The position numbers and the translations under genes are program-made. A stretch of DNA of 64,000 bases, taken from Patescibacteria group bacterium (GTDB lineage: Bacteria; Patescibacteriota; Minisyncoccia; Minisyncoccales; JAHCRE01). This document shows, in pieces, positions 1 to 64,000 of this stretch (positions are counted from its first letter, which is position 1; every line of letters begins with the position of its first letter). Where the stretch lies: positions 5,378 to 69,377 of the forward strand of contig JAHCRF010000001.1 in assembly GCA_020148055.1 (NCBI GenBank), given 5' to 3'. The notes beneath the pieces were generated by a model, which saw only the letters and a list, made by a program, of their open reading frames with translations, was not told where the DNA came from and did not search any database.

Positions 1-34
1 AACACCAGAAGACAGACACCAGAAGGCAGCAGCT

Positions 35-469
35 ATGGAGTTCTTGGCTGAGAAAAGAAAACTTACTGACACTGAAAGGCAATATCTTTCTGTTGCCAAG
101 GCTTACGGAGCTGATATGAAGAAAATTTTACAGGCAAGACCAGACTGGGCTCCTTCAACAATAGATCCAAAAACTGGAAGACCAGCAACCATCAGAGGAG
201 TGATGGAAAAAATGGAACCTAGAGAATTTAGAAGAAAAGTTCAAGCAGAAACTCTGAAAAATTTACAATCTTTATACGCTGCTGATTCTCGACAAATAAG
301 GGAAATAGCACTAAGAGGAACTCGAGCTCAAAAAGATGCTCTTCGGGATGTTGTTAGTAGAAGAGGTACTGAGATAGCAGATGAAATTACTCATTTAATC
401 AGAACAGGAAGAAGAAGAGAAGCCAATGCTTTACATGAAAAATTACAACATATAGAATCGATAGTCTAA
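35..469 (+). CDS. hypothetical protein (144 aa) in a locally higher-GC segment
   Basis: Intact ORF with no recognisable motif. Nucleotide composition at 1-1000 is visibly less AT-rich than the rest of the window. Confidence 0.4.
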   Translation: MEFLAEKRKLTDTERQYLSVAKAYGADMKKILQARPDWAPSTIDPKTGRPATIRGVMEKMEPREFRRKVQAETLKNLQSLYAADSRQIREIALRGTRAQKDALRDVVSRRGTEIADEITHLIRTGRRREANALHEKLQHIESIV

Positions 470-494
470 ATACTAAATAATTATTAAAATAAAA

Positions 495-950
495 ATGAAA
501 TCTCAATCGAATCAAAATCAGGAAATAGTCTTCAAAAAAGATCCTTCAAAAATCATCTCTGAACTAATGGAAAAATATGGTTTAAGTGAGACAAAAGAAA
601 ATTTCTTGGAAAAAATAAGAAAGGGAGAAACTACCACCAGAAGGAAAATAGCCGAAATTATAAGAGGGGTTATTGATGGAAAAATCTCAACCGAAGATTT
701 GGTTACTACCTTCCAGCAGCACTTAAATGTTTCAAAAGAAACAGCAGAAAAATTAGCTGAAGACATCAAAAGAGAAATTCCGATTTCTGTTAAGAGAGTT
801 TTAAAAGAAGAAATATCTCCTTCTCCTAAAAGAGAAGTTGCTTTACCTAAAAAACCAATAGTCGAACGAACAGAAACGAAGACTCCGACTCCTCCTAAAA
901 AACCACTTTCTCCTTCAAAAAAAGATATCTATCGAGAACCAATCAAATAG
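495..950 (+). CDS. hypothetical protein with Lys/Pro-rich C-terminus (151 aa)
   Basis: Intact ORF. The C-terminal PKK/SPSPK low-complexity tail is followed by a hairpin terminator. Confidence 0.4.
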   Translation: MKSQSNQNQEIVFKKDPSKIISELMEKYGLSETKENFLEKIRKGETTTRRKIAEIIRGVIDGKISTEDLVTTFQQHLNVSKETAEKLAEDIKREIPISVKRVLKEEISPSPKREVALPKKPIVERTETKTPTPPKKPLSPSKKDIYREPIK

Positions 951-964
951 AAATAAAAAAAGAA

Positions 965-1002
965 GGGTTAAAACTTAATTTTAATTTTTAACCCCTTTTT
1001 TG
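965..1002. terminator. bidirectional rho-independent terminator
   Basis: Perfect 9-bp stem GGGTTAAAA/TTTTAACCC (965-973 and 986-994) followed by a T-run. It sits between convergent genes. Confidence 0.5.
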
Positions 1003-2145
1003 GATATTTTCAATAATTTTTTTCGAGTCTTCGATTAGTTCTTCACCGCTCATTTCCCTTGACCCCTTCCTTTTTTCTTCTGAGGGCTTCTTTTGTGTCG
1101 GGAGCTTTTTTTCTCTCATCGGCATCCTTTTCCAAGCAGCGATAAGATTTAGTAAGCTTCTCTCCAAGCCTTCAGCTCCTTCTACTCTAATATCAAGGAA
1201 ACTTCGACCGTCAATTGCCATCCTCCTCTGAATCAGATCTTTACTTAATTCTCTGAATTCTTTATTTAACTTTGTAGACCTTTTAATCGTTTCTTGAATA
1301 TCTTTCACTGATTTACCAGTTGCTTTAGCCATCATCTGAATAACTGAACCTATTGTTTCTTCTGCTCTCTGCTCGGCCTCGTAAGGTGCTGCTTCTGCCT
1401 CCAACCTTTCTTTATCTACTCTTGGTAAAGCTTTTTCCAATTCTTTAGGAAGCTTTATTTCCTTGACAATTAACCTTAGATCTTCTTCTCTGAAGCCCGC
1501 CTTTCGCAAAGTGCCATCCTCATCTTTAAAGATCCCTTCTGCTTCCTCTCTCAATTTTGATATATTTTCAGTGGCCTGTTTCCAGGTCATTTTCCCAAAA
1601 GCCACTCTAAGAGCTCCAACCACTGCCTCCTCAGTCCAATCCATTAGTTCTTTATCTTTAATGGGGACATGAGATTTCAAGATCTTGATAAGCCCTGTTT
1701 TTGTCCTAGGAAATCGTAAATAAGCTACCGAATCAACTTTAAGGACCTGAGTCCCATATTGTGTTTTTCCTCGGTATTTCTTTGCCTTTGAAATAATTGT
1801 TCTCTCAGGATACGTCAAGTTATACCACTTTGTAGGGTATATTTTTAAGTAGCATCCTGGCAAGAGCGGTACAAAGTAATAACCGCTCTTGCAAAATCCT
1901 ACTGGTTTTCCAAAGACCACTTTTATTGCTATCTCTGCCGGTCCAACGATTTTTATTGAACAAAGGAACCAAGTTGTCACAATTAGAATAGCTATCCCCG
2001 CAACAGTTATTGCAATAGAGAGGAGCTTTAAAAAAGCAGCCACTGAAAGAGCGATTATCAGTGTCGCTATCATCTTTATCAGCGTCCCTCTACTCCACCG
2101 TCTTTTCGCTTTTTCTTCTCTCTCAATTTTCTTTTTCTCTGCCAT
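988..2145 (-). CDS. SPFH/band-7 (stomatin/prohibitin-like) membrane protein
   Basis: N-terminal TM helices, then the SPFH-type start IVGPAEIAIKVVFGKP and a coiled-coil C-terminal half. 385 aa. Confidence 0.6.
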   Translation of the reverse strand: MAEKKKIEREEKAKRRWSRGTLIKMIATLIIALSVAAFLKLLSIAITVAGIAILIVTTWFLCSIKIVGPAEIAIKVVFGKPVGFCKSGYYFVPLLPGCYLKIYPTKWYNLTYPERTIISKAKKYRGKTQYGTQVLKVDSVAYLRFPRTKTGLIKILKSHVPIKDKELMDWTEEAVVGALRVAFGKMTWKQATENISKLREEAEGIFKDEDGTLRKAGFREEDLRLIVKEIKLPKELEKALPRVDKERLEAEAAPYEAEQRAEETIGSVIQMMAKATGKSVKDIQETIKRSTKLNKEFRELSKDLIQRRMAIDGRSFLDIRVEGAEGLERSLLNLIAAWKRMPMREKKLPTQKKPSEEKRKGSREMSGEELIEDSKKIIENIQKRG

Positions 2146-2370
2146 TTCTTTTTACCTTCATACATATTTAGTTTTTAAGGTTTCGATGTTTCTATTATAT
2201 TATATTAAAATATTTTTGTCAAGGGCTACCCTCACCTTACTACTCATTTCTTTTTTATGCTATAATTAATAAATTGAGTTTTTGAAAAGACTTCTACCTA
2301 AAATTATAACAAGATGGTAGAATATATTTAGAAAATCAAAAAATTAACTACACTTTAAGTTATTTATCAT

Positions 2371-2790
2371 ATGGAATTTACTGTTCCCCAATTCATTGAG
2401 GAGGAACCAAAAATAGTCGGGCCCCTCACTTTTAAACAGTTTATTTTCGTTGCCGTAGCTGGAGCTGCTTGTTTTTTTCTTTATTTTTTTATTGGCGAAA
2501 AAAATTTCGCTCTTTTTTTACTAATTACCATAATCTTAATGGGAGGATCCCTGGCTCTTTGCTTTTTGAAAATTAAAGGTTATAGCTTGCCCATGATCAT
2601 AAAAAATTTTTTCACCTATTCAATCTCTGGTAAAGTTTTCCTCTGGAAAAGGAAAATTGTGCCCCCTAAATTTAAAAAGGTTGAAAAATTTGAAAAAGCC
2701 GAGGTCGAAGAAGAAGCTACATTGAAAATGGCTAAAAAAAGTCATTTACAAAGATTATCAACCCAGGTGGAAACCAAAACAATAAAATAA
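2371..2790 (+). CDS. small two-TM membrane protein, candidate VirB3/PrgI-like T4SS component
   Basis: 139 aa with two adjacent hydrophobic helices, encoded directly upstream of the VirB4-like ATPase as in Gram-positive prgI-prgJ arrangements. The assignment is by context and topology only. Confidence 0.35.
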   Translation: MEFTVPQFIEEEPKIVGPLTFKQFIFVAVAGAACFFLYFFIGEKNFALFLLITIILMGGSLALCFLKIKGYSLPMIIKNFFTYSISGKVFLWKRKIVPPKFKKVEKFEKAEVEEEATLKMAKKSHLQRLSTQVETKTIK

Positions 2791-2796
2791 AAACCT

Positions 2797-3444
2797 ATGC
2801 CAAGGGCACCTACTCAACAATTTTTAGAAATTAAGCAAATAAGAGAAGGGGTGATTGTTCTGAGAGATAAAACCTTAAGAGGAATTTTGATGCTTTCTTC
2901 TTTAAATTTCGCCTTAAAAGCTGAGGAGGAGCAAACTGCTATTTTATATCAATTTCAGGAGTTTTTGAATTCTTTAGATTTTTCTTGCCAACTTCTTGTC
3001 CAAACCCGGAGATTAAATATTACCGGTTACTTAGATAAATTGAAGGATCTCGAAGAAAAACAGGAAAATGAACTCCTGAAAATTCAGACCAAAGGCTATC
3101 GTGAATTTGTGGCTGGGATGATAAAAGGAGGAACAATAATGACGAAAAGTTTTTTTGTTATTATTCCTTTTTATCCTTCTCCTTTAGAAATCCAAGAATT
3201 TGGCGGCAAAAAAAAGCTTCCCGGAGTACCAAAAACTCCAACTTTAACTGAAGAATCTTTTCAAAGATATAAAAGCCAACTCTGGCAGAGAATGGAATTT
3301 GTTGCCTTGGGATTAAGAAGGTGTGGTCTCCAGGCCATTCCTCTAATTACTCCTGAACTAATTGAGCTTTTCTGGAAATTCTATCATCCAAAAGAAGCAG
3401 AATTTGGTTATTACCCTGAAATTCCCCCAGAATTAGCCCAGTAG
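2797..3444 (+). CDS. VirB4/TrbE-family N-terminal domain, encoded as a separate ORF (split VirB4)
   Basis: The motif IKQIREGVIVLRDKTLRGILMLSSLNFALKAEEEQTAILYQFQEFLNSLDFSCQLLVQ matches the conserved N-terminus of Gram-positive VirB4 homologues. The ORF ends with TAG then TAA, 20 nt before the ATPase ORF. Confidence 0.55.
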   Translation: MPRAPTQQFLEIKQIREGVIVLRDKTLRGILMLSSLNFALKAEEEQTAILYQFQEFLNSLDFSCQLLVQTRRLNITGYLDKLKDLEEKQENELLKIQTKGYREFVAGMIKGGTIMTKSFFVIIPFYPSPLEIQEFGGKKKLPGVPKTPTLTEESFQRYKSQLWQRMEFVALGLRRCGLQAIPLITPELIELFWKFYHPKEAEFGYYPEIPPELAQ

Positions 3445-3466
3445 TAAGCTTACTCTTCTATTAAAT

Positions 3467-5275
3467 TTGCCAAAAAATATGAAAATTCCATTTTTAAAAA
3501 GAAAAAAAGAAATAGAAATTCCCAAGAAAATATTTGAAGCAGAAATCCTCAAAGTAACTGATATTATTGCCCCTTCTTCAATTGAAATTTCTCAGAATTA
3601 TCTAAAATTGGGAGAGAAATTTGCCAGAAGTTATTTTATTTTTTCTTATCCAAGATATTTAAGTGCTGCCTGGCTTTCTCCGGTTATAAATTTAGATATT
3701 CCTCTAGATATTTCCTTTTTTATCCACCCAATTGAAACTGGAACGGTTTTGAAACAATTAGTAAAAAGGGTGACTGAAGTTCAATCAGAAATTATGGAAA
3801 GAGAAGAAAAAGGTCTTGTTCGAGACCCAGTTTTAGAAACTGCTTTCCGGGATTTAGAAGAATTAAGAGACAAGCTTCAGACCGCTCGAGAAAAGATGTT
3901 TAAATTTGGCCTTTATCTTACTGTTTATGTTGATAAAGAAGAAGATTTTAGAGCTATTGAAACTACTCTCCGCTCAATCCTTGAAGCCAGACTAATTTAT
4001 ATAAAACCAGCTCTTTTCCAACAACACGAAGGATTTATCTCCAGTTCTCCTTATTGCTTGGATCGGCTCCTAATCCATACCCCAATGAATACTGAGCCCC
4101 TCTCTTCTATCTTTCCTTTTATCTCTTTTGACTTGAGCTCCAACGAAGGGATTTTATATGGGGTAAACCGTCATAATAATTCTCTAATTTTATTCGATAG
4201 ATTCAGTTTAGAGAATGCGAATGAGGTAGTTTTTGCCAAGGCCGGTAGTGGAAAATCATATGCTGTAAAATTGGAAGTTTTACGATCCTTAATGTTAAAT
4301 GTGGACGTGATAGTTATTGATCCCGAGAATGAATATATGTTTTTATCTGATGCCGTTGGTGGTTCTTTCTTTAAAATTTCTCTAACCTCTCCAAATCATA
4401 TTAACCCTTTTGAATTACCTCCCCCCAGAGAAGATGAAAAACCGGAAGATGTTCTAAGATCGAATACTATAAACTTGGTCGGTTTATTAAGGATTATGTT
4501 AGGGGGGTTAACTCCGGAAGAAGATGCTATTATTGACAGAGCCTTAACTGAAACTTATGCCGCCAAAGACATTACCCCTGAATCTGATCCCGCTCTCTGG
4601 AAAGAAAATCTTCCTCTGATGGAAGATTTAGAAACAGTCCTGGAAACTATGGAGGGAACTGAATCATTAGTGAGAAGGTTGCAGAAATTCACCAAAGGAG
4701 CCTACTCCTCGTTTTTCAACCAACCTTCAAATATCTCAATGGAAAACAACATGGTTATCTTCGGAATAAGAGATATGGAAGAAGAGTTAAGACCAATGGC
4801 CCTTTATATAATTTTGAGATATATTTGGAAGACAGTCAGAGCCACTCTTAAAAAAAGAATTTTGATTGTTGATGAGGCTTGGTGGTTAATGCAATCAGAA
4901 GACGGAGCTTCATTCCTCTATGGAGTTTGTAAGCGAGCAAGGAAATACTGGTTGGGGGTAACAACAATTACCCAGGATATCGGAGATTTTATGAAGTCAT
5001 CCTACGGTCAACCAATCATTACCAACTCTTCTTTACAACTTTTATTAAAGCAATCACCAGCCACAATCGACATCGTCAAAAAAACCTTTCTTTTAACTGA
5101 GCAAGAAAAATATATGTTGTTAGAAGCAGCAGTAGGTGAGGGGTTATTTTTCGCCGGGCAAAAACACGTCGCCATAAAAGTAGTTGCCTCTTATGCTGAA
5201 GACCAGATAATTACCACAGCCCCTGAAGAAGTTTTAAAAATAAGAAAAGCAAAAAAAGAGTTAGCTGAAGAATAA
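3467..5275 (+). CDS. VirB4/TrbE-like type IV secretion ATPase, C-terminal ATPase portion
   Basis: Walker A FAKAGSGKSYAV, Walker B ILIVDEAWWLM (the DEAW signature) and the C-terminal TTITQDIGDF motif. 602 aa; with the upstream 215-aa ORF this totals about 817 aa, typical of full-length VirB4. Confidence 0.75.
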   Translation: MPKNMKIPFLKRKKEIEIPKKIFEAEILKVTDIIAPSSIEISQNYLKLGEKFARSYFIFSYPRYLSAAWLSPVINLDIPLDISFFIHPIETGTVLKQLVKRVTEVQSEIMEREEKGLVRDPVLETAFRDLEELRDKLQTAREKMFKFGLYLTVYVDKEEDFRAIETTLRSILEARLIYIKPALFQQHEGFISSSPYCLDRLLIHTPMNTEPLSSIFPFISFDLSSNEGILYGVNRHNNSLILFDRFSLENANEVVFAKAGSGKSYAVKLEVLRSLMLNVDVIVIDPENEYMFLSDAVGGSFFKISLTSPNHINPFELPPPREDEKPEDVLRSNTINLVGLLRIMLGGLTPEEDAIIDRALTETYAAKDITPESDPALWKENLPLMEDLETVLETMEGTESLVRRLQKFTKGAYSSFFNQPSNISMENNMVIFGIRDMEEELRPMALYIILRYIWKTVRATLKKRILIVDEAWWLMQSEDGASFLYGVCKRARKYWLGVTTITQDIGDFMKSSYGQPIITNSSLQLLLKQSPATIDIVKKTFLLTEQEKYMLLEAAVGEGLFFAGQKHVAIKVVASYAEDQIITTAPEEVLKIRKAKKELAEE

Positions 5276-5303
5276 ACTCTGATATCTTTTTAATGAAAAA
5301 ACC

Positions 5304-5336
5304 CTGTTATTAAAACAGGGTTTTAAAGTGTTATTT
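5304..5336. terminator. bidirectional hairpin terminator
   Basis: AAAAAACCCTGTT-ATTAA-AACAGGGTTTT between convergent virB4-like and jag genes. Confidence 0.5.
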
Positions 5337-5360
5337 CTAAAACTTAAATTTTGTCAAGTT

Positions 5361-5822
5361 TTAAGGATAGGGTTTAATTATCACTCTTCTTTCTGGTTCT
5401 TGACCAATGCTTTCGGTGGTAACATCTTGACGATCAGCTATTTCCAAATGAATAATCCTTCTTTCATAAGCTGGCATCGGCGATAGAATCTTTTCTCTTT
5501 TTGTCAAAGCGACCTCATCAGCAACTGAATGAGCCGTTTCTTTTAGATATTCAATTTTTCTCTTTTTATAATCATTGATATCCAAATCGATAAAGAAAAT
5601 TTCTTCAATCTTCCTTCTCAAGATTGCCTTCAGAAGACGTTGGATCTCCAAGAGAGTCTGTCCTCCTTCCCCGATCAGAATCTGAGGTTTTTCCATTTTC
5701 AAATTTATAGATAAAGTTTTTTCTTTCTGAAATAAAGGTTTAATTTCAACATCAATTGTCATTTTTTTAAAAAATTCCTCAACAATTTTGTTAACTGTAT
5801 CTAAATTAGATTGAGTAAGCAT
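5361..5822 (-). CDS. jag: Jag/KhpB-like RNA-binding protein (KH + R3H)
   Basis: Contains a KH-like ILIGEGGQTLLEIQ segment and a C-terminal R3H-like region. Conserved position downstream of yidC. Confidence 0.65.
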   Translation of the reverse strand: MLTQSNLDTVNKIVEEFFKKMTIDVEIKPLFQKEKTLSINLKMEKPQILIGEGGQTLLEIQRLLKAILRRKIEEIFFIDLDINDYKKRKIEYLKETAHSVADEVALTKREKILSPMPAYERRIIHLEIADRQDVTTESIGQEPERRVIIKPYP

Positions 5823-5847
5823 AAGATTTTATTTTCCTTATTCTTTA

Positions 5848-6588
5848 TTATTTATCTGCGGGTTCTGTCGCCAGAGCAGGCTTCCTAAAAATAAAATATT
5901 GCTGAATAATTGAAAAGGTTGTTGTCACTATCCAATAAAGTCCAATAGCTGAAGGTAATTTTAATAAGATGAAAAAAGTGAAGATAGGAAAAACATAGAG
6001 GGTCTGTTTTTGGAGAATCTTTGAAAATTGGCCTATTCTATCCTCCATTTTAATTTCTTGAACTTTTGGGGTAATCATTTTTGTCTGGATAAATTGAAAA
6101 ATGCCAGCGAGAATTGCTAAAATGAGCGAGGGTTGACCAAGATTCATTATTCCAAGAAAAGTGGGGTTGATTTGTCCGGGCTTAGGAACAAAATAATAAA
6201 GATTAATCATTTCTCCAGGAACCAATCCTTTACGAAATACTTGGTAGAGGGCGATTAAAATCGGGAGTTGAATTAACAAAGGTAGACAACCGGAGAAGGG
6301 ATTAATTTTTTCTTTCTGATAAAGTTCCATCATTGCCCGAGTCTGCTTTTCTTTATTGTCTTTGTATTTTTTCTGAATTTCCCGAATTTTTGGTTGGAGC
6401 TCCTGTAAAACTTTCTGAGATTTGATTGCCTTAATTCCTAAAGGATAAAATAAAATTCTGATTAAAATTGTCAAAAGAATTATTGCTATTCCGAAGTCTT
6501 GACCAGGTAAATATTGATAAAACAAAATCAGAATATTGAATAATGGCTTGTATAAAATTAGATTGAAAAGATTAATAAAAAATTCCAT
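5848..6588 (-). CDS. yidC: membrane protein insertase YidC/Oxa1
   Basis: Multi-TM protein with the C-terminal YidC signature SAIGLYWIVTTTFSIIQQ. Member of the rnpA-yidD-yidC cluster. Confidence 0.85.
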   Translation of the reverse strand: MEFFINLFNLILYKPLFNILILFYQYLPGQDFGIAIILLTILIRILFYPLGIKAIKSQKVLQELQPKIREIQKKYKDNKEKQTRAMMELYQKEKINPFSGCLPLLIQLPILIALYQVFRKGLVPGEMINLYYFVPKPGQINPTFLGIMNLGQPSLILAILAGIFQFIQTKMITPKVQEIKMEDRIGQFSKILQKQTLYVFPIFTFFILLKLPSAIGLYWIVTTTFSIIQQYFIFRKPALATEPADK

Positions 6589-6592
6589 AATT

Positions 6593-6802
6593 TTAAGGTA
6601 AATCTATCCCTCCCTGATGCCAAGGATGGCACCTTAATATTCTTTTCATCCCGAGAAACAAACCCATAAATAAACCATATTTTTTGATTGCCAAATAGGA
6701 ATATTGGGAACAGCTTGGATAAAATCGGCAAGTTCTTCCAAAAGCTTGAGAAATAAATTTTTGATAAAATTTTATTAAATTAAGAATTAAAATCTTTAAC
6801 AT
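6593..6802 (-). CDS. yidD: membrane protein insertion efficiency factor YidD
   Basis: 69 aa with the conserved Cys pattern [10 protein letters not shown]. Positioned between rnpA and yidC. Confidence 0.75.
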
Positions 6803-6803
6803 T

Positions 6804-7142
6804 CTAAATTATTTTTGCCTTACTAAAAAGTTTACTTATTACCTCTTCAATATCCCAAAAATCTTTATTTTCCAAACCCGGCTGAGCAATTAAAATAACA
6901 TCGAATCCTTTTTTAATCTTTTTCAACTTTATCCGGACTAACTCCCTCAATCTTCTTTTAATTTTATTGCGCAAGCTTGCTTTTTTTGAAATTTTTCCCC
7001 CGACAATAAAACCGAAACGATTCTGTTTTAAATTATTTCTAATCATCTTTAAAACTAAAAAATCTTCTTTAAATCCCTTCCCTTTTTTAAAAATCAATTC
7101 AAAATCTTTCTTCTTTTTAAGCCGATTTATTTTTACTAACAT
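6804..7142 (-). CDS. rnpA: RNase P protein component
   Basis: Basic 112-aa protein; motifs [25 protein letters not shown]. Lies downstream of rpmH. Confidence 0.8.
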
Positions 7143-7152
7143 CTTTAAAAAC

Positions 7153-7287
7153 TTAAACGGTTAACCTCCGTCTACCTTTTCTTCTCCGCTTAGATAAAAT
7201 TCTTCTTCCTCCTTTTTTTTTCATTCTTCTTCTAAAACCATGGGTTCTTTCTCTTTTCTTTTTCTTAGGACGATAGGTGATTGACAT
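7153..7287 (-). CDS. rpmH: 50S ribosomal protein L34
   Basis: Hand translation of the minus strand gives [44 protein letters not shown] (44 aa), a clear L34. Below the size cutoff of the supplied ORF track. Confidence 0.85.
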
Positions 7288-7588
7288 AATTTAGATTTTA
7301 GATGTTAGATTTATAGATATTAGATAGTAGTTTTTTAAGATTAGCAAAAAATATTTTTAAAGTCAATTTTCAATTCTCTTTATAAAATCTAAGATCCAAT
7401 GCCTAGTATCCAAATTTCACAATCTCTCCCCAGTTTATCAACAGATCTTCTTTTTTTTATTGAATTCTCTCCTCGTTTGACATATGGTATGATTAGATAA
7501 TAGATACTGGGTATTGGAAATAAAAAGACAAGCTAAATAGTAAATTTCGCTCACTAATATCTAATACCTAAAATCCAAAATTTAACTT
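7288..7588. promoter_or_regulatory. candidate chromosomal origin (oriC) / rpmH-dnaA divergent control region
   Basis: AT-rich rpmH-dnaA intergenic region. One DnaA-box-like 9-mer TTATCAACA at 7435-7443 and a weaker TATCCAAAT. Five 7-nt TTAGAT repeats at 7289-7330 and TAGATA repeats at 7493-7506. A second near-consensus box TTATCCCCA lies at 9042-9050, between dnaA and dnaN. Confidence 0.5.
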
Positions 7589-8938
7589 ATGAATCACGAA
7601 GAACTCTGGCAGGCAGTCCTTGCCCAAATTCAATTAAATATTTCCCAAGCTAATTTTGCCACCTGGTTTAAGAACACCAGAATCCTTGGTAAAAAAGAAG
7701 AAAAGGTGGTAATCTCTGTTCCCAATTCTTTTGCCAAAGAGTGGCTCGAAAATAAATATAATAAGTTAATTTTCAAAATTTTACATAGTTTAGACGAAGG
7801 AATTAAAGGAGTAAGATATGAAATAGGTAAAACCGGCCTAAAGGTTTTTAAAAAATCTCCACTGCCTATTTCAGAAACCGAACAGCTTGAGTTTCCAGAA
7901 TTTAAAATTGATAAAGAAACCAATCTCAATCCTCGTTATGCTTTTGAAAATTTTGTAATAGGCCCTTTTAACGAACTCCCTCAAGCAGCTGCCTGGGCAG
8001 TGACAAAAAATCCTGGGTCTATCTACAATCCATTATTTATTTATGGAGGGGTTGGTCTGGGTAAAACCCATTTACTTCAAGCCATCGGTAATGAAATCGT
8101 TAAAAATTTTCCTAAGAAAAAGATAAGATATATTCCCTGTGAAAAATTCACCTCAGGAATCATAAACTCAATCAGAAATCATAGTATTGAAAGTTTCAAG
8201 TCAAAATATCGAGCAATTGACATTTTAATTATTGACGATGTCCAATTTCTGGCTGGGAAAGAAAAAACTCAGGAAGAGTTCTTTCACATCTTTAACACTT
8301 TATATGAAAGAGATAAACAGATAATCCTTTCTTCTGATCGATCGCCAAAAGCCATTCCAGCTTTGACCGAGAGATTGAGATCTCGTTTTGAAGGAGGAAT
8401 GATCGCTGATATATCTTTGCCTGACCTTGAAACAAGAATAGCTATTCTTAAAACTAAAGCCCAAGAAAAAAGAATCAATTTCCCCAGTGAAGTTTTTTCT
8501 TATATCGCCACAAAAATCCAAAAAAATATTAGGGAACTAGAAGGAGCTTTAAATAGATTAATAGCCTACCAGAAACTAAAAAAACAAGTTCCTGATGTTG
8601 AAACCACTAAAAACCTTTTAAAGAAGATAATCATTTCTCCAGTTAAAATAACCACTCCAAAAAAAATAATCCAGGGGGTAGCTGAGTTTTACGATCTCAA
8701 GGAAAAAGATCTTCAAAGCTCTTCTCGAAAAAAAGAAATCGTTAAACCCCGTCAGGTAGCAATGTATTTATTAAGAGAGATATTAAAATGTTCTTATCCT
8801 TTTATCGGTAGAAAATTTGGAGGGAGAGATCACACCACCGCTATCCATGCTTACGGAAAAATCCTTAAAGAGTTAGAAAAGGATGAAAATCTGAAAGAGG
8901 AAATCAACTTAATAAAACAGAGAATATCAAGTGTCTAA
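7589..8938 (+). CDS. dnaA: chromosomal replication initiator DnaA
   Basis: AAA+ Walker A GGVGLGKTHLL and a C-terminal DNA-binding domain. 449 aa. Confidence 0.95.
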   Translation: MNHEELWQAVLAQIQLNISQANFATWFKNTRILGKKEEKVVISVPNSFAKEWLENKYNKLIFKILHSLDEGIKGVRYEIGKTGLKVFKKSPLPISETEQLEFPEFKIDKETNLNPRYAFENFVIGPFNELPQAAAWAVTKNPGSIYNPLFIYGGVGLGKTHLLQAIGNEIVKNFPKKKIRYIPCEKFTSGIINSIRNHSIESFKSKYRAIDILIIDDVQFLAGKEKTQEEFFHIFNTLYERDKQIILSSDRSPKAIPALTERLRSRFEGGMIADISLPDLETRIAILKTKAQEKRINFPSEVFSYIATKIQKNIRELEGALNRLIAYQKLKKQVPDVETTKNLLKKIIISPVKITTPKKIIQGVAEFYDLKEKDLQSSSRKKEIVKPRQVAMYLLREILKCSYPFIGRKFGGRDHTTAIHAYGKILKELEKDENLKEEINLIKQRISSV

Positions 8939-9062
8939 ATTATAGAAAAGAAAAGAATAAATCTTTAACTAAAAATTATTCCCAATTTTTCAACAGTTCC
9001 TCCTATAAATAAAACCAAGTCTATTTATATTTAAAAAAAATTTATCCCCAAAACCAACAATA

Positions 9063-10193
9063 ATGAAATTAAAAATATTACAAAGTAAATTAAAAAAGGG
9101 ACTTAATATTGTTGAAAGGGTTTCTATAAAATCTTTAACTTTACCGATTCTTAATAATATCTTAATTAAAGCTGAAAAAAATTTTTTAAATCTTTCATCT
9201 ACTGACTTAGAAATAGGAATTAAATGGTGGGGTCTAGCAAAAATTGAAAAAGAGGGAGCAATTGTTATTCCGGCTAAAGTTTTTTCGAATTTTGTCGGAT
9301 TTTTACCTGAAGAACCAATAAATTTAAAAATTGAAAATCAAACTTTAATTATTGAATCAGAAAAATATAGTACCCAAATCAAAGGTTTTAATCCTGAAGA
9401 GTTTCCTATTATTCCACAAATTACCACAGGGGAATCTATTATTATTAATAGTCTCTCCTTTTGTCAGGGTTTAAATCAAGTTGTTCAAATACCTATTCTT
9501 TCTTCAGCTAGACCGGAAATCTCAGGAATTTATTTCTCATTTCAAAAAGATTTGATAAAAATAGTAGCTACTGATAGTTTTCGTTTAGGAGAAAAAAGAC
9601 TTTTTTTAAAAGAAGCCCTTCCTCTCCATCAAGAGTATTCCTTGATCTTACCTCAAAAAGCGGCTAAAGAAATAATCAATATTTTTAGCGAAAAAGAAGG
9701 GAAAATTAAAATTTACTTTTCAACTAATCAGATTTTATTTGAATCCTCTATAAGAGAGACCCCCCACCCTAAAATTCAACTCATCTCCAGATTAATTGAG
9801 GGTGAATATCCAGATTACCAAGCTATTTTTCCTAAAAAATCTGAAACCCAAATTATTCTGAAAAAAAATGAACTTTTAAATCAACTAAGAACAGCTAGCC
9901 TTTTTGCCTCTAAAATGAATGAGGTAAAATTAAAAACGGATATTAAAAAAGGAGAAATTGAAATTTTTAGTCAGAATCCTGATTTAGGAGAATATCATTC
10001 CTTTCTTTCTGGAAAAATAAACGGGAAAGAGGTGGAAGTCTCTTTTAATTATCGATTCTTAATTGATGGTCTTTTAAATATAAAAAGCTCAGAGGTGATT
10101 TTTGAGTTGAATGGAGAAGAAGGGCCATCCGTTTTAAAACCAGTTGCTGATCCAAGTTATGTTTATCTGGTTATGCCTATTAAGCCAAGTTAG
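9063..10193 (+). CDS. dnaN: DNA polymerase III beta sliding clamp
   Basis: 376-aa three-domain clamp immediately downstream of dnaA. Similarity is by length, context and overall pattern. Confidence 0.85.
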   Translation: MKLKILQSKLKKGLNIVERVSIKSLTLPILNNILIKAEKNFLNLSSTDLEIGIKWWGLAKIEKEGAIVIPAKVFSNFVGFLPEEPINLKIENQTLIIESEKYSTQIKGFNPEEFPIIPQITTGESIIINSLSFCQGLNQVVQIPILSSARPEISGIYFSFQKDLIKIVATDSFRLGEKRLFLKEALPLHQEYSLILPQKAAKEIINIFSEKEGKIKIYFSTNQILFESSIRETPHPKIQLISRLIEGEYPDYQAIFPKKSETQIILKKNELLNQLRTASLFASKMNEVKLKTDIKKGEIEIFSQNPDLGEYHSFLSGKINGKEVEVSFNYRFLIDGLLNIKSSEVIFELNGEEGPSVLKPVADPSYVYLVMPIKPS

Positions 10194-10197
10194 CTAA

Positions 10198-10537
10198 ATG
10201 TTCAAGAAAATAAAGGATATTTTAGGAAAAAGAATCGAATAATACAGTTTTAAAAATGAACTTTTAGCCATAAGAATTTTTGACCTCTGGAAAAAAGTAA
10301 TAAAGGAGAAGCCGTCTTTCAATAAAAAAGCCGGTTTTTTTGAAAACCCAGCCAATTTCATTTAGAAAAAGAATTTTATTTGTTAAAGTCCAAAATTCTA
10401 CTCTTGCTCAAGAATTAAAACTTTCCGAAACAGAGATAATAAAAAAGATTAACAATTCTCTTCCCAAATCATATTTTAAAAAAATCGTTTTTAAAATATT
10501 CAGCCCTACTAAAAATTTCTTCGCTCGAGGCGGATAA
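10198..10537 (+). pseudogene. dciA: dciA (DUF721) helicase-loader homologue, disrupted by an in-frame TAA and a frameshift
   Basis: Frame 1 from ATG 10198 reads MFKKIKDILGKRIE, then TAA, then YSFKNELLAIRIFDLWKKVIKEKP. The conserved C-terminal DUF721 motif KPVFLKTQPISFRKRILFVKVQNSTLAQELKLSETEIIKKINNSL continues in frame 2 (10304-10537). Both pieces match the DciA pattern W..ivG....P..l..g.L.V.v.s...AqeL. Confidence 0.5.
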
Positions 10538-10538
10538 A

Positions 10539-12494
10539 TTAATAAAGATCCTCTGAAAATTTTAACAAAGCCCGCTCCATAACCTGGTGGAAAATTGGTC
10601 CGGCTACCGATACTCCTGGTGCTTTTTCCATCGGAGAATTGTCATTATTCCCTGCCCAAACCCCAACCACGATTGAAGGGGTATAACCTATAGTCCAACC
10701 GTCTCTATAATTATCGGTTGTTCCGGTTTTAACAGAAACCTGAAATCCCTCAAAATAAAGGGAAGATCTCGGGCCAAACATTGGAGCCCGGGCCTCATTA
10801 TCAGATAAAATATCATTAATTAATCTACAAATTTCAGTTTCCAAGACTCTTTTTGGAATTTTTTTATTTTCCTCAATTATAGCACCTGTTGAATCTTCGA
10901 TTCTCAAAATAGCTGTCGGTGTAACTTTTAATCCTTCAGTAGCAAAAACTCCGTAGGCAGACACCATATCCAATAATTTTACTTCTTGACCACCTAAAAC
11001 TATTGAAGGATAATAAGGTGATTTTAGAGTAGTAATTCCAAGTTCTCTGGCCGTTTTAACCGAGTCTTCTAAACCAACCTTTATATCTCCTAATCCAGCT
11101 AAATCCCGAAGAACTTTAATTGAGGGGACATTTATCGATTGAGCCAGGGCCTCTCTGACGGTTACCTCTCCTCGAAATTTTTCATCATAATTTTGGGGAA
11201 TATACTCTTCACCGCCCCAAATTCCAAAATTCGTTTCTTCGTCCAAGACTTTATATTTGTCGTCATAGCCCTTTTTAAAAGCAGTGGCGTAAACAAAAGG
11301 TTTGAAAGCCGAACCCGGTTGTCTCCCCCTTAAACTAACATTGGGATAAGGTTCAAAAAGACAACTTTGTCCAGGAATATTGCTTCCAGAGGTGCAACCT
11401 TCAGGATAGGGATCTGAGAACCAATCTTTAGAACCAACCATGGCTAAGATTTCCCCGGTCTTCGGTGAAATGACAACTAAAGAGGCATTAAATGCTTGAT
11501 ATTTTTCATTGATTTTTGCCCTATCCTCAACTATTTCTTCAGCTAACTGTTGAAGTTCCCAATCCAAAGAAGTATAAACTCTCAACCCCTTTTCTTTTAA
11601 GAAATCTTGACTATAGCCTTTTTTTTCTAGATATTCTCTAACGTACATTACAAAATGAAGGGCTATTTCTGGGTAATTTTCGGCAAATTTTATTTCCTCT
11701 TCTTGGGCATTTTCTTTTTGTTCATTTGTAATATATCCTAAAAGTTCCATCCGATCCAAAATATAGTCTTTTCTAGTCAATAATTCATCCAGATGCTTTC
11801 CGAACACTGGAGAGAAATAACTTGGAGCTTTAATTAAAGAAGCTAAAAGGGCGGCTTCGGATAAAGAAATTTCAGAAACCGGTTTGTTAAAATAACTCTG
11901 ACTGACTTCTTCAACCCCGTAAAGATTAGGACCAAAAGGAACCTGGTTTAAGTACCATTCCAAAATCTGATCTTTAGAATATCTTCTATCTAATTCTAAG
12001 GTTAAAATAATCTCTCTAATTTTCCTCTCTAGAGTTTTTTCCTGGGTTAAAAAAGAAGAACGGATGAGTTGTTGAGGAATAGTTGAGCCGCCTTGCACTG
12101 GCTTGCGTACTTTTAGATTAGCCAAAAGAGCTCGGCCTATTGCTTTAGGGTCTATTCCAAAATGATGATAGAAATTAACATCTTCAGCAACAACCACCGC
12201 TTCTCTTAAATAGATAGGAATCTTTTCTAAAGGAACAATTTTTCTTTTCTCTTCACCATAAATCTCATATAAAAGAGTTTCCCCTGATCTGTCATAAATC
12301 TTAGTTGACTGAATAATCTCTCTTTCTAAAAATTTTTCTGGCCGAGGAAGATCTTTAGCATAATAAATAAATACAAAAAGACTGCCTAATAGTAAAATTA
12401 AGAAAAAAAAACCAAAGGTTTTTAAAACCAAAAAAAATCTTCTCCTTCTTCTCTTTTTTAAAAAAATATCTCGGTGATATCTCCTTTTTGGCAT
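10539..12494 (-). CDS. class A penicillin-binding protein (transglycosylase + transpeptidase)
   Basis: N-terminal TM; glycosyltransferase motif GGSTIPQQLIR; transpeptidase SAFKPF (SxxK) and KTGTT motifs. 651 aa. Confidence 0.9.
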   Translation of the reverse strand: MPKRRYHRDIFLKKRRRRRFFLVLKTFGFFFLILLLGSLFVFIYYAKDLPRPEKFLEREIIQSTKIYDRSGETLLYEIYGEEKRKIVPLEKIPIYLREAVVVAEDVNFYHHFGIDPKAIGRALLANLKVRKPVQGGSTIPQQLIRSSFLTQEKTLERKIREIILTLELDRRYSKDQILEWYLNQVPFGPNLYGVEEVSQSYFNKPVSEISLSEAALLASLIKAPSYFSPVFGKHLDELLTRKDYILDRMELLGYITNEQKENAQEEEIKFAENYPEIALHFVMYVREYLEKKGYSQDFLKEKGLRVYTSLDWELQQLAEEIVEDRAKINEKYQAFNASLVVISPKTGEILAMVGSKDWFSDPYPEGCTSGSNIPGQSCLFEPYPNVSLRGRQPGSAFKPFVYATAFKKGYDDKYKVLDEETNFGIWGGEEYIPQNYDEKFRGEVTVREALAQSINVPSIKVLRDLAGLGDIKVGLEDSVKTARELGITTLKSPYYPSIVLGGQEVKLLDMVSAYGVFATEGLKVTPTAILRIEDSTGAIIEENKKIPKRVLETEICRLINDILSDNEARAPMFGPRSSLYFEGFQVSVKTGTTDNYRDGWTIGYTPSIVVGVWAGNNDNSPMEKAPGVSVAGPIFHQVMERALLKFSEDLY

Positions 12495-12562
12495 AAAGCA
12501 CCTTCATTTTAGGAAATTTAATTAGAATTGGCAAGTCCGAATTTATTTGTTATGATAAAAAA

Positions 12563-13771
12563 ATGAAAATTGATGTCACTTCTGAAAAAATTAAAGAAGT
12601 TTTAACTAGAGGAGTAGAAAAAATTTACCCTGATTTTAAAATGTTAGAAAAAAGAATGATCTCTGGCGAGAAAATGAGATTATATTGCGGTTATGATCCG
12701 TCAGCTCCAACTTTGCATCTGGGACACTTAATCACATTAAAGAAATTAGCCCAGTTTCAAGAATTAGGTCACGAAGTTATTATGCTTATTGGAGATTTCA
12801 CTGGAATGATCGGTGACCCAACTGAAAGGCTAACTGTTAGGAGAAAATTAACAAGAAGAGAGGTCATCTCAAACTCCAAAAGTTACAAGAAATTGGCTAG
12901 TAAAATTCTAAAATTTACTGGAAAAAATCCGGCTAGAATTTTATATAATAGTCAATGGTTAGATAATCTAATCTTTTTAAAATTAATAGATTTAGCTTCA
13001 AATTTTACAGTTCAACAGATAGTTGTTAGAGATATGTTTCAAAAAAGAATAAAAAAGAAGCGACCAATTTATCTACATGAATTTTTATATCCTTTAGCTC
13101 AGGCTTATGATGGTTTGGCAATGGATGTTGATCTAGAAATTGGAGGAAAAGATCAAACCTTTAATATGCTTTGTGGGAGAGATTTAATGAAGGCTTTGAG
13201 AAAGAAAGAAAAATTTGTTTTGGCAACTAAATTGTTAGTTGACCCCACTGGTAAAAAAATGGGAAAGACCGAAGGGAAAATGATATCTTTGGATGAAAAT
13301 CCAATAGAAATCTATGGTAAGATTATGTCTTGGCCGGATAGTCTGATTTTGCCTGGCCTCGAACTCCTAACTAATCTGCCTTTAAAAAAAGTCAAAGAAA
13401 TTTCAAAAAAAATTCGAGGAAGAAAATTAAACCCTGCCGATGCTAAAGCCCAATTGGCTAGAGAGATTGTAGTTATTTGTCACAATAAAAGAGCGGTCCA
13501 GGTTGCTGAAAGAGAATTTAATAGAGTTTTCAAAAAGAAAAAATTGCCATCAAAAATTCTTGAAATTAAACTTAAGGAAAAAAAACTTAATATTCTTGGC
13601 TTGTTAACTAAAACAAAATTAGCCCGATCCCGATCAGCAGCTAAAAGATTAATCTTGCAAAAAGGGGTTAAAATTGATAATGCAGTTGAAAAGGATTGGC
13701 GGAAAGTTATCAAAGTAAAAAAAGGGATGATAGTTCAAGTAGGAAAAAGGAAATTTGTAAGACTGATTTAG
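12563..13771 (+). CDS. tyrS: tyrosyl-tRNA synthetase
   Basis: Class I HIGH motif (PTLHLGHL), KMSKS-type KMGKT, and a C-terminal S4 domain. 402 aa. Confidence 0.9.
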   Translation: MKIDVTSEKIKEVLTRGVEKIYPDFKMLEKRMISGEKMRLYCGYDPSAPTLHLGHLITLKKLAQFQELGHEVIMLIGDFTGMIGDPTERLTVRRKLTRREVISNSKSYKKLASKILKFTGKNPARILYNSQWLDNLIFLKLIDLASNFTVQQIVVRDMFQKRIKKKRPIYLHEFLYPLAQAYDGLAMDVDLEIGGKDQTFNMLCGRDLMKALRKKEKFVLATKLLVDPTGKKMGKTEGKMISLDENPIEIYGKIMSWPDSLILPGLELLTNLPLKKVKEISKKIRGRKLNPADAKAQLAREIVVICHNKRAVQVAEREFNRVFKKKKLPSKILEIKLKEKKLNILGLLTKTKLARSRSAAKRLILQKGVKIDNAVEKDWRKVIKVKKGMIVQVGKRKFVRLI

Positions 13772-13800
13772 TAAAAACCCCGATTTATCGGGGTTTTTAA
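13772..13800 (+). terminator. rho-independent terminator after tyrS
   Basis: AAAACCCCGATTTATCGGGGTTTTT hairpin plus T-run. Confidence 0.6.
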
Positions 13801-14130
13801 TTACTCAAATTCTTCTTCCAATTCTTCTTCTTCCAATTCTTCATCTTCCAATTCTTCATCTCCTTCTTGATTAATAAAAGGAATTAAAATTTCATCTTCT
13901 AAATAAGGCATATTTCTCAGATTTAACCCCCACCTCTTTTTTAATTTAAAGGTAGGTATTTATTTAATTTATTCAACGCCGACCTTTTGATTAAAACTAT
14001 TATAAAAAATCAAAAAGGCCTGTCAAGTTCCGAAGGCCTTTTTAAACTTTTTCTGAGAAATAGTAAATTAAGGTAATTACCAGAGCATCGGCGCCCCCCG
14101 CTAAAACAAAATTCAGTGGGGTAAACATCA

Positions 14131-14622
14131 TCAGATTTTTACAGAGTTTGTATAACAAATTGCTATTCCAAGGGCATCGGCTGCGTCATCGGGAGGAAGT
14201 TTTTTTAGATTGAGTAAAGCCTTGACCATCCTTTGGATCTGTTTTTTTTCCGCCCTACCATAGCCGGTTATAGCCATTTTGACTTGTAAAGGAGTGAATT
14301 CATAGACTGGGATTTTTTTCTTAGCAGCAGCAAGTAGAACCACGCCTTTGGCTTGGGCAACTGGCATAGCGGTTTTTAGGTTTTTAAAAAAATAAATTTT
14401 CTCGATAGCCAAAACTTCTGGCCGGTATTTCTTAATCAACTTATTTAGTTGATTGTGTATTTTTTTTAATCTTTCTCCTTCAGCTAAAGAGGGATTGGTT
14501 TTAATCAATCCATAATCCAAGCATTTCAACTTATTTTTACTTTTTTTCTTTCTCCTTTTAGTTTTTTTTATTATTCCGTAACCGGTAGTAGCCGTACCCG
14601 GATCAATGCCCAAGATTATCAT
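14131..14622 (-). CDS. ruvC: Holliday junction resolvase RuvC
   Basis: N-terminal MIILGIDPGTATTGYGII is the RuvC signature. 163 aa. Confidence 0.9.
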   Translation of the reverse strand: MIILGIDPGTATTGYGIIKKTKRRKKKSKNKLKCLDYGLIKTNPSLAEGERLKKIHNQLNKLIKKYRPEVLAIEKIYFFKNLKTAMPVAQAKGVVLLAAAKKKIPVYEFTPLQVKMAITGYGRAEKKQIQRMVKALLNLKKLPPDDAADALGIAICYTNSVKI

Positions 14623-14626
14623 GATT

Positions 14627-15361
14627 TTATTCTTTTAAATTTGAGTAAATTTCTTGAACCGCTTCATTGTCATCTAAAGCCGCAAAGAGCTTTTGACAGG
14701 CTATTTTATCTTTTTCTTCAGTTTCCAATTCCTTTTTAGCTACCCAATCTAAAGAAGTCGATTCTGTTTTAATTCCTTTATTTTCTAAAATTTTCTTAAT
14801 CTCTTCCAACCCTTCAGGTTTTGTATAAATATCTAAAACCTCATCATGCCAATAAATGTCTTCAGCTCCTGCCTCAATCGCTAATAATTCTAATTTTCCT
14901 TTATCTTTGAGATCTTCGATCTGTGATTTACAGTCTACAGTTATACAACCTTTTCTTTCAAACATCCATTTTACTGCGCCTGGGCTGACTAATTTTCCCT
15001 TATTCTGATTTAAAATTTGTTTAATTTCACTTAGGGTTCGATTTTTATTATCAGTGATTCCCTCGATAATAATAGCAATTTTACCTGGGCCATAGGCCTC
15101 AAAAAACACCTCTTCTAATGTCACTCCTTTCAGTTCTCCGGTTCCTCTTTTGATAGCTCTTTCAATATTTTCTTTTGGAATATTAAATTCCTTAGCTTTT
15201 TCGATAGCCAAGCGTAATTTAGGGTTGGTTTCAGGATCGCCACCTTTTTCCCTGGCGGCAACTGAAATCGTTCGAGAAAGTTTCGAAAAAATTTGACCTC
15301 GTTTTTTATCAGCAATTCCTTTTTTATGCTTTATCCGATGCCAATGACTGTGTCCAGACAT
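14627..15361 (-). CDS. yebC: YebC/PmpR-family probable transcriptional regulator
   Basis: Start MSGHSHWHRIKHKKG and the YebC family pattern throughout. 244 aa. Confidence 0.85.
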   Translation of the reverse strand: MSGHSHWHRIKHKKGIADKKRGQIFSKLSRTISVAAREKGGDPETNPKLRLAIEKAKEFNIPKENIERAIKRGTGELKGVTLEEVFFEAYGPGKIAIIIEGITDNKNRTLSEIKQILNQNKGKLVSPGAVKWMFERKGCITVDCKSQIEDLKDKGKLELLAIEAGAEDIYWHDEVLDIYTKPEGLEEIKKILENKGIKTESTSLDWVAKKELETEEKDKIACQKLFAALDDNEAVQEIYSNLKE

Positions 15362-15374
15362 GTTATATTATTTA

Positions 15375-15755
15375 CTACTTCTTTTTACATTTCAGACAAG
15401 TTCTGGCTTCAGGGTAAACTTTTAATCTTCTAATATTAATCAATTTTCCACATCTCTCACAAATTCCATATTTTCCTTTTTTCATTTTTTTCAGAGCTAA
15501 ATTAATGTTTCGGAGTTTAATTTCTAGAGTATATTCGATCGGTAAAAGGATGCTATATTCTTCAATTTCATCAGCCGCTTTCTCTAAAGCTGCTCCCCCG
15601 ATCTCTCCATTAAAAAGAGGAAAACGAGGATGCCTGCCTCCTTTTAGTTTTCTATCTTTTTCAGCAAACTTTTTTAACTCTTTTTCAATTGAGGTTTTTT
15701 CTTCTTTCAATTTCAATTTTAATTTCTGGAGAAGTTTTTGAGATATTTCAACCAT
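15375..15755 (-). CDS. DksA/TraR-family C4 zinc-finger protein
   Basis: C-terminal CERCGKLINIRRLKVYPEARTCLKC four-Cys finger preceded by a coiled-coil. Confidence 0.65.
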   Translation of the reverse strand: MVEISQKLLQKLKLKLKEEKTSIEKELKKFAEKDRKLKGGRHPRFPLFNGEIGGAALEKAADEIEEYSILLPIEYTLEIKLRNINLALKKMKKGKYGICERCGKLINIRRLKVYPEARTCLKCKKK

Positions 15756-15760
15756 ATTTG

Positions 15761-17368
15761 TTAAAATCTGCCTTTAAAGAACCAATACCATAAAAAGAAA
15801 ATAGTAGTCAGAATTACTAAAATTAATGTTAAAATTACCACTCGAGTCAAAAACTTTTCAAAAGGAGGAGGTTTTTGGGGAAGAGGTCGAATAATTAGCT
15901 CTTCGGCTTTTTCTGTTGGTTTTAAAATTTCCTCAGGTCTTTCTTTCGGTTTGGTTCTTAATTTCTCTAAAAATTTTTTTCTTTCTTCTTCACCTTTTTC
16001 AAAGACCTTCAATCTTTCTACTCCTTCCTTAGGTTTCTCTCTAATCCATGGAGGAACTGGTGGAGGTGGTGGCTTAGGATGCAGTGGTTTTTGAGCTGGA
16101 GGAGGCGGTGGGGGAGGAGGAGGTTTAGGCGGCGGTGATGGCGGCTTAGGCATTGGCGGTGGCGGTGGCGGTGGTTTTCTTGGCGGTGCTGGAGGGGGCG
16201 GTTTAGGTTTTTCTTCAATTGGAGGAGACGGTCTCACTGGCGGTGGTGGTGGTTTAGGTGTTGGAGGAAGTTTTTTTATGAGATTATCAATCTCTTCGAT
16301 TCTCTTCCTGAAAGATTTTTCTTCATCTAGTAAGGGTTGGTATTCCAGGGTAATTTCTCTTTCTTCTTCTTTTATTTTACTTTTTTCAATATTCAATTGC
16401 CATTTTCTCTCTTCAAACTGCTTTCTTTCTTCTTCAGCTTTCCACCTTTCCTTTTCTATTTTTCTTTTCTCAGCCAGATCAACAACTGTCTCTTCTTTTT
16501 TCTCAAGTTCGGCTATTCTTTGCTCGGCCCCTCTTTCTTTTATTAGAGTCTCGGCCAAATTTCTTCCAACCTCCTCTTTTCTTCCAGTAAGTTTTTCCAA
16601 TTTTATTCTGAAAGGTTCTCCTTCGGATAAAGTTGAAGAGAGTTCTTTTTCTAATGCTAACTTTTTTTCTTCTAACTCTGCTTCTCTCTCTCTTTCTGAG
16701 ATTTCCTGTCTCCTTTTTTTTAACTCCTTTATCTCTCTCAAAATTTTTTGAGATCCTAAATCAACCTCTTTTATTTTATTTTTGATTGTCTCGATTTCAT
16801 CTTCGGTTTTCCATCTCTCAGCTTCGATTTCCTTTCTCTTTTTCTCAATCCCCCATCTTTCTCGCTCAATCATTTGTTTTTCAGTAACAGAGACCACCTC
16901 TTTCTCTTTCTCTTCAATTTCTTTTTTCTTTTTCTCAATTTCTCTTTCCTTTCCTAAAATTGGTTCAAGATCTTTTTCGAGTCGGCTAATTTCTTCTAAA
17001 TATTGAACCTTCCTTTTTTCAAAAAACTCCCTTTGATCAGAAAGGTTAATAATCTTTTTTTCGATCTCAACCCTTTCTTTTTTAAGTTTTTGTTTTTCTT
17101 CCCTTTCTTCTTTTTCGAATCTAATTTTTTCTTTCTCCTCAGGTTTTCTTTCCTTTTCCCTCTCCTCCTCTAATCTATCCTCTTCTAAAATTCCAGCTCT
17201 TTTTTTCTCCTCAGCTATTCTCTTTTCAATTAATCTTTTCTTTTCTTCAATTTTCAAAGCAGCAATTTTTTCCCTTTCTCTTCGGGCTTCTTCCTCTCTT
17301 AATTTCTCGATATCTTTTTTCATTGTTTTAATTTCCTCTCTTTTGAAAAATTCTTTTTTTTCTGGCAT
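15761..17368 (-). CDS. tail-anchored Lys/Glu-rich coiled-coil protein with long polyproline tract
   Basis: About 400 aa of KE-rich heptads, then about 70 aa that are mostly proline (PPPPPPPMPKPPSPPPKPPPPPPPPP), then a single C-terminal TM helix. 535 aa, no enzymatic motif. Confidence 0.5.
   Translation of the reverse strand: MPEKKEFFKREEIKTMKKDIEKLREEEARREREKIAALKIEEKKRLIEKRIAEEKKRAGILEEDRLEEEREKERKPEEKEKIRFEKEEREEKQKLKKERVEIEKKIINLSDQREFFEKRKVQYLEEISRLEKDLEPILGKEREIEKKKKEIEEKEKEVVSVTEKQMIERERWGIEKKRKEIEAERWKTEDEIETIKNKIKEVDLGSQKILREIKELKKRRQEISEREREAELEEKKLALEKELSSTLSEGEPFRIKLEKLTGRKEEVGRNLAETLIKERGAEQRIAELEKKEETVVDLAEKRKIEKERWKAEEERKQFEERKWQLNIEKSKIKEEEREITLEYQPLLDEEKSFRKRIEEIDNLIKKLPPTPKPPPPPVRPSPPIEEKPKPPPPAPPRKPPPPPPPMPKPPSPPPKPPPPPPPPPAQKPLHPKPPPPPVPPWIREKPKEGVERLKVFEKGEEERKKFLEKLRTKPKERPEEILKPTEKAEELIIRPLPQKPPPFEKFLTRVVILTLILVILTTIFFLWYWFFKGRF
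16040..16260. repeat. GC-rich simple repeat (GGTGGCGGTGG-type) encoding the polyproline tract
   Basis: Runs of ggtgg/ggcgg on the plus strand, i.e. CCN codons on the minus strand. Confidence 0.6.
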
Positions 17369-17388
17369 ATTGTTTTTAAACCCCTCTT

Positions 17389-19524
17389 TTAACGAGATGG
17401 GACTTTTCTTATTGCTTTTAATGATAAATTTATTCTTCCTTGTTCGTCAATGGAAATTACTTTAACCGGGACAACATCGCCAACTTTTATTACTTCTTCA
17501 ACTCTTTTTATTCTCCCCGGAGCTAATTGAGAAATATGAAGGAGCCCTTCTTGGCCAGGTAGAACTTCGACAAAAGCTCCAAAATCTAAGATTTTCTTTA
17601 CTTTGCCTTGAAAAACTTCTCCTACCTTAATTTCTCTGGTAATATTTTTTATCCAACTGATTGCTTTTTTGGCTGCTTCTTCCTTTTCTGAAGTAATATA
17701 GATAAGACCTGAGGGTTGAATATCTATTGAGACCTCACATTTTTCAATAATTTCATTAATCACTCTTCCTCCTGGACCGACCACTTCTCTAATTTTTCCC
17801 GGATTAATTTGTAAAGTTAGAACTCTAGGAGCATAAGACGACAGTTCAGTCCTTGGTTTCGGTAGAACTTTTCCCATCTTTTCCAAAATTTGAAGTCGAG
17901 ATTTTTTACCTTTTTCTAATACCTTTTTAAAAATTTCCTTGGTGATTCCCTCAACCTTTACATCCATTTGGATAGCGGTTACACCCTTTTTTGTTCCAGC
18001 TATTTTGAAATCCATACCTCCATGATGATCTTCTGGTCCTTGGATGTCAGTTAAGATTTTGTAATCCGCCTCATCGGTGGATGCGCCGGAGAGGCGCATT
18101 CCTTCTTTCGTCATTAAACCGATAGCAATCCCAGCAGCCGGCCTTTTTATTTGTATTCCAGCATCCATTAGAGCTAAAGAGGAGCTGGAAACCGAAGCCA
18201 TTGAGGTCGAACCATTAGAAGAAAGAATTTCAGAGACTATCCTTATTGTATAAGGAAACTCTTCAAAACTGGGAATTAGAGGTAATAGGGCTCGCTCCAC
18301 TAACATTCCATGACCAATATCCCTTCTGGCCGGTCCCCGTAAAGGCCTTATCTCTCCAACTGAATAAGGGGGAAAATTATAATGATGCATAAATCTTTTT
18401 TTACCAACAATTTCCATCCCTTCTAATAATTGAACGTCTCTTGGAGCTCCTAAAGTTAAAATCGACAAAGCCTTAGTCTGGCCTCGGCAAAAAAGACCAG
18501 AACCATGGGTTCGAGGTATTAATCCTACCTCACAATAGATTTTTCTTATTTCATCTAGCGCCCGACCATCAGACCTCTTTTCATATTTGAGAATATTTTT
18601 ATGAACTAATCGATTGATTTCTTTTTCAAAGAAATCTCGAGCATATCTTGTTTTTTCCTGACCAGGATATTTACCTTCAATAAAGTAAGTTAATTCTTCT
18701 TTTAGTTTGTTAACTTCTTCCATCCTTCCAACTTTTGTTTTTTGATAAAGAGCCTTTTCTAGTTTATTTCCTAAAAAATTCTTGATTTCCTTTTCTAATT
18801 CGAGATCTCTTGGGGGAGTTTCAATTAAAATTTTTTCTTTACCAATTTTTTCTGAAATTTCTCCTTGAAAATCAACCAGTTTTTTTAGATATTTCTCGGA
18901 AAATTCTAAAGCTTCCAAAATTGAACTTTCATTGATCTCCTCAAAATCTCCCTCGATCATATTAATTAAGATCTCTCCATTTCTCTCGCCACCGGCTAAA
19001 ATGAGATCTATGTCGCTTTTTTCTCTTTCTTCGTAAGTCGGATTTAAAACAAATTGGCCGTTTATTTTACCAATTCGAACTGCTGCTATTGGTCCTTGCC
19101 AGGGAATATCAGAAATTGAGAGAGCCAAGGAGGCAGAGATTAGACTTAAAATATCAGGGTCATTTTTTTCATCCCAGGAAAGGATAGTAGCAATTACCTG
19201 GACTCCCCGCCTTAAATTTTCTGAAAATCTTGGTCGAATAGCCCGATCAATCAATCTTGAATTACAGATCGCCTCGCCTGAAGGTCGGGTTTCTCTCCTG
19301 ATATAACGAGATCCCCGAATCTTCCCAGCAGCATAATATCTTTCCTCATAATTAACGGTTAAAGGGAAAAAATCAACTTCCTCTCTATCATATTTTGACA
19401 TCACGCAGGTAGTCAAAACCAAGGTATCGCCCAGTCTTATAAGAACATCAGAATTTGCCTGTTCGGCTAAATTCCTAGTTTCTACTTTCAGTTCCTTTCC
19501 TGCTAGGTCTAATTTAAAATTCAT
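17389..19524 (-). CDS. pnp: polynucleotide phosphorylase
   Basis: Two RNase PH domains, KH and S1 at the C-terminus. 711 aa. Lies immediately downstream of rpsO (classic rpsO-pnp). Confidence 0.95.
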   Translation of the reverse strand: MNFKLDLAGKELKVETRNLAEQANSDVLIRLGDTLVLTTCVMSKYDREEVDFFPLTVNYEERYYAAGKIRGSRYIRRETRPSGEAICNSRLIDRAIRPRFSENLRRGVQVIATILSWDEKNDPDILSLISASLALSISDIPWQGPIAAVRIGKINGQFVLNPTYEEREKSDIDLILAGGERNGEILINMIEGDFEEINESSILEALEFSEKYLKKLVDFQGEISEKIGKEKILIETPPRDLELEKEIKNFLGNKLEKALYQKTKVGRMEEVNKLKEELTYFIEGKYPGQEKTRYARDFFEKEINRLVHKNILKYEKRSDGRALDEIRKIYCEVGLIPRTHGSGLFCRGQTKALSILTLGAPRDVQLLEGMEIVGKKRFMHHYNFPPYSVGEIRPLRGPARRDIGHGMLVERALLPLIPSFEEFPYTIRIVSEILSSNGSTSMASVSSSSLALMDAGIQIKRPAAGIAIGLMTKEGMRLSGASTDEADYKILTDIQGPEDHHGGMDFKIAGTKKGVTAIQMDVKVEGITKEIFKKVLEKGKKSRLQILEKMGKVLPKPRTELSSYAPRVLTLQINPGKIREVVGPGGRVINEIIEKCEVSIDIQPSGLIYITSEKEEAAKKAISWIKNITREIKVGEVFQGKVKKILDFGAFVEVLPGQEGLLHISQLAPGRIKRVEEVIKVGDVVPVKVISIDEQGRINLSLKAIRKVPSR

Positions 19525-19534
19525 ATTCTTCGTT

Positions 19535-20047
19535 TCATTTTTTTAAAAGATATTTTTCAGGATTTTTTTCTAAATCAATGAACTCATCAGCTGTTTCTTT
19601 TAAAAGCAAAGCTGCTGATTTTCCAAAGGCAATAACCTCTATTCTTTTTCCTCGGTTCTTTAAATATTCAGCCAAAGCGACAAAATCACCATCTCCAGAA
19701 ACCAAAACTAAAGTATCAAGACTAGGAGCTATTCTAATAGCATCAATAACTATTCCTACATCCCAATCAGCTTTTTTCAAACCACCATAAAACTCCTGAA
19801 GATCTCTGACTCTAGTTTCAATTCCCAATTTAGTTAAGGCCTCGAAGAAAGGTTTTTCTTCTCCTGTTTTTGTTCTGACAACATAGGCAAAGGCTCTAAT
19901 TAAATTTCTTCCACTTACAGCTAACTTTAAAATTTCTCGAAAATTAACTCTAGCTTGGTAAAGATTTTTTGCCGAGTGGTAGAGATTCTGGACATCAATT
20001 AAGACAGCTACTCTTTGACCACTATGCTTAATAACCATAATCATCAA
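19535..20047 (-). CDS. NYN/LabA-like domain protein
   Basis: VAVLIDVQNLYHSAKN ... LVSGDGDFVALAEYL pattern of NYN (LabA/DUF88) nuclease-fold proteins. Confidence 0.65.
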   Translation of the reverse strand: MMIMVIKHSGQRVAVLIDVQNLYHSAKNLYQARVNFREILKLAVSGRNLIRAFAYVVRTKTGEEKPFFEALTKLGIETRVRDLQEFYGGLKKADWDVGIVIDAIRIAPSLDTLVLVSGDGDFVALAEYLKNRGKRIEVIAFGKSAALLLKETADEFIDLEKNPEKYLLKK

Positions 20048-20113
20048 CGAATACCTAATCTGTTACAAATATACGAATATTCGCAAATTCGAAAAGGATT
20101 CGTTATTTGTTGA

Positions 20114-20380
20114 TTATTTCTTAAGACCTATTTTTTTCACAATGCTATTGTATCTTTTTTTATCATTTTCTTTTAAATAATTTAGCAATTTTTTTCTTTT
20201 AGCCACCATTTTTAAAAGGCCCCTTTTTGAATGGAAATCCTTTGAATGTTTTTTTAAATGTAAAAGCAATCTTTTTATTTCTTCAGTTAATAAAGCAATC
20301 TGGACTTCTGGCGAGCCAGAATCTGCCTTATGAATCTTATATCTTTCAATTAATTTCAATTTTTCTTCAAGAGTGAGCAT
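20114..20380 (-). CDS. rpsO: 30S ribosomal protein S15
   Basis: 88 aa with the S15 pattern ([29 protein letters not shown]). Confidence 0.9.
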
Positions 20381-20487
20381 CGAATCTACTTTTATTTTAT
20401 ACCAAAAATAAAAAAAAAGCCAAAAGCCTTTTCACTAATAACTAAGAACTATCAACTAATAACTAAAATTGCAAAGCAATTTTCCAG

Positions 20488-20560
20488 TGCCTCCAGCAGG
20501 AGTCGAACCTGCAACTCACGGCTTAAGAGGCCGTTACTCTTCCAATTGAGTTATGGAGGC
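20488..20560 (-). tRNA. tRNA-Lys (anticodon CUU)
   Basis: Cloverleaf folded by hand: acceptor GCCTCCA/TGGAGGC, anticodon stem ACGGC/GCCGT, loop CUCUUAA, T-loop GGTTCGACTCC. Confidence 0.85.
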
Positions 20561-20569
20561 AAATTATGG

Positions 20570-21718
20570 TTATGGTACTGGACAGTTAATAGTATGCCAA
20601 CTCTGAAAGGGACTACCAGCTGGGGTTAGAAAAACGACAATTGTATTCACAATCAACCAAGCAGCCAGGACAATGACTAGACCAATTACAGTTGCTTTTA
20701 AAAGCTTTTTTCCTCCTCTGATTTTTTCTGGGTCTCCTGTGGCAGTCAAAAGCATTATTCCACTAATTACGAACATTAGAACTGCCAAGGGGAAAATGAT
20801 ATTTACAGTCACATAATCAACAACCCTTTTAAATAAGACAAGAATATGGCAGAGAGTACAAGGAGCGCTCTCATCAAGAGCTGTACCTGGATCATCTACT
20901 AACCTTCCACAAGGGACAAGTCCTCCATAAAGGCATTCCCAAATAATAAGAGCATCAGTATCATTACAATCCCAACATCCTATTATCCCAGGAGGTAAAT
21001 CAGTTGGATCACAGGGACAATCCATAGTCATAAAGCCATCTCCATCTCCATCCCAGGCGGCCATCATTACTGCAGCATAAATATCGTCAGCCATATCGGC
21101 GGGAGTTCCGCCCCAAATAAATTTTTTATCATTAGCCGTAGTACTAACAACTAAATCGTTCATACTATTGCTACAACAACCGCTAGCTCCATCTCCTTCG
21201 AGTGGAAAAACATATACACCATTGGCATCGGCTGCATTAGCTGCGTTAACTATTGAATCATTGTCATCATTACTCGGTGTATCGATAACTCCATCATCGG
21301 TGCACCCATTCCCACAATAGGGCCCCTCATCACTTATTGGCATAATTATTTTGATTGGTGCCGTCCAGGGATAATTCTGAGCTCTATCTTCAACAGCTGG
21401 TCCCCATTGTTCTCTGTCACCATGAGGAGCGCCACACCCAGCATAAGGAAGAACACCTGTTGCACATACTTTAAGCATATCAATGCCATATATTGTATAC
21501 TTTAGAATAACGTCTTTTTTCTCTAAACTATCAACTACATCATCAATAACATTACAAAGAGTAATCCATTCATTATTCATTGAACCGGAAGTATCTACTA
21601 CAAAAACAATTTCAGCATCAATGACACACAATTCTGCATCAGCTGAAAAAATAGGAATAATTCCTATTAAAATAGATATAATTAAGAAATATAAAACAAA
21701 TATTTTTTTATTTCTCAT
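20570..21718 (-). CDS. secreted vWA-like adhesin domain fused to Cys/Asp-rich region and a C-terminal VirB2/TrbC-like pilin hairpin
   Basis: Signal peptide; vWA MIDAS-like IVFVVDTSGSM; D/G/C-rich middle. The C-terminus CTLCHILVLFKRVVDYV ... TATGDPEKIRGGKK ... is homologous to the small pilin-like proteins at 62175-63621 (shared RV.D.V motif and G-D/S-P-E/D-K loop between two TM helices). Confidence 0.5.
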   Translation of the reverse strand: MRNKKIFVLYFLIISILIGIIPIFSADAELCVIDAEIVFVVDTSGSMNNEWITLCNVIDDVVDSLEKKDVILKYTIYGIDMLKVCATGVLPYAGCGAPHGDREQWGPAVEDRAQNYPWTAPIKIIMPISDEGPYCGNGCTDDGVIDTPSNDDNDSIVNAANAADANGVYVFPLEGDGASGCCSNSMNDLVVSTTANDKKFIWGGTPADMADDIYAAVMMAAWDGDGDGFMTMDCPCDPTDLPPGIIGCWDCNDTDALIIWECLYGGLVPCGRLVDDPGTALDESAPCTLCHILVLFKRVVDYVTVNIIFPLAVLMFVISGIMLLTATGDPEKIRGGKKLLKATVIGLVIVLAAWLIVNTIVVFLTPAGSPFQSWHTINCPVP

Positions 21719-21846
21719 ATTAGATTATTATAATACTTTTTTATTTAAATATAAATTTTAAATTCTTAACTTTTTAAATTGATAAGGCAGTTTTACCCCA
21801 CCCTGTTTTTTAATTATAGCCAAATTTTAAATTTTACAAAACATTT

Positions 21847-21918
21847 GTGCCCTCGCCAGGACTCGAACCCGGATCTTCTGTTCCGAAGACAGAGATGTTA
21901 TCCATTACACCACGAGGG
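21847..21918 (-). tRNA. tRNA-Arg (anticodon UCG)
   Basis: Acceptor GCCCTCG/CGAGGGC, anticodon stem TCTGT/ACAGA, loop CUUCGGA, T-loop GGTTCGAGTCC. Confidence 0.8.
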
Positions 21919-21976
21919 CATATTTAATTGTATCAGAATAATTGAAAAATTCAATATTTTGAGTTAAAATAAAGTC

Positions 21977-23443
21977 ATGGAAATTCCCAGAGAAGTAAAA
22001 TTTGTTATTAATGAATTAAAAAAAGCAGGCTTTGAAGCTTATATTGTTGGGGGCTGTGTTAGAGATTTTTTAAGACATGTGGAACCTCAAGATTGGGATG
22101 TAGCGACCAACGCCAAACCTGAAGAAATTGGGGAAATTTTTTTAAGGAGTTTTATCAATAACAAATTTGGGACAGTGACCATTTTAACAGATTCAGAAAA
22201 TCCAAGATTGAAGGAAATTGAGATCACCCCCTACAGAATAGATGAGAAATATACAGATAAACGCCATCCGGATAAAATTTCCTGGGCGAAGACTATTGAA
22301 GAAGATTTGGCTAGGAGAGATTTTACTATCAATGCCATGGCCTTAATGGAAATTAAAAATCAAAAGGCAAAAGTCAAAATTATTGATCTTTTTGGCGGCC
22401 AAAAAGATTTAGAGGAAAAAATCATTCGGGCAGTTGGAGATCCAGAAAAAAGATTTTCAGAGGATGCGCTGCGTATGATGAGGGCGGTAAGATTTGCTAC
22501 TATCTTAGATTTTAAGATTGAAGAAAAAACTACTCAGGCAATTAAAAAAAATTCTTTTTGGCTCCAGGCGATTTCAAAAGAGAGAATAAGAGATGAATTT
22601 TTAAAAATTATTATGACAGATAGAGCAGCTGATGGAGTTGAACTTTTGAGATCACTTCCTCTCTTAAAATACATTGTTCCTGAATTAGGAGAGGGTTATG
22701 GAGTTTCCCAAAATAAACACCACATTTATGATTGCTATGAACATTCTATTTTGTCTTTAAAGTATGCTGCAAAAAGAAATTTTAACAAATATGTTAGATT
22801 GGCTGCTTTATTTCATGATATTGCTAAACCTCGGGTTAAAAGAGGGGAAGGACCTGATGCCACTTTTTATGGCCACGAAATTTTAGGAGCAAAAATGACT
22901 AGCCGGATTTTAAATCGGCTAAAATTTCCAAAGAAAGAGATTGAGAAGATTGCCAAACTTGTTAGATATCACCTTTTTTATTATAATCCTGGAGAAGTTT
23001 CTGAGGCCTCGGTGAGAAGATTAGTCCGTCAAGTTGGACCAGAAAATATGGAAGAGTTATTACAAGTTAGAATGGCAGATCGAATTGGCTCAGGTTGCCC
23101 AAAGGCCGAGCCTTATAAATTAAGACATTTGAGATATCTTATCGAAAAAGTCTCCCAAGATCCGATTTCAGTGAAAATGCTCAAAGTTAATGGAAAGGCG
23201 GTAATGAAAATTTTAGATATTCAACCTGGGCCAAAGATAGGCAATGTTTTAGATATTTTACTGAGCTATGTCTTGGAAGATCCTGAGAAGAATGAAAAAG
23301 GATTTTTAGAAAAAGAAGTTGAAAAATTAGCTAGATTATCTGATGAAGAATTAAAAAATTTAGCTCAAAAAGCTAAAAAAGAAAGAGAAAAAATAGAGAT
23401 CAAAAGAGATGAAATGACAAAGAAAAAATATTGGGTAACATAG
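21977..23443 (+). CDS. cca: CCA-adding enzyme / poly(A) polymerase-family nucleotidyltransferase with HD domain
   Basis: N-terminal GGCVRD nucleotidyltransferase motif; a later HD motif (FHDIAKP); long C-terminal extension. 488 aa. Confidence 0.8.
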   Translation: MEIPREVKFVINELKKAGFEAYIVGGCVRDFLRHVEPQDWDVATNAKPEEIGEIFLRSFINNKFGTVTILTDSENPRLKEIEITPYRIDEKYTDKRHPDKISWAKTIEEDLARRDFTINAMALMEIKNQKAKVKIIDLFGGQKDLEEKIIRAVGDPEKRFSEDALRMMRAVRFATILDFKIEEKTTQAIKKNSFWLQAISKERIRDEFLKIIMTDRAADGVELLRSLPLLKYIVPELGEGYGVSQNKHHIYDCYEHSILSLKYAAKRNFNKYVRLAALFHDIAKPRVKRGEGPDATFYGHEILGAKMTSRILNRLKFPKKEIEKIAKLVRYHLFYYNPGEVSEASVRRLVRQVGPENMEELLQVRMADRIGSGCPKAEPYKLRHLRYLIEKVSQDPISVKMLKVNGKAVMKILDIQPGPKIGNVLDILLSYVLEDPEKNEKGFLEKEVEKLARLSDEELKNLAQKAKKEREKIEIKRDEMTKKKYWVT

Positions 23444-23591
23444 CTCGGGAACACAATTTTTAGGACACGCTCTGCTCCCCAGCGAGGAGCAAGCTCATTT
23501 CCTCGCGAGTTGCTCGCCTTCGGCGAGACCATGCCAACTCGCTGCGGATGGTCCATAAAAATTGATTCCCTCGCTTAAAGATGCTGCGCTG

Positions 23592-23664
23592 CGGGGCATG
23601 GTGTAATGGTTAACATGCAGGCTTCGGGTGCCTGAGATTCCCGGTTCGAGCCCGGGTGCCCCGA
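23592..23664 (+). tRNA. tRNA-Pro (anticodon CGG)
   Basis: Acceptor CGGGGCA/TGCCCCG, anticodon stem CAGGC/GCCTG, loop UUCGGGU, T-arm CCCGG-TTCGAGC-CCGGG. Confidence 0.85.
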
Positions 23665-23671
23665 CTAGATT

Positions 23672-24316
23672 ATGAAGATTAAATTAATTTTATTTGATTT
23701 TTTTGGGACTTTGGCTTTTCTTTCCAAACGACCAGATCCTTTAAAATTTCTTGGAATTTTAGAGAAATTTGGTTGTGATTTTAATAACTTGAACTGGAAA
23801 AAGGGAGAAGAATCCCTTTCCTCTTTAAATGATTTCTTTTGTAAGGCAAGAAATTGGGAGGATAGTGTTAGATTAATTTTCAAGAGGTTTGGGAAGAGAC
23901 CATCAAGGAAGGCCATTCAGGAAATTACTAGTTTTTTAAAAAAGAATTTAGTTTTCAAGTTTTATAAAGACTTTGCTTTTATAAAAGAACTTCCTTTCAG
24001 AAAGGCACTCTTAACTAGCGCTCCAAAATTTATTTTTTCTAATATCACCTTGGGTGGGTTTGAAAAAATTTTGACTCCTTTGGAAGTTAGGGCCATAAAG
24101 CCAGATCTAAAAGCCTTTTTATCTGCTTTAAAGATATTTAAAATTAAACCTGAAGAAATCTTAATGGTCGGTGATGATTTAGAAGGAGACATAATACCTG
24201 CTGGGAAAATTGGAATGGAGGCGGTATTAATTGATCGAAATAACTCCATTAAGATTAAAAATTCCTCTGTTAAGAAAATTAATTCCTTAAAAGAATTAAA
24301 AAATATTTTAATTTAA
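23672..24316 (+). CDS. HAD-superfamily hydrolase
   Basis: Motif I ILFDFFGTL (DxDGT variant) and a C-terminal VGDDLEGDI motif. 214 aa. Confidence 0.65.
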   Translation: MKIKLILFDFFGTLAFLSKRPDPLKFLGILEKFGCDFNNLNWKKGEESLSSLNDFFCKARNWEDSVRLIFKRFGKRPSRKAIQEITSFLKKNLVFKFYKDFAFIKELPFRKALLTSAPKFIFSNITLGGFEKILTPLEVRAIKPDLKAFLSALKIFKIKPEEILMVGDDLEGDIIPAGKIGMEAVLIDRNNSIKIKNSSVKKINSLKELKNILI

Positions 24317-24370
24317 TTTTGAGTTTTGGTATTTAAGTTTTGAGTTTGAGCCCAGCTGGGCTGGGCGAAC

Positions 24371-24441
24371 GGGCCTATAGCTCAACGGTAGAGCACTGCT
24401 TTCGCATAGCAAAGATATGGGTTCAATTCCCATTAGGTCCA
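24371..24441 (+). tRNA. tRNA-Ala (anticodon CGC)
   Basis: G3:U70 pair in acceptor stem GGGCCTA/TAGGTCC; anticodon loop UUCGCAU; T-loop GGTTCAATTCC. One C:A mismatch at the top of the anticodon stem. Confidence 0.75.
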
Positions 24442-24443
24442 CT

Positions 24444-24827
24444 ATGATTCCTAAACAACTGGGGATTTTAGGTGAAAAAATTGCTTGTCAGTATTTAAAA
24501 AGTAAAGGTTATCAAATTTTAGACAGGAATTACTTAAATAAATTTCTTTCCGGACCCCAAAGAGGAGAAATTGATGTTATTGCCAAGAAAAATAGAACGA
24601 TTAGTTTTATCGAAGTCAAAACTCTTCAAGACCAGACCTCTTTGAAGGGATTTTCGCCGGAAATGAAGGTTAATTTCCAAAAACAAAAGAAAATAATAAA
24701 AACAGCTGAAAACTGGTTGAGAAAAAAGAAAATTCCCTTGAATATTAGATGGCAGATTGATATAATTTCGATTAAGGTCAATCTAAATTCAAAAAAGGCA
24801 AAAATTAATCATTTTAAAAATGTTTGA
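24444..24827 (+). CDS. yraN: YraN/UPF0102-family endonuclease-like protein
   Basis: GEKIACQYLKSKGYQILDRNY ... GEIDVIAKKNRTISFIEVKT pattern. The upstream part of the supplied ORF overlaps tRNA-Ala, so the start is placed at ATG 24444. Confidence 0.65.
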   Translation: MIPKQLGILGEKIACQYLKSKGYQILDRNYLNKFLSGPQRGEIDVIAKKNRTISFIEVKTLQDQTSLKGFSPEMKVNFQKQKKIIKTAENWLRKKKIPLNIRWQIDIISIKVNLNSKKAKINHFKNV

Positions 24828-25479
24828 ATTTCTTTGGATAATTTTTAGTTATTTATTAGGGTCAATTCCTTCTGGATTTTTAATCACTCGTTGGTCAACT
24901 AAGAAAAATGTTCTGGAAATAGGTTGGAGGAAAACTTCGGGCTCCAATGTTTTCAAATATGTTGGCAAATGGCAAGGAGCCTTAACCGGAATTTTCGATC
25001 TTTTAAAAGGATATTTAGCTGTCTTCCTTGCTAGAAAATTAGGACTGTCGATTGAGACTCAGATTTTTTCAGGAATAGCTGCCATTTGCGGCCACAACTG
25101 GAGTCTTTTTATTAAATTTGCTGGAGGAAGAGGAGTTGGAACTTTAATTGGAGCCTTTTTAGTAATATCTCCAAAAATTTTAAGTTTTTCTTTAATTCCC
25201 TTTATTCTTTTAGCTTTAATCTGGAATGCTTCGATTGGTACCATTTTATTTTTTCCAACAGCCATTTTCCTCTCAATTTATTTTAATCAATTCGAGATAG
25301 CCGGAATTTTTTCAATTCTAGCTCTCTTTCCGATTTTAATTAAAAGATTAAGCCCAATAAAAGAAATTTTCCAATCGAAAGAAAAAGAAATTTTAATTAG
25401 AAATCGTTTAATTTTTGATAATGACCGAACCCTCTTAGATTTAAGAATAAAAAAAATCTTAAGAAAATTTACTAAATAA
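24820..25479 (+). CDS. plsY: PlsY-like glycerol-3-phosphate acyltransferase
   Basis: Multi-TM; N-terminal LLGSIPSGFLI and SGSNVFKYVG resemble PlsY GSIPFG / SGNIGATN motifs. Confidence 0.55.
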   Translation: MFEFLWIIFSYLLGSIPSGFLITRWSTKKNVLEIGWRKTSGSNVFKYVGKWQGALTGIFDLLKGYLAVFLARKLGLSIETQIFSGIAAICGHNWSLFIKFAGGRGVGTLIGAFLVISPKILSFSLIPFILLALIWNASIGTILFFPTAIFLSIYFNQFEIAGIFSILALFPILIKRLSPIKEIFQSKEKEILIRNRLIFDNDRTLLDLRIKKILRKFTK

Positions 25480-25570
25480 TATTAAAAACTTGACACTCGG
25501 TGTTATTTTGTTAAATTAAAATAATGATTTCAGAAAATTTGTCCGTTAAGAACGGACATTTTTAAAAACT

Positions 25571-26716
25571 ATGGATATAAAATCTTTCGCCTCAGCGATC
25601 GCCCAGATTGCTGAAGAAAAAGGGATTTCTTCTGAAAAGGTGATTGAGAGTATTGAATCAGCAATAGCTGCAGCTTTCAAAAAGGATTATGGCAAGAAGG
25701 GGCAAAAAATTTTGGCCAAGTTGAATCCGAAAACTGGTGAAGTTAAATTTTGGCAGGTAAAGTCAGTGGTTGATCAGTCAATGATTTTTTCAGAACAAGA
25801 GCTTAAAAAAATAAAGGAGGAAAAGATTAAAATTAAAGAAGATGAAAAAAAAGTTCGTTTTAATCCAGAAAGACATATTATGATTGAAGAGGCTAAAAAG
25901 ATAAGGCCCAAGATTAAAGCCGGGGAGGAATTGATAATTGATCTTCAACCTAAAAAAGATTATGGCCGAATCGCTGCTCAGACAGCGAAGCAGGTGATTT
26001 TGCAAAAAATTAGGGAGGCTGAAAGAGAAGCCATTTATGAAGAATACAAATCAAAGGAAGGAGAAATAACTTCAGGTATAGTCCAGAGAGTTGAGGCTAG
26101 AAATGTTTTCTTAGATATTGGTAAGACCCTTGGGGTTTTGCCAAAAAATGAACAGGTTATAGGAGAGTTCTACCGTCCATCGCAGAGATTGAAGGTCTAT
26201 ATTTTAAAGGTTGAAAAGACTCCCAAAGGACCATTAATCTTTTTATCTCGAGCCTATCCCAAAATTGTTTCTAAACTTTTTGAATTAGAGGTTCCAGAAG
26301 TTTCAGCGGGCCAGGTTGTGATAAAATCTTTAGCTAGGGAACCGGGTTCTCGGACAAAAATTGCTGTTGCCTCAACAGCAGAGGGAGTAGATCCGATTGG
26401 CTCAATGGTTGGTCAAAGAGGAACAAGGGTGATGGCAGTAATTAATGAATTAGGAGGAGAGAAAATTGATATTATTGAATATTCTGAGGATCCAGAACAA
26501 TATATTGCTAATGCAATGTCACCAGCTAAGGTCTCGGAAATAAAAATTATGCCAAAAAACAAGGCCTTGGTGATTGTTTCTGAAGATCAGCTATCCTTGG
26601 CTATTGGTCGGGATGGTCAAAATGTTAGATTAGCGGCGAAATTGACTGGCTGGAAGATTGATGTCAGGGCTTCGGAGGAATCTATCGAGGAGGAAAAAAC
26701 CAAGAAAAAATCGTGA
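25571..26716 (+). CDS. nusA: transcription termination/antitermination factor NusA
   Basis: NusA N-terminal domain, S1 and two KH domains. 381 aa. Confidence 0.9.
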   Translation: MDIKSFASAIAQIAEEKGISSEKVIESIESAIAAAFKKDYGKKGQKILAKLNPKTGEVKFWQVKSVVDQSMIFSEQELKKIKEEKIKIKEDEKKVRFNPERHIMIEEAKKIRPKIKAGEELIIDLQPKKDYGRIAAQTAKQVILQKIREAEREAIYEEYKSKEGEITSGIVQRVEARNVFLDIGKTLGVLPKNEQVIGEFYRPSQRLKVYILKVEKTPKGPLIFLSRAYPKIVSKLFELEVPEVSAGQVVIKSLAREPGSRTKIAVASTAEGVDPIGSMVGQRGTRVMAVINELGGEKIDIIEYSEDPEQYIANAMSPAKVSEIKIMPKNKALVIVSEDQLSLAIGRDGQNVRLAAKLTGWKIDVRASEESIEEEKTKKKS

Positions 26717-26740
26717 TCAATTAATTTTTAATTATTCAAG

Positions 26741-28720
26741 ATGATGGTTTTAATAATTACTTCGATATCTGGTCTTATTTCGATTTCTGTAGCAGTCTAT
26801 CTATTTTTTTACATTGTCGGACAGGAAAAAGGGACTAAAAGAATGATTGAAATCTCTGAAGCTATAAAAGAAGGAGCCAATGCTTATTTAAAGAGACAAA
26901 ATAAGAGTTTGGCAATTTTCGTATTGATAATGGCTATTTTGCTTGGAATTTTGTTAGGTTTTAAAGTTGCTCTAGCTTATATTTTTGGGACAATTTGTAC
27001 GGCAATAGCTAGTTTTTTTGGGATGGCAGCTGCGATTAATGCTAATGTCAGAACAACTCATGCCGCCAGAAGAAGTTTAGGCGATGCTTTCAAAGTTTCT
27101 TTTTATGGTGGAGCAATTATGGGGATATCGATTGTCGGGATGGCATTACTTGGAATAAGCATTCTCTATTTCATTTTCGGACCAGAAGGGTTAGATATTA
27201 TTTTGGGTTTTAGTTTCGGAGCGTCTGCCTTAGCCCTTTTTGCTAAAGCAGGCGGTGGAATCTATACAAAAACTGCTGATATTGGAGCAGATTTAGTTGG
27301 GAAAGTGGAATTAGGGATTCCTGAAGATGATCCAAGGAATCCAGCCGTCATTGCTGATAATGTTGGTGATAATGTTGGTGATGTAGCTGGGATGGGGGCT
27401 GATTTAATCGATTCTTATATTGCTTGTCTAATAGCAGCAATGATTTTAGGGAAGAGCTTGGGGATTAATTTTGTTTTACTCCCTCTTTTGATGGGAGCGG
27501 TGGGAATATTCTCTTCTTTAATCGGAATGTTTTTTGTCAAAATTAAAAAGAAAAATCCCGGAACGGCTTTAAATAAGGGAACCTTTTCAACCTGTTTTTT
27601 CTTTGCCATTTTGATATTCTTTCTAATTCATTTTTTAGGATTTTCGAACGAAGGGTTGAAGATTTTCTTCGCTATTCTTTCAGGATTGATTGCTGGAATA
27701 ATAATTGGGATCGCTACTAATTACTTCACTTCAATTGATAAAAAGCCGGTTTTAAAAACGGCTGAAGCGGCAAAAACAGGGGCAGCAATAAATATTTTAT
27801 CAGGATTTTCTTATGGTTTAATTAGTGTTTTACCACCAGTAATCGGAATTTGTGCTGCTATTTTAATTTCTTTTCATTTAGTCGGGATTTATGGAATTTC
27901 AATTTCAGCTGTTGGAATGCTATCTATTGTGGGGACGATAATTTCAGCTGATGCTTACGGACCCATTGTTGACAATGCCAAAGGAATCGCTGAGCAATCA
28001 GGTCTTGGAGAAAAAGTAATAAAAATAACTGATAGATTGGATGCTGCTGGTAATACTTCAAAAGCAATCACTAAAGGTTTTGCAATTGGAGCTGCCGCTT
28101 TAACTGTTCTTTCTCTTTTCGCCGCCTATTCCAAATTAGTTGGAATTGAAAGCTTGGATTTAATGAAACCCGATGTCATGGTTGGAGTTTTCATTGGCGC
28201 TATCACTCCACCATTTTTATCAGCTCTTTTAATTTTAGCAGTTCAAAGAAACGCTGGTAGAATGATTACTGAGGTTAGAAGACAATTTAAAGAAATTCCA
28301 GGCCTGATGGAAGGAAAGGTGAGACCTGATTATGCAAGATGTGTTGATATCGCTACAAAAGGAGCTTTAAAAGAATTAATCTTGCCTTGTCTTTTGACAA
28401 TAATTTTTCCTTTAGCTGTTGGCTTTTTGCTTGGAAAATATGCTTTAGGAGGGTTTTTAGGAGGAAGTATTTTTACTGGGATAATTTTTGCTTTATTAAT
28501 GGCAAACTCAGGAGGAGCCTGGGACAATGCTAAGAAATACATTGAAAAAGGGAACTTTGGGGGAAAAGGTTCAGAAGTCCATAAAGCAGCTATGATCGGA
28601 GATTTAGTTGGGGATCCATTTAAAGATACAGCCGGTCCTACCATTAACACTTTAATTACTGTTATGTCTTTAGTGGCTACTATTTTTGCACCTTTAATTA
28701 TAAAATATGCCCTATTTTGA
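26741..28720 (+). CDS. hppA: membrane-bound proton/sodium-translocating pyrophosphatase
   Basis: Signature GGIYTKTADIGADLVGKVE ... DNVGDNVGDVAGMGADL; about 15 TM helices. 659 aa. Confidence 0.9.
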   Translation: MMVLIITSISGLISISVAVYLFFYIVGQEKGTKRMIEISEAIKEGANAYLKRQNKSLAIFVLIMAILLGILLGFKVALAYIFGTICTAIASFFGMAAAINANVRTTHAARRSLGDAFKVSFYGGAIMGISIVGMALLGISILYFIFGPEGLDIILGFSFGASALALFAKAGGGIYTKTADIGADLVGKVELGIPEDDPRNPAVIADNVGDNVGDVAGMGADLIDSYIACLIAAMILGKSLGINFVLLPLLMGAVGIFSSLIGMFFVKIKKKNPGTALNKGTFSTCFFFAILIFFLIHFLGFSNEGLKIFFAILSGLIAGIIIGIATNYFTSIDKKPVLKTAEAAKTGAAINILSGFSYGLISVLPPVIGICAAILISFHLVGIYGISISAVGMLSIVGTIISADAYGPIVDNAKGIAEQSGLGEKVIKITDRLDAAGNTSKAITKGFAIGAAALTVLSLFAAYSKLVGIESLDLMKPDVMVGVFIGAITPPFLSALLILAVQRNAGRMITEVRRQFKEIPGLMEGKVRPDYARCVDIATKGALKELILPCLLTIIFPLAVGFLLGKYALGGFLGGSIFTGIIFALLMANSGGAWDNAKKYIEKGNFGGKGSEVHKAAMIGDLVGDPFKDTAGPTINTLITVMSLVATIFAPLIIKYALF

Positions 28721-28738
28721 TAATAAGTCCTAATCCAG

Positions 28739-30025
28739 ATGAAAACTTCTATTAAAAAATTACCAGAATCTCAAGCCGAGATCTTGTTTGAGATTCCGGC
28801 CGAAGAATTTAAAGATTTTATTGAAAAGACAATTTCTAATTTAGCTAAAGATTTGGAGATTGAAGGATTTCGTAAAGGTCAGGCACCTAAAGAAATTGTC
28901 ATTAAGAAAATTGGTCAGGAAAAAATTCTAGCTTCAGCTGTCCAATTAGCTGTTAGAAAAAATTATCTTCAGACAATCTCTCAATTGGCAGACGAAATTG
29001 AAGTTATTTCTCAGCCAGGAATTAAGATTTTATCTGAACCTAGTTTTGATAAGGGACTAATTTTTAAAGCCCAATTTTCAGTTATGCCTAAAATTAATTT
29101 ACCAGATTATAAAAAAATTGCTTCTGAAAATAAAAAAAAGGAAGTTTCTATAAAAGAAAAAGAAGTTGAGGATGCGCTTTCATGGCTTCAAAAATCTCGG
29201 GCAAAATTTATTTTTAAAAACCAGCCAGCCGAGAAAAGAGATTTTGTCGAAATTGAATTTAGCTCCCCTCAAATTGAAGGAAATCTTAAAAGACATGATA
29301 GCTTTATTTTAGGTCAAGGAAGTTTTATTAAAGGTTTTGAGGAGAATTTAGACAAGATGTCAGCTGGTCAGGAAAAAGAATTTTCTTTAATCTTTCCGAA
29401 AAATCATTTTCGAAAAGATTTAGCCGGAAAAAAAGTTCATTTTAAAGTGAAAATGAAGTCTGTTCAGACAGTCATCTTTCCAGAAATTAATGACCAATTT
29501 GCTAAAAATTTAGGTCGTTTTGAGAACCTGACTGCTTTAAAAAAAAGTATTAAAGAGGGATTAAAAACAGAGAAGGAAAAACATGAATCTCAAAGGATTC
29601 GTCAGAAGATTTTAGAAAAAATAGCCCAAAAAACAAAATTAGAAATTCCGGAAATTTTAATTACAGCGGAGAAAAAGAGAATGGCAGATAGTTTTAAAAA
29701 ATTAGTTTCAGAGAAACTTAAAATTTCTTTTGAGGATTATTTAACTAAAATTAAAAAGACCGAAAAACAGCTTTTGGATACTTTTTCTTCTGAGTCTGAA
29801 AGGAAAATCAAATATTCTTTAGTTTTAAGGAAAATCTCAAAGATAGAAAAAATTGGAGTTTCTGAAGAAGAGATAAAAACTGAGATAAATAAAATTTTAA
29901 AAAATTATCCAGAAATTAAGAAAGCCGAAAAAGAACTTGATTTAGAGAAGTTAAAAAGTTATTATAAAGAAGTGATACGAAACGAAAAAACTCTAAAGTT
30001 TTTAGAAAATTTATCAAAAAAATAA
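28739..30025 (+). CDS. tig: trigger factor
   Basis: 428 aa with N-terminal ribosome-binding domain and a PPIase-like middle domain. Located upstream of clpP. Confidence 0.85.
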
Positions 30026-30029
30026 ACTT

Positions 30030-30617
30030 ATGGCTCTCATTCCAACTGTCATTGAAAAAACTCGATATGGAGAAAAGGCCTATGATATTTATTCTCGACT
30101 TTTAAAAGATAGAATCATTTTTTTAGCTGGTCCAATTATTGATCCAGTGGCTAATTCGATTATTGCCCAGATGTTATATTTAGCCGCTAAAGATCCCAAG
30201 AAAGAAATCAAGTTTTATATTAATAGCCCCGGAGGAATATTAACTTCTGCTTTAGCCATTTACGATACTATCCAATATGTGAAATGTCCGGTTTCGACTG
30301 TCTGTGTGGGGGCAGCTGGTTCAGGAGCAGCGGTTTTACTAGCAGCTGGTGCTAAAGGAAAGAGATTTGCCTTGCCTAACGCCGAAATTTTACTCCATCA
30401 GGTAGCTGTTAGTGGTTTAGGTGGGCAAGCAGTAGAAGTTGAAATCGCTGCTAAACAAATTGTGAAATTAAAGAATAAAATAAACAAAATTTTAGCCAAA
30501 CACACCGGTCAACCCTTAGAAAAACTTGAAAAGGATACTGATCGCGACTTTTATTTGTCAGCCGAGAAAGCAAAAGAATACGGAATCATCGATGAAGTAA
30601 TTAAGACAAAAGAATAA
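30030..30617 (+). CDS. clpP: ATP-dependent Clp protease proteolytic subunit
   Basis: Catalytic-site context [13 protein letters not shown] ... [21 protein letters not shown]. 195 aa. Confidence 0.9.
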
Positions 30618-30623
30618 GTTTTG

Positions 30624-30652
30624 GAGGACAGTCTCAGGACTGTCCATTTTAC
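30624..30652 (+). terminator. hairpin terminator after clpP
   Basis: GGACAGTC-TCAG-GACTGTCC followed by ATTTT. Confidence 0.45.
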
Positions 30653-30662
30653 TTTCTAAAAT

Positions 30663-31190
30663 ATGCTAAAACTTTTAAGAAATAAAATTCAATCATTAAC
30701 CGAGACCCAGGTTAATATCCTAACAGCAATATTGGTTTTAATTAATCTTGGAATTGTCATTTTCTGGATTAATTTCTGGGTCAGTTTACCAAAAACGACT
30801 TCACCACCAATAGAGGAAAAGCCCGCCTCCTTAGTTGGAGAAATTCCCGAAGAGTTAAAACCAGGAGAAATTGGTGAACCAGAAGAAGGAGAAGGGCCGC
30901 TGGTTGAATTACCGTCAGTTATTTCTAATACTTCAGGTACTATCAAGGAAATACAAAAAGATAGATTAATAATCTTAGGTGATGGTTCAAATTTTTCAGA
31001 TCAAAAAGAAAGAGAACTGACTTTAATTTTCACTAATTCAACTATTACCTTTGAGCCGGGCCAAAAAATTAGATATCAGGCTCTTGAAAGTTTAAAATAT
31101 TTGAAAATCGGTGATTTAATAACTATTTCCTCTCCAGAAAACATCCGAGGCAAAACAGAATTTATAGTCAATTATATTAATAAACTTTAA
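30663..31190 (+). CDS. hypothetical membrane-anchored protein with acidic Pro/Glu linker
   Basis: N-terminal TM, then EEKPASLVGEIPEELKPGEIGEPEEGEGP linker, then a C-terminal domain without motifs. Confidence 0.4.
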   Translation: MLKLLRNKIQSLTETQVNILTAILVLINLGIVIFWINFWVSLPKTTSPPIEEKPASLVGEIPEELKPGEIGEPEEGEGPLVELPSVISNTSGTIKEIQKDRLIILGDGSNFSDQKERELTLIFTNSTITFEPGQKIRYQALESLKYLKIGDLITISSPENIRGKTEFIVNYINKL

Positions 31191-31335
31191 TCCTAAATTA
31201 GTAAAATTCCTAAGTTGCTCTGCTTTGAATTCACAATAAATGATAAGGAAAAGAGTCCGGTCTATCTTTATAAATACAAAGAAGGAACTTTTCTTAAAAT
31301 TTGATAGGTTTGATATAATAAATTAACTGTTTAGT

Positions 31336-32751
31336 TTGAAGTTTCGGACAATATTTTTCACTATGTCTAAAAAAATTTTTATTTTTTTAATAATAATTCT
31401 TCTGATAGCTTTTGGTTTTCTGATTTTTAATTTTAGAAAGGCTAAAGAAATTGGAGCCTTTGCTGACGGCCAAAATGCTTGGGGCTGGGCCTGGTCGGAA
31501 AAGATTGGCTGGATTAGTTTTAATAATACAACAGGTGGTGGGGCAATAGATTATGGAGTAAATATTGATCCTGCAACTGGCAATTTAACTGAGTATGCCT
31601 GGTCGCGAGGAACTACTGCTGATGTAGGAGGAATTGGCTGGATTAGTTTTAATCCAGCCGGTCCTTATCCAGAAGCCCCCGATTATTCCGCTTGTCTGGA
31701 TTTACCAGGAGCTGGTCAGGTTTGCGATGGTGTTGGAGATTGGACAGTTTCTGGTTGGGCAAGGGCTTATCGGCCAATAGAACCAGGAGGTCAGACCCTT
31801 GGTGGTTGGGAGGGTTGGATAAAAATGAGAGGGACTGCCCAAGACACAACTCCTTATGGAGTTTGGCTTGAAGCTACTGGTGTCCCTGATGAATATGAAT
31901 TTCGGGGCTGGGCCTGGGGAGGAGACCCCGATGTTGATCCAGAGGCAATCACTGGCTGGATTAGTTTTAATTGTAATAATCCTGAAACAGGAGATGTCTG
32001 TGGAACTTCAAATTACAAAGTAATGGCTTCTCTTGCTTTTGCCCCACCTAATCAGCTACCCTATGTTGAATCAGTGCTGCTTGATGGAGAAAATTACTGT
32101 AATATTAATCCAGGAGTTGGCCGGGTTGGATTCAAATGGACTTACCAGGATGATGATGGTGATAATCAATCTCAATATCATCTTCAGGTATTTGACCCGT
32201 TTCAGGTTTTGGTTGTGGATTCTATTAATCCTCAAAGTGTTTCTCCTGGTGGGACAGGGACTTCAGCTGTCTCAGTGGTTGATAACCCTACTGGTGATAC
32301 TTCTGATTTAGATATTGACTATGATGTTATCCCTGGCACTCCTACTACTTATTCTTGGCGAGTAAGAGCTCAGGCAGCAACAGGAAATCTAAATTGGTCT
32401 GACTGGGAACCAGGTCCAGATTTTACTACTCCTAAACATGCCTGGCCCTGGATTGATTTTGACTGGTCTCCTCAATTTGCAAGCGTTGATGAGGTTGTTC
32501 AATTCGCTGACCAATCAACTGTTTATGGTGGCGCTATTAAAGCTGCCTGGAATTGGGTATTTCCAGGAGATTGGGGATTTGAAGTAGGTAGTGACCCCTC
32601 TAGTCAAAATCCTTCTGGTAGATTTACAACCTCAGGCGAGAAAACTGTTTCTTTAACCGTGACTGATTCAGATGGTTTTGCCTGCACTGATTCCAAGAGT
32701 ATAAACGTTTCCCTTCCTCTTCCTGAATGGAAAGAGATTCCGCCTTATTAG
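31336..32751 (+). CDS. membrane-anchored surface protein with three WxW...GWISFN repeats and C-terminal Ig-like/PKD domains
   Basis: N-terminal TM. Repeats WGWAWSEKIGWISFN, YAWSRG...GGIGWISFN and RGWAWGG...ITGWISFN. C-terminal PKD-like segment (TVSLTVTDSDGFACTD). Confidence 0.5.
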   Translation: MKFRTIFFTMSKKIFIFLIIILLIAFGFLIFNFRKAKEIGAFADGQNAWGWAWSEKIGWISFNNTTGGGAIDYGVNIDPATGNLTEYAWSRGTTADVGGIGWISFNPAGPYPEAPDYSACLDLPGAGQVCDGVGDWTVSGWARAYRPIEPGGQTLGGWEGWIKMRGTAQDTTPYGVWLEATGVPDEYEFRGWAWGGDPDVDPEAITGWISFNCNNPETGDVCGTSNYKVMASLAFAPPNQLPYVESVLLDGENYCNINPGVGRVGFKWTYQDDDGDNQSQYHLQVFDPFQVLVVDSINPQSVSPGGTGTSAVSVVDNPTGDTSDLDIDYDVIPGTPTTYSWRVRAQAATGNLNWSDWEPGPDFTTPKHAWPWIDFDWSPQFASVDEVVQFADQSTVYGGAIKAAWNWVFPGDWGFEVGSDPSSQNPSGRFTTSGEKTVSLTVTDSDGFACTDSKSINVSLPLPEWKEIPPY

Positions 32752-32887
32752 ATTTATAGAAGCAAATTTATCCCACACCAGGATAAATTCGGTGCGAGGT
32801 AGGCGCGGATATTAACGCGGAAGAAGATGGAGAATATTTTTCAGTCCCTTACCAGGGGATTTTTATATTTCTGATTTTTTTAAAAAT

Positions 32888-32916
32888 TTGACAGTAAGAA
32901 ATTTATTTGTTAAAAT
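32888..32916 (+). promoter_or_regulatory. sigma70-type promoter upstream of rny
   Basis: TTGACA - 17 nt - TAAAAT. Confidence 0.4.
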
Positions 32917-33011
32917 TTTAGAAGGATTAATAATCTTGAATTTTGGATCTATTCGGCATAAAAATTAAAATTTGGTTAATATGTTGAATCACCAATTTTT
33001 CATTTCAAAAT

Positions 33012-34541
33012 ATGAATCAATTAATTTTACTTTTAGTAGGAATTTTTTCTTTGGGAATGGGAGCAATTTTAGGGTATTTCGCCCGTCAATCAATTGCCAA
33101 ACGAGATTATGCAAATATCGAAGCAAAAATCCAAAAAAGGATTTCCCAGTGTAAGGCTGAGACCGAGGCAATTTTAACAAAGGCAAAGCAAAAGGCCTTA
33201 AAAATAATTGAATCGGCCAAAAAAGAGATAGATCAAAGACGTGAGAAGCTTTTTAAAACTGAAAAACTTTTATTGAAAAGGGAGAATATTTTAGATGAGA
33301 GAATTTCTAATCTCGAGCAAAGAAAAAAGGAATTTCATCAGAAAGTTGAAAAACTTAGAAGGATAAAAGAAACCTTAGAAAATTTAGGAAAAGAGGCCCA
33401 GGGAAATTTGGAAAAAATTTCCGGATTTTCTAAAGAGGAAGCAAAAAAAGAACTATTCCAAAATCTCGAGAGAGAATATCAAAAGGAAATTTTAGAAAGA
33501 ATGAGAAAATTGGAATCAGATGGTTGGAAGAGGTTTGAGAGAAAAGCCAAGGAATTATTGGCTTTAGCAATCCAAAAGTGTGGTCTTTCACAGGCTCAGG
33601 AAATAACCACTACAATTGTGAACCTACCCTCTGAAGAAATTAAGGGAAGAATAATCGGTAAAGAGGGAAGAAATATTAGGACCTTGGAGAAATTGACTGG
33701 AGCGGAGATATTAGTGGATGATACTCCTGAAATCGTGATCGTATCTGCCTTCGATCCAATCAGACGGCAGATTGCTAAAACTGCCCTGGAGAAATTAATT
33801 CGAGATGGAAGAATCCAACCAGCTAGAATTGAAGAAATGGTTTCAAAGGCTACATCTGAGATAAATTCTCAAATTAAAAAAGCTGGGGAGCAGGCTGTCT
33901 ATGATACAGGAGTGATTGGTCTCCATCCGAAGTTGGTTCAATTGTTAGGAAGATTAAACTTTCGAACAAGTTATGGCCAGAATGTTTTGCTCCATTCAAT
34001 TGAAGTCGCCCATTTAGCTGCCGCATTAGCTTCAGAGCTAGGAGCAAATTCTCAAGTTGCTCTAAAAGCTGGTCTCTTACATGACATTGGTAAGGCAGTC
34101 GATTATCAGATTCAGGGTTCTCATGTTGATATCGGAATAAAAATCTTGGAGAGATTTGGGATAGAGAAAGAGGTAACTTCGGCTATGAAAGCTCACCATG
34201 AAGAATATCCTTATGAAAGTTTAGAAGCTATTTTAGTTCAGACAGCTGATCAAATTTCAGGGGCCAGGCCAGGGGCGAGAAAAGAAAGCTTAGAGAATTA
34301 TCTAAAAAGATTGACTGAATTAGAAACTATTGCTACTTCTTTTTCTGGGATTAGAAAGGCTTATGCCATTCAGGCTGGAAGAGAACTAAGGGTTTTTGTT
34401 AAACCTGAAGAAATTAATGACCTGGAGGCAAAAAAATTAGCCCGGGAAATTGCTGATAGAGTTGAGACTGAGCTAAAATATCCCGGAGAAATTAAGGTCA
34501 ATGTAATTAGAGAAAGCCGAGTAATTGAATACGCAAGATAA
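33012..34541 (+). CDS. rny: ribonuclease Y
   Basis: N-terminal TM, coiled-coil, KH domain (IIGKEGRNIRTLEKLTGAEILVDD) and HD domain (LLHDIGKAVD). 509 aa. Confidence 0.9.
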   Translation: MNQLILLLVGIFSLGMGAILGYFARQSIAKRDYANIEAKIQKRISQCKAETEAILTKAKQKALKIIESAKKEIDQRREKLFKTEKLLLKRENILDERISNLEQRKKEFHQKVEKLRRIKETLENLGKEAQGNLEKISGFSKEEAKKELFQNLEREYQKEILERMRKLESDGWKRFERKAKELLALAIQKCGLSQAQEITTTIVNLPSEEIKGRIIGKEGRNIRTLEKLTGAEILVDDTPEIVIVSAFDPIRRQIAKTALEKLIRDGRIQPARIEEMVSKATSEINSQIKKAGEQAVYDTGVIGLHPKLVQLLGRLNFRTSYGQNVLLHSIEVAHLAAALASELGANSQVALKAGLLHDIGKAVDYQIQGSHVDIGIKILERFGIEKEVTSAMKAHHEEYPYESLEAILVQTADQISGARPGARKESLENYLKRLTELETIATSFSGIRKAYAIQAGRELRVFVKPEEINDLEAKKLAREIADRVETELKYPGEIKVNVIRESRVIEYAR

Positions 34542-34587
34542 ATTCCATTATTTCAAAAAGCCCTTTTATGAGGGCTTTTTTGATTTG

Positions 34588-34659
34588 AGCGGGTGATGGG
34601 AATCGAACCCACGTACGCGGCTTGGAAGGCCACTGCACTGACCACTGTGCTACACCCGC
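34588..34659 (-). tRNA. tRNA-Gly (anticodon UCC)
   Basis: Acceptor GCGGGTG/CACCCGC, anticodon stem GTGGC/GCCGC, loop CUUCCAA, T-loop GGTTCGATTCC. Confidence 0.85.
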
Positions 34660-34674
34660 AAATTTAATTTTTTG

Positions 34675-34745
34675 TCGGGGCACCCAGATTCGAACTGGGA
34701 CTAAATCCTCCCAAAGGACTCGTGCTACCGTTACACCATGCCCCG
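34675..34745 (-). tRNA. tRNA-Pro (anticodon UGG)
   Basis: Acceptor CGGGGCA/TGCCCCG, anticodon stem AGTCC/GGATT, loop UUUGGGA, T-arm CCCAG-TTCGAAT-CTGGG. Confidence 0.85.
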
Positions 34746-34825
34746 TCCTCTTCAACATATCAAGATTTCTCTTCCTAGTCAATTTATTTTGCTTGTTCTT
34801 TTTTAAATGTGCTATAATAAAAGTG

Positions 34826-35767
34826 ATGAAGCTCAAAAAAATTCTTCATCAATTAAATATTCCTGCTCAGTGTCGAAGATACAGAGTTCCCCTTTGGCAG
34901 TGCCCTCAATTTCTCTTTCCAATTATGGGAATAGTTATTATTGGGGCAGCTGTTATCGCTTATCTAATTGGTACTCGTTATATCAAAGACCCGGAAATAA
35001 TTGCCTTAATTGTCCTTATCTCAAGTGGTGTTTTGTTTATTCTCACTTACATTATTACCATTTCTTTTGAAAGATTGGCTGAAGTCAGCCGGATGAAGTC
35101 GGAATTTATTAGCATTGTCTCTCATCAATTACGCTCCCCAATTACTAATTTAAGTTGGGCAATTGATATTTTAATGTCCAGAGGGTTGAGGGGGGCTGAA
35201 AAAAAACAACTGGAATATTTTAAGATTTTAAAAGAAAATAGTGGTCGGATGAAGGAATTAGTCCAGGATTTACTTGATGTCCTGAGAATTGAGGAAGGTA
35301 GTTTATTAATTAGAAAAGAAAAGATTTCTTTAGTAGAAATAGTTAAGAGTTTGATTTTTAAATTCCAGCCTTTTGCCCTGAGTTCAAATGTCGAGATAAA
35401 ATTTGATTTTGATAAAAACCTACCAGAAATCTTTACCGATTCTCATCAGATAAAAGTGGTTATTGAGAATCTTTTAGATAATGCTATCCGTTATATTAAG
35501 AGAAAGGGTGAAGTTAAGATTCGTTTAAGAAAAAAGGAAAACGAGGTCCTTTTCGAAATTAAAGACAATGGGGTTGGTATTCCTGAAGAAGATCAGAAAT
35601 ATATTTTTCAGAAATTCTTCCGTTCAAAAAGTGGAACAAAGCAGCAAGGGAGTGGTCTTGGTCTTTTTATCACCAAATCAATTATTGAGAGATTGGGAGG
35701 AAAAATTTGGTTTGAATCCGAGGAAGGAAGGGGGACAACTTTTTGGTTCACTTTACCAATTAAATAA
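34826..35767 (+). CDS. sensor histidine kinase (two TM, HisKA + HATPase_c)
   Basis: H-box SIVSHQLRSPIT and G-box DNGVGIPEE...GSGLGLFI. The supplied ORF begins inside two minus-strand tRNA genes, so the start is moved to ATG 34826 (MKLKKILHQ). Confidence 0.8.
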   Translation: MKLKKILHQLNIPAQCRRYRVPLWQCPQFLFPIMGIVIIGAAVIAYLIGTRYIKDPEIIALIVLISSGVLFILTYIITISFERLAEVSRMKSEFISIVSHQLRSPITNLSWAIDILMSRGLRGAEKKQLEYFKILKENSGRMKELVQDLLDVLRIEEGSLLIRKEKISLVEIVKSLIFKFQPFALSSNVEIKFDFDKNLPEIFTDSHQIKVVIENLLDNAIRYIKRKGEVKIRLRKKENEVLFEIKDNGVGIPEEDQKYIFQKFFRSKSGTKQQGSGLGLFITKSIIERLGGKIWFESEEGRGTTFWFTLPIK

Positions 35768-35877
35768 ATTGTTCGGAAAGATAATTTTTGGTACCTACTT
35801 TTTCATTTAACCAAGCCGGACATCGTGCCTGCTTAGCTTAGTAGTCTCAAAAATTACTTTCCTGCTTTTACTAATTT

Positions 35878-36252
35878 ATGCCAAAAACTATATTATTTAT
35901 TGAAGATGAGTCGTCTCTTCAAGAAACTTTTAGAGGTATTTTAATAAGGGAAGGCTATGAAATGATTTCAGCTATGGATGGAGAAGAAGGCCTGAAATTA
36001 GCAAAAACTGAAAAACCAGATTTAATCCTCTTAGACCTTATTCTACCAAAAATTGATGGTTTTAAAGTTCTGAAGAGATTAAAAGAGGATCCCGAAACAA
36101 AAAAAACTCCAGTCATTATTTTAACCAATCTTGAAGATGTAGAGAATGTGAATAAAGCTCTTGAATTAGGAGCAACAACTTACTTAGTTAAGGCAAGTTA
36201 TAGCCCGGAAGAAATATTGGAAAAAATTAGAAGAATCTTAGGAGAACGCTAA
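35878..36252 (+). CDS. single-domain response regulator (CheY/PilH-like receiver)
   Basis: REC domain with phospho-acceptor context LILLDLILPKIDG. 124 aa and no output domain. Confidence 0.8.
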   Translation: MPKTILFIEDESSLQETFRGILIREGYEMISAMDGEEGLKLAKTEKPDLILLDLILPKIDGFKVLKRLKEDPETKKTPVIILTNLEDVENVNKALELGATTYLVKASYSPEEILEKIRRILGER

Positions 36253-36272
36253 AAAATTTTATAAGCCAAAAT

Positions 36273-38021
36273 ATGCGTGTTGAACCGGGACAATTAAAAG
36301 CCTTTCTTTTAGACGCTGGTTTGGTTACCAAAGAGAAATTCGAGAAGGCTCTAAAAAAAGCTGAAAAGACCGAACAGAAAGTCGGGGATGTTTTAATTTC
36401 TGAAGGTTTGATTACCCAAGAGGAACTAATTAAACTCGAGGCCTATATTTTAGGAGTTCCTTTTGTGAATTTAGAAAAAGAAATCATTTCTCCGGAAGTT
36501 TTAAAGCTTATTCCTGAACCAATTGCCAGATCCCATAATATTGTTGCCTTTAGAAAAAAGGGAAAAACTTTAGAAGTAGCCATGTTGGATCCAGAAGATT
36601 TAAGGATGATTGAGTTTATTAAAAAGACTGCTAACCTTAAAATCCTACCAAGGCTAACTACTCCAGGCTCTATTAAAAATGTTTTGCGTCAATACCAAAA
36701 AACTTTGGAGGCTGAATTTGGCGAAATTATAAGAAAGGAAGCTGGGGAAATAATTCCAATAAAGGAAGAAGAAATAGTGGAGGAAAAAGAGGAACTAAAA
36801 AAAGTAGCCAAGGAATTACCAGTAATTCGGATTGTCGATACCTTGTTAAAACATGCCATTTTACAGAGAGCTTCTGATATTCATATAGAACCAACAGAAA
36901 AAGAAGTAATGATTAGATATCGAATTGATGGAATTTTACATGATGCCATGGTCCTTCCAAAACAAGCTAGCTCAGGAATTGTAGCCAGGATTAAAGTTCT
37001 CTCTGATTTGAAGCTAGATGAACATCGACTCCCCCAAGATGGTCGATTTAAAATTGAAACTGAGGAATATCGCTATTCTCTTCGAGTTTCCATTCTCCCA
37101 GTTTTTGGTGGGGAGAAAATCGTTATGCGCCTTTTACCAGAAGAAGCCAAGGTTCTTACTTTAGAAGGCTTAGGACTAAGAGGAGAAGCTTTAGAAAAAA
37201 TTCTAATTAATTTAAGAAAACCAGCGGGAAAGATTTTGATTACTGGTCCCACCGGCTGTGGAAAGACCACAAGCCTGTATGCTATGCTGGAGATTTTAAA
37301 TACTCCGGCAGTCAATATTTCAACTATTGAAGATCCAATTGAATACCGAATACCCAGAATCAATCAGACTCAGGTTAACCCAAAAATCGGCCTCACTTTT
37401 GCTTCTGGTTTAAGAACTTTAGTCAGACAGGATCCAGACATTATCATGGTTGGAGAAATTAGAGATAATGAAACCGCCGGTTTAGCTATCAATGCTGCCC
37501 TGACCGGACATTTAGTTTTGTCAACTTTGCATACTACCAACGCTGCCGGGGCCGTTCCCAGATTGATTGATATGAAAGCTGAACCATTTTTGATTTCCTC
37601 AACTTTAAATTGTATTTTAGCCCAGAGATTGGTCAGAAAATTTTGTAAAGAAAAAGAAAAATATAATCTATCAGAATCAGAAATAAAAAATTTAGAAAGA
37701 TACTGCAATTTGAATAGAATTTTGCAGATTTTAAAAGAGGAAAAAATTGTTAAAAAAAATCAAACCTTCAAAGATATTGAGTTTTTTCGACCGAAGTCCT
37801 CAAAAGAATGTCCAGAGGGCTACAAAGGTCGAATTGGAATTTTTGAAATTTTACCAATTACTGAAACTATAAAAGAGTTAATTGTTAAGCGGGCTACTTC
37901 GGATCAGATTCAGGCTCAGGCACAGAAAGAGGGGATGAGGACGATGATTGAAGACGGTTTCGTTAAAGCAGCCCAAGGAATAACCAGTATTGAGGAGATA
38001 TTACGAGTCATTATAGAATAA
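36273..38021 (+). CDS. pilB: type IV pilus assembly ATPase PilB (GspE family)
   Basis: N-terminal GSPII_E_N-like domains; Walker A GPTGCGKTT and the GspE Asp/His boxes. 582 aa. Confidence 0.85.
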   Translation: MRVEPGQLKAFLLDAGLVTKEKFEKALKKAEKTEQKVGDVLISEGLITQEELIKLEAYILGVPFVNLEKEIISPEVLKLIPEPIARSHNIVAFRKKGKTLEVAMLDPEDLRMIEFIKKTANLKILPRLTTPGSIKNVLRQYQKTLEAEFGEIIRKEAGEIIPIKEEEIVEEKEELKKVAKELPVIRIVDTLLKHAILQRASDIHIEPTEKEVMIRYRIDGILHDAMVLPKQASSGIVARIKVLSDLKLDEHRLPQDGRFKIETEEYRYSLRVSILPVFGGEKIVMRLLPEEAKVLTLEGLGLRGEALEKILINLRKPAGKILITGPTGCGKTTSLYAMLEILNTPAVNISTIEDPIEYRIPRINQTQVNPKIGLTFASGLRTLVRQDPDIIMVGEIRDNETAGLAINAALTGHLVLSTLHTTNAAGAVPRLIDMKAEPFLISSTLNCILAQRLVRKFCKEKEKYNLSESEIKNLERYCNLNRILQILKEEKIVKKNQTFKDIEFFRPKSSKECPEGYKGRIGIFEILPITETIKELIVKRATSDQIQAQAQKEGMRTMIEDGFVKAAQGITSIEEILRVIIE

Positions 38022-38022
38022 A

Positions 38023-39243
38023 ATGCCAAAGTTTTTCTATACTGCTAAATCTTTTAAAGGAGAAATAAAATCAGGAATTTTAGAAGCCAAAGATGAGCAT
38101 CAGTTAGCTAGAACCCTTCGCCAGGAAGGATATATTTTAATTTCAACAAGTTTAGAAAAAGAGATTGGGAAAGGGAAATTTAAGATTTCCCTTCCTTTTT
38201 TTGGAGGAGTATCCTTGACCGAAAAAATGATGTTTACCAGAAATCTTCGGATAATGATTGCTGCCGGTATATCTCTGCCCCGGGCTTTAGAAACTTTAGC
38301 TTCGCAGTCAAAAAGTAAAAAATTCAAGAAGGCTTTATTAGACGTAGCTGATGAGATTACCAAAGGAAGAAGCTTTTCTGATTCTTTAACTAAATATTCT
38401 GATATTTTCTCCGAACTCTTTATTAGCATGATAAAAGTAGGAGAGGAGGCAGGAACTCTAGAAGAGGTTTTAAAAATTTTAACTAATCAGATGGAAAGAG
38501 AACATGAATTAGAATCTAAAGTTAAAGGTGCGATGATTTATCCGGCGGTTATTATTTTTACTATGATCGGTATTGGAGTTTTAATGCTGATTATGGTTGT
38601 TCCAAGATTGGCTGAGACTTTTGAGGAATTGGCAATCGAGCTTCCTCCGACCACTAAGTTGGTAATTTTCCTTGGTAATTTTTTGGCTGAGAAATGGGCT
38701 TTAGCTGTCTTAATAATTCTCGCCCTTTTAATTTTATTTAGGATAATTTTAAAAACAAAGAGAGGAAAAAGAACAACCGATTTTCTAACTTTAAGAATTC
38801 CTATCATCTCCCCCATTATTAGGAAAACTAATTCAGCCTATACTGTTAGGACCTTAGCTTCTCTTATTACCTCAGGAGTGCCAATTGTCCGGGCTTTGGA
38901 AATTGTCTCGGGAGCCCTGGGAAATATTTACTTTCAAGAAGCAATGGCAGACGCCAGCGAGAAAGTTAGAAAGGGTTCTAAACTTTCCGACGCCTTGAGA
39001 TCCCATGAAGGAGTTTATCCTTCATTAGTTATTCAGATGATTGAGGTAGGGGAAGAAACTGGAGAAACTTCGACTATCCTGGCTAAGCTGGCCGATTTTT
39101 TTGAAGAGGAGGTTACCAATGCTACCAAAAATTTAACGGCAGTTATTGAACCAATCTTAATGCTTCTTATCGGAGGGGCTGTAGGATTCTTTGCAATTTC
39201 AATGATTCAGCCAATATACGGGATGTTAGGAGCAGTAAAGTGA
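38023..39243 (+). CDS. pilC: type IV pilus platform protein PilC (GspF family)
   Basis: Two GspF repeats with three TM segments. 406 aa, immediately downstream of pilB. Confidence 0.85.
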   Translation: MPKFFYTAKSFKGEIKSGILEAKDEHQLARTLRQEGYILISTSLEKEIGKGKFKISLPFFGGVSLTEKMMFTRNLRIMIAAGISLPRALETLASQSKSKKFKKALLDVADEITKGRSFSDSLTKYSDIFSELFISMIKVGEEAGTLEEVLKILTNQMEREHELESKVKGAMIYPAVIIFTMIGIGVLMLIMVVPRLAETFEELAIELPPTTKLVIFLGNFLAEKWALAVLIILALLILFRIILKTKRGKRTTDFLTLRIPIISPIIRKTNSAYTVRTLASLITSGVPIVRALEIVSGALGNIYFQEAMADASEKVRKGSKLSDALRSHEGVYPSLVIQMIEVGEETGETSTILAKLADFFEEEVTNATKNLTAVIEPILMLLIGGAVGFFAISMIQPIYGMLGAVK

Positions 39244-40148
39244 ATTCAAAATTCAAAATTCAAAATTCAAAATTGAATGTCGGGGTTACTCTTGTTGAGT
39301 TAGTGGTGATTATTGGGATTTTAGTTATTTTAGCTCTCATATCTGCCCCGGTCTTCCGTTTTTTTCAAAAAGAGTCAGATTTAAATAATAACACTGAGGA
39401 AATTATCAATACCTTAAGATTTGCTCAAAATAGAACTCTGGCTTCTGAAGGAGCTAGTCAATACGGAGTCTATTTTGATAACACTACCTCTCCCCATCAA
39501 TATACCTTATTTAAGGGCACAGATTTTGCTTCTAGAGATAGTTCTTCTGATGAAATTCATAAATTAGCAAAAGCAGTAGAGTTTTATGAAATTAATTTAA
39601 ATGGAGGAAATGAGTTGGTTTTTGATCGAGTAACGGGGAAAACTAGCCAACCTGGTAATGTTTCTTTAAGATTAAAAGTAGATCTTACAAAAACTAAGAC
39701 TATCTACATTGAGAGTTCTGGTCAGGTGGGGCTGACTATCCCGTCAGTCCCTACTGATGGTCAAGTAGAAGATTCCAGGCATGTTCATTCTGATTTAGGA
39801 TGGAGTATTCAAAACTCCACTGCTTTAAAATTTTCTTTTCCCGATATCCCACAAGTAGAAACCATAGATATGGCTGATTATTTTAATACTGGTAAAACAG
39901 AATTTGATTGGGAAGGAACATTTTCTGTAGGCGGGATCGACCAAATATTCCGAGTTCATACCCATGCTCTTGATGCATTTAATACTCTTCTCTGTATTCA
40001 TCGTAATCGAAACGATGGGAAAAATAACCAAGAAGTAATAATTTATATTGTCGACGGGGGAATAGATAAAGATATCGCCCATTATTTAGCCGATGCAGTA
40101 GATACTGTGGAAAAAGGTTTTTATGTTAATACAATGGAAAGACAATAA
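39240..40148 (+). CDS. type IV pilin-like protein (prepilin N-terminus), 302 aa
   Basis: Leader ...KLNVG then VTLVELVVIIGILVILALI, with Glu at +5 after the putative G cleavage site. The start is ambiguous: GTG 39240 or TTG 39273. Confidence 0.65.
   Translation: MNSKFKIQNSKLNVGVTLVELVVIIGILVILALISAPVFRFFQKESDLNNNTEEIINTLRFAQNRTLASEGASQYGVYFDNTTSPHQYTLFKGTDFASRDSSSDEIHKLAKAVEFYEINLNGGNELVFDRVTGKTSQPGNVSLRLKVDLTKTKTIYIESSGQVGLTIPSVPTDGQVEDSRHVHSDLGWSIQNSTALKFSFPDIPQVETIDMADYFNTGKTEFDWEGTFSVGGIDQIFRVHTHALDAFNTLLCIHRNRNDGKNNQEVIIYIVDGGIDKDIAHYLADAVDTVEKGFYVNTMERQ
39244..39271 (+). repeat. heptanucleotide tandem repeat (ATTCAAA)x4 at the pilC stop / pilin start
   Basis: attcaaa x4 read directly from the sequence, followed by the degenerate unit attgaat. 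It overlaps the first codons of the GTG-initiated pilin ORF. Confidence 0.8.
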
Positions 40149-40608
40149 AAAGGGAATATCAGTCATAGAAATTCTAATAGTTATCGCTATTATTGGTATT
40201 GCTTTGACTAGTCTTTTAGGCGTAGCCGCCTTTTCTTTAAAGGTTTCCGTTTCAATAAAAGAGACCACTCAGGCCAATGCTTTAGCCCAGGAGATAATTG
40301 AGGCAGTCAGAAATTTTCGAGATGGAACAACTTGGGATAGTGATGGTCTAGGAACTTTAACCACCAGCCTTGCTTATTATCCTCAAAAAACAGCCGATAC
40401 TCCTCCAAAATGGACCCTAATTCAGGGCGAAGAAACAATTAATGGTTTCACTCGAAAAGTGATTTTTGCAGATGTTATGAGGGATGCCAGTGATAATATT
40501 GTCGGAACTGGTGGAATAAATGACCCCAATACAAAAAAGGTGACCGTAACTGTTTCCTGGAAAGATAAAAAGGTAGAAATAGTAACCTATTTTACTAACT
40601 GGAAATGA
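40123..40608 (+). CDS. type IV pilin-like protein, 161 aa
   Basis: Leader MLIQWKDNKKG then ISVIEILIVIAIIGIAL (class III signal, E+5). Overlaps the preceding gene by 26 nt. Confidence 0.65.
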   Translation: MLIQWKDNKKGISVIEILIVIAIIGIALTSLLGVAAFSLKVSVSIKETTQANALAQEIIEAVRNFRDGTTWDSDGLGTLTTSLAYYPQKTADTPPKWTLIQGEETINGFTRKVIFADVMRDASDNIVGTGGINDPNTKKVTVTVSWKDKKVEIVTYFTNWK

Positions 40609-41126
40609 TGAAGAAACCACTTCAAAGAAGTTTCACTTTAATGGAAATTTTAGTTTATATTGCAGTTCTTTCTATTGTAATTACGGCTATTGTCTCGTTT
40701 GTTCTCTGGTTTATTCATTCCAATACTAAAACTAAGGCAATGCGAGAAACCTTGGATAATGCAAGAAGAGTTATGGAAATAATGACCTATGAGATCAAAG
40801 AGGCAAGAAGCATTTATGCACCAACTACTACTTCTACTCAACTCTCTTTGGAAACAACAAAATATTTGCCAGAAGGAGAAGAGACAAGCTTCATTGATTT
40901 TTATCTTTGTGATTATCGTCTCTGTCTTAAAAAAGAATCCCGAGATTCAATTGCTTTAACTTCAGATAGTGTGGAAATAAATAATCTGGTTTTTACCCGA
41001 ATTGTCTCTGGAGAAGTCCCTTCTATCCAGATTGATTTAACAATTGATTACAAAAACCCAACTAATCGACCAGAATATCAAGCCTCAGTTGGTTTAAAAT
41101 CAACTGTCTCTTTAAGAGAGTATTAA
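40605..41126 (+). CDS. type IV pseudopilin-like protein, 173 aa
   Basis: MMKKPLQRS then FTLMEILVYIAVLSIV hydrophobic N-terminus with E+5. Ser rather than Gly at -1. Confidence 0.55.
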   Translation: MMKKPLQRSFTLMEILVYIAVLSIVITAIVSFVLWFIHSNTKTKAMRETLDNARRVMEIMTYEIKEARSIYAPTTTSTQLSLETTKYLPEGEETSFIDFYLCDYRLCLKKESRDSIALTSDSVEINNLVFTRIVSGEVPSIQIDLTIDYKNPTNRPEYQASVGLKSTVSLREY

Positions 41127-41127
41127 A

Positions 41128-42936
41128 ATGTTAAATCTAAAAAAACAAAAAGGATTCGCCGCCTTCTTTATAACGATTTTAGTTTTAGTTGTAATGATGG
41201 GTATTGCTATTAGCATTACAGTTTTGAGCTTAGGTGAACATAAAATTTCAAGAAACATTACTAAATCTAACCAGGCCTATTATGTTGCCGAAGCCGGGAT
41301 TGAAGATAGTATTTATCGGATTATAAAAGGAAAAAATTATCAGGCAACTAATAGTCTGGTAGTAGAAGAGGGAACAGCAACTATCAGTATCACTGATGAA
41401 GATAGTTCGAAAGTTATTAAATCTAGCGGTGCAGTTTCTCAGAGGATTAGAAAATTAAGCACCACTCTTACCACTGAGACGATAACCATAGCTTTCCATT
41501 ATGGTGCCCAAGTGGATAGAGGAGGATTACAAATTCAGCCCAACGCTAGAGTGGTTGGAAATGTTTATTCCAACGGAAGCATTATGGGAAGCGGAACTGG
41601 TTTTGATTTCAGCGAAGTTTGTGAAAGTGGTGTTGCCTGTATTACTGGCGATGCCTGGGTGGCTGGAGGGGTAGCTCCTAATCCAGACCAAGAGTGGACT
41701 AGCCAAGATTCTGATTTTTCGTTTGGTTTGAAAATCGGCCCAGTTGATTACCTTGATACTGCCCAGAGCTTCGTTCCTTCTGAGTCAGAAGTATTAAATA
41801 TAGTCAGTCTTTATTTGAAAAAAGTCGGTGAGCCTCCCGATCAGACTGTTAGAATTTTGATTGATAATGGAGGTTCTCCATCTAATACTTCCTTGGCCTC
41901 AGGCACATTAAAAGCTTCAAAAGTGACTTCAAATTACGGCTGGATTGACGTGAGCCTTGATCCTCCGCCGAGCTTAACCGCCGGCCAAACTTATTGGATT
42001 ATGATTGATGTTGCTAGAGATGATGATAATCATTGGATCTGGGGAAAAGATAGCACGGATGGGTACCCCCTTGGAACTGGAAAATATACAAAGGATTGGA
42101 CAAAGTCCGATGCTGTATGGGCAGAGGTCGGCGGTGATTTAAACTTTAAAACCTGGATGGGAGGAATAATTACTTATATGGATGGAACCTGGGTTGGGGT
42201 TAATGCTTATGCTAATACCATTACCGATTCAAATATCACTGCTGATGCTTATTACCAATCCATTGAAAATACTGTTGTTTATGGAACAAGCTATCCTGGA
42301 AGTCCTGACCCACCAACCAAGGATTTACCAATTTCTTATGCTCAAATTCAAGATTGGGAGGCAGCGGCTGAGGCAGGAGGAGTAATTGGGGGAAGTTATA
42401 ATCCTCCTGATGGTTCCTCTCTGGGTCCGATAAAAATAAACGGCAATCTAACTTTCCCAAGTAATGGGACGGTGACGATCGAGGGACCAGTCTGGGTGAC
42501 AGGAAAAATTTTAGCCGAAAATAATGTCACCATTAAACTCAAAGAAGGTTTAACTTCTGGTTATACAATAATTGCCGATAATCCTTCTGACCAGGCAGGT
42601 TTTGGTCAGATAGAGCTTAATAATAATGTGATTACTCAAGATTCTCCCCAAGGTGGCAAACTCCTTTTTATTGCAACAAATAAATCTACTTCTATTGCTA
42701 ATCCATCCATTTGGCTTCATAACAACGTTAATCAAGAATTAGCTCAATCCATTATTTTGAGTCTCCATGGAACAATAAAAGTTGAAAATAATGTTAAATT
42801 TAAAGAAATAACCGGCTATGCAATATATTTGGCAAATAATGCTGAGATTGTTTATGAAATCGGTTTAATCAATGCTGGTTTTTCTTCTGGACCAGGAGGA
42901 GGTTGGGAAGTGACCAATTGGAAAGAAATTGAGTAA
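41128..42936 (+). CDS. large PilX-like minor pilin (602 aa)
   Basis: N-terminus GFAAFFITILVLVVMMGIAISITVLSLGEHKISRNITKSNQAYYVAEAGIED resembles the PilX N-terminal domain, followed by a large extracellular region. Confidence 0.5.
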   Translation: MLNLKKQKGFAAFFITILVLVVMMGIAISITVLSLGEHKISRNITKSNQAYYVAEAGIEDSIYRIIKGKNYQATNSLVVEEGTATISITDEDSSKVIKSSGAVSQRIRKLSTTLTTETITIAFHYGAQVDRGGLQIQPNARVVGNVYSNGSIMGSGTGFDFSEVCESGVACITGDAWVAGGVAPNPDQEWTSQDSDFSFGLKIGPVDYLDTAQSFVPSESEVLNIVSLYLKKVGEPPDQTVRILIDNGGSPSNTSLASGTLKASKVTSNYGWIDVSLDPPPSLTAGQTYWIMIDVARDDDNHWIWGKDSTDGYPLGTGKYTKDWTKSDAVWAEVGGDLNFKTWMGGIITYMDGTWVGVNAYANTITDSNITADAYYQSIENTVVYGTSYPGSPDPPTKDLPISYAQIQDWEAAAEAGGVIGGSYNPPDGSSLGPIKINGNLTFPSNGTVTIEGPVWVTGKILAENNVTIKLKEGLTSGYTIIADNPSDQAGFGQIELNNNVITQDSPQGGKLLFIATNKSTSIANPSIWLHNNVNQELAQSIILSLHGTIKVENNVKFKEITGYAIYLANNAEIVYEIGLINAGFSSGPGGGWEVTNWKEIE

Positions 42937-42960
42937 AAATTTTAAATTCAAAATTTCAAA

Positions 42961-42990
42961 TGTGGCCTAGGGCCACTTTTTATTTTTATT
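42961..42990 (+). terminator. hairpin terminator after the pilX-like gene
   Basis: GTGGCC-TAG-GGCCAC followed by TTTTTATTTTT. Confidence 0.5.
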
Positions 42991-43014
42991 TTTAATGATA
43001 TAATTAATTAGAAA

Positions 43015-44214
43015 ATGTTTGAATTTTTAACTTTAAAATCAGAAGCTTTTGGTTTAGATATTTCTGATTTATCTTTAAAGATTATAAAGCTCAAAAGAAA
43101 GCGGAAATTTTTGGGTCTGGCTTCTTTTAATAAAGCTGAGATAAAACCAGGAATTATTGAAAACATTGAAATTAAAGATGAGGAGGCCTTAGCTAATATT
43201 ATCAAAGAGGCAATTTCTAAAGTTGAGGGGGAAAAAATCAAAACAAAATACGTTGTTGCCTCTTTACCCGAAGAGAAAGCATTTTTGCAGGTAATTCAGA
43301 TGCCATTAATGAAAGAGGAGGAATTAAAAAAGGCAGTTTACTTTGAGGCAGAAAACTATATCCCTTTACCAATTGAAGAAGTTTATTTGGATTTTCAAAT
43401 AGTTAAGCCGATTTTTAATCATTTAGACCACCTTGATGTTTTAATTGCTGCTATGCCCAAGAAAATTGTTGATTCCTATATTTCTTGTTTAAAAAAAGCA
43501 GGTTTGGTTCCCAAAGTTCTGGAAGTTGAATCCCAGGCCATTGCCCGAGCCTTAATCAAGAATGAAGTTATTCCTTTCCCCCTTCTTTTAATTGATCTAG
43601 AAGCAACCAGAACCAGTTTTATTATGTTTTCAGGTTACAGTTTAAGGTTTACCGCCTCTATTCCTGTTTCTTCTCAGAAATTTACCGGAGCTATTTCTAA
43701 GGTTTTGAAAGTTGATTTGAAGGAAGCTGAAAAATTAAAAATAAAATACGGATTACGAGAAAAGCACCAGTTAAAAACTGAAAATAGTACAAAGAAAGAA
43801 ATAGGGAGAGGAAAAATTTTTGAAGCAATAGCTCCTCTTTTAAGGGATTTAATTGAGCAAATTAAAACCTATCTTGTTTATTATCGTACCCATGTTCATC
43901 ATGAACATCTCCCCGTTGATGCTAAAGAAGTTGAAAAAATTTTCCTTTGTGGAAAAGGAGCCAACCTTAAAGGACTTTCTGATTTTCTTTCCTTGGAACT
44001 AAAAATTCCAGTTGAGTTAGGTAACCCTTGGGTAAATATTTTACCAGAACCTCTCAAGGAAGTACCAGAGCTACCTTTTGAGACATCTCTTGGTTATACT
44101 ACTGCTTTAGGTTTAGCATTGAGGGGAGTCCAACCCACCCAGGGAGGAGGTCTCGTCGCGCTTGGCGAGAAGGCCTCTCGCGTCATGATCGCCCCCACTA
44201 AAGCAAGCCCCTAA
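43015..44214 (+). CDS. pilM: type IV pilus assembly protein PilM (actin-like ATPase fold)
   Basis: 399 aa with an FtsA/PilM-like pattern. Begins the pilM-N-O set. Confidence 0.75.
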   Translation: MFEFLTLKSEAFGLDISDLSLKIIKLKRKRKFLGLASFNKAEIKPGIIENIEIKDEEALANIIKEAISKVEGEKIKTKYVVASLPEEKAFLQVIQMPLMKEEELKKAVYFEAENYIPLPIEEVYLDFQIVKPIFNHLDHLDVLIAAMPKKIVDSYISCLKKAGLVPKVLEVESQAIARALIKNEVIPFPLLLIDLEATRTSFIMFSGYSLRFTASIPVSSQKFTGAISKVLKVDLKEAEKLKIKYGLREKHQLKTENSTKKEIGRGKIFEAIAPLLRDLIEQIKTYLVYYRTHVHHEHLPVDAKEVEKIFLCGKGANLKGLSDFLSLELKIPVELGNPWVNILPEPLKEVPELPFETSLGYTTALGLALRGVQPTQGGGLVALGEKASRVMIAPTKASP

Positions 44215-44220
44215 AAAATT

Positions 44221-44742
44221 ATGATTAATCTTTTACCGCCAAAAGAAAGAGAGAATTTAATTCAAGAAGAAAATTGGAAATTGGTTTTAATTTTAGGAAT
44301 CCTTTTTTTATCTCTTTTAATGTGTTTGATTTTAATTTTACTTTCGATTCAGATTTATAACTCTGGAAAAATTCAATCTCAGAAAGTTATTATTGAGATT
44401 GGGGAAAAAGAGTTTGAAGATCCAGAGACTCAAAATTTTCGGAAAAAAATTATTTTAATTAATCAAAATTTTTCGAAATTAAATTCTTTTTATCAGAGTC
44501 AGACTAATTTGATTGAGATTTTGGAAAAAATCTCGGGAACTTTTCCTGAAGAGATATATTTAACCTCCCTTTCTTATCAAAAAGAGAATCTCCAAATTTC
44601 CCTCTCAGGATATGCTCCCAACCGCGAGGTCTTAGTTGGATTTAAGAAGAATCTTGAAAAAGAATTTCCAGATGCCCATTTTTCACCCCAAAGTTGGTTT
44701 GAACCAACCGATTTTCAAGTAAATTTCAAAATTGTTCAATGA
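44221..44742 (+). CDS. pilN: PilN-like bitopic membrane protein
   Basis: Single N-terminal TM after a short cytoplasmic MINLLPPKERE, a conserved PilN-type start. 173 aa. Confidence 0.55.
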   Translation: MINLLPPKERENLIQEENWKLVLILGILFLSLLMCLILILLSIQIYNSGKIQSQKVIIEIGEKEFEDPETQNFRKKIILINQNFSKLNSFYQSQTNLIEILEKISGTFPEEIYLTSLSYQKENLQISLSGYAPNREVLVGFKKNLEKEFPDAHFSPQSWFEPTDFQVNFKIVQ

Positions 44743-45299
44743 AATTGAAGCCCGAGAGAAAAATTTATCTATCTTTAATAATTTTTGGAATAATAACTAT
44801 TTTATTAATTATTTTGATAATTCACCCCCTTTTTAAAGGAATCCAAAAAAATTCTGAAGAGTTCATTTCTCAGAAAAAGAAGTTAATTTTGCTCCAAGAA
44901 GAAATGAAAAGTCTCAAAGAAACAGAGGTTCTTTATAAAACCTATCAAACCAATATAGATAAAATTGATGATCTTTTTGCTGATCCGGAAGTCCCGATTG
45001 AATTCATCGAGTTTTTAGAAAAAAATGCGGAGAAATCTCAACTCTCAATTAAGATTTCTCTAATGGCTAGAAAAGAAACGGAGCCCTGGCCTAGTCTTTT
45101 TTTTCAAATCTCAACTGTTGGTTCTTTTCCTAATCTCTTAAAATTTTTAGAGAAATTAGAAGCTAGTTCTTATTTAATTGAAATTTCAGATTTGAACGTA
45201 AAAAGATTAACTGAAAAAGAGCTTCAATCAGACGAATTCAGAACTTTTTCCCTTGGTGATGTTTATACTATGTTTTTAATAAAAGTTCTCACCAAATGA
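44739..45299 (+). CDS. pilO: PilO-like bitopic membrane protein
   Basis: Single TM plus coiled-coil. Translationally coupled to pilN (4-nt overlap). 186 aa. Confidence 0.5.
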   Translation: MKLKPERKIYLSLIIFGIITILLIILIIHPLFKGIQKNSEEFISQKKKLILLQEEMKSLKETEVLYKTYQTNIDKIDDLFADPEVPIEFIEFLEKNAEKSQLSIKISLMARKETEPWPSLFFQISTVGSFPNLLKFLEKLEASSYLIEISDLNVKRLTEKELQSDEFRTFSLGDVYTMFLIKVLTK

Positions 45300-45300
45300 A

Positions 45301-45416
45301 AAGTCGCGGCACGCGACGGTCGCTCTTGCGACCGCGCTAACACCGCTCCTTAAAACCCATCGGTTTTAATCTTTCCGCTACGGGAAAACACCCAGTTTTC
45401 CCGACCCCTTTCTAAA
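45301..45416 (-). repeat. GC-rich ~115-nt intergenic element, copy A (inverted relative to copy B at 62003-62122)
   Basis: The reverse complement shares AGAAAGGGGTCGGGAAAACTG(A/G)GTG and CGGAAA(G/T)ATTAAAACCGATGGGTTTTAAGGAGCGG with 62003-62122. Contains hairpins CGGGAAAAC/GTTTTCCCG and AAAACC/GGTTTT. Confidence 0.55.
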
Positions 45417-45424
45417 TTTTTATC

Positions 45425-45754
45425 ATGATAAAAATTCCATTGAAATTTAAAAAAGACAAAGAATTTTTTAAGAAAATTCTAAGGATTCTAGGAGAGCATA
45501 TTTTTTTAAGTTTCCTCGTCCTCCTTTTTTTAGCTTTAATTTTAGGTGGTTTTATTTTTTATCAATATAGTTTTTTAGCTGAAAAGTTAGAACCTCAGAT
45601 TATTGAAAAACCCCTTCAGTTTGAAGAAGCTCTTTATCAAAAAATTTCAGAAGAATGGCAGATTCGCCAGAGAAGATTTGAGGAAACTGAATTAAAAGAA
45701 TATCCAGATTTATTTCGACTCCTTATTTTAATCCCCGAGGAATTGACTGAATAG
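45425..45754 (+). CDS. hypothetical small bitopic membrane protein (109 aa)
   Basis: One TM helix and an acidic C-terminus. It follows the pil genes. Confidence 0.35.
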   Translation: MIKIPLKFKKDKEFFKKILRILGEHIFLSFLVLLFLALILGGFIFYQYSFLAEKLEPQIIEKPLQFEEALYQKISEEWQIRQRRFEETELKEYPDLFRLLILIPEELTE

Positions 45755-45787
45755 CTTAATTATGAGCGAAGCGAGGAAAAAAGGACC

Positions 45788-45816
45788 TTGCAAAAGGTTC
45801 TTATTTTAGATATAAT
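45788..45816 (+). promoter_or_regulatory. sigma70-type promoter for the tRNA-Arg/His cluster
   Basis: TTGCAA - 17 nt - TATAAT, ending 13 nt before the tRNA-Arg 5' end. Confidence 0.45.
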
Positions 45817-45828
45817 ATAGAGATCAGA

Positions 45829-45902
45829 GCCCTCGTAGCTTAATTGGAGAAAGCAGGACCCTTCTAAGGTCAAGAGTGCAGGTTCGACTCCTGCCGAGGG
45901 CA
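45829..45902 (+). tRNA. tRNA-Arg (anticodon UCU)
   Basis: Acceptor GCCCTCG/CGAGGGC, anticodon loop CUUCUAA, T-arm GCAGG-TTCGACT-CCTGC. Confidence 0.85.
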
Positions 45903-45905
45903 TTT

Positions 45906-45961
45906 ATGGCGGTCGTAGATTAATTGGATAAAGCGCCAGATTGTATCCACAACCGATCGCT
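45906..45961 (+). other. tRNA-like fragment (about 56 nt)
   Basis: GCGGTCG...CGATCGC can pair as an acceptor stem, and the D-arm GATTAATTGGATAAAGC resembles the neighbouring tRNA-Arg D-arm. There is no anticodon arm and no TTCGA T-loop, and it is too short for a full tRNA. Confidence 0.3.
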
Positions 45962-46013
45962 TTACCCCTTACTACATTTAATTCATAAAAGTGGAACAAT
46001 TTAATTAAATTAT

Positions 46014-46085
46014 GGTGGCCTTAGTGTAGCGGAAGCACAAGGATCTGTGGAGTCCTTAGCGGCGGTTCGAATCCGCTAGGTCACC
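46014..46085 (+). tRNA. tRNA-His (anticodon GUG) with extra 5' G(-1)
   Basis: G-1 opposite discriminator C73; anticodon stem AGGAT/GTCCT; loop CUGUGGA; T-arm GGCGG-TTCGAAT-CCGCT. Confidence 0.85.
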
Positions 46086-46089
46086 CTCT

Positions 46090-46122
46090 AAAAAAACAGC
46101 TCCTCAGAGCTGTTTTTTTTAA
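46090..46122. terminator. bidirectional rho-independent terminator
   Basis: AAAAAAACAGCTC-CTCA-GAGCTGTTTTTTTT between the tRNA cluster and convergent htrA. Confidence 0.6.
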
Positions 46123-46141
46123 TCTTAAATAAATCTTAGTT

Positions 46142-47206
46142 TTATTTTCTTTCTCCTAATTTAGCTTTTAGCATCATTTCTTTTCCTCCTCTTAAAATTT
46201 TTAAATTAATTTCGTCGCCAATTCTAGATTTCTGTAAAATATTTGCCAAGGAATTCTCAGTGGTGATTTTTTCTCCTTCAAATTCTAAGATGATATCAAA
46301 TTCTTTGAGTCCAGCCCGATCGGCTGCACTTCCTCTTACCACTGGCGGTTCTCCCAAAGTCTCTCTAACAATTAAAGCTCCATAATTTACTGGTAATTTA
46401 TTTTTCGTAGCAATTTCTTTATCTAAAATGATATACCTTACTCCCAAAAATGGGATTTTTATTTTTCCATATTTTTTTACCTCCTCTAAGACTCTTTTAA
46501 CATAATTGATCGGAATGGCAAAACCAATATTTTGAGCCCCCATGACCATAGCTGTATTGATACCAATAACTTTCCCTTCAATATCAACCAAAGGTCCTCC
46601 AGAATTTCCTGGATTAATGGCAGCATCAGTCTGGATTAAACCCCTTAGGCTTTCAACCCGGCGAGTCAGTGGTCCAACTGCTTTAATTTTTCGACTGAGG
46701 CCAGAAATAATTCCCGCACTTAATGTATCATGAAATTCTCCTAAAGGATTACCAATAGCAATTACTGTCTGACCTAATTCAATCTTGCCTGAATCTCCTA
46801 ATTCCAGATAGGGAAGATTTTTGTCCTTTATTTTTAAGATAGCAATGTCATTAAGTGGATCTGAAGCCAAAACTTGAGCTGGGTATTTTTTTTCTGGTTC
46901 TAAAATGACGGTGTAATCGGCTTTTGGCTCACTAATTACATGACGACAGGTGAGGATTAGACCATCGGGGGAGGCGATAAACCCCGATCCTCCTCCTATT
47001 TTCACCTTTTCTTTTTCCTTCTTTTCGATTCTTGGGATAATAAATTCTTTACCCCAGAAGGGAAAAAAATAAAAGCCTTCAATTTTGGGAAGATCTTTTG
47101 AAATAACAATAGTTATTACCGCTGGACAGACCTTCTTCGCAACTTCGACTATTGGTGACTTTTCTATCATCAAATTCATTATAATATAAAATCCTATTGT
47201 CAACAA
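46142..47206 (-). CDS. htrA: HtrA/DegP-family serine protease with PDZ domain
   Basis: Trypsin-like catalytic motif GNSGGPLVD plus a C-terminal PDZ domain. 354 aa. Confidence 0.85.
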   Translation of the reverse strand: MLTIGFYIIMNLMIEKSPIVEVAKKVCPAVITIVISKDLPKIEGFYFFPFWGKEFIIPRIEKKEKEKVKIGGGSGFIASPDGLILTCRHVISEPKADYTVILEPEKKYPAQVLASDPLNDIAILKIKDKNLPYLELGDSGKIELGQTVIAIGNPLGEFHDTLSAGIISGLSRKIKAVGPLTRRVESLRGLIQTDAAINPGNSGGPLVDIEGKVIGINTAMVMGAQNIGFAIPINYVKRVLEEVKKYGKIKIPFLGVRYIILDKEIATKNKLPVNYGALIVRETLGEPPVVRGSAADRAGLKEFDIILEFEGEKITTENSLANILQKSRIGDEINLKILRGGKEMMLKAKLGERK

Positions 47207-47339
47207 TCATAATCTTTGCTAAAATTTTAATGAACTCCATTTTAGGAAGAGGGTGACCTGAGCGAAGCGAAGACCAGAGGGAGAAACCTTAGGTGTCTCC
47301 TATGGAGAGCCGAGCGAACGAAGTGAGTGAGGCGATAAA

Positions 47340-47411
47340 GCCCCTGTAGTTCAATGGATAGAGCAAGAGTTTCCTAAACTCTAGATATAGGTTCGAATCC
47401 TGTCAGGGGCA
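47340..47411 (+). tRNA. tRNA-Arg (anticodon CCU)
   Basis: Acceptor GCCCCTG/CAGGGGC, anticodon stem AGAGT/ACTCT, loop UUCCUAA, T-loop GGTTCGAATCC. Confidence 0.85.
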
Positions 47412-47413
47412 CT

Positions 47414-47490
47414 GGGCCCATGGCGCAGTTGGTTAGCGCGCATGTATGGCATACATGAGGTCGCGAGTTCAAATCTCGCTGGGTCCACCA
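47414..47490 (+). tRNA. tRNA-Ala (anticodon GGC), CCA encoded
   Basis: G3:U70 pair; anticodon stem CATGT/ACATG; loop AUGGCAU; T-arm GCGAG-TTCAAAT-CTCGC. The 3' CCA is present. Confidence 0.8.
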
Positions 47491-47511
47491 GGTTAGATAT
47501 GACAACTTTTT

Positions 47512-48489
47512 ATGAAAATATTAGTTACCGGGGCAACCGGTTTTTTGGGTCATCATCTTACGAGAAGATTGGTAAAAGCAGGTTTCAATGTAAGAATATT
47601 AAAGGAAAAAGGAGCCTCTTTAAATTTAATTGAAGATTTAAAATTAGAAACAATAGAAGGCGATATCAGAGATTTCGAGGTCGTTAAAAGAGCAGTTAAA
47701 GGATGTGAAATTGTTTTTCATCTAGCAGCTTTGATTTCCTATTGGGATAAATTAAACCCTCTTCAATATGAAGTAAACGTGATCGGTACTGAGAATATTG
47801 TTAAGAACTGTCTTGAAGAAAAAGTTAAAAGATTAATTCACGTTAGTTCAACAGCAGCAATTGGCACAGAACCTGAGGGGAAATTAGCTAATGAGGAAAC
47901 CTCTTATAATCTCTGGGGTTTTAAAATAAATTATTGTAATACAAAATATTTAGGAGAAATTGAGGTTAGAAAAGGAATAGATAGGGGATTAGATGCCGTA
48001 ATTTTGTGTCCGGGTTCAATGTATGGAGCAGGAGATATTAGGAGAATTAAGGAAGACCCATTTTTTTCACAAGGTATTTTTAGCCTATTTTATATTAGGG
48101 GGGGGTTAGCCGTAGTTGATGTTGAGGATGTGGCAGACGGTTTAATCTTGGCTTGGAAAAAAGGGAAATCTGGCCAAAGATATATTCTGGCAAGTGAAAA
48201 TTTAACCTTTTTTGAAATTAAAAAGACAATTTCTGAATTTTTAGGAAAGGAACCACCAAAAATTTGTCTTCCTTATCCAATTTTTTTAGCTTTAGCTTAT
48301 ACTTTAAATTGGTTAGCTATTTTGACTAAAAAAAGACCCAAGATTACCTCAACGATGGCCCGTTTTAATAAAATTTATTTTTATTTCTCAGCGAAGAAAG
48401 CGAGAAAAAAATTAGGAATGAAATTTAGGTCTTTTAAAGAATCAATTAAAAAGGCAATAGATTGGTATAAAGAAAATGGCTATTTATAA
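47512..48489 (+). CDS. NAD-dependent epimerase/dehydratase (extended SDR)
   Basis: Rossmann motif ILVTGATGFLGHHL. 325 aa. Confidence 0.75.
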   Translation: MKILVTGATGFLGHHLTRRLVKAGFNVRILKEKGASLNLIEDLKLETIEGDIRDFEVVKRAVKGCEIVFHLAALISYWDKLNPLQYEVNVIGTENIVKNCLEEKVKRLIHVSSTAAIGTEPEGKLANEETSYNLWGFKINYCNTKYLGEIEVRKGIDRGLDAVILCPGSMYGAGDIRRIKEDPFFSQGIFSLFYIRGGLAVVDVEDVADGLILAWKKGKSGQRYILASENLTFFEIKKTISEFLGKEPPKICLPYPIFLALAYTLNWLAILTKKRPKITSTMARFNKIYFYFSAKKARKKLGMKFRSFKESIKKAIDWYKENGYL

Positions 48490-48588
48490 AGGCGAGAATT
48501 ATACTTCTTTTAGGATCTAAAAATCTTGCCTAAGGCAAGTTTTTTTATTGATTTTGAATAAAAAAAATGCTATCTTAAGATTATAATC

Positions 48589-48675
48589 GGAGAGGTGGCT
48601 GAACGGAAAAGCACAGGCCTCGAAAACCTGAACCCTCTTTAGGGTCTGTGGGTTCGAATCCCACCCTCTCCGCCA
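48589..48675 (+). tRNA. tRNA-Ser (anticodon CGA), type II with long variable arm, CCA encoded
   Basis: Acceptor GGAGAGG/CCTCTCC, anticodon loop CUCGAAA, long variable arm, T-arm GTGGG-TTCGAAT-CCCAC, discriminator G then CCA. Confidence 0.75.
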
Positions 48676-48678
48676 AAA

Positions 48679-49116
48679 ATGAAAAAAGAATATTTCAAAT
48701 TTGTTTCAGCTTGTCATTTATTTCTCATAAATGGAAATAAAATTTTATTGTTAAGGCGATTTAATACTGGTTGGGAAGATGGCAAATATAGTGTGGTCGC
48801 TGGTCATTTAGATGGCAATGAGACAGTAAAGGCCGCTATGATAAGAGAGGCCAAAGAAGAAGTGGGAATAGATATTAACGAAGACGATTTAGAGTTTTTT
48901 CAAGTAATGCATCGAAAATCAGAAGAAGAGCGTATTGATTTTTTCTTTCTAGTCAAGAAATGGTCTGGCAATATTGAGATTAAAGAGCCTCATAAATGTG
49001 ATCAGTTGGATTGGTTTGGTTTGGATAAACTCCCAGGAAATATGGTAGCTTATGTGAAAAGAGCTATCGAGAATTATAAAAATCAGATAAATTTTGATCA
49101 ATTCGGCTGGGATTAA
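48679..49116 (+). CDS. NUDIX hydrolase
   Basis: Nudix box GHLDGNETVKAAMIREAKEEVGI. Confidence 0.7.
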   Translation: MKKEYFKFVSACHLFLINGNKILLLRRFNTGWEDGKYSVVAGHLDGNETVKAAMIREAKEEVGIDINEDDLEFFQVMHRKSEEERIDFFFLVKKWSGNIEIKEPHKCDQLDWFGLDKLPGNMVAYVKRAIENYKNQINFDQFGWD

Positions 49117-49119
49117 AAT

Positions 49120-49494
49120 ATGTTTAATTTTTTTGAAAAAAAGAAAAAAAAGCCAAAGAATCTTAAAGAGATCCTAACTCGTTTTAATGATTTGGAGAAA
49201 AATTTTGAAAAACTTTCTGAAGAATTAGAGAGATTGAAAGGAGAAAGCCAATTTTCTATTCAGAAGACAGGAATAGTAAGATTTAATCCTTTCTCTGAAA
49301 TTGGAGGTGATCAAAGTTTCTCTATTGCTTTACTTAATAGAAATAATAATGGCTTTGTTATTACCAGTTTTTATACTCGGGAGAGAAATCGAGTTTTTGC
49401 AAAGCCAATAGTTAATGGAAAATCTCAATATTTTTTGTCGAAAGAAGAAAAAGAGGCAATAGAAAAAGCAATAAACACTGAACCCAAATGTTGA
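49120..49494 (+). CDS. hypothetical protein (possibly DUF4446-like)
   Basis: Coiled-coil N-terminus, then GIVRFNPFSEIGGDQSFSIALLN...VITSFYTRERNRVFAKP. The family assignment is from memory only. Confidence 0.35.
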   Translation: MFNFFEKKKKKPKNLKEILTRFNDLEKNFEKLSEELERLKGESQFSIQKTGIVRFNPFSEIGGDQSFSIALLNRNNNGFVITSFYTRERNRVFAKPIVNGKSQYFLSKEEKEAIEKAINTEPKC

Positions 49495-49535
49495 CAAAAT
49501 TTCGGCAACCGAATAATTTTTGTCAAATTTTAACT

Positions 49536-51032
49536 TCAATGGTTGAAAAGAAAGACCAAAATTTAGCATCCCGTCCTCCGGTAGTAGTAGTTTTAGGACA
49601 TGTTGATTCAGGGAAAACCTCAATTTTGGATTATATCAGAAAAACTCAGGTGGCTAAAAAAGAGGCCGGCGGGATTACTCAGCATATTGGAGCTTATCAG
49701 ATTGAAAAGGAAGGAAAAGAAATTACCTTTATTGATACTCCTGGCCATGAGGCTTTTTCAGCGATGAGAGCAAGAGGGGCAAAAGTTGCCGATATTGCTA
49801 TTTTGGTGATTGATGGAGTTGAGGGAGTAAAAGCCCAAACCAAAGAAGCCATCTCATATATAAAAAAGGTCCAGATTCCAATGGTTGTGGCTATAAATAA
49901 AATTGATAAAACAGCGGCTGATTCAGAAAGGGTTAAAAGAGAACTTTCAAAACAGAATATTTTAGTTGAGTCAATGGGAGGGAAAGTTCCTTCAGTTGGG
50001 GTTTCAGCAAAAACCGGGAGAGGGATTGAAAATCTCTTGGAATTAATTTTATTGGTGGCTGAAATGGAGAATTTTAAAGGTGATATCTCAAAATCAGCCG
50101 AGGGAGTGGTGATCGAATCATATTTAGATAGTTTGCGAGGACCAACCGCTACTTTACTTTTAAGAGACGGAATTTTAAGATCGGGTGATATTGTTGGAAC
50201 TTCTTCAACTTTTGGGAAAATTAGAACTTTGGAAAATTTTCAAGGGAAACTAATCAAGACAGCCCAACCCTCAATGCCAGTTATTTTGCTTGGTTTTGAG
50301 AATGTTCCCCAAGTTGGAGAAAAATTTAAGGTTTTCGGTGACGCTCAGCAAGCTAAAGATTATCTTCAGAAACCAGAAAGAAAAGGAGTTGGAAAAGTGT
50401 TTTTTATTGAACCTGGTAAAAGAGTTCTAAATTTGGTTTTAAAAACCGATGTTTTGGGATCAATTGAGGCAATTGAAGAAGTTTTGAAAGGTCTTCCCCA
50501 AGAAAAAGTCATTTTAAGAATTTTAAAAACTGAAGCCGGAGATATTAATGAATCTGATGTTAAGTTGGCAAAGTCGGCCAAGGCAAAAGTCTTGGGTTTT
50601 CGAGTAAAAATAAGTCCAATTGCTCAGAGTTTAGCTGAAAAAGAAAAAATTAAAATTATGACTTTTGAGGTTATTTATGATTTTGTTCAGGCTGTTCGGG
50701 AGTTAATGGAAAAAATTTTAGAACCGGAGACAATCAGAACAGACTTAGGGAAAGTTAAAACTTTAATAATTTTTCGAACTGAAAGAAATCGTCAGATTAT
50801 TGGCGGTAGAGTTACTACAGGGGAGGTTAAAAAGGGAGTTTTAATCGAGATTTTTCGAGGTGAAGAGAAAATTGGCCAGGGAAAACTGATTAATCTCCAA
50901 ATAAATAAAAAAGATGTTGAAAAGGCGGGCATGGGGGATGAGTGTGGAATTTTATACGAGGGCAATATAAAAATTGAAGAAGGTGATATTTTAGTAATTT
51001 ACACTCAGGAGAGGAGAAAGGGGGAGTTATAG
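49536..51032 (+). CDS. infB: translation initiation factor IF-2 (short form lacking the N-terminal region)
   Basis: G-domain VVVVLGHVDSGKTSILD ... DTPGHEAF ... NKID, then domain II and C1/C2. The ATG at 49536 is preferred. An upstream TTG at 49488 is possible. Confidence 0.8.
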   Translation, partial: SMVEKKDQNLASRPPVVVVLGHVDSGKTSILDYIRKTQVAKKEAGGITQHIGAYQIEKEGKEITFIDTPGHEAFSAMRARGAKVADIAILVIDGVEGVKAQTKEAISYIKKVQIPMVVAINKIDKTAADSERVKRELSKQNILVESMGGKVPSVGVSAKTGRGIENLLELILLVAEMENFKGDISKSAEGVVIESYLDSLRGPTATLLLRDGILRSGDIVGTSSTFGKIRTLENFQGKLIKTAQPSMPVILLGFENVPQVGEKFKVFGDAQQAKDYLQKPERKGVGKVFFIEPGKRVLNLVLKTDVLGSIEAIEEVLKGLPQEKVILRILKTEAGDINESDVKLAKSAKAKVLGFRVKISPIAQSLAEKEKIKIMTFEVIYDFVQAVRELMEKILEPETIRTDLGKVKTLIIFRTERNRQIIGGRVTTGEVKKGVLIEIFRGEEKIGQGKLINLQINKKDVEKAGMGDECGILYEGNIKIEEGDILVIYTQERRKGEL

Positions 51033-51035
51033 AAA

Positions 51036-51377
51036 ATGTCCAAACGTATTCAACGCGTCAACCAACTTATTAAAAAAGAGCTTGGAAAAATTCTTCTTCG
51101 AGAGGGAGATTTTTCAAAAGAGACCTTAGTGACTCTTACCAGAGTTGAAACTTCGATTGATTTAAGAGAAGCTAAAGTCTGGATTTCTGTTTTTCCTAGA
51201 AATCAAACCACTAAAGTTATTCAGATTTTAAATCGAAAAATTTATGATTTTCAGCAAAAAATTAACAAAATCCTCAAGATGAGGCCGGTCCCCAAAATAA
51301 AGTTTTTAATTGAAACAAGAGCTAAAGAAGCAGCCAGAATTGAAGAACTCTTAGAAAAAATAAAAAAATCTGGTTGA
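51036..51377 (+). CDS. rbfA: ribosome-binding factor A
   Basis: MSKRIQRVNQLIKKELGKIL RbfA start. Conserved infB-rbfA order. 113 aa. Confidence 0.85.
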   Translation: MSKRIQRVNQLIKKELGKILLREGDFSKETLVTLTRVETSIDLREAKVWISVFPRNQTTKVIQILNRKIYDFQQKINKILKMRPVPKIKFLIETRAKEAARIEELLEKIKKSG

Positions 51378-51408
51378 AAAAATGTTTGAAACTGCTAAGA
51401 TAATTAGT

Positions 51409-51481
51409 GGCCAGGTAGCCAAGTAGCTAAGGCGGCAGTCTGCAAAACTGCTATACGTGGGTGCAATTCCCGCCCTGGCCT
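51409..51481 (+). tRNA. tRNA-Cys (anticodon GCA) with atypical T-loop
   Basis: Acceptor GGCCAGG/CCTGGCC, anticodon stem GCAGT/ACTGC, loop CUGCAAA, discriminator U. The T-loop reads TGCAATT, with G instead of the usual U at position 55. Confidence 0.65.
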
Positions 51482-51490
51482 CAAAATTTT

Positions 51491-51575
51491 GCCCGGGTGG
51501 AGGAATGGGTAGACTCGAGAGACTTAAAATCTCTTGGATGAATAATCCGTGTGGGTTCGAGTCCCACCCCGGGCA
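51491..51575 (+). tRNA. tRNA-Leu (anticodon UAA), type II
   Basis: Acceptor GCCCGGG/CCCGGGC, anticodon stem AGAGA/TCTCT, loop CUUAAAA, long variable arm, T-arm GTGGG-TTCGAGT-CCCAC. Confidence 0.8.
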
Positions 51576-51638
51576 TAAATAAAAAACTCGGCGTAGTTGC
51601 GCCGGGCCTTTTATATAAGGAGATTTAATCTCCGAAGC

Positions 51639-52163
51639 TTAACCTTCCAACATTTCAATATAGGCTCTTTTTGATCCAAAATTTAAGGCTTGCCAATAAG
51701 AAGGGAACCAGATATCAACATGGTAATACCCTTTTTTCCAATGCATTCTATCTTCAACCACAAAAACTTTATCTCCATAGATTTCCGGTATCCTGATTTT
51801 TGTTCCAAAGGGAAGCAGATTATTTGCCACAACTCCCTCTCTTACCAGAGTACCAGCTGCAGTGATATAGGGATTATCGTCGGTCTCAAAAGGCGAAGAG
51901 GAATAAGCAGTCACAATTACTTTTATTTTTCGGACCACCTGGACAGGATTAGAATAATTAGAAGCTGACAAAAGGCTATTTCCTTGGACAATAGGCAATC
52001 TATTTCCTAAAATCTCTTCAATAGAAAACTCAGCTAAATTAGCCTCTATTTTTTGAATTTTAGCCTCAAAAATAGACCTTCCACCAATGTAAAATCCGAT
52101 GACTATCAGAATAATTAAGATATTTTTGCCCCAAAAATTAGGGCATTTTGATTTCTTACTCAT
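51639..52163 (-). CDS. 3D-domain (MltA/YuiC-like) cell-wall-binding protein
   Basis: N-terminal TM. C-terminal GTKIRIPEIYGDKVFVVEDRMHWKKGYYHVDIWF resembles the 3D domain with conserved Asp residues. Confidence 0.5.
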   Translation of the reverse strand: MSKKSKCPNFWGKNILIILIVIGFYIGGRSIFEAKIQKIEANLAEFSIEEILGNRLPIVQGNSLLSASNYSNPVQVVRKIKVIVTAYSSSPFETDDNPYITAAGTLVREGVVANNLLPFGTKIRIPEIYGDKVFVVEDRMHWKKGYYHVDIWFPSYWQALNFGSKRAYIEMLEG

Positions 52164-52334
52164 TTTTAAAACCCCTTAAAGGGGTTGTACCATTTTAGCT
52201 TATCCACAAGGGCTGTCAAGAGTAAACCAAAAACCCGAGAAAAACTCTCGGGCGGCGGAAATAAAGAAGAGACAAAAACGGGACCCAATCTCTTAATGAA
52301 AAAGGAGCTTAGCTCCTTTTATAAATTTGCACTG

Positions 52335-52406
52335 AGCGGGTGAAGGGAGTCGAACCCTCTTCTTAATCTTGGCAAGATCATATAATAACCGTTATACTAC
52401 ACCCGC
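52335..52406 (-). tRNA. tRNA-Gly (anticodon GCC)
   Basis: Acceptor GCGGGTG/CACCCGC, anticodon stem TGATC/GATTA, loop UUGCCAA, T-arm GAGGG-TTCGACT-CCCTT. Confidence 0.8.
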
Positions 52407-52412
52407 TTTTTG

Positions 52413-52487
52413 TGCCGCGGACCAGACTTGCACTGGTGAAACCTCGTCTTTTTCAGAGACGCGCTCTACTACCTGAGCTACCGCGGC
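52413..52487 (-). tRNA. tRNA-Phe (anticodon GAA) with atypical T-loop and 7-nt variable loop
   Basis: Acceptor GCCGCGG/CCGCGGC, D-arm GCTC-AGGTAGTA-GAGC, anticodon stem CGTCT/AGACG, loop CUGAAAA. The T-arm is ACCAG-TGCAAGT-CTGGT, with G at position 55. Confidence 0.65.
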
Positions 52488-52490
52488 TGA

Positions 52491-52901
52491 TTATTCGGGA
52501 TATACTTTCCCTTTTAGAAGATTTTTAAGAGGCAAAAATAAAGGTTTTGGTAAACTATTCCAGTCAAACCAGTTGATTTTTGACATTTCTTCATTACAAA
52601 TTTTAGATTTGCTGGATTTCCAATCAGAGATTACCCATATTGTAATGTAATGCTTTTTCTCTTTTTTGAAAAGATCCTCGGTGAAACCCACTACTTCTAA
52701 GTTTTTAATTTCAATTCCTATTTCTTCCTTTACTTCTCTTTTAGCGCAATTGGTAACACTTTCTCCAAAATCAATGTGTCCTCCAGGCGGAGCCCAAGTT
52801 TCTGCTCCATGAGAACCCCTTCTTTTCATTAACAGTATCTTTTTCTTTTTATTTATAATAACTCCAACCCCGACTCTAACTTTTTTATTCTTTTCTTTCA
52901 T
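52491..52901 (-). CDS. NUDIX hydrolase
   Basis: Nudix box GGHIDFGESVTNCAKREVKEEIGIE. The start is set at MKEKNKK (ATG 52901) because the upstream part of the supplied ORF overlaps tRNA-Val. Confidence 0.7.
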   Translation of the reverse strand: MKEKNKKVRVGVGVIINKKKKILLMKRRGSHGAETWAPPGGHIDFGESVTNCAKREVKEEIGIEIKNLEVVGFTEDLFKKEKKHYITIWVISDWKSSKSKICNEEMSKINWFDWNSLPKPLFLPLKNLLKGKVYPE

Positions 52902-52912
52902 TGTTTTGAAGA

Positions 52913-52986
52913 TGGGCGGCATAGGACTCGAACCCATAACCTCCGCGATGTAAGCGCGACGCTCTAACCATTGAGCTAGCCGCCCC
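52913..52986 (-). tRNA. tRNA-Val (anticodon UAC)
   Basis: Acceptor GGGCGGC/GCCGCCC, anticodon stem TCGCG/CGCGG, loop CUUACAU, T-arm ATGGG-TTCGAGT-CCTAT. Confidence 0.85.
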
Positions 52987-52995
52987 TTTTCTTGC

Positions 52996-53082
52996 TGGTG
53001 CCCAGGGCGGGACTCGAACCCGCAAGGGGTTACCCCCACTACCACCTCAAGGTAGCGAGTTTTCCAATTTCTCCACCTGGGC
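52996..53082 (-). tRNA. tRNA-Leu (anticodon GAG), type II, CCA encoded
   Basis: Acceptor GCCCAGG/CCTGGGC, anticodon stem CTACC/GGTAG, loop UUGAGGU, long variable arm, T-arm CGGG-TTCGAGT-CCCG, then ACCA. Confidence 0.8.
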
Positions 53083-53787
53083 GAACTGACTTTGTTCGTT
53101 ATAATTTATATTTATTTGGAAAATTTTTCGAGCTTTTTCATATTTTCGTTGTAAAAAAGGAATATTATCTGAATAAAACATTTTATTAAACAGAATAACG
53201 CTCTCTTCCTTTGCATATCTTAAGAGATAAGTATTGTTACCCGCAGACCCAATACTTCCGTTTAATCTACAGAGATTCTTAATCTTTTCTTGTAGCCATT
53301 TAAGAAAATTAAGACTTGCTGAGGAAAACGCAATGTAAAACATAAAACTACTATGCCATCGAGAATCCCAAAACGAGTAAATTGTTCCATCGCCATCAAA
53401 ACACCCTCTTAGAAAATCAAAGAAATATTTATTCGGAATTTCAAGCTTAGAAATTGCTTTTGATTTATTAGGCATTAATCCAATTTTCAGAAGCCATTTA
53501 TAAAGTTTGACATTACTAAATTGAATGCGGGGATATCTTTTATCTGTAGATCCGCTTGTTTTTGTCCCAATCTCCACATCGATTAAATTCATACATTTCT
53601 TAAAAGTTTTCACTAATTGGATATCATTAGACGTAAACTCAAGATGTCTACCATCTTTAGATAAATTTCCATCGGTAGTTAATAATCCAATCGCATAAGC
53701 GAATTCAGGAGTCAATTTTATCTTATAATTTTTATTTTTCTGACTTCCTCTCATTTTTATTTTTTTATTATTTTTGATTCTAACCAA
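53047..53787 (-). CDS. free-standing double-motif LAGLIDADG homing endonuclease
   Basis: First motif FAYAIGLLTTDGNL; second motif FLRGCFDGDGTI. About 246 aa with the usual two-half architecture. The last 36 nt of the ORF overlap the 5' part of tRNA-Leu(GAG). Confidence 0.7.
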   Translation of the reverse strand: MVRIKNNKKIKMRGSQKNKNYKIKLTPEFAYAIGLLTTDGNLSKDGRHLEFTSNDIQLVKTFKKCMNLIDVEIGTKTSGSTDKRYPRIQFSNVKLYKWLLKIGLMPNKSKAISKLEIPNKYFFDFLRGCFDGDGTIYSFWDSRWHSSFMFYIAFSSASLNFLKWLQEKIKNLCRLNGSIGSAGNNTYLLRYAKEESVILFNKMFYSDNIPFLQRKYEKARKIFQININYNEQSQFAQVEKLENSLP

Positions 53788-53806
53788 TTTTGTTCCGTCC
53801 GCCCAT

Positions 53807-54217
53807 TTATTTAATTTCCTTAATTTCTTCGGATTTCTGCCCTAATTTCTCTTCGGTCGTAGCTTTAACAAATTCTTTTCTTTTCAATTTTGCCTTCTTT
53901 CCTTTAACTTTTCTTAAATAGTAAAGTTTTGCCCTTCTGACTTTTCCTCTCTTTGTAATTTCTATTTTTTCAATAGTAGGGGAGTGAAGAGGAAAAATTC
54001 TTTCTACTCCGATTCCAGAAATTATCTTTCTGACCGTGATTGTAGCTCCAATTCCTTTACCATGTTTCCTAGCTAAAACTACTCCTTCAAAAACTTGAAT
54101 TCTTTCTTTACCTTTTTCTCTAATTTTTTGGTAAACCTTAACGGTATCACCCGATCTAATATCCGGTAGGTCTTTTTTTAGAAAAGGCCCTAAGAATTTC
54201 TCGATTTTAGTCACCAT
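53807..54217 (-). CDS. rplS: 50S ribosomal protein L19
   Basis: [45 protein letters not shown] is the L19 pattern. 136 aa. Confidence 0.9.
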
Positions 54218-54914
54218 AATTTAATTTTTCTAATATTTTTTTAAAATTTTCTGGCAAATCTGATTTAAACTCTTTTTCTTTTCCGTCTGGCAATTTTATT
54301 TTTAGATAATTAGCATGTAAAAATTGGCGATTTAATCCTTTAGGCGTTGGTTGATTTTTAAATCCATAAATTTTATCTCCAGCAATTGGACAGGAAAGAT
54401 AGGCTAGATGACATCTGATTTGGTGGCGCCTTCCAGTTTTCGGAATCACCTCTATTAATGTATATTTTTTAAACCTCTTTAAAACTTTGAATCCTGTAAT
54501 AGCCTTTCTTTTTTCTCTAGCTTTTGGTTCAAAAGGTAGATAGACTCTTTGCTTTTTTCTATTTTTTGGAGATCTCCCAATTAAAGTTTCAATTTTCCCA
54601 AAATCTTCTTTTAAGTTTCCAACTACCAAGGCCAAATATTTTTTGATTACTTTTCTTTCTTTAAATTGTCTTTGTAAAAAATCTAAAGTTTTATTATTTT
54701 TAGCAACCAAAAGAATTCCAGAAGTATCCTTGTCTAATCGATGGACAATTCCGTATCTCGGGGCTTTACCGATTTTTTTTAAATCAGGATAATTTTCTAA
54801 AAGATAATCTATTAAAGTTTTTTCCTTTATTCTTCTTTCAGGAAAAACAATTATTCTAGCTGGCTTATCAATTACTAAAAGGCCTTCATCTTCATAAATA
54901 ACCTTTAATTCCAT
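54207..54914 (-). CDS. RluA-family pseudouridine synthase
   Basis: Catalytic motif [16 protein letters not shown]. 235 aa. Confidence 0.8.
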
Positions 54915-54915
54915 G

Positions 54916-54989
54916 TGGGCGCGACAGGACTTGAACCTGTGAACCTCCTCAATGTCAGTGAGGCGCTCTAACCACTGAGCTACGCGCCC
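54916..54989 (-). tRNA. tRNA-Val (anticodon GAC)
   Basis: Acceptor GGGCGCG/CGCGCCC, anticodon stem CCTCA/TGAGG, loop CUGACAU, T-arm ACAGG-TTCAAGT-CCTGT. Confidence 0.8.
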
Positions 54990-54996
54990 CTAATGA

Positions 54997-55070
54997 TGCG
55001 CGTGGTAGGACTCGAACCTACGAACCCCGACTTTATAAGAGTCGTGCTCTAACCACTGAGCTACACGCGC
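54997..55070 (-). tRNA. tRNA-Ile (anticodon UAU)
   Basis: Acceptor GCGCGTG/CACGCGC, perfect anticodon stem CGACT/AGTCG with loop CUUAUAA, T-arm GTAGG-TTCGAGT-CCTAC. Confidence 0.75.
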
Positions 55071-56944
55071 TTGATTTTTACTTTTAGAGAAGGAATTTTG
55101 AAAATTTTTTTTGATTTTTTAGAGATCTTCTTCTCTTTTAGTAAGTTTTCAAACTCCCTTTTTTCAATTGTTTCTTTCTTGATTAAGGTTTTAGCAATTT
55201 TCTCAAGTAATCTTCTTTTTTGAATCAAAATCTTTTTTGCCTGATTTTCAGCATTTTTAATAAATTTGGTTACCTCTTTATCAATTTGAATTGCCATTTT
55301 CTCAGAATAGTCTCTTCTTTCAGAAATTTCTTTTCCCAAGAAAACTAATTCTTCTTTTTTACCAAAAGAAATTGGTCCCAGAGCTGACATTCCATATTCT
55401 TTGACTAATTTTCTGGCCAATTCGGAAGCCTTTTTTAAGTCATTAGTAGCGCCGGTAGTAATCTCGCCAAACTTTATTTTTTCAGCAACATAACCCCCAA
55501 GTAATGTCGCCATTTCAGCCAAAAATTGAGATTTTGTTTTAATTTTCCTTTCTTCGGTGGGCATCTTTAGGGTGTAACCGGCCGCTAACCCTCGGGCAAC
55601 AATCGAAATTTTTCTAACTTCTTCTGTTCCAGAAAGAAAAGTAGAAACTAAGGCATGACCAGCTTCATGGAAGGCGGCAATTTCCTTTTCTTTTTCAGAT
55701 AAAATGTGGCTTTTTCTTTCCGGACCCAATAAAACTTTCTCAATTGATTCTAATATTTCTTCCTGGTAGATTTGAGCTTTATTTCTTCTAGCAGTCAAAA
55801 TTGCCGCTTCATTAACCAAATTAGCTAAATCAGCTCCTGAAAATCCTGGTGTCCTCTCAGCAATTTCTCTTAGGTTAATATTTGAAGTCAAAGGTTTTCC
55901 CTGACAATGAATTTTTAAAATTTCTACTCGGTCATTAACATCTGGCAAATCTAAAACCACTCTTCGATCAAACCTCCCCGGCCTTAAAAGAGCGGGATCC
56001 AAAATATCAGGGCGATTGGTCGCTGATATTACGATTACATGGGTATCTCTTTCAAATCCATCCATTTCTACTAAAATTTGATTTAGTGTTTGTTCTCTCT
56101 CGTCATGCCCTCCGCCAATACCTGCTCCCCGATGACGACCAATAGCATCAAGTTCATCAATGAAAATTATTGCCGGAGCATTTTTTTTAGCTGTTAAAAA
56201 TAAGTCTCTTACCCTGGCTGATCCCACTCCGACAAACATCTCCACAAATTCCGATCCAGAAATATGATAAAAAGGAACATTAGCCTCACCGGCCACCGCT
56301 CTCGCTAATAAAGTTTTTCCGGTTCCCGGTGCTCCCATTACTAAAACTCCTCTAGGAATTCTCGCCCCTATCTGTAGATATTTTTTTGGATTTTTTAGAA
56401 AATCAACAATCTCCTTTAACTCTTCTTTTGCTTCTTTTAGGCCGGCCACATCCTTGAAAGTAATTTTCTCTTTTGGATGACCTTCGGCTCCAAAAAGTCT
56501 TGCTTTAGCTTTGGTGAAATTGAATACTTGGGTTGCTCCGGTTCTGGCCTGGCGAAAAATAAGCCAAAAAAAGAAGATTAAGAATATAAAAGGAAGGAAA
56601 TATAAAATTGGGCCCAACCAGCTTAAAATTTCTCGTTTTTCTTCTGCTGTTATTTCTATTTTTTGCAGTTTTTCTTGACTCAATCCATAGTTTATTAAAG
56701 ATTCAGAAAGGGCAATCTCTGGCTCTTTTCTTGATTTAGCTTTTGTTCCATCTTGGTAAATTATTTCCAGTTCATTATTGGAAACAGTAATTCTTTTGAT
56801 CTTTTCCTGTTCGATCTCCTTAACCAATTGAGTTAAAGAGAGCACCTTTTCTCTCTCCACTGGTTGAAAAAATAAGGCAAAAATAGCTGAAATAGCTAAG
56901 AAAATGAGGAGAATAAAGAGGAAATTTTTGAATAGAAATTTCAT
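55061..56944 (-). CDS. ftsH: ATP-dependent zinc metalloprotease FtsH
   Basis: Two N-terminal TM helices; AAA+ Walker A GAPGTGKT and an SRH region; zinc motif HEAGHAL. 627 aa. The 3' end overlaps tRNA-Ile by about 10 nt. Confidence 0.9.
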
Positions 56945-57014
56945 ATAATTGATGATAACAAAAAAATTTAAAAAGTCAATTAAAAAACGACCTTGAGAAC
57001 TTTGTCGTTTTTTT

Positions 57015-58076
57015 TTATTTGTTATTTTTTAATCTTAAAGTTAGACGATGTTCAATTGGTTCGATTGACAAAATTTCAAAATTATATTTTTTCCCGATCT
57101 CCAAAATATCTTCCATCTTTTTTTGAGAACCAAACTCAGAAATATGGCATAACCCCTGAATTCTTTTATTAATTTTAATGAAAGCACCAAAGGGGTTAAA
57201 TTTACTAACTTCTCCCGAAATTATCTCTCCTTTTTTGTGTTTTTTTTCAAAGTTTTCCCAGGGATCTTTTTTTAATGCTTTTAAAGATAAGGAAACCCTC
57301 TCATCAGAAATTTTGATAATTTTTGCTTTCACTTTTTCCCCAACTTTAACTACTTCTGATGGATCTTCAATTAGTTGCCAGTCAAGCTCGGAAATATGAA
57401 TTAACCCCTCTAAATTTTCCTTACCAAATTTCAAAAAAACTCCAAAATCCAAAATAGCAGTAATTTCTCCTTCAACCACATCTCCTATTTGATAATTTTC
57501 TAAAATTTTCTTTATTTTTTTAGCCTCTTTTGCTTTTTCGGATAAAATAAGTTTTCCTTCTTTTTGAGAAAGATCAAAAATTTTTACTTCTAATTCCTTA
57601 CCAACAAATTTTTTGAGTTCTTTTAAAATTTTTATCTGGTCTCCTCCTTCTACCCGGGGATAATGCTCAGAAGATAATTGAGAAACTGGCAGAAAGGCCG
57701 GAATTCCAGAAACTTCAGCTAATAGCCCTCCTTTATTTGCTTCCAAAATTTTTACCTTCAAAATCTCATCTTTTTCTTTTTTTTGCGCCAATTGCTGCCA
57801 GGCTAACTCTTTTCCGGCTTGGCTTATTGATAATTCGATATAACCTTCTTCGTTTTCCAGATCTATTATTTTAGCAAAAAGATTATCTCCGATTTTCAAT
57901 TCTTTTAGAATCTCTTTTCCTTCAAAGAATTCTTTCCCATAGATTATTCCAGTTCCAGAAAATCCCAAATCTAAATAGACAGCCGATCTTCCTATGCCAA
58001 TAATTTTTCCCTCAACAATTTCACCTATTTTTAGAGGTTTTAATAAATTATTTGGAATCTCAAAATTTTTTCTCAT
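57015..58076 (-). CDS. S1 RNA-binding domain protein (short ribosomal protein S1-like, four S1 repeats)
   Basis: Four repeats of the S1 fold pattern (G.V.G.V..I..FGAF...). 353 aa. Confidence 0.7.
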   Translation of the reverse strand: MRKNFEIPNNLLKPLKIGEIVEGKIIGIGRSAVYLDLGFSGTGIIYGKEFFEGKEILKELKIGDNLFAKIIDLENEEGYIELSISQAGKELAWQQLAQKKEKDEILKVKILEANKGGLLAEVSGIPAFLPVSQLSSEHYPRVEGGDQIKILKELKKFVGKELEVKIFDLSQKEGKLILSEKAKEAKKIKKILENYQIGDVVEGEITAILDFGVFLKFGKENLEGLIHISELDWQLIEDPSEVVKVGEKVKAKIIKISDERVSLSLKALKKDPWENFEKKHKKGEIISGEVSKFNPFGAFIKINKRIQGLCHISEFGSQKKMEDILEIGKKYNFEILSIEPIEHRLTLRLKNNK

Positions 58077-58113
58077 ACCATATAATTTACCATAAATTTT
58101 TTATTTTTACAAA

Positions 58114-58173
58114 CCCCGTTAGAGAACCGGATAGCACGATTTTTTAGATTATCCAGCGATTTCTCTAACGGGG
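58114..58173. promoter_or_regulatory. long imperfect palindrome in the divergent S1 / MBL-hydrolase control region
   Basis: 13-bp perfect arms CCCCGTTAGAGAA ... TTCTCTAACGGGG (114-126 and 161-173), with inner arms CCGGATA/TATCCAG. No T-run follows. Confidence 0.35.
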
Positions 58174-58237
58174 CAAGAGTTGAATTAAAAAGGATTTCTT
58201 GATAAGATAAGATATTATTATAAATTTTTTTTCAATT

Positions 58238-58900
58238 TTGGCAAACATGCAGATTACTTGGTATGGTCAATCTTTTTTTCGAATTTTGACTCAGAAAGGA
58301 AAAAATAATCAAGTTAACCTTGTTATCGATCCCTTTAACGAGACTATTGGATTACGGCCTCCAAAACTCGAGGCTGATATTTTGTTAATCACTCATCAGC
58401 ATTCAGATCATAACAATCTTCTGGCAGTTTCAGGAAACCCTTTTGTTATTTCAGGTCCCGGCGAATATGAAATAAAAGGAGTCTTTATTCAGGGGATTCC
58501 ATCTTTCCATGATAATGTTAGAGGAAAAGAACGAGGTCTAAATACTATTTATACTATAGAGACCGAAGAAATTCGACTTTGTCATTTAGGAGATTTGGGC
58601 CAAAAAGAATTAGATTCTGAACAACTTGAAAAAATAGGCGATATCGATATTTTAATGATTCCCATAGGTGGAGTTTATACAATTTCAGCAAAAGAAGCTT
58701 CAAAAGTAATTTCCCAATCAGAACCCAAGATTGTTATTCCAATGCATTATCAGATTCCAAAGTTGAAAATCAAATTAGAGGGACTAAATAAATTTTTAAA
58801 GATGATGGGAATAAAGACACCTGAAATCTTAAAGAAGTTTTTGATTAAAAAGAAAGATCTGGCAGCTGAGGGGATGAAAATTATTATTTTAAAACCCTAA
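58238..58900 (+). CDS. MBL-fold metallo-hydrolase
   Basis: HxHxDH motif (ITHQHSDHNN). 220 aa. Confidence 0.7.
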   Translation: MANMQITWYGQSFFRILTQKGKNNQVNLVIDPFNETIGLRPPKLEADILLITHQHSDHNNLLAVSGNPFVISGPGEYEIKGVFIQGIPSFHDNVRGKERGLNTIYTIETEEIRLCHLGDLGQKELDSEQLEKIGDIDILMIPIGGVYTISAKEASKVISQSEPKIVIPMHYQIPKLKIKLEGLNKFLKMMGIKTPEILKKFLIKKKDLAAEGMKIIILKP

Positions 58901-58971
58901 ACCGAGCACGTAGAAGAATTATACGCTTCGGTCAAATGATTTTTTTTGGAACATCCTAAAAGAAAACAAAA

Positions 58972-61449
58972 ATGGTCAATAAATCACCAAAATTAAAAAA
59001 TGAAATAGGCTATATTAAACCGCGTGAGATTACTGAGGAGATGAAGGAAAGTTATATTGACTATGCTATGTCAGTTATTATCTCTCGGGCTCTACCTGAT
59101 GTCAGAGATGGGATGAAGCCGGTCCATCGTCGGATTTTGTATTCAATGTATGAGATGGGTTTAAGACATGATGCAAAATTTAGGAAGTCAGCAGCTACTG
59201 TCGGTCAGGTAATTGCTGCTTATCATCCTCATGGAGACATTCCAGTTTACGATGCTTTGACTAGAATGGCTCAAGATTTTTCATTAAGATATCCTTTAAT
59301 TAATGGTCAAGGAAATTTTGGTTCAATCGATGGTGACCCTAGTGCTGCCATGAGATACACTGAAGCCAAACTTTCAGAAGTTGGTGAGGAAATGCTAAGA
59401 GATATTGGAAAAGATACGGTTGATTTTGTTGATAATTATGATGGAACCAGAAAAGAACCAGTGGTCTTGCCTTCACCTTTACCCCAACTTCTTTTAAATG
59501 GTTCTCTCGGGATTGCCGTAGGTATGGCAACCAATATTCCTCCTCATAATCTTTCTGAGGTTGCAGATGCCGCAATCTATTTACTCTCGCACTCAAAAGC
59601 TGATACCGAGGATCTCTTTGAATTTGTCAAAGGGCCTGATTTTCCAACCGGTGGGGAAATTTATGGTCAAAAAGAAATAATTACTGCCTATTCCCAAGGG
59701 AAGGGCCCGATTGTTACTCGAGGAAAGACAGAAATTATTCGTGGAGAAGGAGGTAAAACTAAAATTGTAATTACTGAAATTCCCTTTCAGGTTCAAAAAT
59801 CAAATTTAGTTAAGCAATTTGCTAAGTTGGTCCAAGAAAAAAGAGTCAAAGGGATAAAGGATATCAGAGATGAATCTGATAAGGAAGGTCTAAGAATTGT
59901 TATTGACCTTTCTCGAGAGGCCTATCCTCGGAAAATCTTAAACCAACTTTATAAATTCACCGATCTACAGAAAACCTTTCACTTAAATATGTTAGCCCTA
60001 GTTGATGGAATTCAGCCGAGGGTTTTAAGTTTGGCTGATCTTTTAAATTATTATCTTTCTCATCGGAAAAAAGTAATTTTTAGGAGAACCAAATATGATT
60101 TAGAAAGAGCTAAAGAAAGAGCTCATATTTTAAAAGGATTAAATAAGTGTTTAGGAAAGATTGATCAGGTCATTAAAACGATAAAAGCTTCTAAAGATCG
60201 GAAAGAAGCTGAGAAAAATTTAATAAAAAGATTTAAAGTAACCAAGATTCAGGCCTCGGCCATTTTAGAGACGAAGTTATCTGCTTTGGCAAAATTAGAG
60301 AGAAAGAGAATTGAGGAAGAACTTAAAGAAAATTTGACCAAAATTAAAGAATTCAAAAAAATTCTTAAAAGTCCCAAAAAGATAAAGGAAATTATTGAAA
60401 GAGAGTTAAAAGGACTCAAAGAAAAGTTTGCTGGCAAGAGAAAAACAAAGGTGATTTCTAAAAAAATTGAAGAAATAGCCTTGGAAGATTTAATTCCCCA
60501 GGAGGAAACAATCATCACCTTAACTCAGGGTGGTTATATTAAAAGGATAAATCCCAAAAGTTATAAAATTCAGAAAAGAGGAGGTAAAGGAATTTTAGGA
60601 ATGAAGACTTTACAGGAAGATATTGTTGAGCATTTCCTTTTAGCTAAAACTCATGATTCTTTACTTTTCTTTACCGATTCGGGAAAGGTTTTTAAAATCT
60701 TAGTTTATGAAATTCCTGAGGCAACGAGAGTAGCCAGGGGTCGAGGTCTTTTGAATTTTCTGGAAATTTCTTCTCGGGAGAAGGTTTTAACTCTTTTACC
60801 TTTAAGTAAAAAAGATTTAGAGTTGGGGATAAAATATTTAGTAATGATTACTCGAAATGGTATAATTAAAAAAACAGAGATTTCTGAATTTGAGAATGTT
60901 CGGAGATCGGGATTAATTGCCATTTCGCTTAAAAAGGGTGATCTTTTAAAAAAGGTTCAAAAGAGTACGGGGGATGATGGAGTGATTTTGGTAACTAAAA
61001 AAGGCCAATCTATTCGATTTAAAGAAAAAGAGATTAGAGGGATGGGAAGACCGGCTTCTGGAGTAAAAGGAATTAAATTAGGAAAAGAAGATAGGGTAGT
61101 AGGAATGGACATAATAAGGTCAAAGGTCAAAGGTCAAAGGTCAAAGGTCAAAGAACATCTTTTGGTGGTTACGGGAAATGGCTATGGGAAAAGGACGGAT
61201 TTGCGAGAATACCGATTGCAGGGGAGAGGAGGCTTTGGGATTAAAACAGCTAAAATTACTTCAAAGACCGGCGATTTAGTTTTTTCAAAATTATTAACCA
61301 CCGAAGAAGATTTAATTGTAATTTCTCAAAGAGGCAAAGTAATTAGGATTAAAATTGCCTTAATTCCAAAATTCTCACGGATTACCCAAGGAGTGAAAAT
61401 TATGAAATTAGAAGAAGGAGATTGGGTCGCTTCCGCAACCTGTATCTAA
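58972..61449 (+). CDS. gyrA: DNA gyrase subunit A
   Basis: N-terminal GyrA signature (AAMRYTEAKL), active-site region and a C-terminal beta-pinwheel domain. 825 aa. Confidence 0.95.
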   Translation: MVNKSPKLKNEIGYIKPREITEEMKESYIDYAMSVIISRALPDVRDGMKPVHRRILYSMYEMGLRHDAKFRKSAATVGQVIAAYHPHGDIPVYDALTRMAQDFSLRYPLINGQGNFGSIDGDPSAAMRYTEAKLSEVGEEMLRDIGKDTVDFVDNYDGTRKEPVVLPSPLPQLLLNGSLGIAVGMATNIPPHNLSEVADAAIYLLSHSKADTEDLFEFVKGPDFPTGGEIYGQKEIITAYSQGKGPIVTRGKTEIIRGEGGKTKIVITEIPFQVQKSNLVKQFAKLVQEKRVKGIKDIRDESDKEGLRIVIDLSREAYPRKILNQLYKFTDLQKTFHLNMLALVDGIQPRVLSLADLLNYYLSHRKKVIFRRTKYDLERAKERAHILKGLNKCLGKIDQVIKTIKASKDRKEAEKNLIKRFKVTKIQASAILETKLSALAKLERKRIEEELKENLTKIKEFKKILKSPKKIKEIIERELKGLKEKFAGKRKTKVISKKIEEIALEDLIPQEETIITLTQGGYIKRINPKSYKIQKRGGKGILGMKTLQEDIVEHFLLAKTHDSLLFFTDSGKVFKILVYEIPEATRVARGRGLLNFLEISSREKVLTLLPLSKKDLELGIKYLVMITRNGIIKKTEISEFENVRRSGLIAISLKKGDLLKKVQKSTGDDGVILVTKKGQSIRFKEKEIRGMGRPASGVKGIKLGKEDRVVGMDIIRSKVKGQRSKVKEHLLVVTGNGYGKRTDLREYRLQGRGGFGIKTAKITSKTGDLVFSKLLTTEEDLIVISQRGKVIRIKIALIPKFSRITQGVKIMKLEEGDWVASATCI
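61116..61150 (+). repeat. heptanucleotide tandem repeat (AAGGTCA)x5 inside the gyrA coding sequence
   Basis: Five perfect 7-nt units encoding RSKVKGQRSKVK. Confidence 0.8.
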
Positions 61450-61472
61450 ACTGTTTGAACTTACACTTTAAA

Positions 61473-61997
61473 CATATGGAATTTTTAAATCCACAAGAAG
61501 TTTTAAATCAATTGGAATTAGAGGGTGATATGATTGCTGCTGATTTTGGTTCAGGTTCTGGCGGCTGGGCAATACCTTTGGCAAAAAGATTGAAATTTGG
61601 AAGAGTCTATGCTATTGATATTTTAGAGGAGCCTCTTTCAGCTCTTAAAAGTAAGGGAGAGATTGAAAGAGTTTTCAATATTGAGACTGTACGTTCTAAT
61701 GTGGAAGCAAAACAGGGTTCAAAGCTTGCCGATTCTTTTTGCGATTTAGTTCTAATAACCAATCTCTTGTTTGAAGCAAAGGATAAAAAGATAATTATGG
61801 ATGAAGCAAAAAGAGCTTTAAAAAAGAAAGGAAAAATTTTAGTTGTTGATTGGTTTCCCGAAGCTCCTCTTGGTCCAAAAGAAGGCAGAGTTTCAGCTGC
61901 CGACGTTAAAAAAATAGCTCAAGATTTAAATTTAAAATTAGAAAAAGAATTTAAAGCCGGAGCTTACCATTATGGCTTAATATTTATAAAGCCATAA
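61473..61997 (+). CDS. class I SAM-dependent methyltransferase
   Basis: Motif I IAADFGSGSGGW. Start set at ATG 61473 (MEFLNPQE) to avoid overlap with gyrA. Confidence 0.6.
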   Translation, partial: HMEFLNPQEVLNQLELEGDMIAADFGSGSGGWAIPLAKRLKFGRVYAIDILEEPLSALKSKGEIERVFNIETVRSNVEAKQGSKLADSFCDLVLITNLLFEAKDKKIIMDEAKRALKKKGKILVVDWFPEAPLGPKEGRVSAADVKKIAQDLNLKLEKEFKAGAYHYGLIFIKP

Positions 61998-62002
61998 TGA
62001 GA

Positions 62003-62122
62003 GAAAGGGGTCGGGAAAACTGAGTGCAGGGGCCCGCAAAGCGGGAGGGTGGTGGGTGGGTTGGAGTCCCGTGGCGGAAATATTAAAACCGATGGGTTTT
62101 AAGGAGCGGAGCGACCATTAGT
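62003..62122 (+). repeat. GC-rich ~120-nt intergenic element, copy B (with G-rich insert)
   Basis: Shares both flanking blocks with the reverse complement of 45301-45416. The internal insert contains GGGAGGGTGGTGGGTGGGTTGG (62043-62064). It ends in AAAACCGATGGGTTTTAAGGAGCGG. Confidence 0.55.
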
Positions 62123-62174
62123 GTTTAGTCTTTACTAAATTATAGTCTTTGCTAAAATTAACTAATATTTGTTT

Positions 62175-62510
62175 ATGAAGCCTTATCTAATTAAAAAAAT
62201 AATTTTTCCAATACTTTTATTCTCTTTTTTGATACCTTTTTTGGCTGAGGGAATAGTAATTCCCAACCCTCTTGATGCTACTACATTTGAAGAGTTGATT
62301 GAAAAACTTATTGATCTCATTTTTTGGGTTGCTGTAGCCATTACTCCCCTTATGATTATTGTTGCCGGTTTTTATTTTGTAACAGCAGCTGGTGATCCAG
62401 AAAAAATTAGGAAAGCTAAAAATATAATTTTATGGACAATAGTCGGACTTGCTATAGTTTTACTTGCCAAAGGAATAATTTCTATGATAAGACAAATAAT
62501 AGGAGGATAA
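62175..62510 (+). CDS. small secreted VirB2/TrbC-like pilin-family protein (signal peptide + two TM hairpin)
   Basis: Signal peptide, then LIDLIFWVAVAITPLMIIVAGFYFVTAAGDPEKIRKAKNIILWTIVGLAIVLLA. The G-DPEK loop between two helices is shared with the 20570-21718 and 62581-63621 proteins. Confidence 0.45.
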   Translation: MKPYLIKKIIFPILLFSFLIPFLAEGIVIPNPLDATTFEELIEKLIDLIFWVAVAITPLMIIVAGFYFVTAAGDPEKIRKAKNIILWTIVGLAIVLLAKGIISMIRQIIGG

Positions 62511-62580
62511 AATTAAAAAGTGAAACCTAAGATTTAAAAATACAAAGGTCGAGGAAATAATAAACAATAAACAATAAACA

Positions 62581-63036
62581 ATGAATAATATGAGAAAAAT
62601 TATTTCAGTTCTAATCTTAGCTGCTTTGCTTTTACCCCTAGTTGCTTTAGCTCAGATAGAGGTAAAGGAGTGCTGTACTCTTCATAAAACAATTACAGTT
62701 GAGGGAGACACCTGTGCCGAAGGTGATGTAGCAGCTCCTGATGCAGCAGCAGCTGCAGATTGTGCAGGAGCCTACTGTGCAGCTTCAGCAGATGCTTGGG
62801 GAATGTTTTGTCTTTTAAATAGCATTTACCGAGTTACTGACTGGGTCTCTTACATCTTATTTGCTTTTGTTGGAGTGATGATAATTATTGGAGCCTTTAC
62901 AATTGTTACAGCTGGTGGATCGCCCGACAAGGTGTCTTCTGGAAGAAATTACATTGTGTATGCGATCATTGGTTTAGTAGTTGCCTTTTTTGCCAGGGCT
63001 ATTCCTGCTCTTGTCAAGGCAGTGATAGGAATGTAA
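62581..63036 (+). CDS. Cys-rich secreted VirB2/TrbC-like pilin-family protein, paralogue 1
   Basis: Signal peptide ending ALAQ; six-Cys ectodomain; conserved LLNSIYRVTDWVSY; two TM helices separated by TAGGSPDKVSSGRN. Confidence 0.5.
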   Translation: MNNMRKIISVLILAALLLPLVALAQIEVKECCTLHKTITVEGDTCAEGDVAAPDAAAAADCAGAYCAASADAWGMFCLLNSIYRVTDWVSYILFAFVGVMIIIGAFTIVTAGGSPDKVSSGRNYIVYAIIGLVVAFFARAIPALVKAVIGM

Positions 63037-63656
63037 AGAGAGAAAAATTTGGTAAATTTTAACTTCTTGTTCGGAGAGAATAAGAGATTTTGATTGAATT
63101 CGAAATGCAGAGAGTTGAGCAAAATAACTTCCGGCTTTAGAGTCTGCGGTCCAAGAAACAATATGAGCAAAATTATTTTAGTTTTAGCTTTGGTAAGTTT
63201 ATTGAGCCTCTTGCTTTTACCAATGGTAGCCTTGGCTCAGATAGAAATAAAGGAGTGCTGTACTCTTCATAAAACAATTACAGTTGATACGGTTACCTGT
63301 AACGAAGATACTGTGGCAGCTCCTGATGCAGCAGCAGCTGCAGATTGTGCAGGAGCCTACTGTGCAGCTTCAGCAGATGTTTGGGGAATGTTTTGTATTT
63401 TGAATACTATTTACCGAGTTACTGACTGGGTCTCTTACATCTTATTTGCTTTTGTTGGAGTGATGATAATTATTGGAGCCTTTACAATTGTTACAGCTGG
63501 TGGATCGCCCGACAAGGTGTCTTCTGGAAGAAATTACATTGTGTATGCGATCATTGGTTTAGTAGTTGCCTTTTTTGCCAGGGCTATTCCTGCTCTTGTC
63601 AAGGCAGTGATAGGAATGTAAAGAGAGAAAAATTTGGTAAATTTTAACTTTCTATT
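62641..63656 (+). repeat. tandem direct duplication (two ~430-nt copies at a period of about 590 bp) spanning the two Cys-rich pilin-like genes
   Basis: 62722-63068 and 63310-63656 are almost base-for-base identical, including the shared 3' flank TAAAGAGAGAAAAATTTGGTAAATTTTAACTT. The 5' portions are diverged. Confidence 0.7.
63163..63621 (+). CDS. Cys-rich secreted VirB2/TrbC-like pilin-family protein, paralogue 2 (tandem duplicate)
   Basis: C-terminal about 100 aa and the 3' UTR are nearly identical at DNA level to 62581-63068. The N-terminal ectodomain segment differs (DTVTCNEDTVA versus EGDTCAEGDVA). Start placed at ATG 63163 (MSKIILV). Confidence 0.5.
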   Translation: MSKIILVLALVSLLSLLLLPMVALAQIEIKECCTLHKTITVDTVTCNEDTVAAPDAAAAADCAGAYCAASADVWGMFCILNTIYRVTDWVSYILFAFVGVMIIIGAFTIVTAGGSPDKVSSGRNYIVYAIIGLVVAFFARAIPALVKAVIGM

Positions 63657-63776
63657 TAGAAAGAATGAATGTTTTGATTTAATCAATCCCGCCAAGGGGT
63701 TGATTTTTTAATATTAAAAAGATAAGGTAAAATAGATGGATGTAGCTGAATTGGAATAGGCATCCTCTACCAAATT

Positions 63777-63858
63777 GCCGAGGTGGTGAAACTGGAAAAC
63801 ACGTAGGATTTAGGATCCTATGGCGAAAGCTTTGTGGGTTCAAATCCCACCCTCGGCA
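63777..63858 (+). tRNA. tRNA-Leu (anticodon UAG), type II
   Basis: Acceptor GCCGAGG/CCTCGGC, anticodon stem TAGGA/TCCTA, loop UUUAGGA, long variable arm, T-arm GTGGG-TTCAAAT-CCCAC. Confidence 0.8.
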
Positions 63859-63860
63859 CA

Positions 63861-63892
63861 GCAAAAGTCGCCAAAAAGGCGACTTTTAGTTA
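63861..63892 (+). terminator. rho-independent terminator after tRNA-Leu
   Basis: AAAAGTCGCC-AAAAA-GGCGACTTTT followed by AGTT. Confidence 0.5.
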
Positions 63893-64000
63893 TTAGTTTC
63901 TAGTTATTAGTTTTTTATTCTTTCACTTCTATCTTTCTTTTTTTCTCCCTCTCAATTTTAGGTATCCTTATAGTTAAAATTCCTTCTTTAAAAGATGCTT

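Follow-up and report, generated by a model that had tools for sequence, protein, structure and literature searches.

A folded, non-coding element family at the 3' ends of genes in Patescibacteria

Two short, GC-rich intergenic segments lie in inverted orientation in the window (the whole 64-kb stretch analysed here, from a metagenome scaffold of Patescibacteria), one after pilO and the other upstream of pilin-like genes. Their presence raises the question of what kind of sequence they represent. An earlier note, made from the letters of the window, had offered a small ncRNA family, a REP/MITE-like mobile element or a shared regulatory module as candidates, with a chance similarity of two terminator-like regions as the fallback.

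The two window copies and their relatives

A covariance model built from relatives and run with filters off identified copy A (45303-45413, minus strand) and copy B (62003-62115, plus strand) as the only two copies in the window, scoring 88.4 and 71.7 bits for the pair compared to 14.2 bits for the next match. Alignment of the reverse complement of copy A with the plus strand of copy B revealed two exact blocks with copy-specific indels between them: AGAAAGGGGTCGGGAAAACTG at 45393-45413 (-) and 62002-62022 (+), and AAAACCGATGGGTTTTAAGGAGCGG at 45343-45367 (-) and 62085-62109 (+). Neither block had a third match in the window with up to three mismatches allowed, none of 100 dinucleotide-preserving shuffles contained a match, and the pair of copies forms the longest inverted repeat of the window. 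The GC contents of the cores are 0.57 and 0.59, compared to 0.35 for the window. Two inverted copies with exact shared blocks, forming islands of about 60% GC in AT-rich DNA, were therefore borne out where the earlier note had placed them.

Some details of that description required revision (Table 1). The positions given for the cores held, but the bounds were too narrow, as the pairing partners (45417-45424/45295-45302 and 61993-61999/62116-62122) lie outside them. The G-rich insert of copy B, put at 35 nt, measured approximately 46 nt and replaces the tip of helix P2; the proposed check for a G-quadruplex returned a motif of this type within it. Expansions of this kind are common to L011, L068, L096 and L116 and absent in the syntenic locus L092. 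Copy A does have the "extra palindromic tail" (45306-45346), but this is the expanded helix P4 of a subfamily (L047, L104, L113, L118, L134 and L137) and not an extra peculiar to this copy. The terminator-like hairpin called in copy A is part of this same helix and was the only intrinsic terminator call there (GC-rich hairpin with a U-run at the 3' end); copy B had none on its own strand.

Table 1. Positions of the parts of copies A and B in the window, with helices and junctions named after the predicted fold
Feature	Copy	Position	Strand	Sequence or remark
X, native flank	A	45425..45434	-	TTTTTATCAT; antisense of the start ATGATAAAAA of a 109-aa gene, read directly from the sequence
antiX, P1 5' strand	A	45417..45424	-	GAUAAAAA
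Junction J1/2	A	45404..45413	-	AGAAAGGGGU; purine strand mirroring the P2 purine strand
Helix P2	A	45381..45403	-	CGGGAAAAC-UGGGU-GUUUUCCCG
Junction J2/3	A	45370..45380	-	UAGCGGAAAGA; C45377 covaries with tetraloop base G45358
Helix P3	A	45350..45369	-	UUAAAACC-GAUG-GGUUUUAA
J3/4, P4 and 3' GAC	A	45303..45349	-	GGA (45347-49), P4 (45306-46), GAC (45303-05)
Expanded P4	A	45306-46	-	GCGG UGUUAG ... GUG CCGC
X', P1 3' strand	A	45295..45302	-	UUUUCAUU; overlaps the + strand pilO stop codon
X	B	61968..61997	+	last 9 codons and stop of the methyltransferase gene (HYGLIFIKP, stop)
antiX, P1 5' strand	B	61993..61999	+	CAUAAUG; overlaps the stop codon
Junction J1/2	B	62003..62011	+	GAAAGGGGU
Helix P2	B	62012..62071	+	CGGGA...UCCCG with 46-nt expansion 62021-66
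P2 expansion	B	62021-66	+	hairpin CCCGCAAAGCGGG and G-quadruplex-type motif GGGAGGGTGGTGGGTGGG (62043-60)
Junction J2/3	B	62072..62082	+	UGGCGGAAAUA; C62075 predicted to pair with tetraloop base G62094
Helix P3	B	62083..62102	+	UUAAAACC-GAUG-GGUUUUAA
J3/4, P4 and 3' GAC	B	62103..62115	+	GGA, minimal P4 (GCGGAGC), GAC
X'	B	62116..62145	+	decayed second methyltransferase 3' end; first bases are the P1 3' strand

A pattern scan of species-representative genomes returned 18 places. Eight were true homologues in which the 5' block was also present, found in eight Patescibacteria species genomes (Paceibacteria, the Parcubacteria group, Colwellbacteria and Saccharibacteria), and the other 10 were chance matches in unrelated phyla. 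Scanning of a metagenome collection gave at least 120 contigs with the element; the patterns for both collections were validated on the window or on known loci before use. IMG/VR, GenBank phages and plasmids gave no match to the element pattern, and the family is, as far as sampled, confined to Patescibacteria. The covariance model also detected copies outside the scan pattern at the same loci, some of them in tandem and one differing in its P3 sequence, so the family is broader than the pattern; since all loci were gathered by a pattern fixed on P3, the invariance of P3 and the limits of the family both carry that bias. The cores are 72-130 nt long, GC-rich and non-coding, and near-identical cores occur in both Saccharibacteria and Paceibacteria.

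Known RNA families did not account for the element. The Rfam scan that the earlier note had proposed, run on the window with Rfam 15 at gathering thresholds, returned only 19 tRNA matches, and permissive Rfam scans of both copies and eight canonical relatives gave nothing above chance (best overlaps 13-24 bits, E at least 0.5). ARAGORN called 20 tRNA genes in the window, and none of its tRNA or tmRNA calls overlaps the element. Neither topic searches nor searches with sequence strings turned up a description of the element in the limited literature searched; the family is apparently undescribed so far.

Predicted fold of the core

As a single strand, the core folds, on the evidence of an alignment of 69 short-form members, into a four-way junction of helices P1-P4. 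The layout from 5' to 3' is flank (P1), NN, GAAAGGGGU, P2 (CGGGAAAAC/GUUUUCCCG), UGGCGGAAAUA, P3 (YUAAAACC/GGUUUUAR, closed by a tetraloop), GGA, P4, GAC and 3' flank (P1). P1 is formed from locus-specific flanks. Most P2 helices end in a GNRA-type loop or carry a large expansion, P3 hardly varies, and P4 is variable, with GCGAAGC as its minimal form.

Pairing is found in 96.5% of the cells of this alignment. The covariation score was 0.217 compared to 0.105 ± 0.006 for shuffled alignments, none of 500 shuffles reached the observed value, and all slid controls collapsed. Double changes occurred in six of the nine P2 pairs, and the closing pair of P3 was U-A in 38 members, C-G in 29 and A-U in one. 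A tertiary pair between the base 5' of GGAAA and base 4 of the tetraloop was C-G in 38 members, U-A in 21, A-U in two, G-C in two and something else in six; this pair and the P3 closing pair rank highest in mutual information across the alignment. RNAalifold recovered P2 and P3 independently, while the inner P3 pairs, being fixed by the search pattern, are uninformative for the fold either way. Compensatory helix changes of this kind are what is generally expected of a structured RNA. The earlier note had made its reading depend on further copies and on covariation, and both are present. G.U and A.C mismatches were equally common (21:19 and 26:19), i.e., a strand-specific tolerance of G.U over A.C was not seen, in a comparison that is uninformative on the functional strand and on the type of nucleic acid. 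An additional closing helix between J1/2 and the 3' end (GUCG/CGAC) was considered and dropped, as the GGGCGACGGG subfamily keeps the 3' CGAC without compensation.

The purine strands of J1/2 and P2 are mirror repeats of each other and covary (e.g., AAAGGGG-UC-GGGAAAA, AAGGGGG-UC-GGGGAAA and GAGGGGG-CGA-GGGGGAG). Alignment columns 19/29/49 read A/A-U in 37 members and G/G-C in 18, and the mirror run lay above all 200 partner shuffles. In a purine-motif (reverse-Hoogsteen) triplex, a purine strand folds back antiparallel to the purine strand of a duplex, and the mirror relationship suggests a likely triplex of this antiparallel type between J1/2 and P2. The evidence for purine-motif triplexes with RNA third strands is mixed, and they are better documented for DNA (PMC7583470); intrastrand DNA triplex motifs occur in bacterial repeats (PMC4666352). 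Whichever nucleic acid is involved, a four-way junction with a loop-junction tertiary pair and a candidate triplex would be a new structural class to model.

Gene ends on both sides of the core

The usual order at a locus is the 3' end of a gene or tRNA (X), an optional spacer, antiX, the core, and a second gene end (X'). X is the 3' end of the co-oriented upstream gene and sits 5-110 nt upstream; X' begins immediately after GAC and repeats X downstream, extending to the stop codon or to the end of the tRNA. The resulting direct repeats can be as short as 7 nt or exceed 80 nt. Between them, antiX can pair over 5-20 nt with the start of X/X'. In most loci antiX complements the sequence directly after GAC, and 43% of loci had a P1 score of at least 6 compared to 2.7% with shuffled partners; antiX was often mismatched to X' where X equals X'. 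The 5' spacer is variable. X' of copy B (CAT TAG TGT TTA GTC TTT ACT AAA TTA TAG) is identical to X at 18 of 30 positions.

Among the matches listed, the element follows approximately 20 different housekeeping genes and 12 types of tRNA. The hosts in this set include rpsI (about 15 loci), rplK, pgk, gap, mraY, pyrG and groEL as well as clpP, nusG, uvrA, uvrC, gyrB and a proton pyrophosphatase gene, and a co-oriented tRNA of one of 12 isoacceptor types lies within 200 nt upstream in 29 of 124 instances. Where X is of the tRNA type it spans the T-loop to the tRNA 3' end, and the tRNA-associated members share T-loop-like P1 sequences, which in one subfamily are copies of neighbouring tRNA 3' ends. 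Interruption of a tRNA or tmRNA gene by the element was considered and dropped, since the upstream tRNAs are intact and neither ARAGORN nor Rfam reported a tmRNA. With so many unrelated housekeeping genes and tRNAs as neighbours, a shared regulatory module for the pilus genes was not supported; the pilus context in the window is incidental.

In Campbell-type integration, too, the direct repeats consist of the 3' end of the target and the gene is restored. An element-encoded integrase was not found, and the repeats enclose nothing but spacer, antiX and core. No protein gene (transposase, integrase or reverse transcriptase) recurred beside the element within 4 kb of approximately 128 loci; several apparent families in the clustering of neighbouring genes were ORFs read through the element itself. 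Integron attC sites (RYYYAAC/GTTRRRY) were absent on sequence inspection, and GAAC...GTTC flanks occurred only in the tRNA-targeting subfamily, off consensus.

Differences between the two gene ends of a locus fall mainly on third codon positions. X/X' mismatches at 35 loci fell on third codon positions 148 times, on first positions 37 times and on second positions 34 times, compared to a ratio of at most about 1.7:1 expected (a rough estimate) from neutral decay after insertion. This excess indicates that X and X' diverged while both were coding, in different genomes, so that one gene-end copy is foreign. The pgk loci L081 and L099 illustrate this: each encodes two complete C-termini that differ from each other and end in separate stop codons (at L081, GGGAMLEFFSGEELPGIVALTK and stop before the core and GGAMLEFFSGEKLPGIEALK and stop after it, with a comparable pair at L099). 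Which copy was imported is hinted at by base composition: at differing third positions, G+C was found in 69 of 118 cases in X' and 47 in X, where the host GC3 predicts 51, and the core-adjacent X' may be the imported one.

Both mraY loci, L031 and L080, have an X identical to X' within the species although the two species differ from each other, which indicates that concerted evolution or repeated recombination also acts. Because the perfect mraY repeats reflect concerted evolution rather than youth, X/X' identity cannot date insertions, and perfect direct repeats were dropped as a sign of recent insertion after this comparison. A template/variable repeat pair of a diversity-generating retroelement (DGR) was likewise dropped, as the differences are of all types, instead of being confined to adenines of a template copy, and at third positions, with no reverse transcriptase nearby.

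Presence and absence of the element could be compared at one site, that of copy A. Relatives L002-L006 (PilM 75-81% identical) have no element between pilO and the next gene, and the two genes overlap or stand 5 nt apart (L005) there, so copy A is an insertion. It is of a minority type, antisense between the two genes, with the usual architecture in small form (X TTTTTATCAT, antiX GATAAAAA, core, X' TTTTCAT); X and antiX together form a perfect 18-nt palindrome (45417-45434). Locus L012, from the genome of the nearest relative, has a 95%-similar element that is also antisense and at a similar target (TTTTTCATAG), TTTTCAT being common to both. Other related elements also sit at similar targets, e.g., tRNA T-loops and rpsI; the rpsI-associated members recur across species, with tandem re-insertions behind rpsI in L061. 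Such similarity of targets among related elements suggests that P1 pairing, or homology, guides the choice of target. Copy B is shared with the syntenic locus L092 (gyrA, methyltransferase, element, pilin-like genes) and is therefore an old insertion behind the methyltransferase gene; its core differs from that of L092 by two substitutions and the P2 indel, compared to an identity of approximately 78% overall (alignment mean).

Proposed movement of the element and competing explanations

We consider it somewhat better than an even chance (a probability of about 0.55) that the family consists of non-coding, horizontally moving integrative elements that target gene ends, act as a folded single strand and are mobilised in trans. 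A small excised or transferred form would carry its own copy of the end of the target gene and would recombine with the chromosomal gene at the antiX-paired sequence in the manner of a Campbell integration. The gene would stay intact, and the gene ends on either side of the element would be similar but not identical. The conserved junction would be recognised by an enzyme supplied in trans, either a recombinase or perhaps a reverse transcriptase, which would carry out the chemistry. The family, its fold, the arrangement of the loci, the foreign origin of one gene end and the filled and empty versions of one site rest on observation, and the excised form, the enzyme and the DNA or RNA nature of the active form are inferred. 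There is a real chance that such a mechanism is new among small non-autonomous mobile elements. In a more specific form, which we put forward tentatively and hold to be doubtful as a whole, the element would be self-contained and would integrate in a programmable way without any protein gene of its own. It would exist as a DNA or RNA circle or fragment, about 150-250 nt long, with a conserved, triplex-containing four-way junction that is catalytic or recruits a host enzyme and a P1 guide (antiX) that sets the crossover, homing to the 3' ends of Patescibacteria genes and tRNAs and supplying a replacement end.

A host RNA is the first alternative, either a small RNA gene or a 3'-UTR structure acting in cis (to block 3' exonucleases, to direct processing or to bind a protein), in each case inherited vertically and conserved for its use to the cell. 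The small ncRNA family of the earlier note belongs here, and it retains covariation including the tertiary pair, GNRA-type P2 loops, conservation in situ (a core nearly unchanged between the window and L092, with flanks approximately 78% identical) and an orientation that agrees with the flanking genes (37 same/same compared to 10 opposite/opposite). Most loci also have no terminator between gene and core (one is present in 22% of loci), and many hosts are highly expressed (rpsI, rplK, gap, pgk, groEL and tRNAs). However, a vertically inherited RNA leaves unexplained the second gene end that diverged under coding constraint, the absence at the orthologous site of relatives, the antisense copies (copy A), the copy that lies in frame in pilB, the tandem copies and the near-identical cores of Saccharibacteria and Paceibacteria. 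Neither an Rfam match nor an excess of G.U over A.C accompanies it. We therefore regard a host RNA as an unlikely explanation.

We rate just as low a non-autonomous retroelement. Its core would be transcribed together with the host gene into an RNA that may itself be a small ribozyme, and a reverse transcriptase supplied in trans would make the copy. Target-primed reverse transcription with X' annealing to the target would generate duplications of variable length and filler at the 5' junction. The variable repeats (7 to more than 80 nt), the precise 3' junction (GAC followed by X') with its variable 5' spacer, the frequent mismatch of antiX to X' where X equals X', the similar targets within subfamilies, the orientation bias and the highly expressed hosts are all consistent with this route. 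Against it, the surroundings of the elements show no recurrent reverse transcriptase gene, no Rfam ribozyme or intron family matches, and purine-motif triplexes are better documented for DNA than for RNA. In addition, X' reaches the exact stop codon or tRNA end and preserves a divergent, intact C-terminus, which fits a replacement end carried by the element better. An intron was also considered and dropped: the insertions are nearly all intergenic, and the one intragenic copy, in frame inside pilB, is read through, which argues against splicing.

It is very unlikely that the family is an ordinary MITE/REP-type repeat that a transposase moves and whose flanking repeats are target-site duplications. 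The REP/MITE-like element was the closest of the three candidates of the earlier note: the family is small, non-coding, structured, interspersed in many unrelated contexts with multiple copies in a genome region, and absent at the orthologous site of copy A; the in-frame intragenic copy is also reminiscent of Rickettsia palindromic elements. But antiX and X' differ at every locus, so that conserved, family-wide terminal inverted repeats are absent, and a fixed target-site duplication is replaced by repeats of 7 to more than 80 nt that end at gene ends and carry a second target-gene 3' end, with third-position differences that are impossible from duplication at insertion. No transposase gene recurs nearby, and a four-way junction of 72-130 nt is not the imperfect palindrome of 20-40 nt that defines REP/REPIN sequences.

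The elements could also be attL/attR scars left by islands or prophages of larger size that encode an integrase and insert at the 3' ends of tRNAs and genes. Direct repeats of target 3' ends, and targets such as the tRNA T-loop and rpsI, are typical of tyrosine-recombinase elements, and both are present here. Yet the repeats are only 100-250 nt apart with spacer, antiX and core alone between them, one core serves dozens of targets, beyond what one site-specific integrase would account for, no integrase recurs nearby, and the viral, phage and plasmid collections gave no match; such scars are quite improbable. Chance similarity of two GC-rich, terminator-like regions, in line with the one such hairpin called inside copy A, is refuted by the exact 21- and 35-nt blocks that no shuffle matched and by at least 120 homologues with covariation, the "terminator" itself being part of P4.

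The preferred reading, a gene-end-targeting element mobilised in trans, has parallels in several known systems. With integrative elements that target 3' ends (tyrosine-recombinase islands, ICEs/IMEs and their integrase-less derivatives) the family has in common direct repeats of gene 3' ends around an intact gene, one foreign repeat copy, and conserved targets (the tRNA T-loop region, rpsI and rplK). It differs in a unit of only about 150-250 nt without an integrase or any other gene, in one core for many targets, and in the target-complementary antiX that closes a helix with the repeat. With MITEs, REP/REPIN, Correia, ERIC and Rickettsia palindromic elements it shares size, lack of coding capacity, interspersion, strong structure, a position just 3' of genes and an occasional in-frame intragenic copy; unlike these, it has a multi-helix junction with tertiary covariation instead of a simple hairpin, and a gene-end duplication under coding constraint. 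By analogy, the family appears to work most like the integrative elements that rebuild 3' ends and to look most like the MITE/REP-type repeats, but the defining features of both are missing: there is no integrase, no shared terminal inverted repeat and no fixed target duplication.

Folded single-stranded DNA recombination sites (attC, IS200/IS605 ends with guide sequences, and the CTX phage attP) are partly defined by structure over sequence, as the element may be; base pairing beside a hairpin might select the target, and the orientation bias could follow the direction of replication. The family has no attC consensus (RYYYAAC...GTTRRRY), its pairing segment is 5-20 nt rather than 4 nt, and it duplicates its target. 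Group IIC introns, which insert just after hairpins and terminators, and IS110 bridge-RNA elements likewise place a locus-specific, target-complementary segment beside a conserved structured core. In contrast to both, the family has no adjacent recombinase or reverse transcriptase gene and no two-loop bridge architecture, and its core is far smaller than a group II intron and has no intron domains according to Rfam. The BoxC/TM motif of E. coli, an intrastrand triplex motif associated with genome rearrangement, is also a repeated element with three consecutive blocks and a purine strand folded back on a hairpin (PMC4666352); in our family, the candidate triplex would be one arm of a larger conserved junction.

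If the preferred reading is correct, Patescibacteria would have a new route of horizontal sequence exchange: a widespread non-coding element would pass from species to species, insert where essential genes and tRNAs end, and restore those ends. The orphan copies of gene ends and tRNA fragments in their genomes would also be explained. These bacteria have tiny genomes and few recognised mobile elements. If antiX/P1 pairing sets the target, the family would represent a compact, natural form of base-pair-programmed integration, and the question of which enzyme reads the fold would be directly testable.

Separate observations touch on whether the active form is RNA or DNA and on use by the host. 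The tertiary pair, GNRA loops, orientation agreement, few terminators and conservation in situ point to RNA and host use, and the conservation of the core over its flanks (L092), the 37:10 orientation ratio and the 22% of loci with terminators would also fit a host-useful, transcribed 3'-UTR RNA. Exaptation as a 3'-UTR structure after insertion is possible and would be compatible with a mobile element. The even G.U and A.C counts, the mirror repeat of the purine motif, the antisense copies (copy A) and the GCGAAGC mini-hairpin point to the level of DNA, this mini-hairpin being unusually stable as DNA.

Coding potential and the copy within pilB

In alignment A2, 54 of the 69 cores had no stop codon in one particular frame, fixed relative to the TAAAACC of helix P3, compared to 23% for shuffled frames, and the remaining two frames were closed in every core. 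The most frequent core length in this frame count was 76 nt as extracted, or about 25 codons. One element lies in frame within the pilB CDS (type IV pilus ATPase) at loci L033 and L062; it is positioned between the cysteine motifs, reads through as ...EGGRGNGSFPVAETLKPQGFKEPGD... and has the 10-nt repeat GCGCGCTATG on both sides.

Elements at tRNA genes

In a tRNA-associated subfamily, the first five bases past the GAC that ends the core are GUGAG, at different tRNAs. These bases oppose UYGAAC and thereby place a conserved tandem G-A/A-G mismatch within P1, the helix of locus-specific flanks; the repeat of the tRNA end begins only from AUUCC. The 64-kb window itself carries 20 tRNA genes, of which 13 fall within 45.8-55.1 kb. 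Although the element favours tRNA ends as targets at other loci, it directly flanks none of these 20.

Two other loci contain further tRNA-like sequences. In L019, CCCCTGCCTCTCCACA resembles the element's tRNA-like 3' flank, ACCCTGCCTCTCCGCCA, and lies about 150 nt downstream of it; the region ending in CCCCTGCCTCTCCACA was not called as a tRNA or tmRNA by ARAGORN or Rfam. In L002, tRNA-like sequences of unusual spacing (…GTCGGGGCACCCAGATTCGAAC…), intergenic and upstream of a histidine kinase gene, may be tRNA genes carrying insertions.

The P2 module, paired elements and other repeats

The P2 expansion of copy B, the window's plus-strand element, contains a canonical G-quadruplex-type motif, GGGAGGGTGGTGGGTGGG, adjoined by a small hairpin, CCCGCAAAGCGGG. 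This module is kept in P2 of other members (L011, L068, L096 and L116), and in L012 it is inverted, immediately 5' of GGTCGGG, in place of the purine strand J1/2. L061, L094, L052 and L017 each hold two elements; those of L061 stand in tandem behind rpsI, and a separate copy of the rpsI 3' end comes after each of them.

Each arm of a second inverted repeat pair in the window is immediately downstream of a tRNA gene; this pair is AT-rich and has no relation to the GC-rich folded element. A direct repeat downstream of copy B reflects two tandem paralogous pilin-like genes with a TrbC/VirB2-type C-terminus, and similar genes occupy the same position in L092.

Positions of the features described
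Feature	Position	Strand	Detail
tRNA-associated subfamily	L027, L041, L043, L055, L106, L111		3' flank GAC GTGAGATTC...
G-quadruplex-type motif	window 62043-62060		
Inverted module	L012 about 4965-5005		
Element in pilB	L033 2581-2681; L062 7618-7718		
Two elements	L061 5113-5346; L094 3902-4222; L052 3082-3509; L017 2578-2695 + 5075-5184		
tRNA-like sequence	L019 7100-7140		
tRNA-like sequences	L002 545-760	-	
tRNA genes, span	window 20487-63859		
Second inverted repeat pair	window 20437-20468 + 63884-63915		32 nt, 88% complementary, AATAACTAAGAACTATCAACTAATAACTAAAA
tRNA-Lys beside one arm	window 20487-20560	-	
tRNA-Leu beside other arm	window 63777-63859	+	
Direct repeat	window 62626-62925 + 63211-63510		300 nt, 92% identical

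Follow-up and report, generated by a model that had tools for sequence, protein, structure and literature searches.

The LAGLIDADG homing endonuclease gene found between rplS and a tRNA cluster in a Patescibacteria group bacterium, together with the tRNA-Leu(GAG) gene that immediately follows it, probably constitutes an intron-less homing cassette, i.e., an endonuclease ORF accompanied by a replacement tRNA-Leu that would have invaded a native tRNA-Leu gene at the anticodon loop. This reading is derived from a 64,000-nucleotide stretch of contig JAHCRF010000001.1 (referred to as the window) and from comparison with related loci. It draws on the architecture of the locus, a presence/absence polymorphism at a single site, relics of the invaded gene, and a mismatch between these relics and the working tRNA. 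The ORF is considered to be a variant, not previously reported, of the free-standing homing endonucleases. A wider proposal, to which we give slightly less than even credence, is that the Patescibacteria harbour an undescribed class of intron-less tRNA-gene homing cassettes, each composed of a LAGLIDADG gene and a copy of the target tRNA, with entry at the anticodon loop and reuse of the stranded 5' half as a promoter. The features of the ORF are as follows.

53047..53754, minus strand: LAGLIDADG homing endonuclease gene, 235 aa when counted from the conserved ATG, predicted monomeric two-domain enzyme
53047..53787, minus strand: longer form of the ORF, 246 aa, in-frame TTG start at 53787
53668..53694, minus strand: first LAGLIDADG motif, AIGLLTTDG, Asp = D28 (235-aa form)
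53386..53406, minus strand: second LAGLIDADG motif, GCFDGDG, Asp = D122

The 246-aa ORF with both motifs that had been described in the first-pass annotation is present; the homologs favour the 235-aa form, as the ATG at 53754 is the start used both by them and by the NCBI annotation. In an alignment of 64 homologs, D28 is unchanged and pairs with the motif-1 Asp of I-Tsp061I. Residues D120, G121, D122 and G123 are likewise unchanged, GCFDGDG aligns with motif 2 of I-Tsp061I, and several basic or polar residues are also invariant. The Pfam LAGLIDADG_3 profile matches the protein in two stretches (31.6 bits; cut-off 22.5), and the PHROG 4645 'endonuclease' profile gives 118 bits. An AF2 model (pLDDT 89.6, pTM 0.85) has the order of helices and strands expected for a tandem alpha-beta-beta-alpha-beta-beta-alpha pseudo-dimer, and so bears out the fold; only the tail, residues 227–235, is disordered (pLDDT < 50). 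I-Tsp061I is both the best PDB match of the model (E value 4e-11) and the best sequence match, and Foldseek retrieves I-Tsp061I, I-DmoI, I-AniI and I-SceI with a probability of 1.00. From sequence and model, the product is an intact two-motif LAGLIDADG protein, and probably an active endonuclease. The surroundings of the ORF include the following features.

53807..54217, minus strand: rplS (ribosomal protein L19), directly upstream of the ORF
53776..53804, minus strand: candidate relic of the native tRNA-Leu 5' half, eroded (GGGCGGACGGAACAAAATTGGTTAGAATC), 3 nt past the rplS stop codon
53103..53131, minus strand: weak promoter-like site TCGAAA-N17-TAAATT (8/12), within the ORF 3' end, 20 nt upstream of tRNA-Leu
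53047..53082, minus strand: 36 nt shared by the ORF 3' end, stop codon included, and the 5' end of tRNA-Leu
52996..53082, minus strand: class II tRNA-Leu(GAG), complete, the working copy
52913-52985, minus strand: tRNA-Val(TAC), downstream flank
52491-52910, minus strand: NUDIX gene, downstream flank
52412-52487, minus strand: tRNA-Phe(GAA), downstream flank
52334-52406, minus strand: tRNA-Gly(GCC), downstream flank
48679-49116, plus strand: second NUDIX gene

The gene order agrees with the position previously assigned to the ORF, with rplS (Pfam Ribosomal_L19, 146 bits) upstream as the left flank of the proposed insertion site and the tRNA cluster downstream, and both of the NUDIX genes reported nearby are real. 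The tRNA-Leu coordinates obtained with ARAGORN and Rfam (tRNA model, 52.9 bits) place the last 36 nt of the ORF within the tRNA gene, as claimed. The 5' part of the tRNA thus supplies the final 11 codons (AQVEKLENSLP) together with the TGA stop, and the TGA corresponds to U33-G34-A35 of the anticodon loop. The earlier statement that the ORF lies in neither an intron nor an intein also holds: no group I or group II intron was detected with Rfam in the window between 50000 and 56000, even at E<=1, and the ORF stands by itself rather than being fused to a host protein. Five other loci likewise lack an intron ribozyme at the Rfam gathering score.

In the window, a generic promoter scan of the locus revealed no strong promoter upstream of the ORF and nothing beyond chance, and transcription of the ORF probably runs on from rplS. 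The weak promoter-like site in its 3' end stands where relatives have TTGAAA-N17-TATAAT. Promoter sites scoring at least 10/12 in the ORF 3' end occur in 19% of the loci, compared with 0/320 control windows inside ORFs. For read-through transcripts, it is possible that RNase P cleavage at the 5' end of the tRNA would remove the ORF stop codon and thereby impose a non-stop mRNA type of regulation, although in many relatives the tRNA has a promoter of its own within the ORF 3' end.

A search with the ORF protein returned 2679 homologs, and relatives of the ORF are present in at least 435 species genomes of the ultra-small Patescibacteria. The 80 loci analysed were the best matches to the query, a sample biased toward intact copies. 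The association with a tRNA locus proved tighter than first supposed, since 85 of the 88 tabulated LAGLIDADG-containing loci have a tRNA-Leu on the same strand directly 3' of the ORF, at a distance of -204 to +26 nt. The anticodon in these 85 loci is nearly always GAG (CAG once, AAG once), and in 58 of them the ORF stop falls within the tRNA-Leu; the spacing is exactly -36 in 25 loci and -15 in 18. The overlap is real and recurrent rather than a gene-calling error. Linkage to tRNA-Leu is retained in the ten loci without rplS upstream, and the order Leu-Val-Phe-Gly is common to most of the rplS-linked loci. Paralogous families were observed to adjoin tRNA-Phe(GAA) and tRNA-Leu(UAA).

The synteny FtsH-RluD-rplS-ORF at first looked strictly conserved, as would befit a housekeeping gene. 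This candidate role was rejected on the results of a scan probed with rplS, which reaches loci independently of LAGLIDADG and is unbiased for presence of the ORF, and in which empty sites dominate. In 19 rplS-probed loci, rplS is followed by tRNA-Leu(GAG/AAG) with nothing between, compared with two to three filled loci; the gene is hence not a housekeeping function shared by all relatives. About 12 of the 19 empty loci run on into tRNA-Val, and usually Phe-Gly, as in the window, and the tRNA-Leu begins 4–200 nt past the end of the rplS match. The empty loci include L090, L095, L096 and the closest relative of the window found, L088 (L19 78%, FtsH 78%), and in none of them was a partial tRNA-Leu match present between rplS and tRNA-Leu. 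Exact-match look-ups of L19 and the LAGLIDADG protein for the window's own species returned two contigs only, both filled. Two LAGLIDADG lineages (~55% identical to each other) and empty sites coexist in one host clade. Thus, presence or absence of the ORF is polymorphic among relatives at one defined genomic site.

In many of the filled loci, the ORF is closely preceded by a relic of the tRNA-Leu 5' half that ends at the anticodon loop. A profile built from empty-site tRNAs only gave partial matches to tRNA positions 1 to 36-39 in seven LAGLIDADG-probed loci, 12–80 nt upstream of the ATG, and one further 5'-partial match at the ORF start in L040. A relic is also present in L091 and L093, both of which were reached independently via rplS. 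A PWM of the empty-site tRNAs scored above the 99th percentile of the controls in 21 of 83 upstream windows (0.8 expected). In Alignment A5 the sequences are collinear through CTTGAG(G), after which follows a leader common to L091, L025, L001 and L042. Strong relics are found in L061 and L025, for example. The upstream relics show that what surrounds the element is a former tRNA-Leu gene, and that it does not merely lie beside one. Proximally, the relic varies little from locus to locus, and a conserved upstream motif, TTGGTAKACGC-N7-YTTGAGG, overlaps promoter-like hexamers; the distal acceptor is variable, and many relics are without acceptor and D stems. A profile search downstream of the working tRNA-Leu revealed no 3'-half relic, and sequence inspection of the tRNA-Phe-linked paralog in L092 revealed no convincing upstream relic. 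The relic is mostly absent from the window's own clade. In the window, positions 53776..53804 align with the clear 5'-half relic of L001, the closest filled relative, and with the GGGCGAG-type tRNA-Leu of empty loci; the pairwise and PWM tests of this segment were not significant (PWM score -9.8).

A relic ending at the anticodon loop occupies the classical position of a tRNA intron, and group I introns that encode endonucleases have been described from bacterial tRNA genes (PMC3984707). The ORF might accordingly be viewed as encoded within a group I or archaeal-type intron that splits tRNA-Leu(GAG) at 37/38, with the upstream half as the true 5' exon. This is extremely improbable: behind the ORF, 85 loci have a tRNA-Leu that is complete, scores well and includes a 5' half of its own, many of the upstream halves lack acceptor and D stems, and Rfam detected no ribozyme in the loci searched. 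Moreover, a ribozyme core would not fit into the spacers, which measure 0–80 nt from relic to ATG and at most 26 nt from ORF to tRNA. Finally, in five of the eight loci with a full relic, relic and working tRNA have different acceptor stems, and that of the relic would not pair with the 3' strand of the working tRNA.

The same comparison bears on the origin of the working tRNA, given that in six of the eight full-relic loci the acceptor stem of the relic is the allele of the nearest empty locus. From these sequences, the working tRNA-Leu appears to be foreign in several loci. The similarity of the working tRNAs tracks that of the LAGLIDADG protein (Mantel r 0.19; reached by 0/999 permutations), and the corresponding value with L19 is r 0.04 (reached by 157/999 permutations). 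A comparison of 81 filled with 19 empty tRNAs over 94 columns revealed no clear discriminating position (best p=0.005); this leaves the escape of the donor tRNA-Leu from cutting without an explanation and the idea of an immune allele without support.

Mean pairwise identity is 55% for the LAGLIDADG protein, 55% for L19 and 46% for RluD, and divergence of the LAGLIDADG protein in part follows that of the host genes (Mantel r 0.35 for the comparison with L19, 0.53 for that with RluD; 0.62 between L19 and RluD). A search for pairs with a near-identical LAGLIDADG protein and divergent host genes returned none. This co-divergence, together with the lack of near-identical copies in distant hosts, makes inheritance look mostly vertical, and the patchy distribution could arise from losses, since relic and tRNA 5' half form direct repeats. 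These results are consistent with domestication, i.e., an ancient insertion that became fixed and whose protein now serves the host, the empty sites representing secondary losses by recombination between relic and tRNA 5' half. The protein might then act as a WhiA-like or I-TevI-like autorepressor that regulates the promoter of the ORF and tRNA-Leu by binding the conserved relic, or might assist the tRNA-Leu precursor as an RNA chaperone. The significant co-divergence at an identity equal to that of L19 and above that of RluD, and the absence of recent cross-host transfers among the pairs searched, fit such a role. So does the conserved upstream motif, which is far better kept than a decaying pseudogene should be, and WhiA is the second-best structural match in Foldseek, with the bI3 maturase also among the top ones. 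WhiA is a domesticated LAGLIDADG transcription factor that no longer has the catalytic acidic residues and bears an HTH domain at its C terminus. Like WhiA, the ORF product is a bacterial, chromosomal, free-standing protein of the LAGLIDADG fold. In contrast to WhiA, which is widely conserved, the ORF is patchy, its two catalytic Asp residues are invariant, its 235 aa include no HTH or other extra domain, and it scores below the cut-off of the Pfam LAGLIDADG_WhiA profile (16.5 versus 23.2 bits). Most rplS/tRNA-Leu loci in the unbiased sample, that of the closest relative among them, also lack the gene, and the different allele types of relic and working tRNA in five of eight loci imply repeated imports. 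We therefore regard domestication as unlikely. Of the two possibilities raised in the first-pass annotation, the intron-less homing element is favoured by the fold, both catalytic Asp residues, the lack of an intron core, the tRNA-Leu link and the relics, while the domesticated maturase has lost ground.

Signs of short-term decay were found in two loci. The ORF of L010 differs from that of L006, with which L010 forms a mosaic, by four nucleotides, all non-synonymous and one of which changes the ATG to ATA, and L008 has ACG at the position of the ORF start. Such losses of start codons count in favour of a homing element and also argue against a protein that serves the host. They are, however, compatible with an inert hitch-hiker, a formerly mobile endonuclease gene which no longer cuts or moves in this lineage and persists because its deletion would put at risk the abutting essential tRNA-Leu, whose promoter lies within the ORF 3' end. 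This explanation agrees with the eroded relic of the window, with the lack of a strong promoter in front of its ORF, and with the tRNA promoter embedded in the ORF 3' end of relatives. Nevertheless it is improbable, for the window ORF is full length, carries every invariant residue of the family, and is 73–81% identical to at least five relatives without frameshifts, a degree of conservation that needs selection on the protein. The cassette of the window is best described as intact but old, with an eroded relic.

In the proposed homing pathway, the ORF and the tRNA-Leu(GAG) directly behind it would move as one cassette. The enzyme would cut a tRNA-Leu(GAG) gene that lacks the cassette, within the anticodon loop or close to it, and double-strand-break repair would copy the cassette from a filled allele, with co-conversion of the flanks, as in intron-less homing. 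The relics, proximally conserved and distally variable, and the tracking of the LAGLIDADG protein by the working tRNA are compatible with such co-conversion. The native 5' half, up to CTTGAG(G), would be stranded upstream as the relic, while the ORF and the complete replacement tRNA-Leu would take over the remainder, so that the essential tRNA stays functional without a self-splicing intron. The tRNA-Leu at 52996..53082 (minus strand) would accordingly have arrived with the ORF as such a replacement. Tight packing of the ORF against the tRNA would account for the stop codon being usually within the latter. In many lineages the relic sequence, either TTGGTA or the anticodon-loop TTGAGG, may serve as the -35 box of the ORF promoter, and a second promoter in the ORF 3' end might drive tRNA-Leu. 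Under the wider proposal of a class of such cassettes, the paralogs at tRNA-Phe(GAA) and tRNA-Leu(UAA) suggest a general strategy.

Mobile endonuclease ORFs of fungal mitochondria, e.g., that of Allomyces atp6, carry a duplicated end of the gene which they invade. As proposed here, these elements enter an essential gene without an intron, bring a replacement segment, and leave the native segment as a pseudogene relic. They differ in that their targets are protein-coding genes of organelles whose 3' end is replaced through an in-frame fusion, whereas the target here is a bacterial tRNA gene, the 5' half is stranded, and the whole tRNA is apparently replaced. Intron-less homing is itself an established pathway (PMC3984707). 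The system formed by I-Ssp6803I in tRNA-fMet and the group I introns of cyanobacterial tRNA-Leu(UAA) (PMC3984707) are intron-borne and self-splicing, unlike the present locus, which has no ribozyme; furthermore, I-Ssp6803I is a PD-(D/E)XK enzyme and not a LAGLIDADG protein.

The SegB endonuclease of phage T4 is also encoded by a free-standing gene embedded among tRNA genes; it recognises a site with a conserved tRNA motif and spreads together with the neighbouring tRNA genes, which are carried along as homing replaces the markers of the recipient (PMC2330249). SegB is, however, a GIY-YIG enzyme of a phage that acts in co-infection, whereas the ORF encodes a LAGLIDADG protein on a cellular chromosome, and neither a half-tRNA relic nor an ORF/tRNA overlap has been described for SegB. 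The activity of SegB has been demonstrated, while that of the ORF product is predicted from its sequence. In the same host phylum, LAGLIDADG endonucleases of CPR bacteria have been reported in rRNA insertion sequences and group I introns (PMC11270868), and the text of that report includes no mention of tRNA or free-standing copies. In common with these enzymes and with I-Tsp061I and I-DmoI from archaeal rRNA introns, the ORF product is predicted to be a two-domain monomer aimed at a highly conserved stable-RNA gene. The rRNA enzymes, by contrast, reside inside insertions that are removed from the RNA, whereas the present element involves a tRNA gene, no intron, and a duplicated replacement gene.

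To our knowledge, homing endonuclease genes have been thought to survive in essential RNA genes only within self-splicing introns. The present locus points to a third way of persisting in a stable-RNA gene, which is to carry a spare copy of the target. If the proposal is correct, intron-less invasion of an RNA gene by bringing a replacement tRNA is an unreported route, and tRNA genes would join the known targets of the LAGLIDADG elements of CPR bacteria. It would also show how, in nature, a promoter can be captured from a tRNA relic, and would provide a family of compact monomeric meganucleases, distributed over at least 435 species genomes, whose likely targets, the anticodon regions of tRNAs, could be guessed. 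For the phylum itself, such cassettes could bring about the horizontal replacement of essential tRNA genes and the turnover of their alleles, and would explain tRNA-Leu(GAG) alleles that do not track host phylogeny.

The LAGLIDADG reading frame of the window and the tRNA gene into which it runs are placed as follows.

53047-53787, minus strand: LAGLIDADG ORF, 246 aa, TTG start
From ATG 53754, minus strand: shorter form of this ORF, 235 aa, N-terminus MRGSQKNKNY, with the start used by homologs and the NCBI annotation
52996-53082, minus strand: class II tRNA-Leu(GAG), on which ARAGORN and Rfam agree

Counting its stop codon, the ORF covers the first 36 nt of tRNA-Leu(GAG), and its TGA corresponds to U33-G34-A35 of the anticodon loop. 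Directly upstream is rplS, while tRNA-Val, a NUDIX gene, tRNA-Phe and tRNA-Gly follow downstream. The protein contains the motifs AIGLLTTDG and GCFDGDG, both of which align with the archaeal intron enzyme I-Tsp061I, its top solved relative by sequence. An AlphaFold model based on 64 homologs (pLDDT 89.6, pTM 0.85) has tandem alpha/beta domains, the nine tRNA-encoded C-terminal residues being disordered, and the top Foldseek match is I-Tsp061I (E 4e-11), ahead of WhiA, an intein endonuclease domain, bI3 maturase, I-AniI, and I-DmoI. The first-pass annotation had described, from sequence alone, a free-standing ORF with these two motifs, the 36-nt overlap and the rplS/tRNA setting; all were recovered by ARAGORN, Rfam and Pfam, and the profile search it proposed placed the protein above the Pfam LAGLIDADG_3 cut-off (31.6 vs 22.5 bits).

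A total of 2679 homologs of the window protein are detectable. The best 120 of these share 52-100% identity with it and come from Patescibacteria wherever the source names an organism. With each GTDB species represented by a single genome, at least 435 genomes contained relatives, the hosts among the matches listed including many Parcubacteria-type candidate phyla, Berkelbacteria, and others. The LAGLIDADG-containing loci from this species-genome probe, with the window added, were surveyed using tblastn and ARAGORN. A same-strand tRNA-Leu directly follows the ORF in 85 of 88 loci, the anticodon being GAG nearly always (CAG once, AAG once). The ORF stop codon lies within tRNA-Leu in 58 of the 85, the commonest overlaps being 36 nt (25 loci) and 15 nt (18 loci); the remaining 27 leave 0-26 nt between ORF and tRNA, and none leaves more. 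The usual upstream neighbour, rplS, is absent from that position in ten loci, all of which keep tRNA-Leu, and therefore the conserved unit is the ORF plus tRNA-Leu, not rplS plus the ORF.

In the first contexts surveyed, the order FtsH-RluD-rplS-ORF seemed to be conserved. Loci fetched with a LAGLIDADG probe are a biased selection, and to avoid this bias L19 was used as the probe on a metagenome collection. Nineteen of the loci so obtained are empty, with tRNA-Leu(GAG/AAG) located 4-200 nt past the end of the rplS match and nothing between; about 12 of them run on into tRNA-Val, usually followed by Phe-Gly, as in the window. Filled loci are limited to L091, L093 and probably L135, which is truncated. 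As empty sites are common in this sample, the site is fixed and the gene is polymorphic there, being present in some relatives and absent in others. Relatives both with and without the insert between rplS and tRNA-Leu were thus obtained by the synteny comparison that the first-pass annotation had suggested, and a housekeeping gene conserved in all relatives, which it had named as the finding that would speak against it, is ruled out by the 19 empty loci, among them L088, the closest relative of the window found (L19 78%, FtsH 78%). In L088 (5360-5430) the rplS frame enters the 5' end of tRNA-Leu, with its TGA stop within GCCCAGGTGA, so that tRNA and rplS directly adjoin even where the cassette of ORF and tRNA-Leu is lacking.

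In most filled loci the ORF start is preceded by the sequence TTGGTAKACGC-N7-YTTGAGG, which reads as the stretch of tRNA-Leu from D loop to anticodon loop, and several keep the entire tRNA-Leu 5' half. With an nhmmer profile made from empty-site tRNAs only, seven loci showed partial matches to tRNA positions 1 to 36-39 at a distance of 12-80 nt before the ATG, and L040 an additional 5'-partial match at the ORF start; relic matches were also found in L091 and L093, which had been reached independently via rplS. The same profile detected no 3'-half relic downstream of the working tRNA, and no partial match between rplS and tRNA-Leu in any empty locus. With an ungapped PWM of empty-site tRNAs, 21 of 83 upstream windows exceeded the 99th percentile of the controls (0.8 expected) and 37 the 95th. 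In our alignment (A5), eight loci are collinear with native tRNA-Leu as far as CTTGAG(G), past which L091, L025, L001 and L042 change to a common leader, GATCTTTnAAAATnTG-ATAnAAT...TAATG. The relic matches and this alignment therefore define the architecture as a tRNA-Leu 5' half that stops near position 37, followed by the ORF and a complete tRNA-Leu. The window ORF belongs to the MRGSQKNKNY lineage, in which relics are mostly lost; its rplS-to-ATG spacer of 52 nt contains one candidate.

53776-53804, minus strand: putative relic GGGCGGACGGAACAAAATTGGTTAGAATC, which aligns with the clear relic of L001 and with native tRNAs of the GGGCGAG type

This match is not significant taken alone; the L001 protein is 79% identical to that of the window. 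At this junction (53805-53809) the putative relic begins 3 nt past the rplS stop. The window cassette is intact and looks old.

The acceptor stem of the relic is unlike that of the working tRNA in five of the eight full-relic loci, for example in L025 (relic GCCCAGG vs working tRNA GCGCGGG) and L001 (GGGCGAG vs GCCCAGG), and in six of the eight the relic is the allele of the nearest empty locus. The working tRNA often appears to be foreign in origin. An intron was rejected, in keeping with the first-pass annotation: Rfam found no intron ribozyme at the window locus or in five other loci, a complete tRNA-Leu lies downstream of the ORF, many relics have no acceptor and D stems, and the relic and working acceptor stems do not match in five of eight full-relic loci. 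Between loci, the proximal part of the relic is alike and the distal acceptor part variable, a pattern that co-conversion tracts would produce. Working-tRNA similarity tracks that of the LAGLIDADG protein weakly and significantly (Mantel r 0.19; reached by 0 of 999 permutations) and does not track L19 (r 0.04; 157 of 999). Two protein lineages of about 55% mutual identity, as well as empty sites, occur within the host clade nearest the window. Across loci L008-L167, sharply different tRNA-Leu(GAG) acceptor types (GCGCGGG, GCCCAGG, GGGCGAG, GCGGACG, GCCCGGG) occur without following L19 relatedness, an unusual mix where an essential tRNA has only one gene copy, and one consistent with allele replacement. 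Two further relatives, L006 and L010, are 99-100% identical over the 3' part of FtsH, RluD, rplS, the LAGLIDADG gene and tRNA-Leu (L006 ~1700-4850) and only 87-97% identical on either side; L010 also has a 1.57-kb insertion just beyond tRNA-Phe. This recombination mosaic, with its right edge just past the cassette, is compatible with co-conversion and non-specific.

Strong sigma-70-like promoters are predicted to overlap the relic, for example in L061 (TTGGCA-N18-TATAAT) and L026 (TTGTCA-N18-TATAAT), both scoring 11/12. From the A5 alignment we read a possible third class, in which the anticodon-loop TTGAGG lies 17 nt upstream of TAnnAT; a generic promoter scan did not call this site in L001. 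A promoter-like TTGAAA-N17-TATAAT is found within the 3' end of the ORF, in most cases at a distance of 16-25 nt from the tRNA, and scores at least 10/12 in 19% of loci vs 0 of 320 control windows. Both signals are weak in the window, and its ORF is therefore probably co-transcribed with rplS.

Intron-less homing is the simplest account. The layout of the locus, its polymorphism and the mismatch between alleles are shown by the data, and cleavage, target, pathway and promoter use are inferred. In a tRNA-Leu(GAG) gene free of the cassette, the enzyme would cut near the anticodon loop; repair off a filled allele would copy the ORF together with its tRNA, the native 5' half would be left upstream as the relic, and the essential tRNA would be replaced, not interrupted. 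Because no tRNA position was found that separates filled from empty alleles, donor immunity is without explanation. The mean identity of the LAGLIDADG protein equals that of L19 (55%), and the protein co-diverges in part with L19 (Mantel r 0.35) and RluD (0.53; L19 vs RluD, 0.62). As the loci compared include no near-identical protein copies in distant hosts, transmission looks predominantly vertical at the scale covered. Many empty sites could have arisen by loss, the relic recombining with the tRNA 5' half. Relative to near-identical L006, L010 has four ORF changes, all non-synonymous and one of them ATG to ATA, while L008 has ACG where the start codon is expected; these changes point to decay after fixation. 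Such lost start codons also argue against a domesticated role, e.g., as an autorepressor bound to the relic, which we regard as unlikely given that the catalytic Asp residues are invariant, the protein has no added domain, and empty sites are common.

Other accessory genes lie among tRNA genes. In L092 (7906-8616, plus strand), a paralog that shares 41% identity with the window protein has a NUDIX gene on one side and tRNA-Phe(GAA) on the other, its TAG stop being inside the 5' end of tRNA-Phe (8607-8679), i.e., the abutting layout of the window at another tRNA; inspection revealed no convincing relic upstream. The NUDIX gene of L092 lies between tRNA-Val(TAC) and tRNA-Phe(GAA), as does the window NUDIX hydrolase gene at 52491-52910 (minus strand); a second one at 48679-49116 (plus strand) starts 4 nt past tRNA-Ser(CGA). 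Between tRNA-Leu(UAA) and tRNA-Gly(GCC), the window contains a 174-aa ORF (51639-52163, minus strand) with no Pfam match at E<=1, which is also a gene call in a same-species contig (L168, L170). The tRNA-Cys/tRNA-Leu(UAA) pair is accompanied by a LAGLIDADG subfamily of greater divergence, which scores 82-115 bits with the family HMM and comprises these ORFs:

L052:7682-8482, minus strand
L054:8490-9260, minus strand
L035:5833-6618, minus strand
L027:10468-11379, plus strand
L042:7980-8630, minus strand

The start codon is 0-6 nt past the tRNA-Leu(UAA) 3' end in four loci, and in L042 tRNA-Cys and tRNA-Leu(UAA) closely flank the ORF on either side. Some of these ORFs are followed by short GGGCAC-like strings, which might be 3'-end relics. 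Together with the L092 paralog, these loci suggest that LAGLIDADG genes of CPR bacteria are generally associated with tRNA genes. An intein bearing LAGLIDADG_3 interrupts FtsH in some relatives (L001:1-931, product 1073 aa; L073:1690-4857), the window FtsH (55061-56944, 627 aa) being without it; it is a further presence/absence mobile element in the same neighbourhood.

Certain fungal mitochondrial endonuclease ORFs carry a replacement for the gene segment that they displace, a logic of which the cassette is reminiscent. The closest functional analogue is SegB of phage T4, a GIY-YIG endonuclease whose free-standing gene lies within a cluster of tRNA genes; it recognises a tRNA motif and spreads itself and the tRNA genes nearby (PMC2330249). 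Homing without an intron is established as a pathway (PMC3984707), and LAGLIDADG genes within rRNA insertions are known from CPR bacteria (PMC11270868; PMC8172020), the CPR literature, as far as searchable, making no mention of tRNA-linked or free-standing copies. The enzyme family and homing are familiar; what appears undescribed is an element that invades a bacterial tRNA gene without an intron, supplies a replacement tRNA and leaves the 5' half stranded.

Follow-up and report, generated by a model that had tools for sequence, protein, structure and literature searches.

Organization of the pilin array

The window, that is, the whole 64-kb stretch of DNA that was analysed, comes from a contig of a Patescibacteria MAG and carries three neighbouring ORFs on the + strand (62175-62510, 62590-63036 and 63163-63621). 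NCBI labels their products 'hypothetical', and we refer to them as pilin genes 1, 2 and 3. The array and the signals predicted around it are as follows.

62131..62158 (+), promoter-like site before gene 1 (TTTACT, 16 nt, TAAAAT, with TG), by consensus scan only
62175..62510 (+), pilin gene 1, KJA14_00435, 111 aa, ATG at 62175; signal peptide, very short ectodomain, hairpin, GDPEK loop
62590..63036 (+), pilin gene 2, KJA14_00440, 148 aa; signal peptide, six-Cys ectodomain, hairpin, GSPDK loop
63163..63621 (+), pilin gene 3, KJA14_00445, 152 aa; paralogue of gene 2, identical to P0001 / MBZ9578312.1
63681..63705 (+), terminator-like hairpin and T-run 3' of gene 3, by consensus scan only

The original prediction had described a tandem array of three genes with a shared layout of signal peptide, ectodomain and helix-loop-helix. 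Both points are borne out, the first by the three adjacent ORFs with corrected starts and the second by the alignment of all copies and the AlphaFold2 model of gene 2. The start of gene 2 was taken as ATG 62590, as at NCBI, the other possible ATG being 62581; for gene 3, a start at TTG 63094 was rejected and replaced by ATG 63163. Each product has an N-terminal segment predicted to be a Sec-type signal peptide, with cleavage at ALA/QIE or FLA/EG, followed by an ectodomain and two long hydrophobic helices arranged as a hairpin. The acidic N-terminal ectodomain is nearly missing in gene 1 and comprises about 52 aa with six Cys residues in genes 2 and 3, and the interhelix loop is AAGDPEKIRKAKN in gene 1 and AGGSPDKVSSGRN in genes 2 and 3. 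In the AlphaFold2 model of gene 2 (pLDDT 81.4), helix H3-24 leads into a small β ectodomain, and helices H73-109 and H115-148 are joined by the loop. Gene 1 represents a 'short' type, which is the first gene in most related arrays; in the alignment of the long type (gene 2 with 74 homologues), C32 and C77 are invariant.

The GTCTTTACTAAA block before gene 1 is also kept 5' of the arrays in L008 and L063. The terminator-like hairpin lies after gene 3 and the same consensus scan finds none 3' of gene 2, which makes co-transcription of genes 2 and 3 probable. The GC-rich segment 5' of gene 1 was considered as a structured leader RNA and rejected (no Rfam match, MFE z-score about 0). This segment is a repeated intergenic element with an opposite-orientation copy at 45.3 kb.

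Chromosomal site and independent assemblies

We compared the array with 41 related genome loci of the Paceibacteria type, counting neighbours on the 33 with more than 700 nt of upstream sequence. Two to six tandem pilin ORFs are found in 37 of the 41 loci, and the related arrays consist of one short pilin followed by one to four long pilins. A methyltransferase gene lies directly 5' of the array in 30/33 loci and gyrA lies within 1.5 kb of it in 29/33, the usual order being gyrA, methyltransferase, array. In the window this conserved neighbour, linked to the pilins by association only, is the following gene.

61476..61997 (+), class I SAM methyltransferase (Pfam Methyltransf_11/25)

The closest relative, L067, has the same array with products of 111, 146 and 155 aa; it already holds two long paralogues, of which the third-position gene has an extended signal peptide like that of gene 3. 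The cultivated relative Ca. Microsyncoccus archaeolyticus PMX.50 (L015) carries this array too. The array site is conserved on the chromosome across a class-level lineage, and the array itself is old and has been inherited vertically. Co-occurrence with VirB4 had been proposed as a check, and on the side of proximity it is not seen: in the window virB4 and the array are about 57 kb apart, and none of the 41 related loci has a VirB4 or PrgI homologue within 10 kb of the array.

The three-gene tandem layout is also present in an 87-kb contig from another sample (L071), which differs from the window by five mismatches in 6,838 nt, all in 63380..63408. A 640-nt contig of a third assembly (L001) runs from the tail of gene 2 through the spacer into gene 3. 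One re-assembly of a related sample breaks at the repeat, with L073 ending at 62690 and L001 spanning 62999-63638.

Family assignment and remote homology

All three genes exceed the gathering cut-off of PF18895 (T4SS_pilin; 26.6 bits), with scores of 52.0, 40.1 and 41.1 bits for genes 1, 2 and 3, which confirms the predicted T4SS-pilin family. The PF04956 (TrbC/VirB2) profile that had been named for the check gives less: gene 1 scores 20.4 bits (E = 6e-4), under the gathering cut-off of 27.9 bits, and genes 2 and 3 have no match at E <= 1. The gene 1 orthologue in L067 likewise carries precomputed TrbC (weak) and T4SS_pilin matches. Scores against NF045849 (Mbov_0395 family) are 33.3, 16.0 and 15.8 bits for genes 1-3, all under the curated cut-off of 40. 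The short and long pilin types are homologous to each other, as judged by hhalign (probability 99.8%, E = 5e-28). The PF18895 model spans only the hairpin of about 70 aa, and a single-sequence search returned 3,896 representatives of 50%-identity clusters at E <= 1e-3, of which 410 reach E <= 1e-10; single polypeptides with seven to eight hairpin modules exist.

Beyond the phylum, tblastn of gene 1 against plasmids gave only four weak matches (E 0.2-0.6), all on genes annotated as pilin-like, and a profile comparison was therefore made, which was significant. Against the pilin-like genes of Firmicutes conjugation clusters, hhalign gave the short type a probability of 97.7% (E = 1.6e-12) and the long type one of 97.2% (E = 2.9e-11), and hmmsearch against the corresponding proteins gave 46.7 and 40.9 bits. 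The matched genes sit in clusters with VirB4 CD1110 or VirD4 CD1115. Comparison with four VirB2/TrbC sequences of Agrobacterium, Sinorhizobium and Acetobacter gave a probability of 1% (E = 0.055) with a thin template profile (Neff 1.85), and that with PrgF of pCF10 a probability of 0.5%, neither being significant. The sequence profile matched nothing among PDB chains but GPCR transmembrane noise, and fold searches with the pilin hairpin were uninformative, since helical hairpins match thousands of proteins.

Secretion-system core and a fourth pilin-domain gene

The window also carries genes of a type IV secretion system (T4SS) and a further gene with the pilin domain.

2371..2790 (+), PrgI family (VirB3-like) T4SS protein; PF12666 34.4 bits, cut-off 27
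2797..3444 (+), TrsD-like ORF resembling the VirB4 N-terminus; weak NCBIfam matches (NF045975 at E = 2.6e-7, NF045971 over positions 2-80, TrsD at E = 8.7e-4)
3467..5275 (+), VirB4-like T4SS ATPase, CD1110 family; NF045971 352.9 bits, cut-off 325, model positions 166-734; P-loop_TraG, AAA_10
20570..21718 (-), fourth pilin-domain gene, 382 aa; large Cys-rich ectodomain, DTSGS motif, C-terminal T4SS_pilin hairpin, PF18895 47.6 bits

The first three genes had been taken for a VirB4/VirB3 remnant. However, the core at 2.4-5.3 kb is intact and of the monoderm type: VirB4 passes the CD1110 cut-off, the ORF upstream of it matches the VirB4 N-terminus and TrsD, and this split form is the normal one in Patescibacteria next to dnaA (PMC12102498), which in the window lies 2.3 kb downstream of virB4, at 7589. 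Neither VirB6 nor VirD4 was found within the 64-kb window.

The 382-aa protein, named 'TrbC/VirB2 family protein' by NCBI, also has a sub-threshold TrbC match (E = 2e-3). It had been described as a vWA fusion, of which the C-terminal pilin domain stands and the vWA assignment is not supported, since VWA and VWA_2 match the MIDAS region below threshold only (E 0.02-0.03). In L026 the pilin hairpin is fused to a ChitinaseA_N/fn3-like ectodomain, and other fusions have ectodomains that lack a Pfam match.

Divergence and homogenization of genes 2 and 3

The second and third genes make up a direct repeat of 585 nt, whose parts differ sharply in divergence.

62701..62728 versus 63286-63313 (+), divergent ectodomain patch, EGDTCAEGDV in gene 2 and DTVTCNEDTV in gene 3; 13/28 nt differ, with identical flanks
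62824..63065 (+), identical tract copy A, the 3' part of gene 2, which codes for the hairpin, and 29 nt past the stop; 242-nt exact match
63380..63408 (+), border of the identical tract within gene 3; five sites vary by assembly, with the gene 2 state in L071 and the window state in L001
63409..63650 (+), identical tract copy B, in gene 3; 242-nt exact match to 62824-63065

As predicted, the copies differ mainly in the signal peptide and in the Cys-containing ectodomain patch. The signal peptides have diverged and include a 4-codon indel, and from 62729 to 62823 only five mismatches separate gene 2 from its counterpart. The synonymous divergence (dS) falls from 1.09 for the signal peptide to 0.69 for the patch and about 0.1 for the remaining ectodomain, and in the hairpin none of 52.3 synonymous sites differs; for synonymous differences in the signal peptide versus the hairpin, Fisher's test gives P = 2e-7. 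Nucleotide identity between the copies is 71% over the signal peptide, the level seen between genomes, whereas over the hairpin it is 99%, compared with 80-85% between genomes. The 10-codon patch has dN 0.54 and dS 0.69 (dN/dS about 0.8), and six of its seven differing codons are non-synonymous. A diversity-generating retroelement was considered as the source of the patch and rejected, as the differences are not adenine-specific and no reverse transcriptase is among the annotated ORFs of the window.

The dS mosaic and the 242-nt identical tract point to genes 2 and 3 as older paralogues whose 3' part was recently homogenized by gene conversion. The signal peptide and the 10-codon patch either stayed divergent or became so again. 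Paralogues in L027, L008, L002, L016 and L024 likewise share exact tracts, of 67-122 nt, in their hairpin parts, and a scan of metagenomes for nearer relatives returned a best locus of 57% identity. The gene 2 state at 63380-63408 in L071 resembles a conversion boundary that has moved between strains, but bubble-popping in that assembly could give an identical picture.

Alternative explanations

The original prediction had offered gene conversion and recent duplication with diversifying selection side by side, and the bounded tract and the heterogeneity of dS favour the former. A recent whole-gene tandem duplication would account for a repeat unit that spans the entire gene plus its flanks, and diversifying selection on the signal peptide and patch would agree with the mostly non-synonymous patch changes. 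However, the contrast in dS between segments (about 1.1 in the signal peptide and 0 in the hairpin) does not come from selection on protein sequence, and the dN/dS of the patch is not above 1. The signal peptides are also as far apart as those of different genomes, and L067 already has the two long paralogues; we therefore regard duplication followed by selection as decidedly unlikely. The MAG source and the breaks at the repeat in L073 and L001 raise the further point that two strain alleles of one gene may have been set in tandem by assembly. This is very improbable, because the tandem layout recurs in the 87-kb contig and L001 spans the gene 2-gene 3 junction; moreover, the spacers before genes 2 and 3 are unrelated in sequence, and at least two long pilins occur in L067 and in many of L002-L042. 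Older paralogues with 3' gene conversion remain our reading of the pair.

As to what the proteins are, the hairpin might be a module of general use, for membrane anchoring or surface display, with no relation to T4SS, in which case the array proteins would neither polymerise nor depend on VirB4. The position of the array among housekeeping genes and never near virB4 in this lineage fits such a module, as do the hairpins fused to large unrelated ectodomains (the vWA-like one in the window, that of L026 and others), the polypeptides with seven to eight hairpins and the non-specific fold searches. We nevertheless hold it unlikely, given the significant profile similarity to pilin-like genes inside conjugation clusters, the PF18895/VirB2-like genes near virB4 in 1,135 Patescibacteria assemblies (PMC12102498) and the statement in PMC12857230 that both the array and the T4SS are essential in S. 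epibionticum. Small size, a signal peptide, Cys richness and tandem order would also suit bacteriocin-, holin- or lipoprotein-like secreted peptides, but there is no lipobox and no Pfam or NCBIfam bacteriocin, holin or immunity match at E <= 1, all significant matches are to pilin families, and the genes keep one chromosomal site through a class-level lineage, which makes this reading extremely improbable.

Proposed function

We consider it likely that the locus is an operon-like array on the chromosome of a Paceibacteria-type host, made up of genes for three VirB2-like T4SS pilins (PF18895), at an old site, with gene conversion in the 3' parts of genes 2 and 3 and with a presumed role in a pilus or conduit. 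To our knowledge, no pilus or filament has been demonstrated for any patescibacterial T4SS, and for this reason the steps of assembly are given here as inference. By analogy with VirB2 biology and from the literature on Patescibacteria and pCF10, the pilins would insert into the membrane with the basic loop on the cytoplasmic side. The monoderm-type T4SS (PrgI/VirB3, the TrsD-like ORF and VirB4) may then extract and polymerise them into a pilus or a cell-wall-spanning conduit whose variable ectodomains would face outward, and this structure may serve contact or exchange with the host cell. With homogenized hairpins, subunits that differ at the surface would still be able to assemble together.

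A bolder and fairly unlikely extension is that recombination is anchored in the 3' half, which codes for the hairpin, so that repeated conversion among paralogues, and possibly with alleles of other strains, would reshuffle short ectodomain cassettes and signal-peptide ends and vary the pilus surface of the epibiont, tuning host range or evading host recognition. If so, the apparent shift of the tract boundary between samples and the recurrent exact tracts elsewhere would be its footprints.

Few systems have been shown to be essential to Patescibacteria living as epibionts, and the T4SS and its pilin array belong to these. To this picture the locus adds a Paceibacteria-type array at a fixed site away from virB4, 3' of gyrA and the methyltransferase, and hairpin-coding halves that tandem paralogues exchange through gene conversion, with surface parts that remain distinct, as expected if subunits must co-assemble yet present different surfaces. 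It further adds that the nearest detectable relatives beyond the phylum are the pilin-like genes of Firmicutes conjugation clusters, which fits a monoderm origin for the pilin as for the ATPase. These three points are modest and leave the established picture unchanged.

Comparison with known systems

Pilin gene conversion is known from pilE/pilS of Neisseria. Arrays of VirB2 paralogues in Bartonella and Anaplasma are discussed in PMC12102498. All share with the window several pilin paralogues, differing surface parts and exchange between copies. Unlike them, the window shows neither silent cassettes nor demonstrated switching, and no sign of an adaptive role for the variation.

Canonical VirB2/TrbC pilins (PF04956; the Agrobacterium T-pilin) resemble the window genes in small size, a long signal peptide, two hydrophobic helices and a short charged loop; the window genes differ in scoring under the family cut-off, in lacking evidence of cyclisation and in their monoderm host. 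PrgF of Enterococcus pCF10, a VirB2-like protein that is essential for conjugation and has been modelled as a pilus, in multimer models with a VirB6 platform that mutagenesis validated (bioRxiv 10.64898/2025.12.18.695078), likewise forms a hairpin and belongs to an MPF_FATA T4SS that includes PrgI and a CD1110-type VirB4, but it is single-copy, has no signal peptide or ectodomain and shows no detectable sequence similarity to the window pilins. The Mbov_0395 or 'TrbC/VirB2 family' proteins (NF045849), exemplified by WP_207531472.1 of Pontibacillus and WP_224202731.1 of Macrococcus pJEK46-1, share the hairpin including the GDP-x-K loop, and the Pontibacillus protein also has its own signal peptide and an ectodomain that contains Cys and is about as long. 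Both genes lie within monoderm T4SS clusters with a CD1110 VirB4 or CD1115 VirD4; in contrast to the window genes, the Firmicutes pilin-like genes are single-copy, on mobile elements and beside the ATPases. Within PF18895 itself, genes 1-3 and the 382-aa fusion match over the hairpin above the gathering cut-off, while the ectodomain with Cys residues, present in genes 2 and 3, lies outside the model and is a feature of the subfamily.

The closest counterparts are the 441 tandem arrays of VirB2-like pilins catalogued in Patescibacteria, where the T4SS lies near dnaA (Quinonero-Coronel et al. 2025, PMC12102498), and the six-pilin array essential in Ca. Southlakia epibionticum (Wang et al. 2023, cited in PMC12857230). 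What had been predicted as an uncharacterised pilus or secretion system has thus been described. An array in PMC12102498 comprises at least two pilin genes, in tandem or with one non-pilin gene between them, in a genome that encodes VirB4; the contig of the window carries VirB4 at 3467-5275 and three adjacent pilins. The catalogued arrays and that of the window have in common PF18895-type pilins in tandem (2-11 genes), a chromosomal location, no relaxase context, divergent paralogue ectodomains and an MPF_FATA-like core (PrgI, TrsD, VirB4) adjoining dnaA. They differ in that the window array lies outside the ±20 CDS used for proximity to virB4, which is not obligatory (pilins fall within that range in 1,135/1,948 assemblies), at a site 3' of gyrA and the methyltransferase that PMC12102498 does not mention. 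Two of its members also share 89% identity and an exact tract of 242 nt, compared with a mean within-array identity of 25% and a maximum of 54% in the catalogue. In summary, the locus is an array of VirB2-like pilins of a kind already catalogued in Patescibacteria, and the homogenized pair is its one less ordinary feature.

Pilin genes and family assignment

The pilin region contains three tandem ORFs on the + strand, and the original prediction described it fully correctly as three tandem ORFs with signal peptide, hairpin and repeat. The genes are as follows:

62175-62510, + strand: gene 1, 111 aa, corrected start
62590-63036, + strand: gene 2, 148 aa, corrected start (alternative ATG at 62581)
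63163-63621, + strand: gene 3, 152 aa, corrected start

The TTG at 63094, the ORF-finder start of gene 3, was rejected as it is not the homologous start. By exact look-up the genes correspond to KJA14_00435, KJA14_00440 and KJA14_00445 at NCBI, on a 137-kb contig of a 'Patescibacteria group bacterium' MAG, each annotated 'hypothetical protein'. The N-termini show a basic and hydrophobic signal-peptide-like segment terminating FLA|EG or ALA|QIE, and all three C-termini form a hairpin of paired long hydrophobic helices with the linker AAGDPEKIRKAKN in gene 1 and AGGSPDKVSSGRN in genes 2 and 3. The AlphaFold2 model of gene 2 (38 homologues as input; mean pLDDT 81.4) is composed of a helix (3-24), a small beta ectodomain, a second helix (73-109), a short loop and a third helix (115-148). 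Genes 2 and 3 form a 585-nt direct repeat. Consensus scans found a promoter-like site 5' of gene 1 and, within the array, a terminator-like hairpin 3' of gene 3 alone.

All three proteins pass the gathering cut-off of PF18895 'T4SS_pilin' (26.6 bits), with 52.0, 40.1 and 41.1 bits for genes 1, 2 and 3, respectively. Gene 1 also gives sub-threshold matches to PF04956 TrbC/VirB2 (20.4 bits, E 6e-4) and to NCBIfam NF045849 'Mbov_0395 family pilin-like conjugal transfer protein' (33.3 bits, cut-off 40). In profile-profile comparison, gene 1, the short type, is homologous to genes 2 and 3, the long type (99.8%, E 5e-28), and both types match two monoderm pilin-like genes significantly (97-98%, E 1e-11 to 1e-12). 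One lies on Macrococcus pJEK46-1 (RefSeq 'TrbC/VirB2 family protein') and the other on a Pontibacillus megaplasmid (RefSeq 'Mbov_0395 family pilin-like conjugal transfer protein'), each within a monoderm conjugation cluster that also has CD1115 VirD4 or CD1110 VirB4. Similarity is not significant to VirB2/TrbC of Agrobacterium, Sinorhizobium and Acetobacter (probability 1%; a thin template profile of four sequences) or to pCF10 PrgF (0.5%). Because of these Pfam scores and profile-profile results, we file genes 1-3 under PF18895 and not PF04956, membership of which is not demonstrated; what makes them 'VirB2-like' is their architecture and a chain of similarity via the monoderm pilin-like proteins.

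When 1.84 billion cluster representatives were searched with a single sequence, 3,896 relatives came up at E <= 1e-3. Two proteins from this search, P0075 (606 aa) and P0106 (820 aa), carry seven to eight successive pilin hairpin modules per polypeptide, with the loop G(G/D)(N/P)-x-x in each, and amount to pilin arrays merged into one ORF.

Genes 2 and 3 as a mosaic

We compared genes 2 and 3 codon by codon using the Nei-Gojobori method.

Divergence between genes 2 and 3 by segment
Signal peptide: dS 1.09 (9/15.7 synonymous sites), plus a 4-codon indel
Mature codons 1-16: dS 0.11
10-codon ectodomain patch (EGDTCAEGDV / DTVTCNEDTV): dS 0.69, dN 0.54
32 codons after the patch: dS 0.09
Hairpin, 69 codons: 0/52.3 synonymous sites differ

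The synonymous divergence of the signal peptide differs from that of the hairpin with Fisher P = 2e-7, and an exact shared tract of 242 nt (62824-63065 = 63409-63650) extends 29 nt beyond the stop codon. Since protein-level constraint is unable to erase synonymous differences, the two genes form a mosaic in which some segments are old and others very young. At the nucleotide level, the signal-peptide regions are 71% identical between the copies versus 57-78% to genes of other genomes, and the hairpins are 99% identical between the copies versus 80-85% between genomes. In L067, the closest relative with context (68-72% identity), two long paralogues are already present, and the one in third position has an extended signal peptide like gene 3. 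Exact hairpin-coding tracts of 67-122 nt are also shared between paralogues in five further loci (L027, L008, L002, L016 and L024).

The best reading is that genes 2 and 3 are older paralogues with recent gene conversion at the 3' side, and that conversion recurs in the family. The original prediction had proposed gene conversion or duplication followed by diversifying selection; of these, gene conversion is the better supported, whereas a simple recent duplication is at odds with a dS of 1.09 in the signal peptide versus 0 in the hairpin. Diversifying selection is not shown: over its ten codons the patch has a dN/dS of ~0.8. Homologues from other genomes include both the xDTVTCN and the xEGxTC patch type.

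Two independent assemblies cover all or part of the array. An 87-kb contig from a different sample (L071) aligns collinearly to the window for 6,838 nt, carries the same three genes and mismatches at only five positions (63380, 63397, 63402, 63407 and 63408). All five sit at the 5' boundary of the identical tract in gene 3, and each gives gene 3 the state of gene 2 (L071 6218-6246). The third assembly contributes a 640-nt contig (L001) that covers the gene 2 tail, the spacer and gene 3 and retains the window state at these sites. The L071 differences are either a polymorphic conversion-tract boundary or assembler bubble-popping.

Conserved locus across relatives

The relatives scan, with one genome per species, gave 41 related loci, all of them patescibacterial (under the labels Paceibacterota, Parcubacteria, Nealsonbacteria or Minisyncoccia) and including the cultivated Ca. 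Microsyncoccus archaeolyticus. An HMM scan over all six-frame ORFs found tandem pilin ORFs in 37 of the 41: two in 19 loci, three in 14, four in two, and five and six in one each. Usually a gene-1-type short pilin leads and one to four long pilins lie behind; the L067 array (111 + 146 + 155 aa) is as in the window, and those of L068 and L069 are 110 + 127 + 148/151 aa. Among the 33 loci with >700 nt of upstream sequence, a class I SAM methyltransferase gene lies directly upstream of the array in 30, frequently end to end with the first pilin gene or overlapping it, and gyrA lies <=1.5 kb upstream in 29, mostly preceded by the window's MBL-fold hydrolase gene. In none of the 41 loci does a VirB4 or PrgI homologue occur less than 10 kb from the array. 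Because the same site, neighbours and array makeup recur in relatives, the pilin array is an old, vertically inherited locus outside any mobile element.

Across a class-level lineage the genes keep one order: an MBL-fold hydrolase, then gyrA, then the class I SAM methyltransferase and last the pilin array (58238-61997 in the window; L002-L042). A functional methyltransferase-pilin link, such as pilin modification, may be considered a candidate idea.

A GC-rich repeated intergenic element is present in this 35% GC genome, with window copies at 61998-62130 (+) and 45343-45413 (-), the latter inverted between two + strand genes. Further copies are found in L008 (1-120 and 8233-8274), L052 (2379-2459), L053 (90-170), L068 (278-355) and L063 (3745-3831). 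Conserved blocks GAGAAAGGGGTCGGGAAAACTGAGTG and CCCGTGGCGGAAATATTAAAACCGATGGGTTTTAAGGAGCGGAGCGACC flank a variable GC-rich insert, and a small hairpin, AAAACC-N4-GGTTTT, shows a compensatory A-T to G-C change in other copies. Six of ~10 copies precede the first pilin gene (in L063, the matched pilin gene) by 75-250 nt. The element has no Rfam match and an MFE z-score of ~0.

T4SS core and other window contents

The window represents normal chromosomal sequence surrounding the replication origin and contains the following features:

2371-2790: PrgI/VirB3-like, T4SS core
2797-3444: 215-aa ORF, T4SS core, weak match to VirB4 N-terminal positions and TrsD
3467-5275: VirB4 (602-aa ORF), NCBIfam CD1110 VirB4 352.9 versus cut-off 325
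20570-21718, - strand: fourth pilin-domain gene, 382 aa, with signal peptide, ectodomain and C-terminal T4SS_pilin hairpin
36.3-45.3 kb: separate type IV pilus locus (PilB, PilC, N-methyl pilins, PilX_N, PilM, PilN)

The VirB4 ORF covers CD1110 model positions 166-734, and the 215-aa ORF weakly covers the absent N-terminal positions. This split pair (2797-5275) lies 2.3 kb from dnaA, and VirB4 is followed by khpB, yidC, rnpA, dnaA and dnaN. The genes had been taken for a VirB4/VirB3 remnant, which is wrong, because VirB4 passes its cut-off and a split TrsD + VirB4 adjoining dnaA is the typical Patescibacteria arrangement (PMC12102498). The VirB3/TrsD/VirB4 core is complete on the array's own contig; VirB6 and VirD4 were not detected within the window.

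The 382-aa protein, named 'TrbC/VirB2 family protein' by NCBI, has a Cys-rich ectodomain of ~290 aa with a DTSGS (MIDAS-like) motif. Of the proposed vWA fusion at 20.6 kb, the pilin hairpin is confirmed and the vWA assignment, with sub-threshold matches only, is not. Other large ectodomain-pilin hairpin fusions are found in L026 (666 aa, ChitinaseA_N/fn3-like region) and L037 (538 aa); such fusions may be adhesin-bearing minor pilins.

The type IV pilus is a second filament system, unrelated to the T4SS pilins. At 34622-45299, a histidine kinase and response regulator precede a complete-looking operon in the order PilB, PilC, 302-aa ORF, two N-methyl pilins, 602-aa PilX_N protein, PilM, PilN and 186-aa ORF; the 302-aa and 186-aa ORFs have no Pfam hits. 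Elsewhere, a LAGLIDADG_3-domain ORF (53047-53787, - strand; E 2e-7) adjoins tRNA-Val(tac) and shares ~36 nt with the beginning of tRNA-Leu(gag) (tRNA genes at 52913-53082); it may be a free-standing homing-endonuclease-like gene. A 535-aa ORF without family match (15761-17368, - strand) comprises a long E/K-rich coiled-coil-like region, a proline-rich stretch of ~90 aa, corresponding to a GC-rich patch (16041-16200), and one C-terminal transmembrane helix.

Proposed mechanism and comparison with known systems

Family, topology, array structure, conserved site, conversion mosaic and VirB3/TrsD/VirB4 core are shown by this analysis. From VirB2 biology and the literature, we infer that the pilins would be inserted Sec-dependently, leaving the acidic ectodomain on the outer face of the membrane and the K/R-containing loop on the inner one. 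The VirB4 machine would then extract and polymerise them into a pilus or wall-spanning conduit with ectodomains on the surface, which may serve contact or exchange with a host cell. This proposal is supported by the essentiality of the pilin array and T4SS in Ca. Southlakia epibionticum, as stated in PMC12857230 and PMC12102498, which cite Wang et al. 2023, by VirB2-like genes near virB4 in 1,135 assemblies (PMC12102498), and by PrgF, the VirB2-like protein of pCF10, which is essential and has been modelled and probed as a pilus (bioRxiv 10.64898/2025.12.18.695078). Homogenised hairpins with distinct ectodomains are consistent with subunits that must co-assemble.

Tandem VirB2-like pilin arrays of Patescibacteria (441 arrays of 2-11 genes) and their dnaA-proximal MPF_FATA-like T4SS are already published (PMC12102498); thus, the window array is one more case of a known kind. 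In that paper we did not find three features: the conserved position that the array holds behind gyrA and a methyltransferase gene in this lineage, the evidence that the hairpin half evolves in concert, and within-array identities well over its maximum of 54%, compared with 89% in the window, 83% in L008, 74-77% in L016 and 72% in L029. Lastly, the link of the array pilins to monoderm pilin-like genes agrees with the conclusion of the PrgF preprint that Gram-positive T4SSs do possess VirB2-like proteins (bioRxiv 10.64898/2025.12.18.695078).
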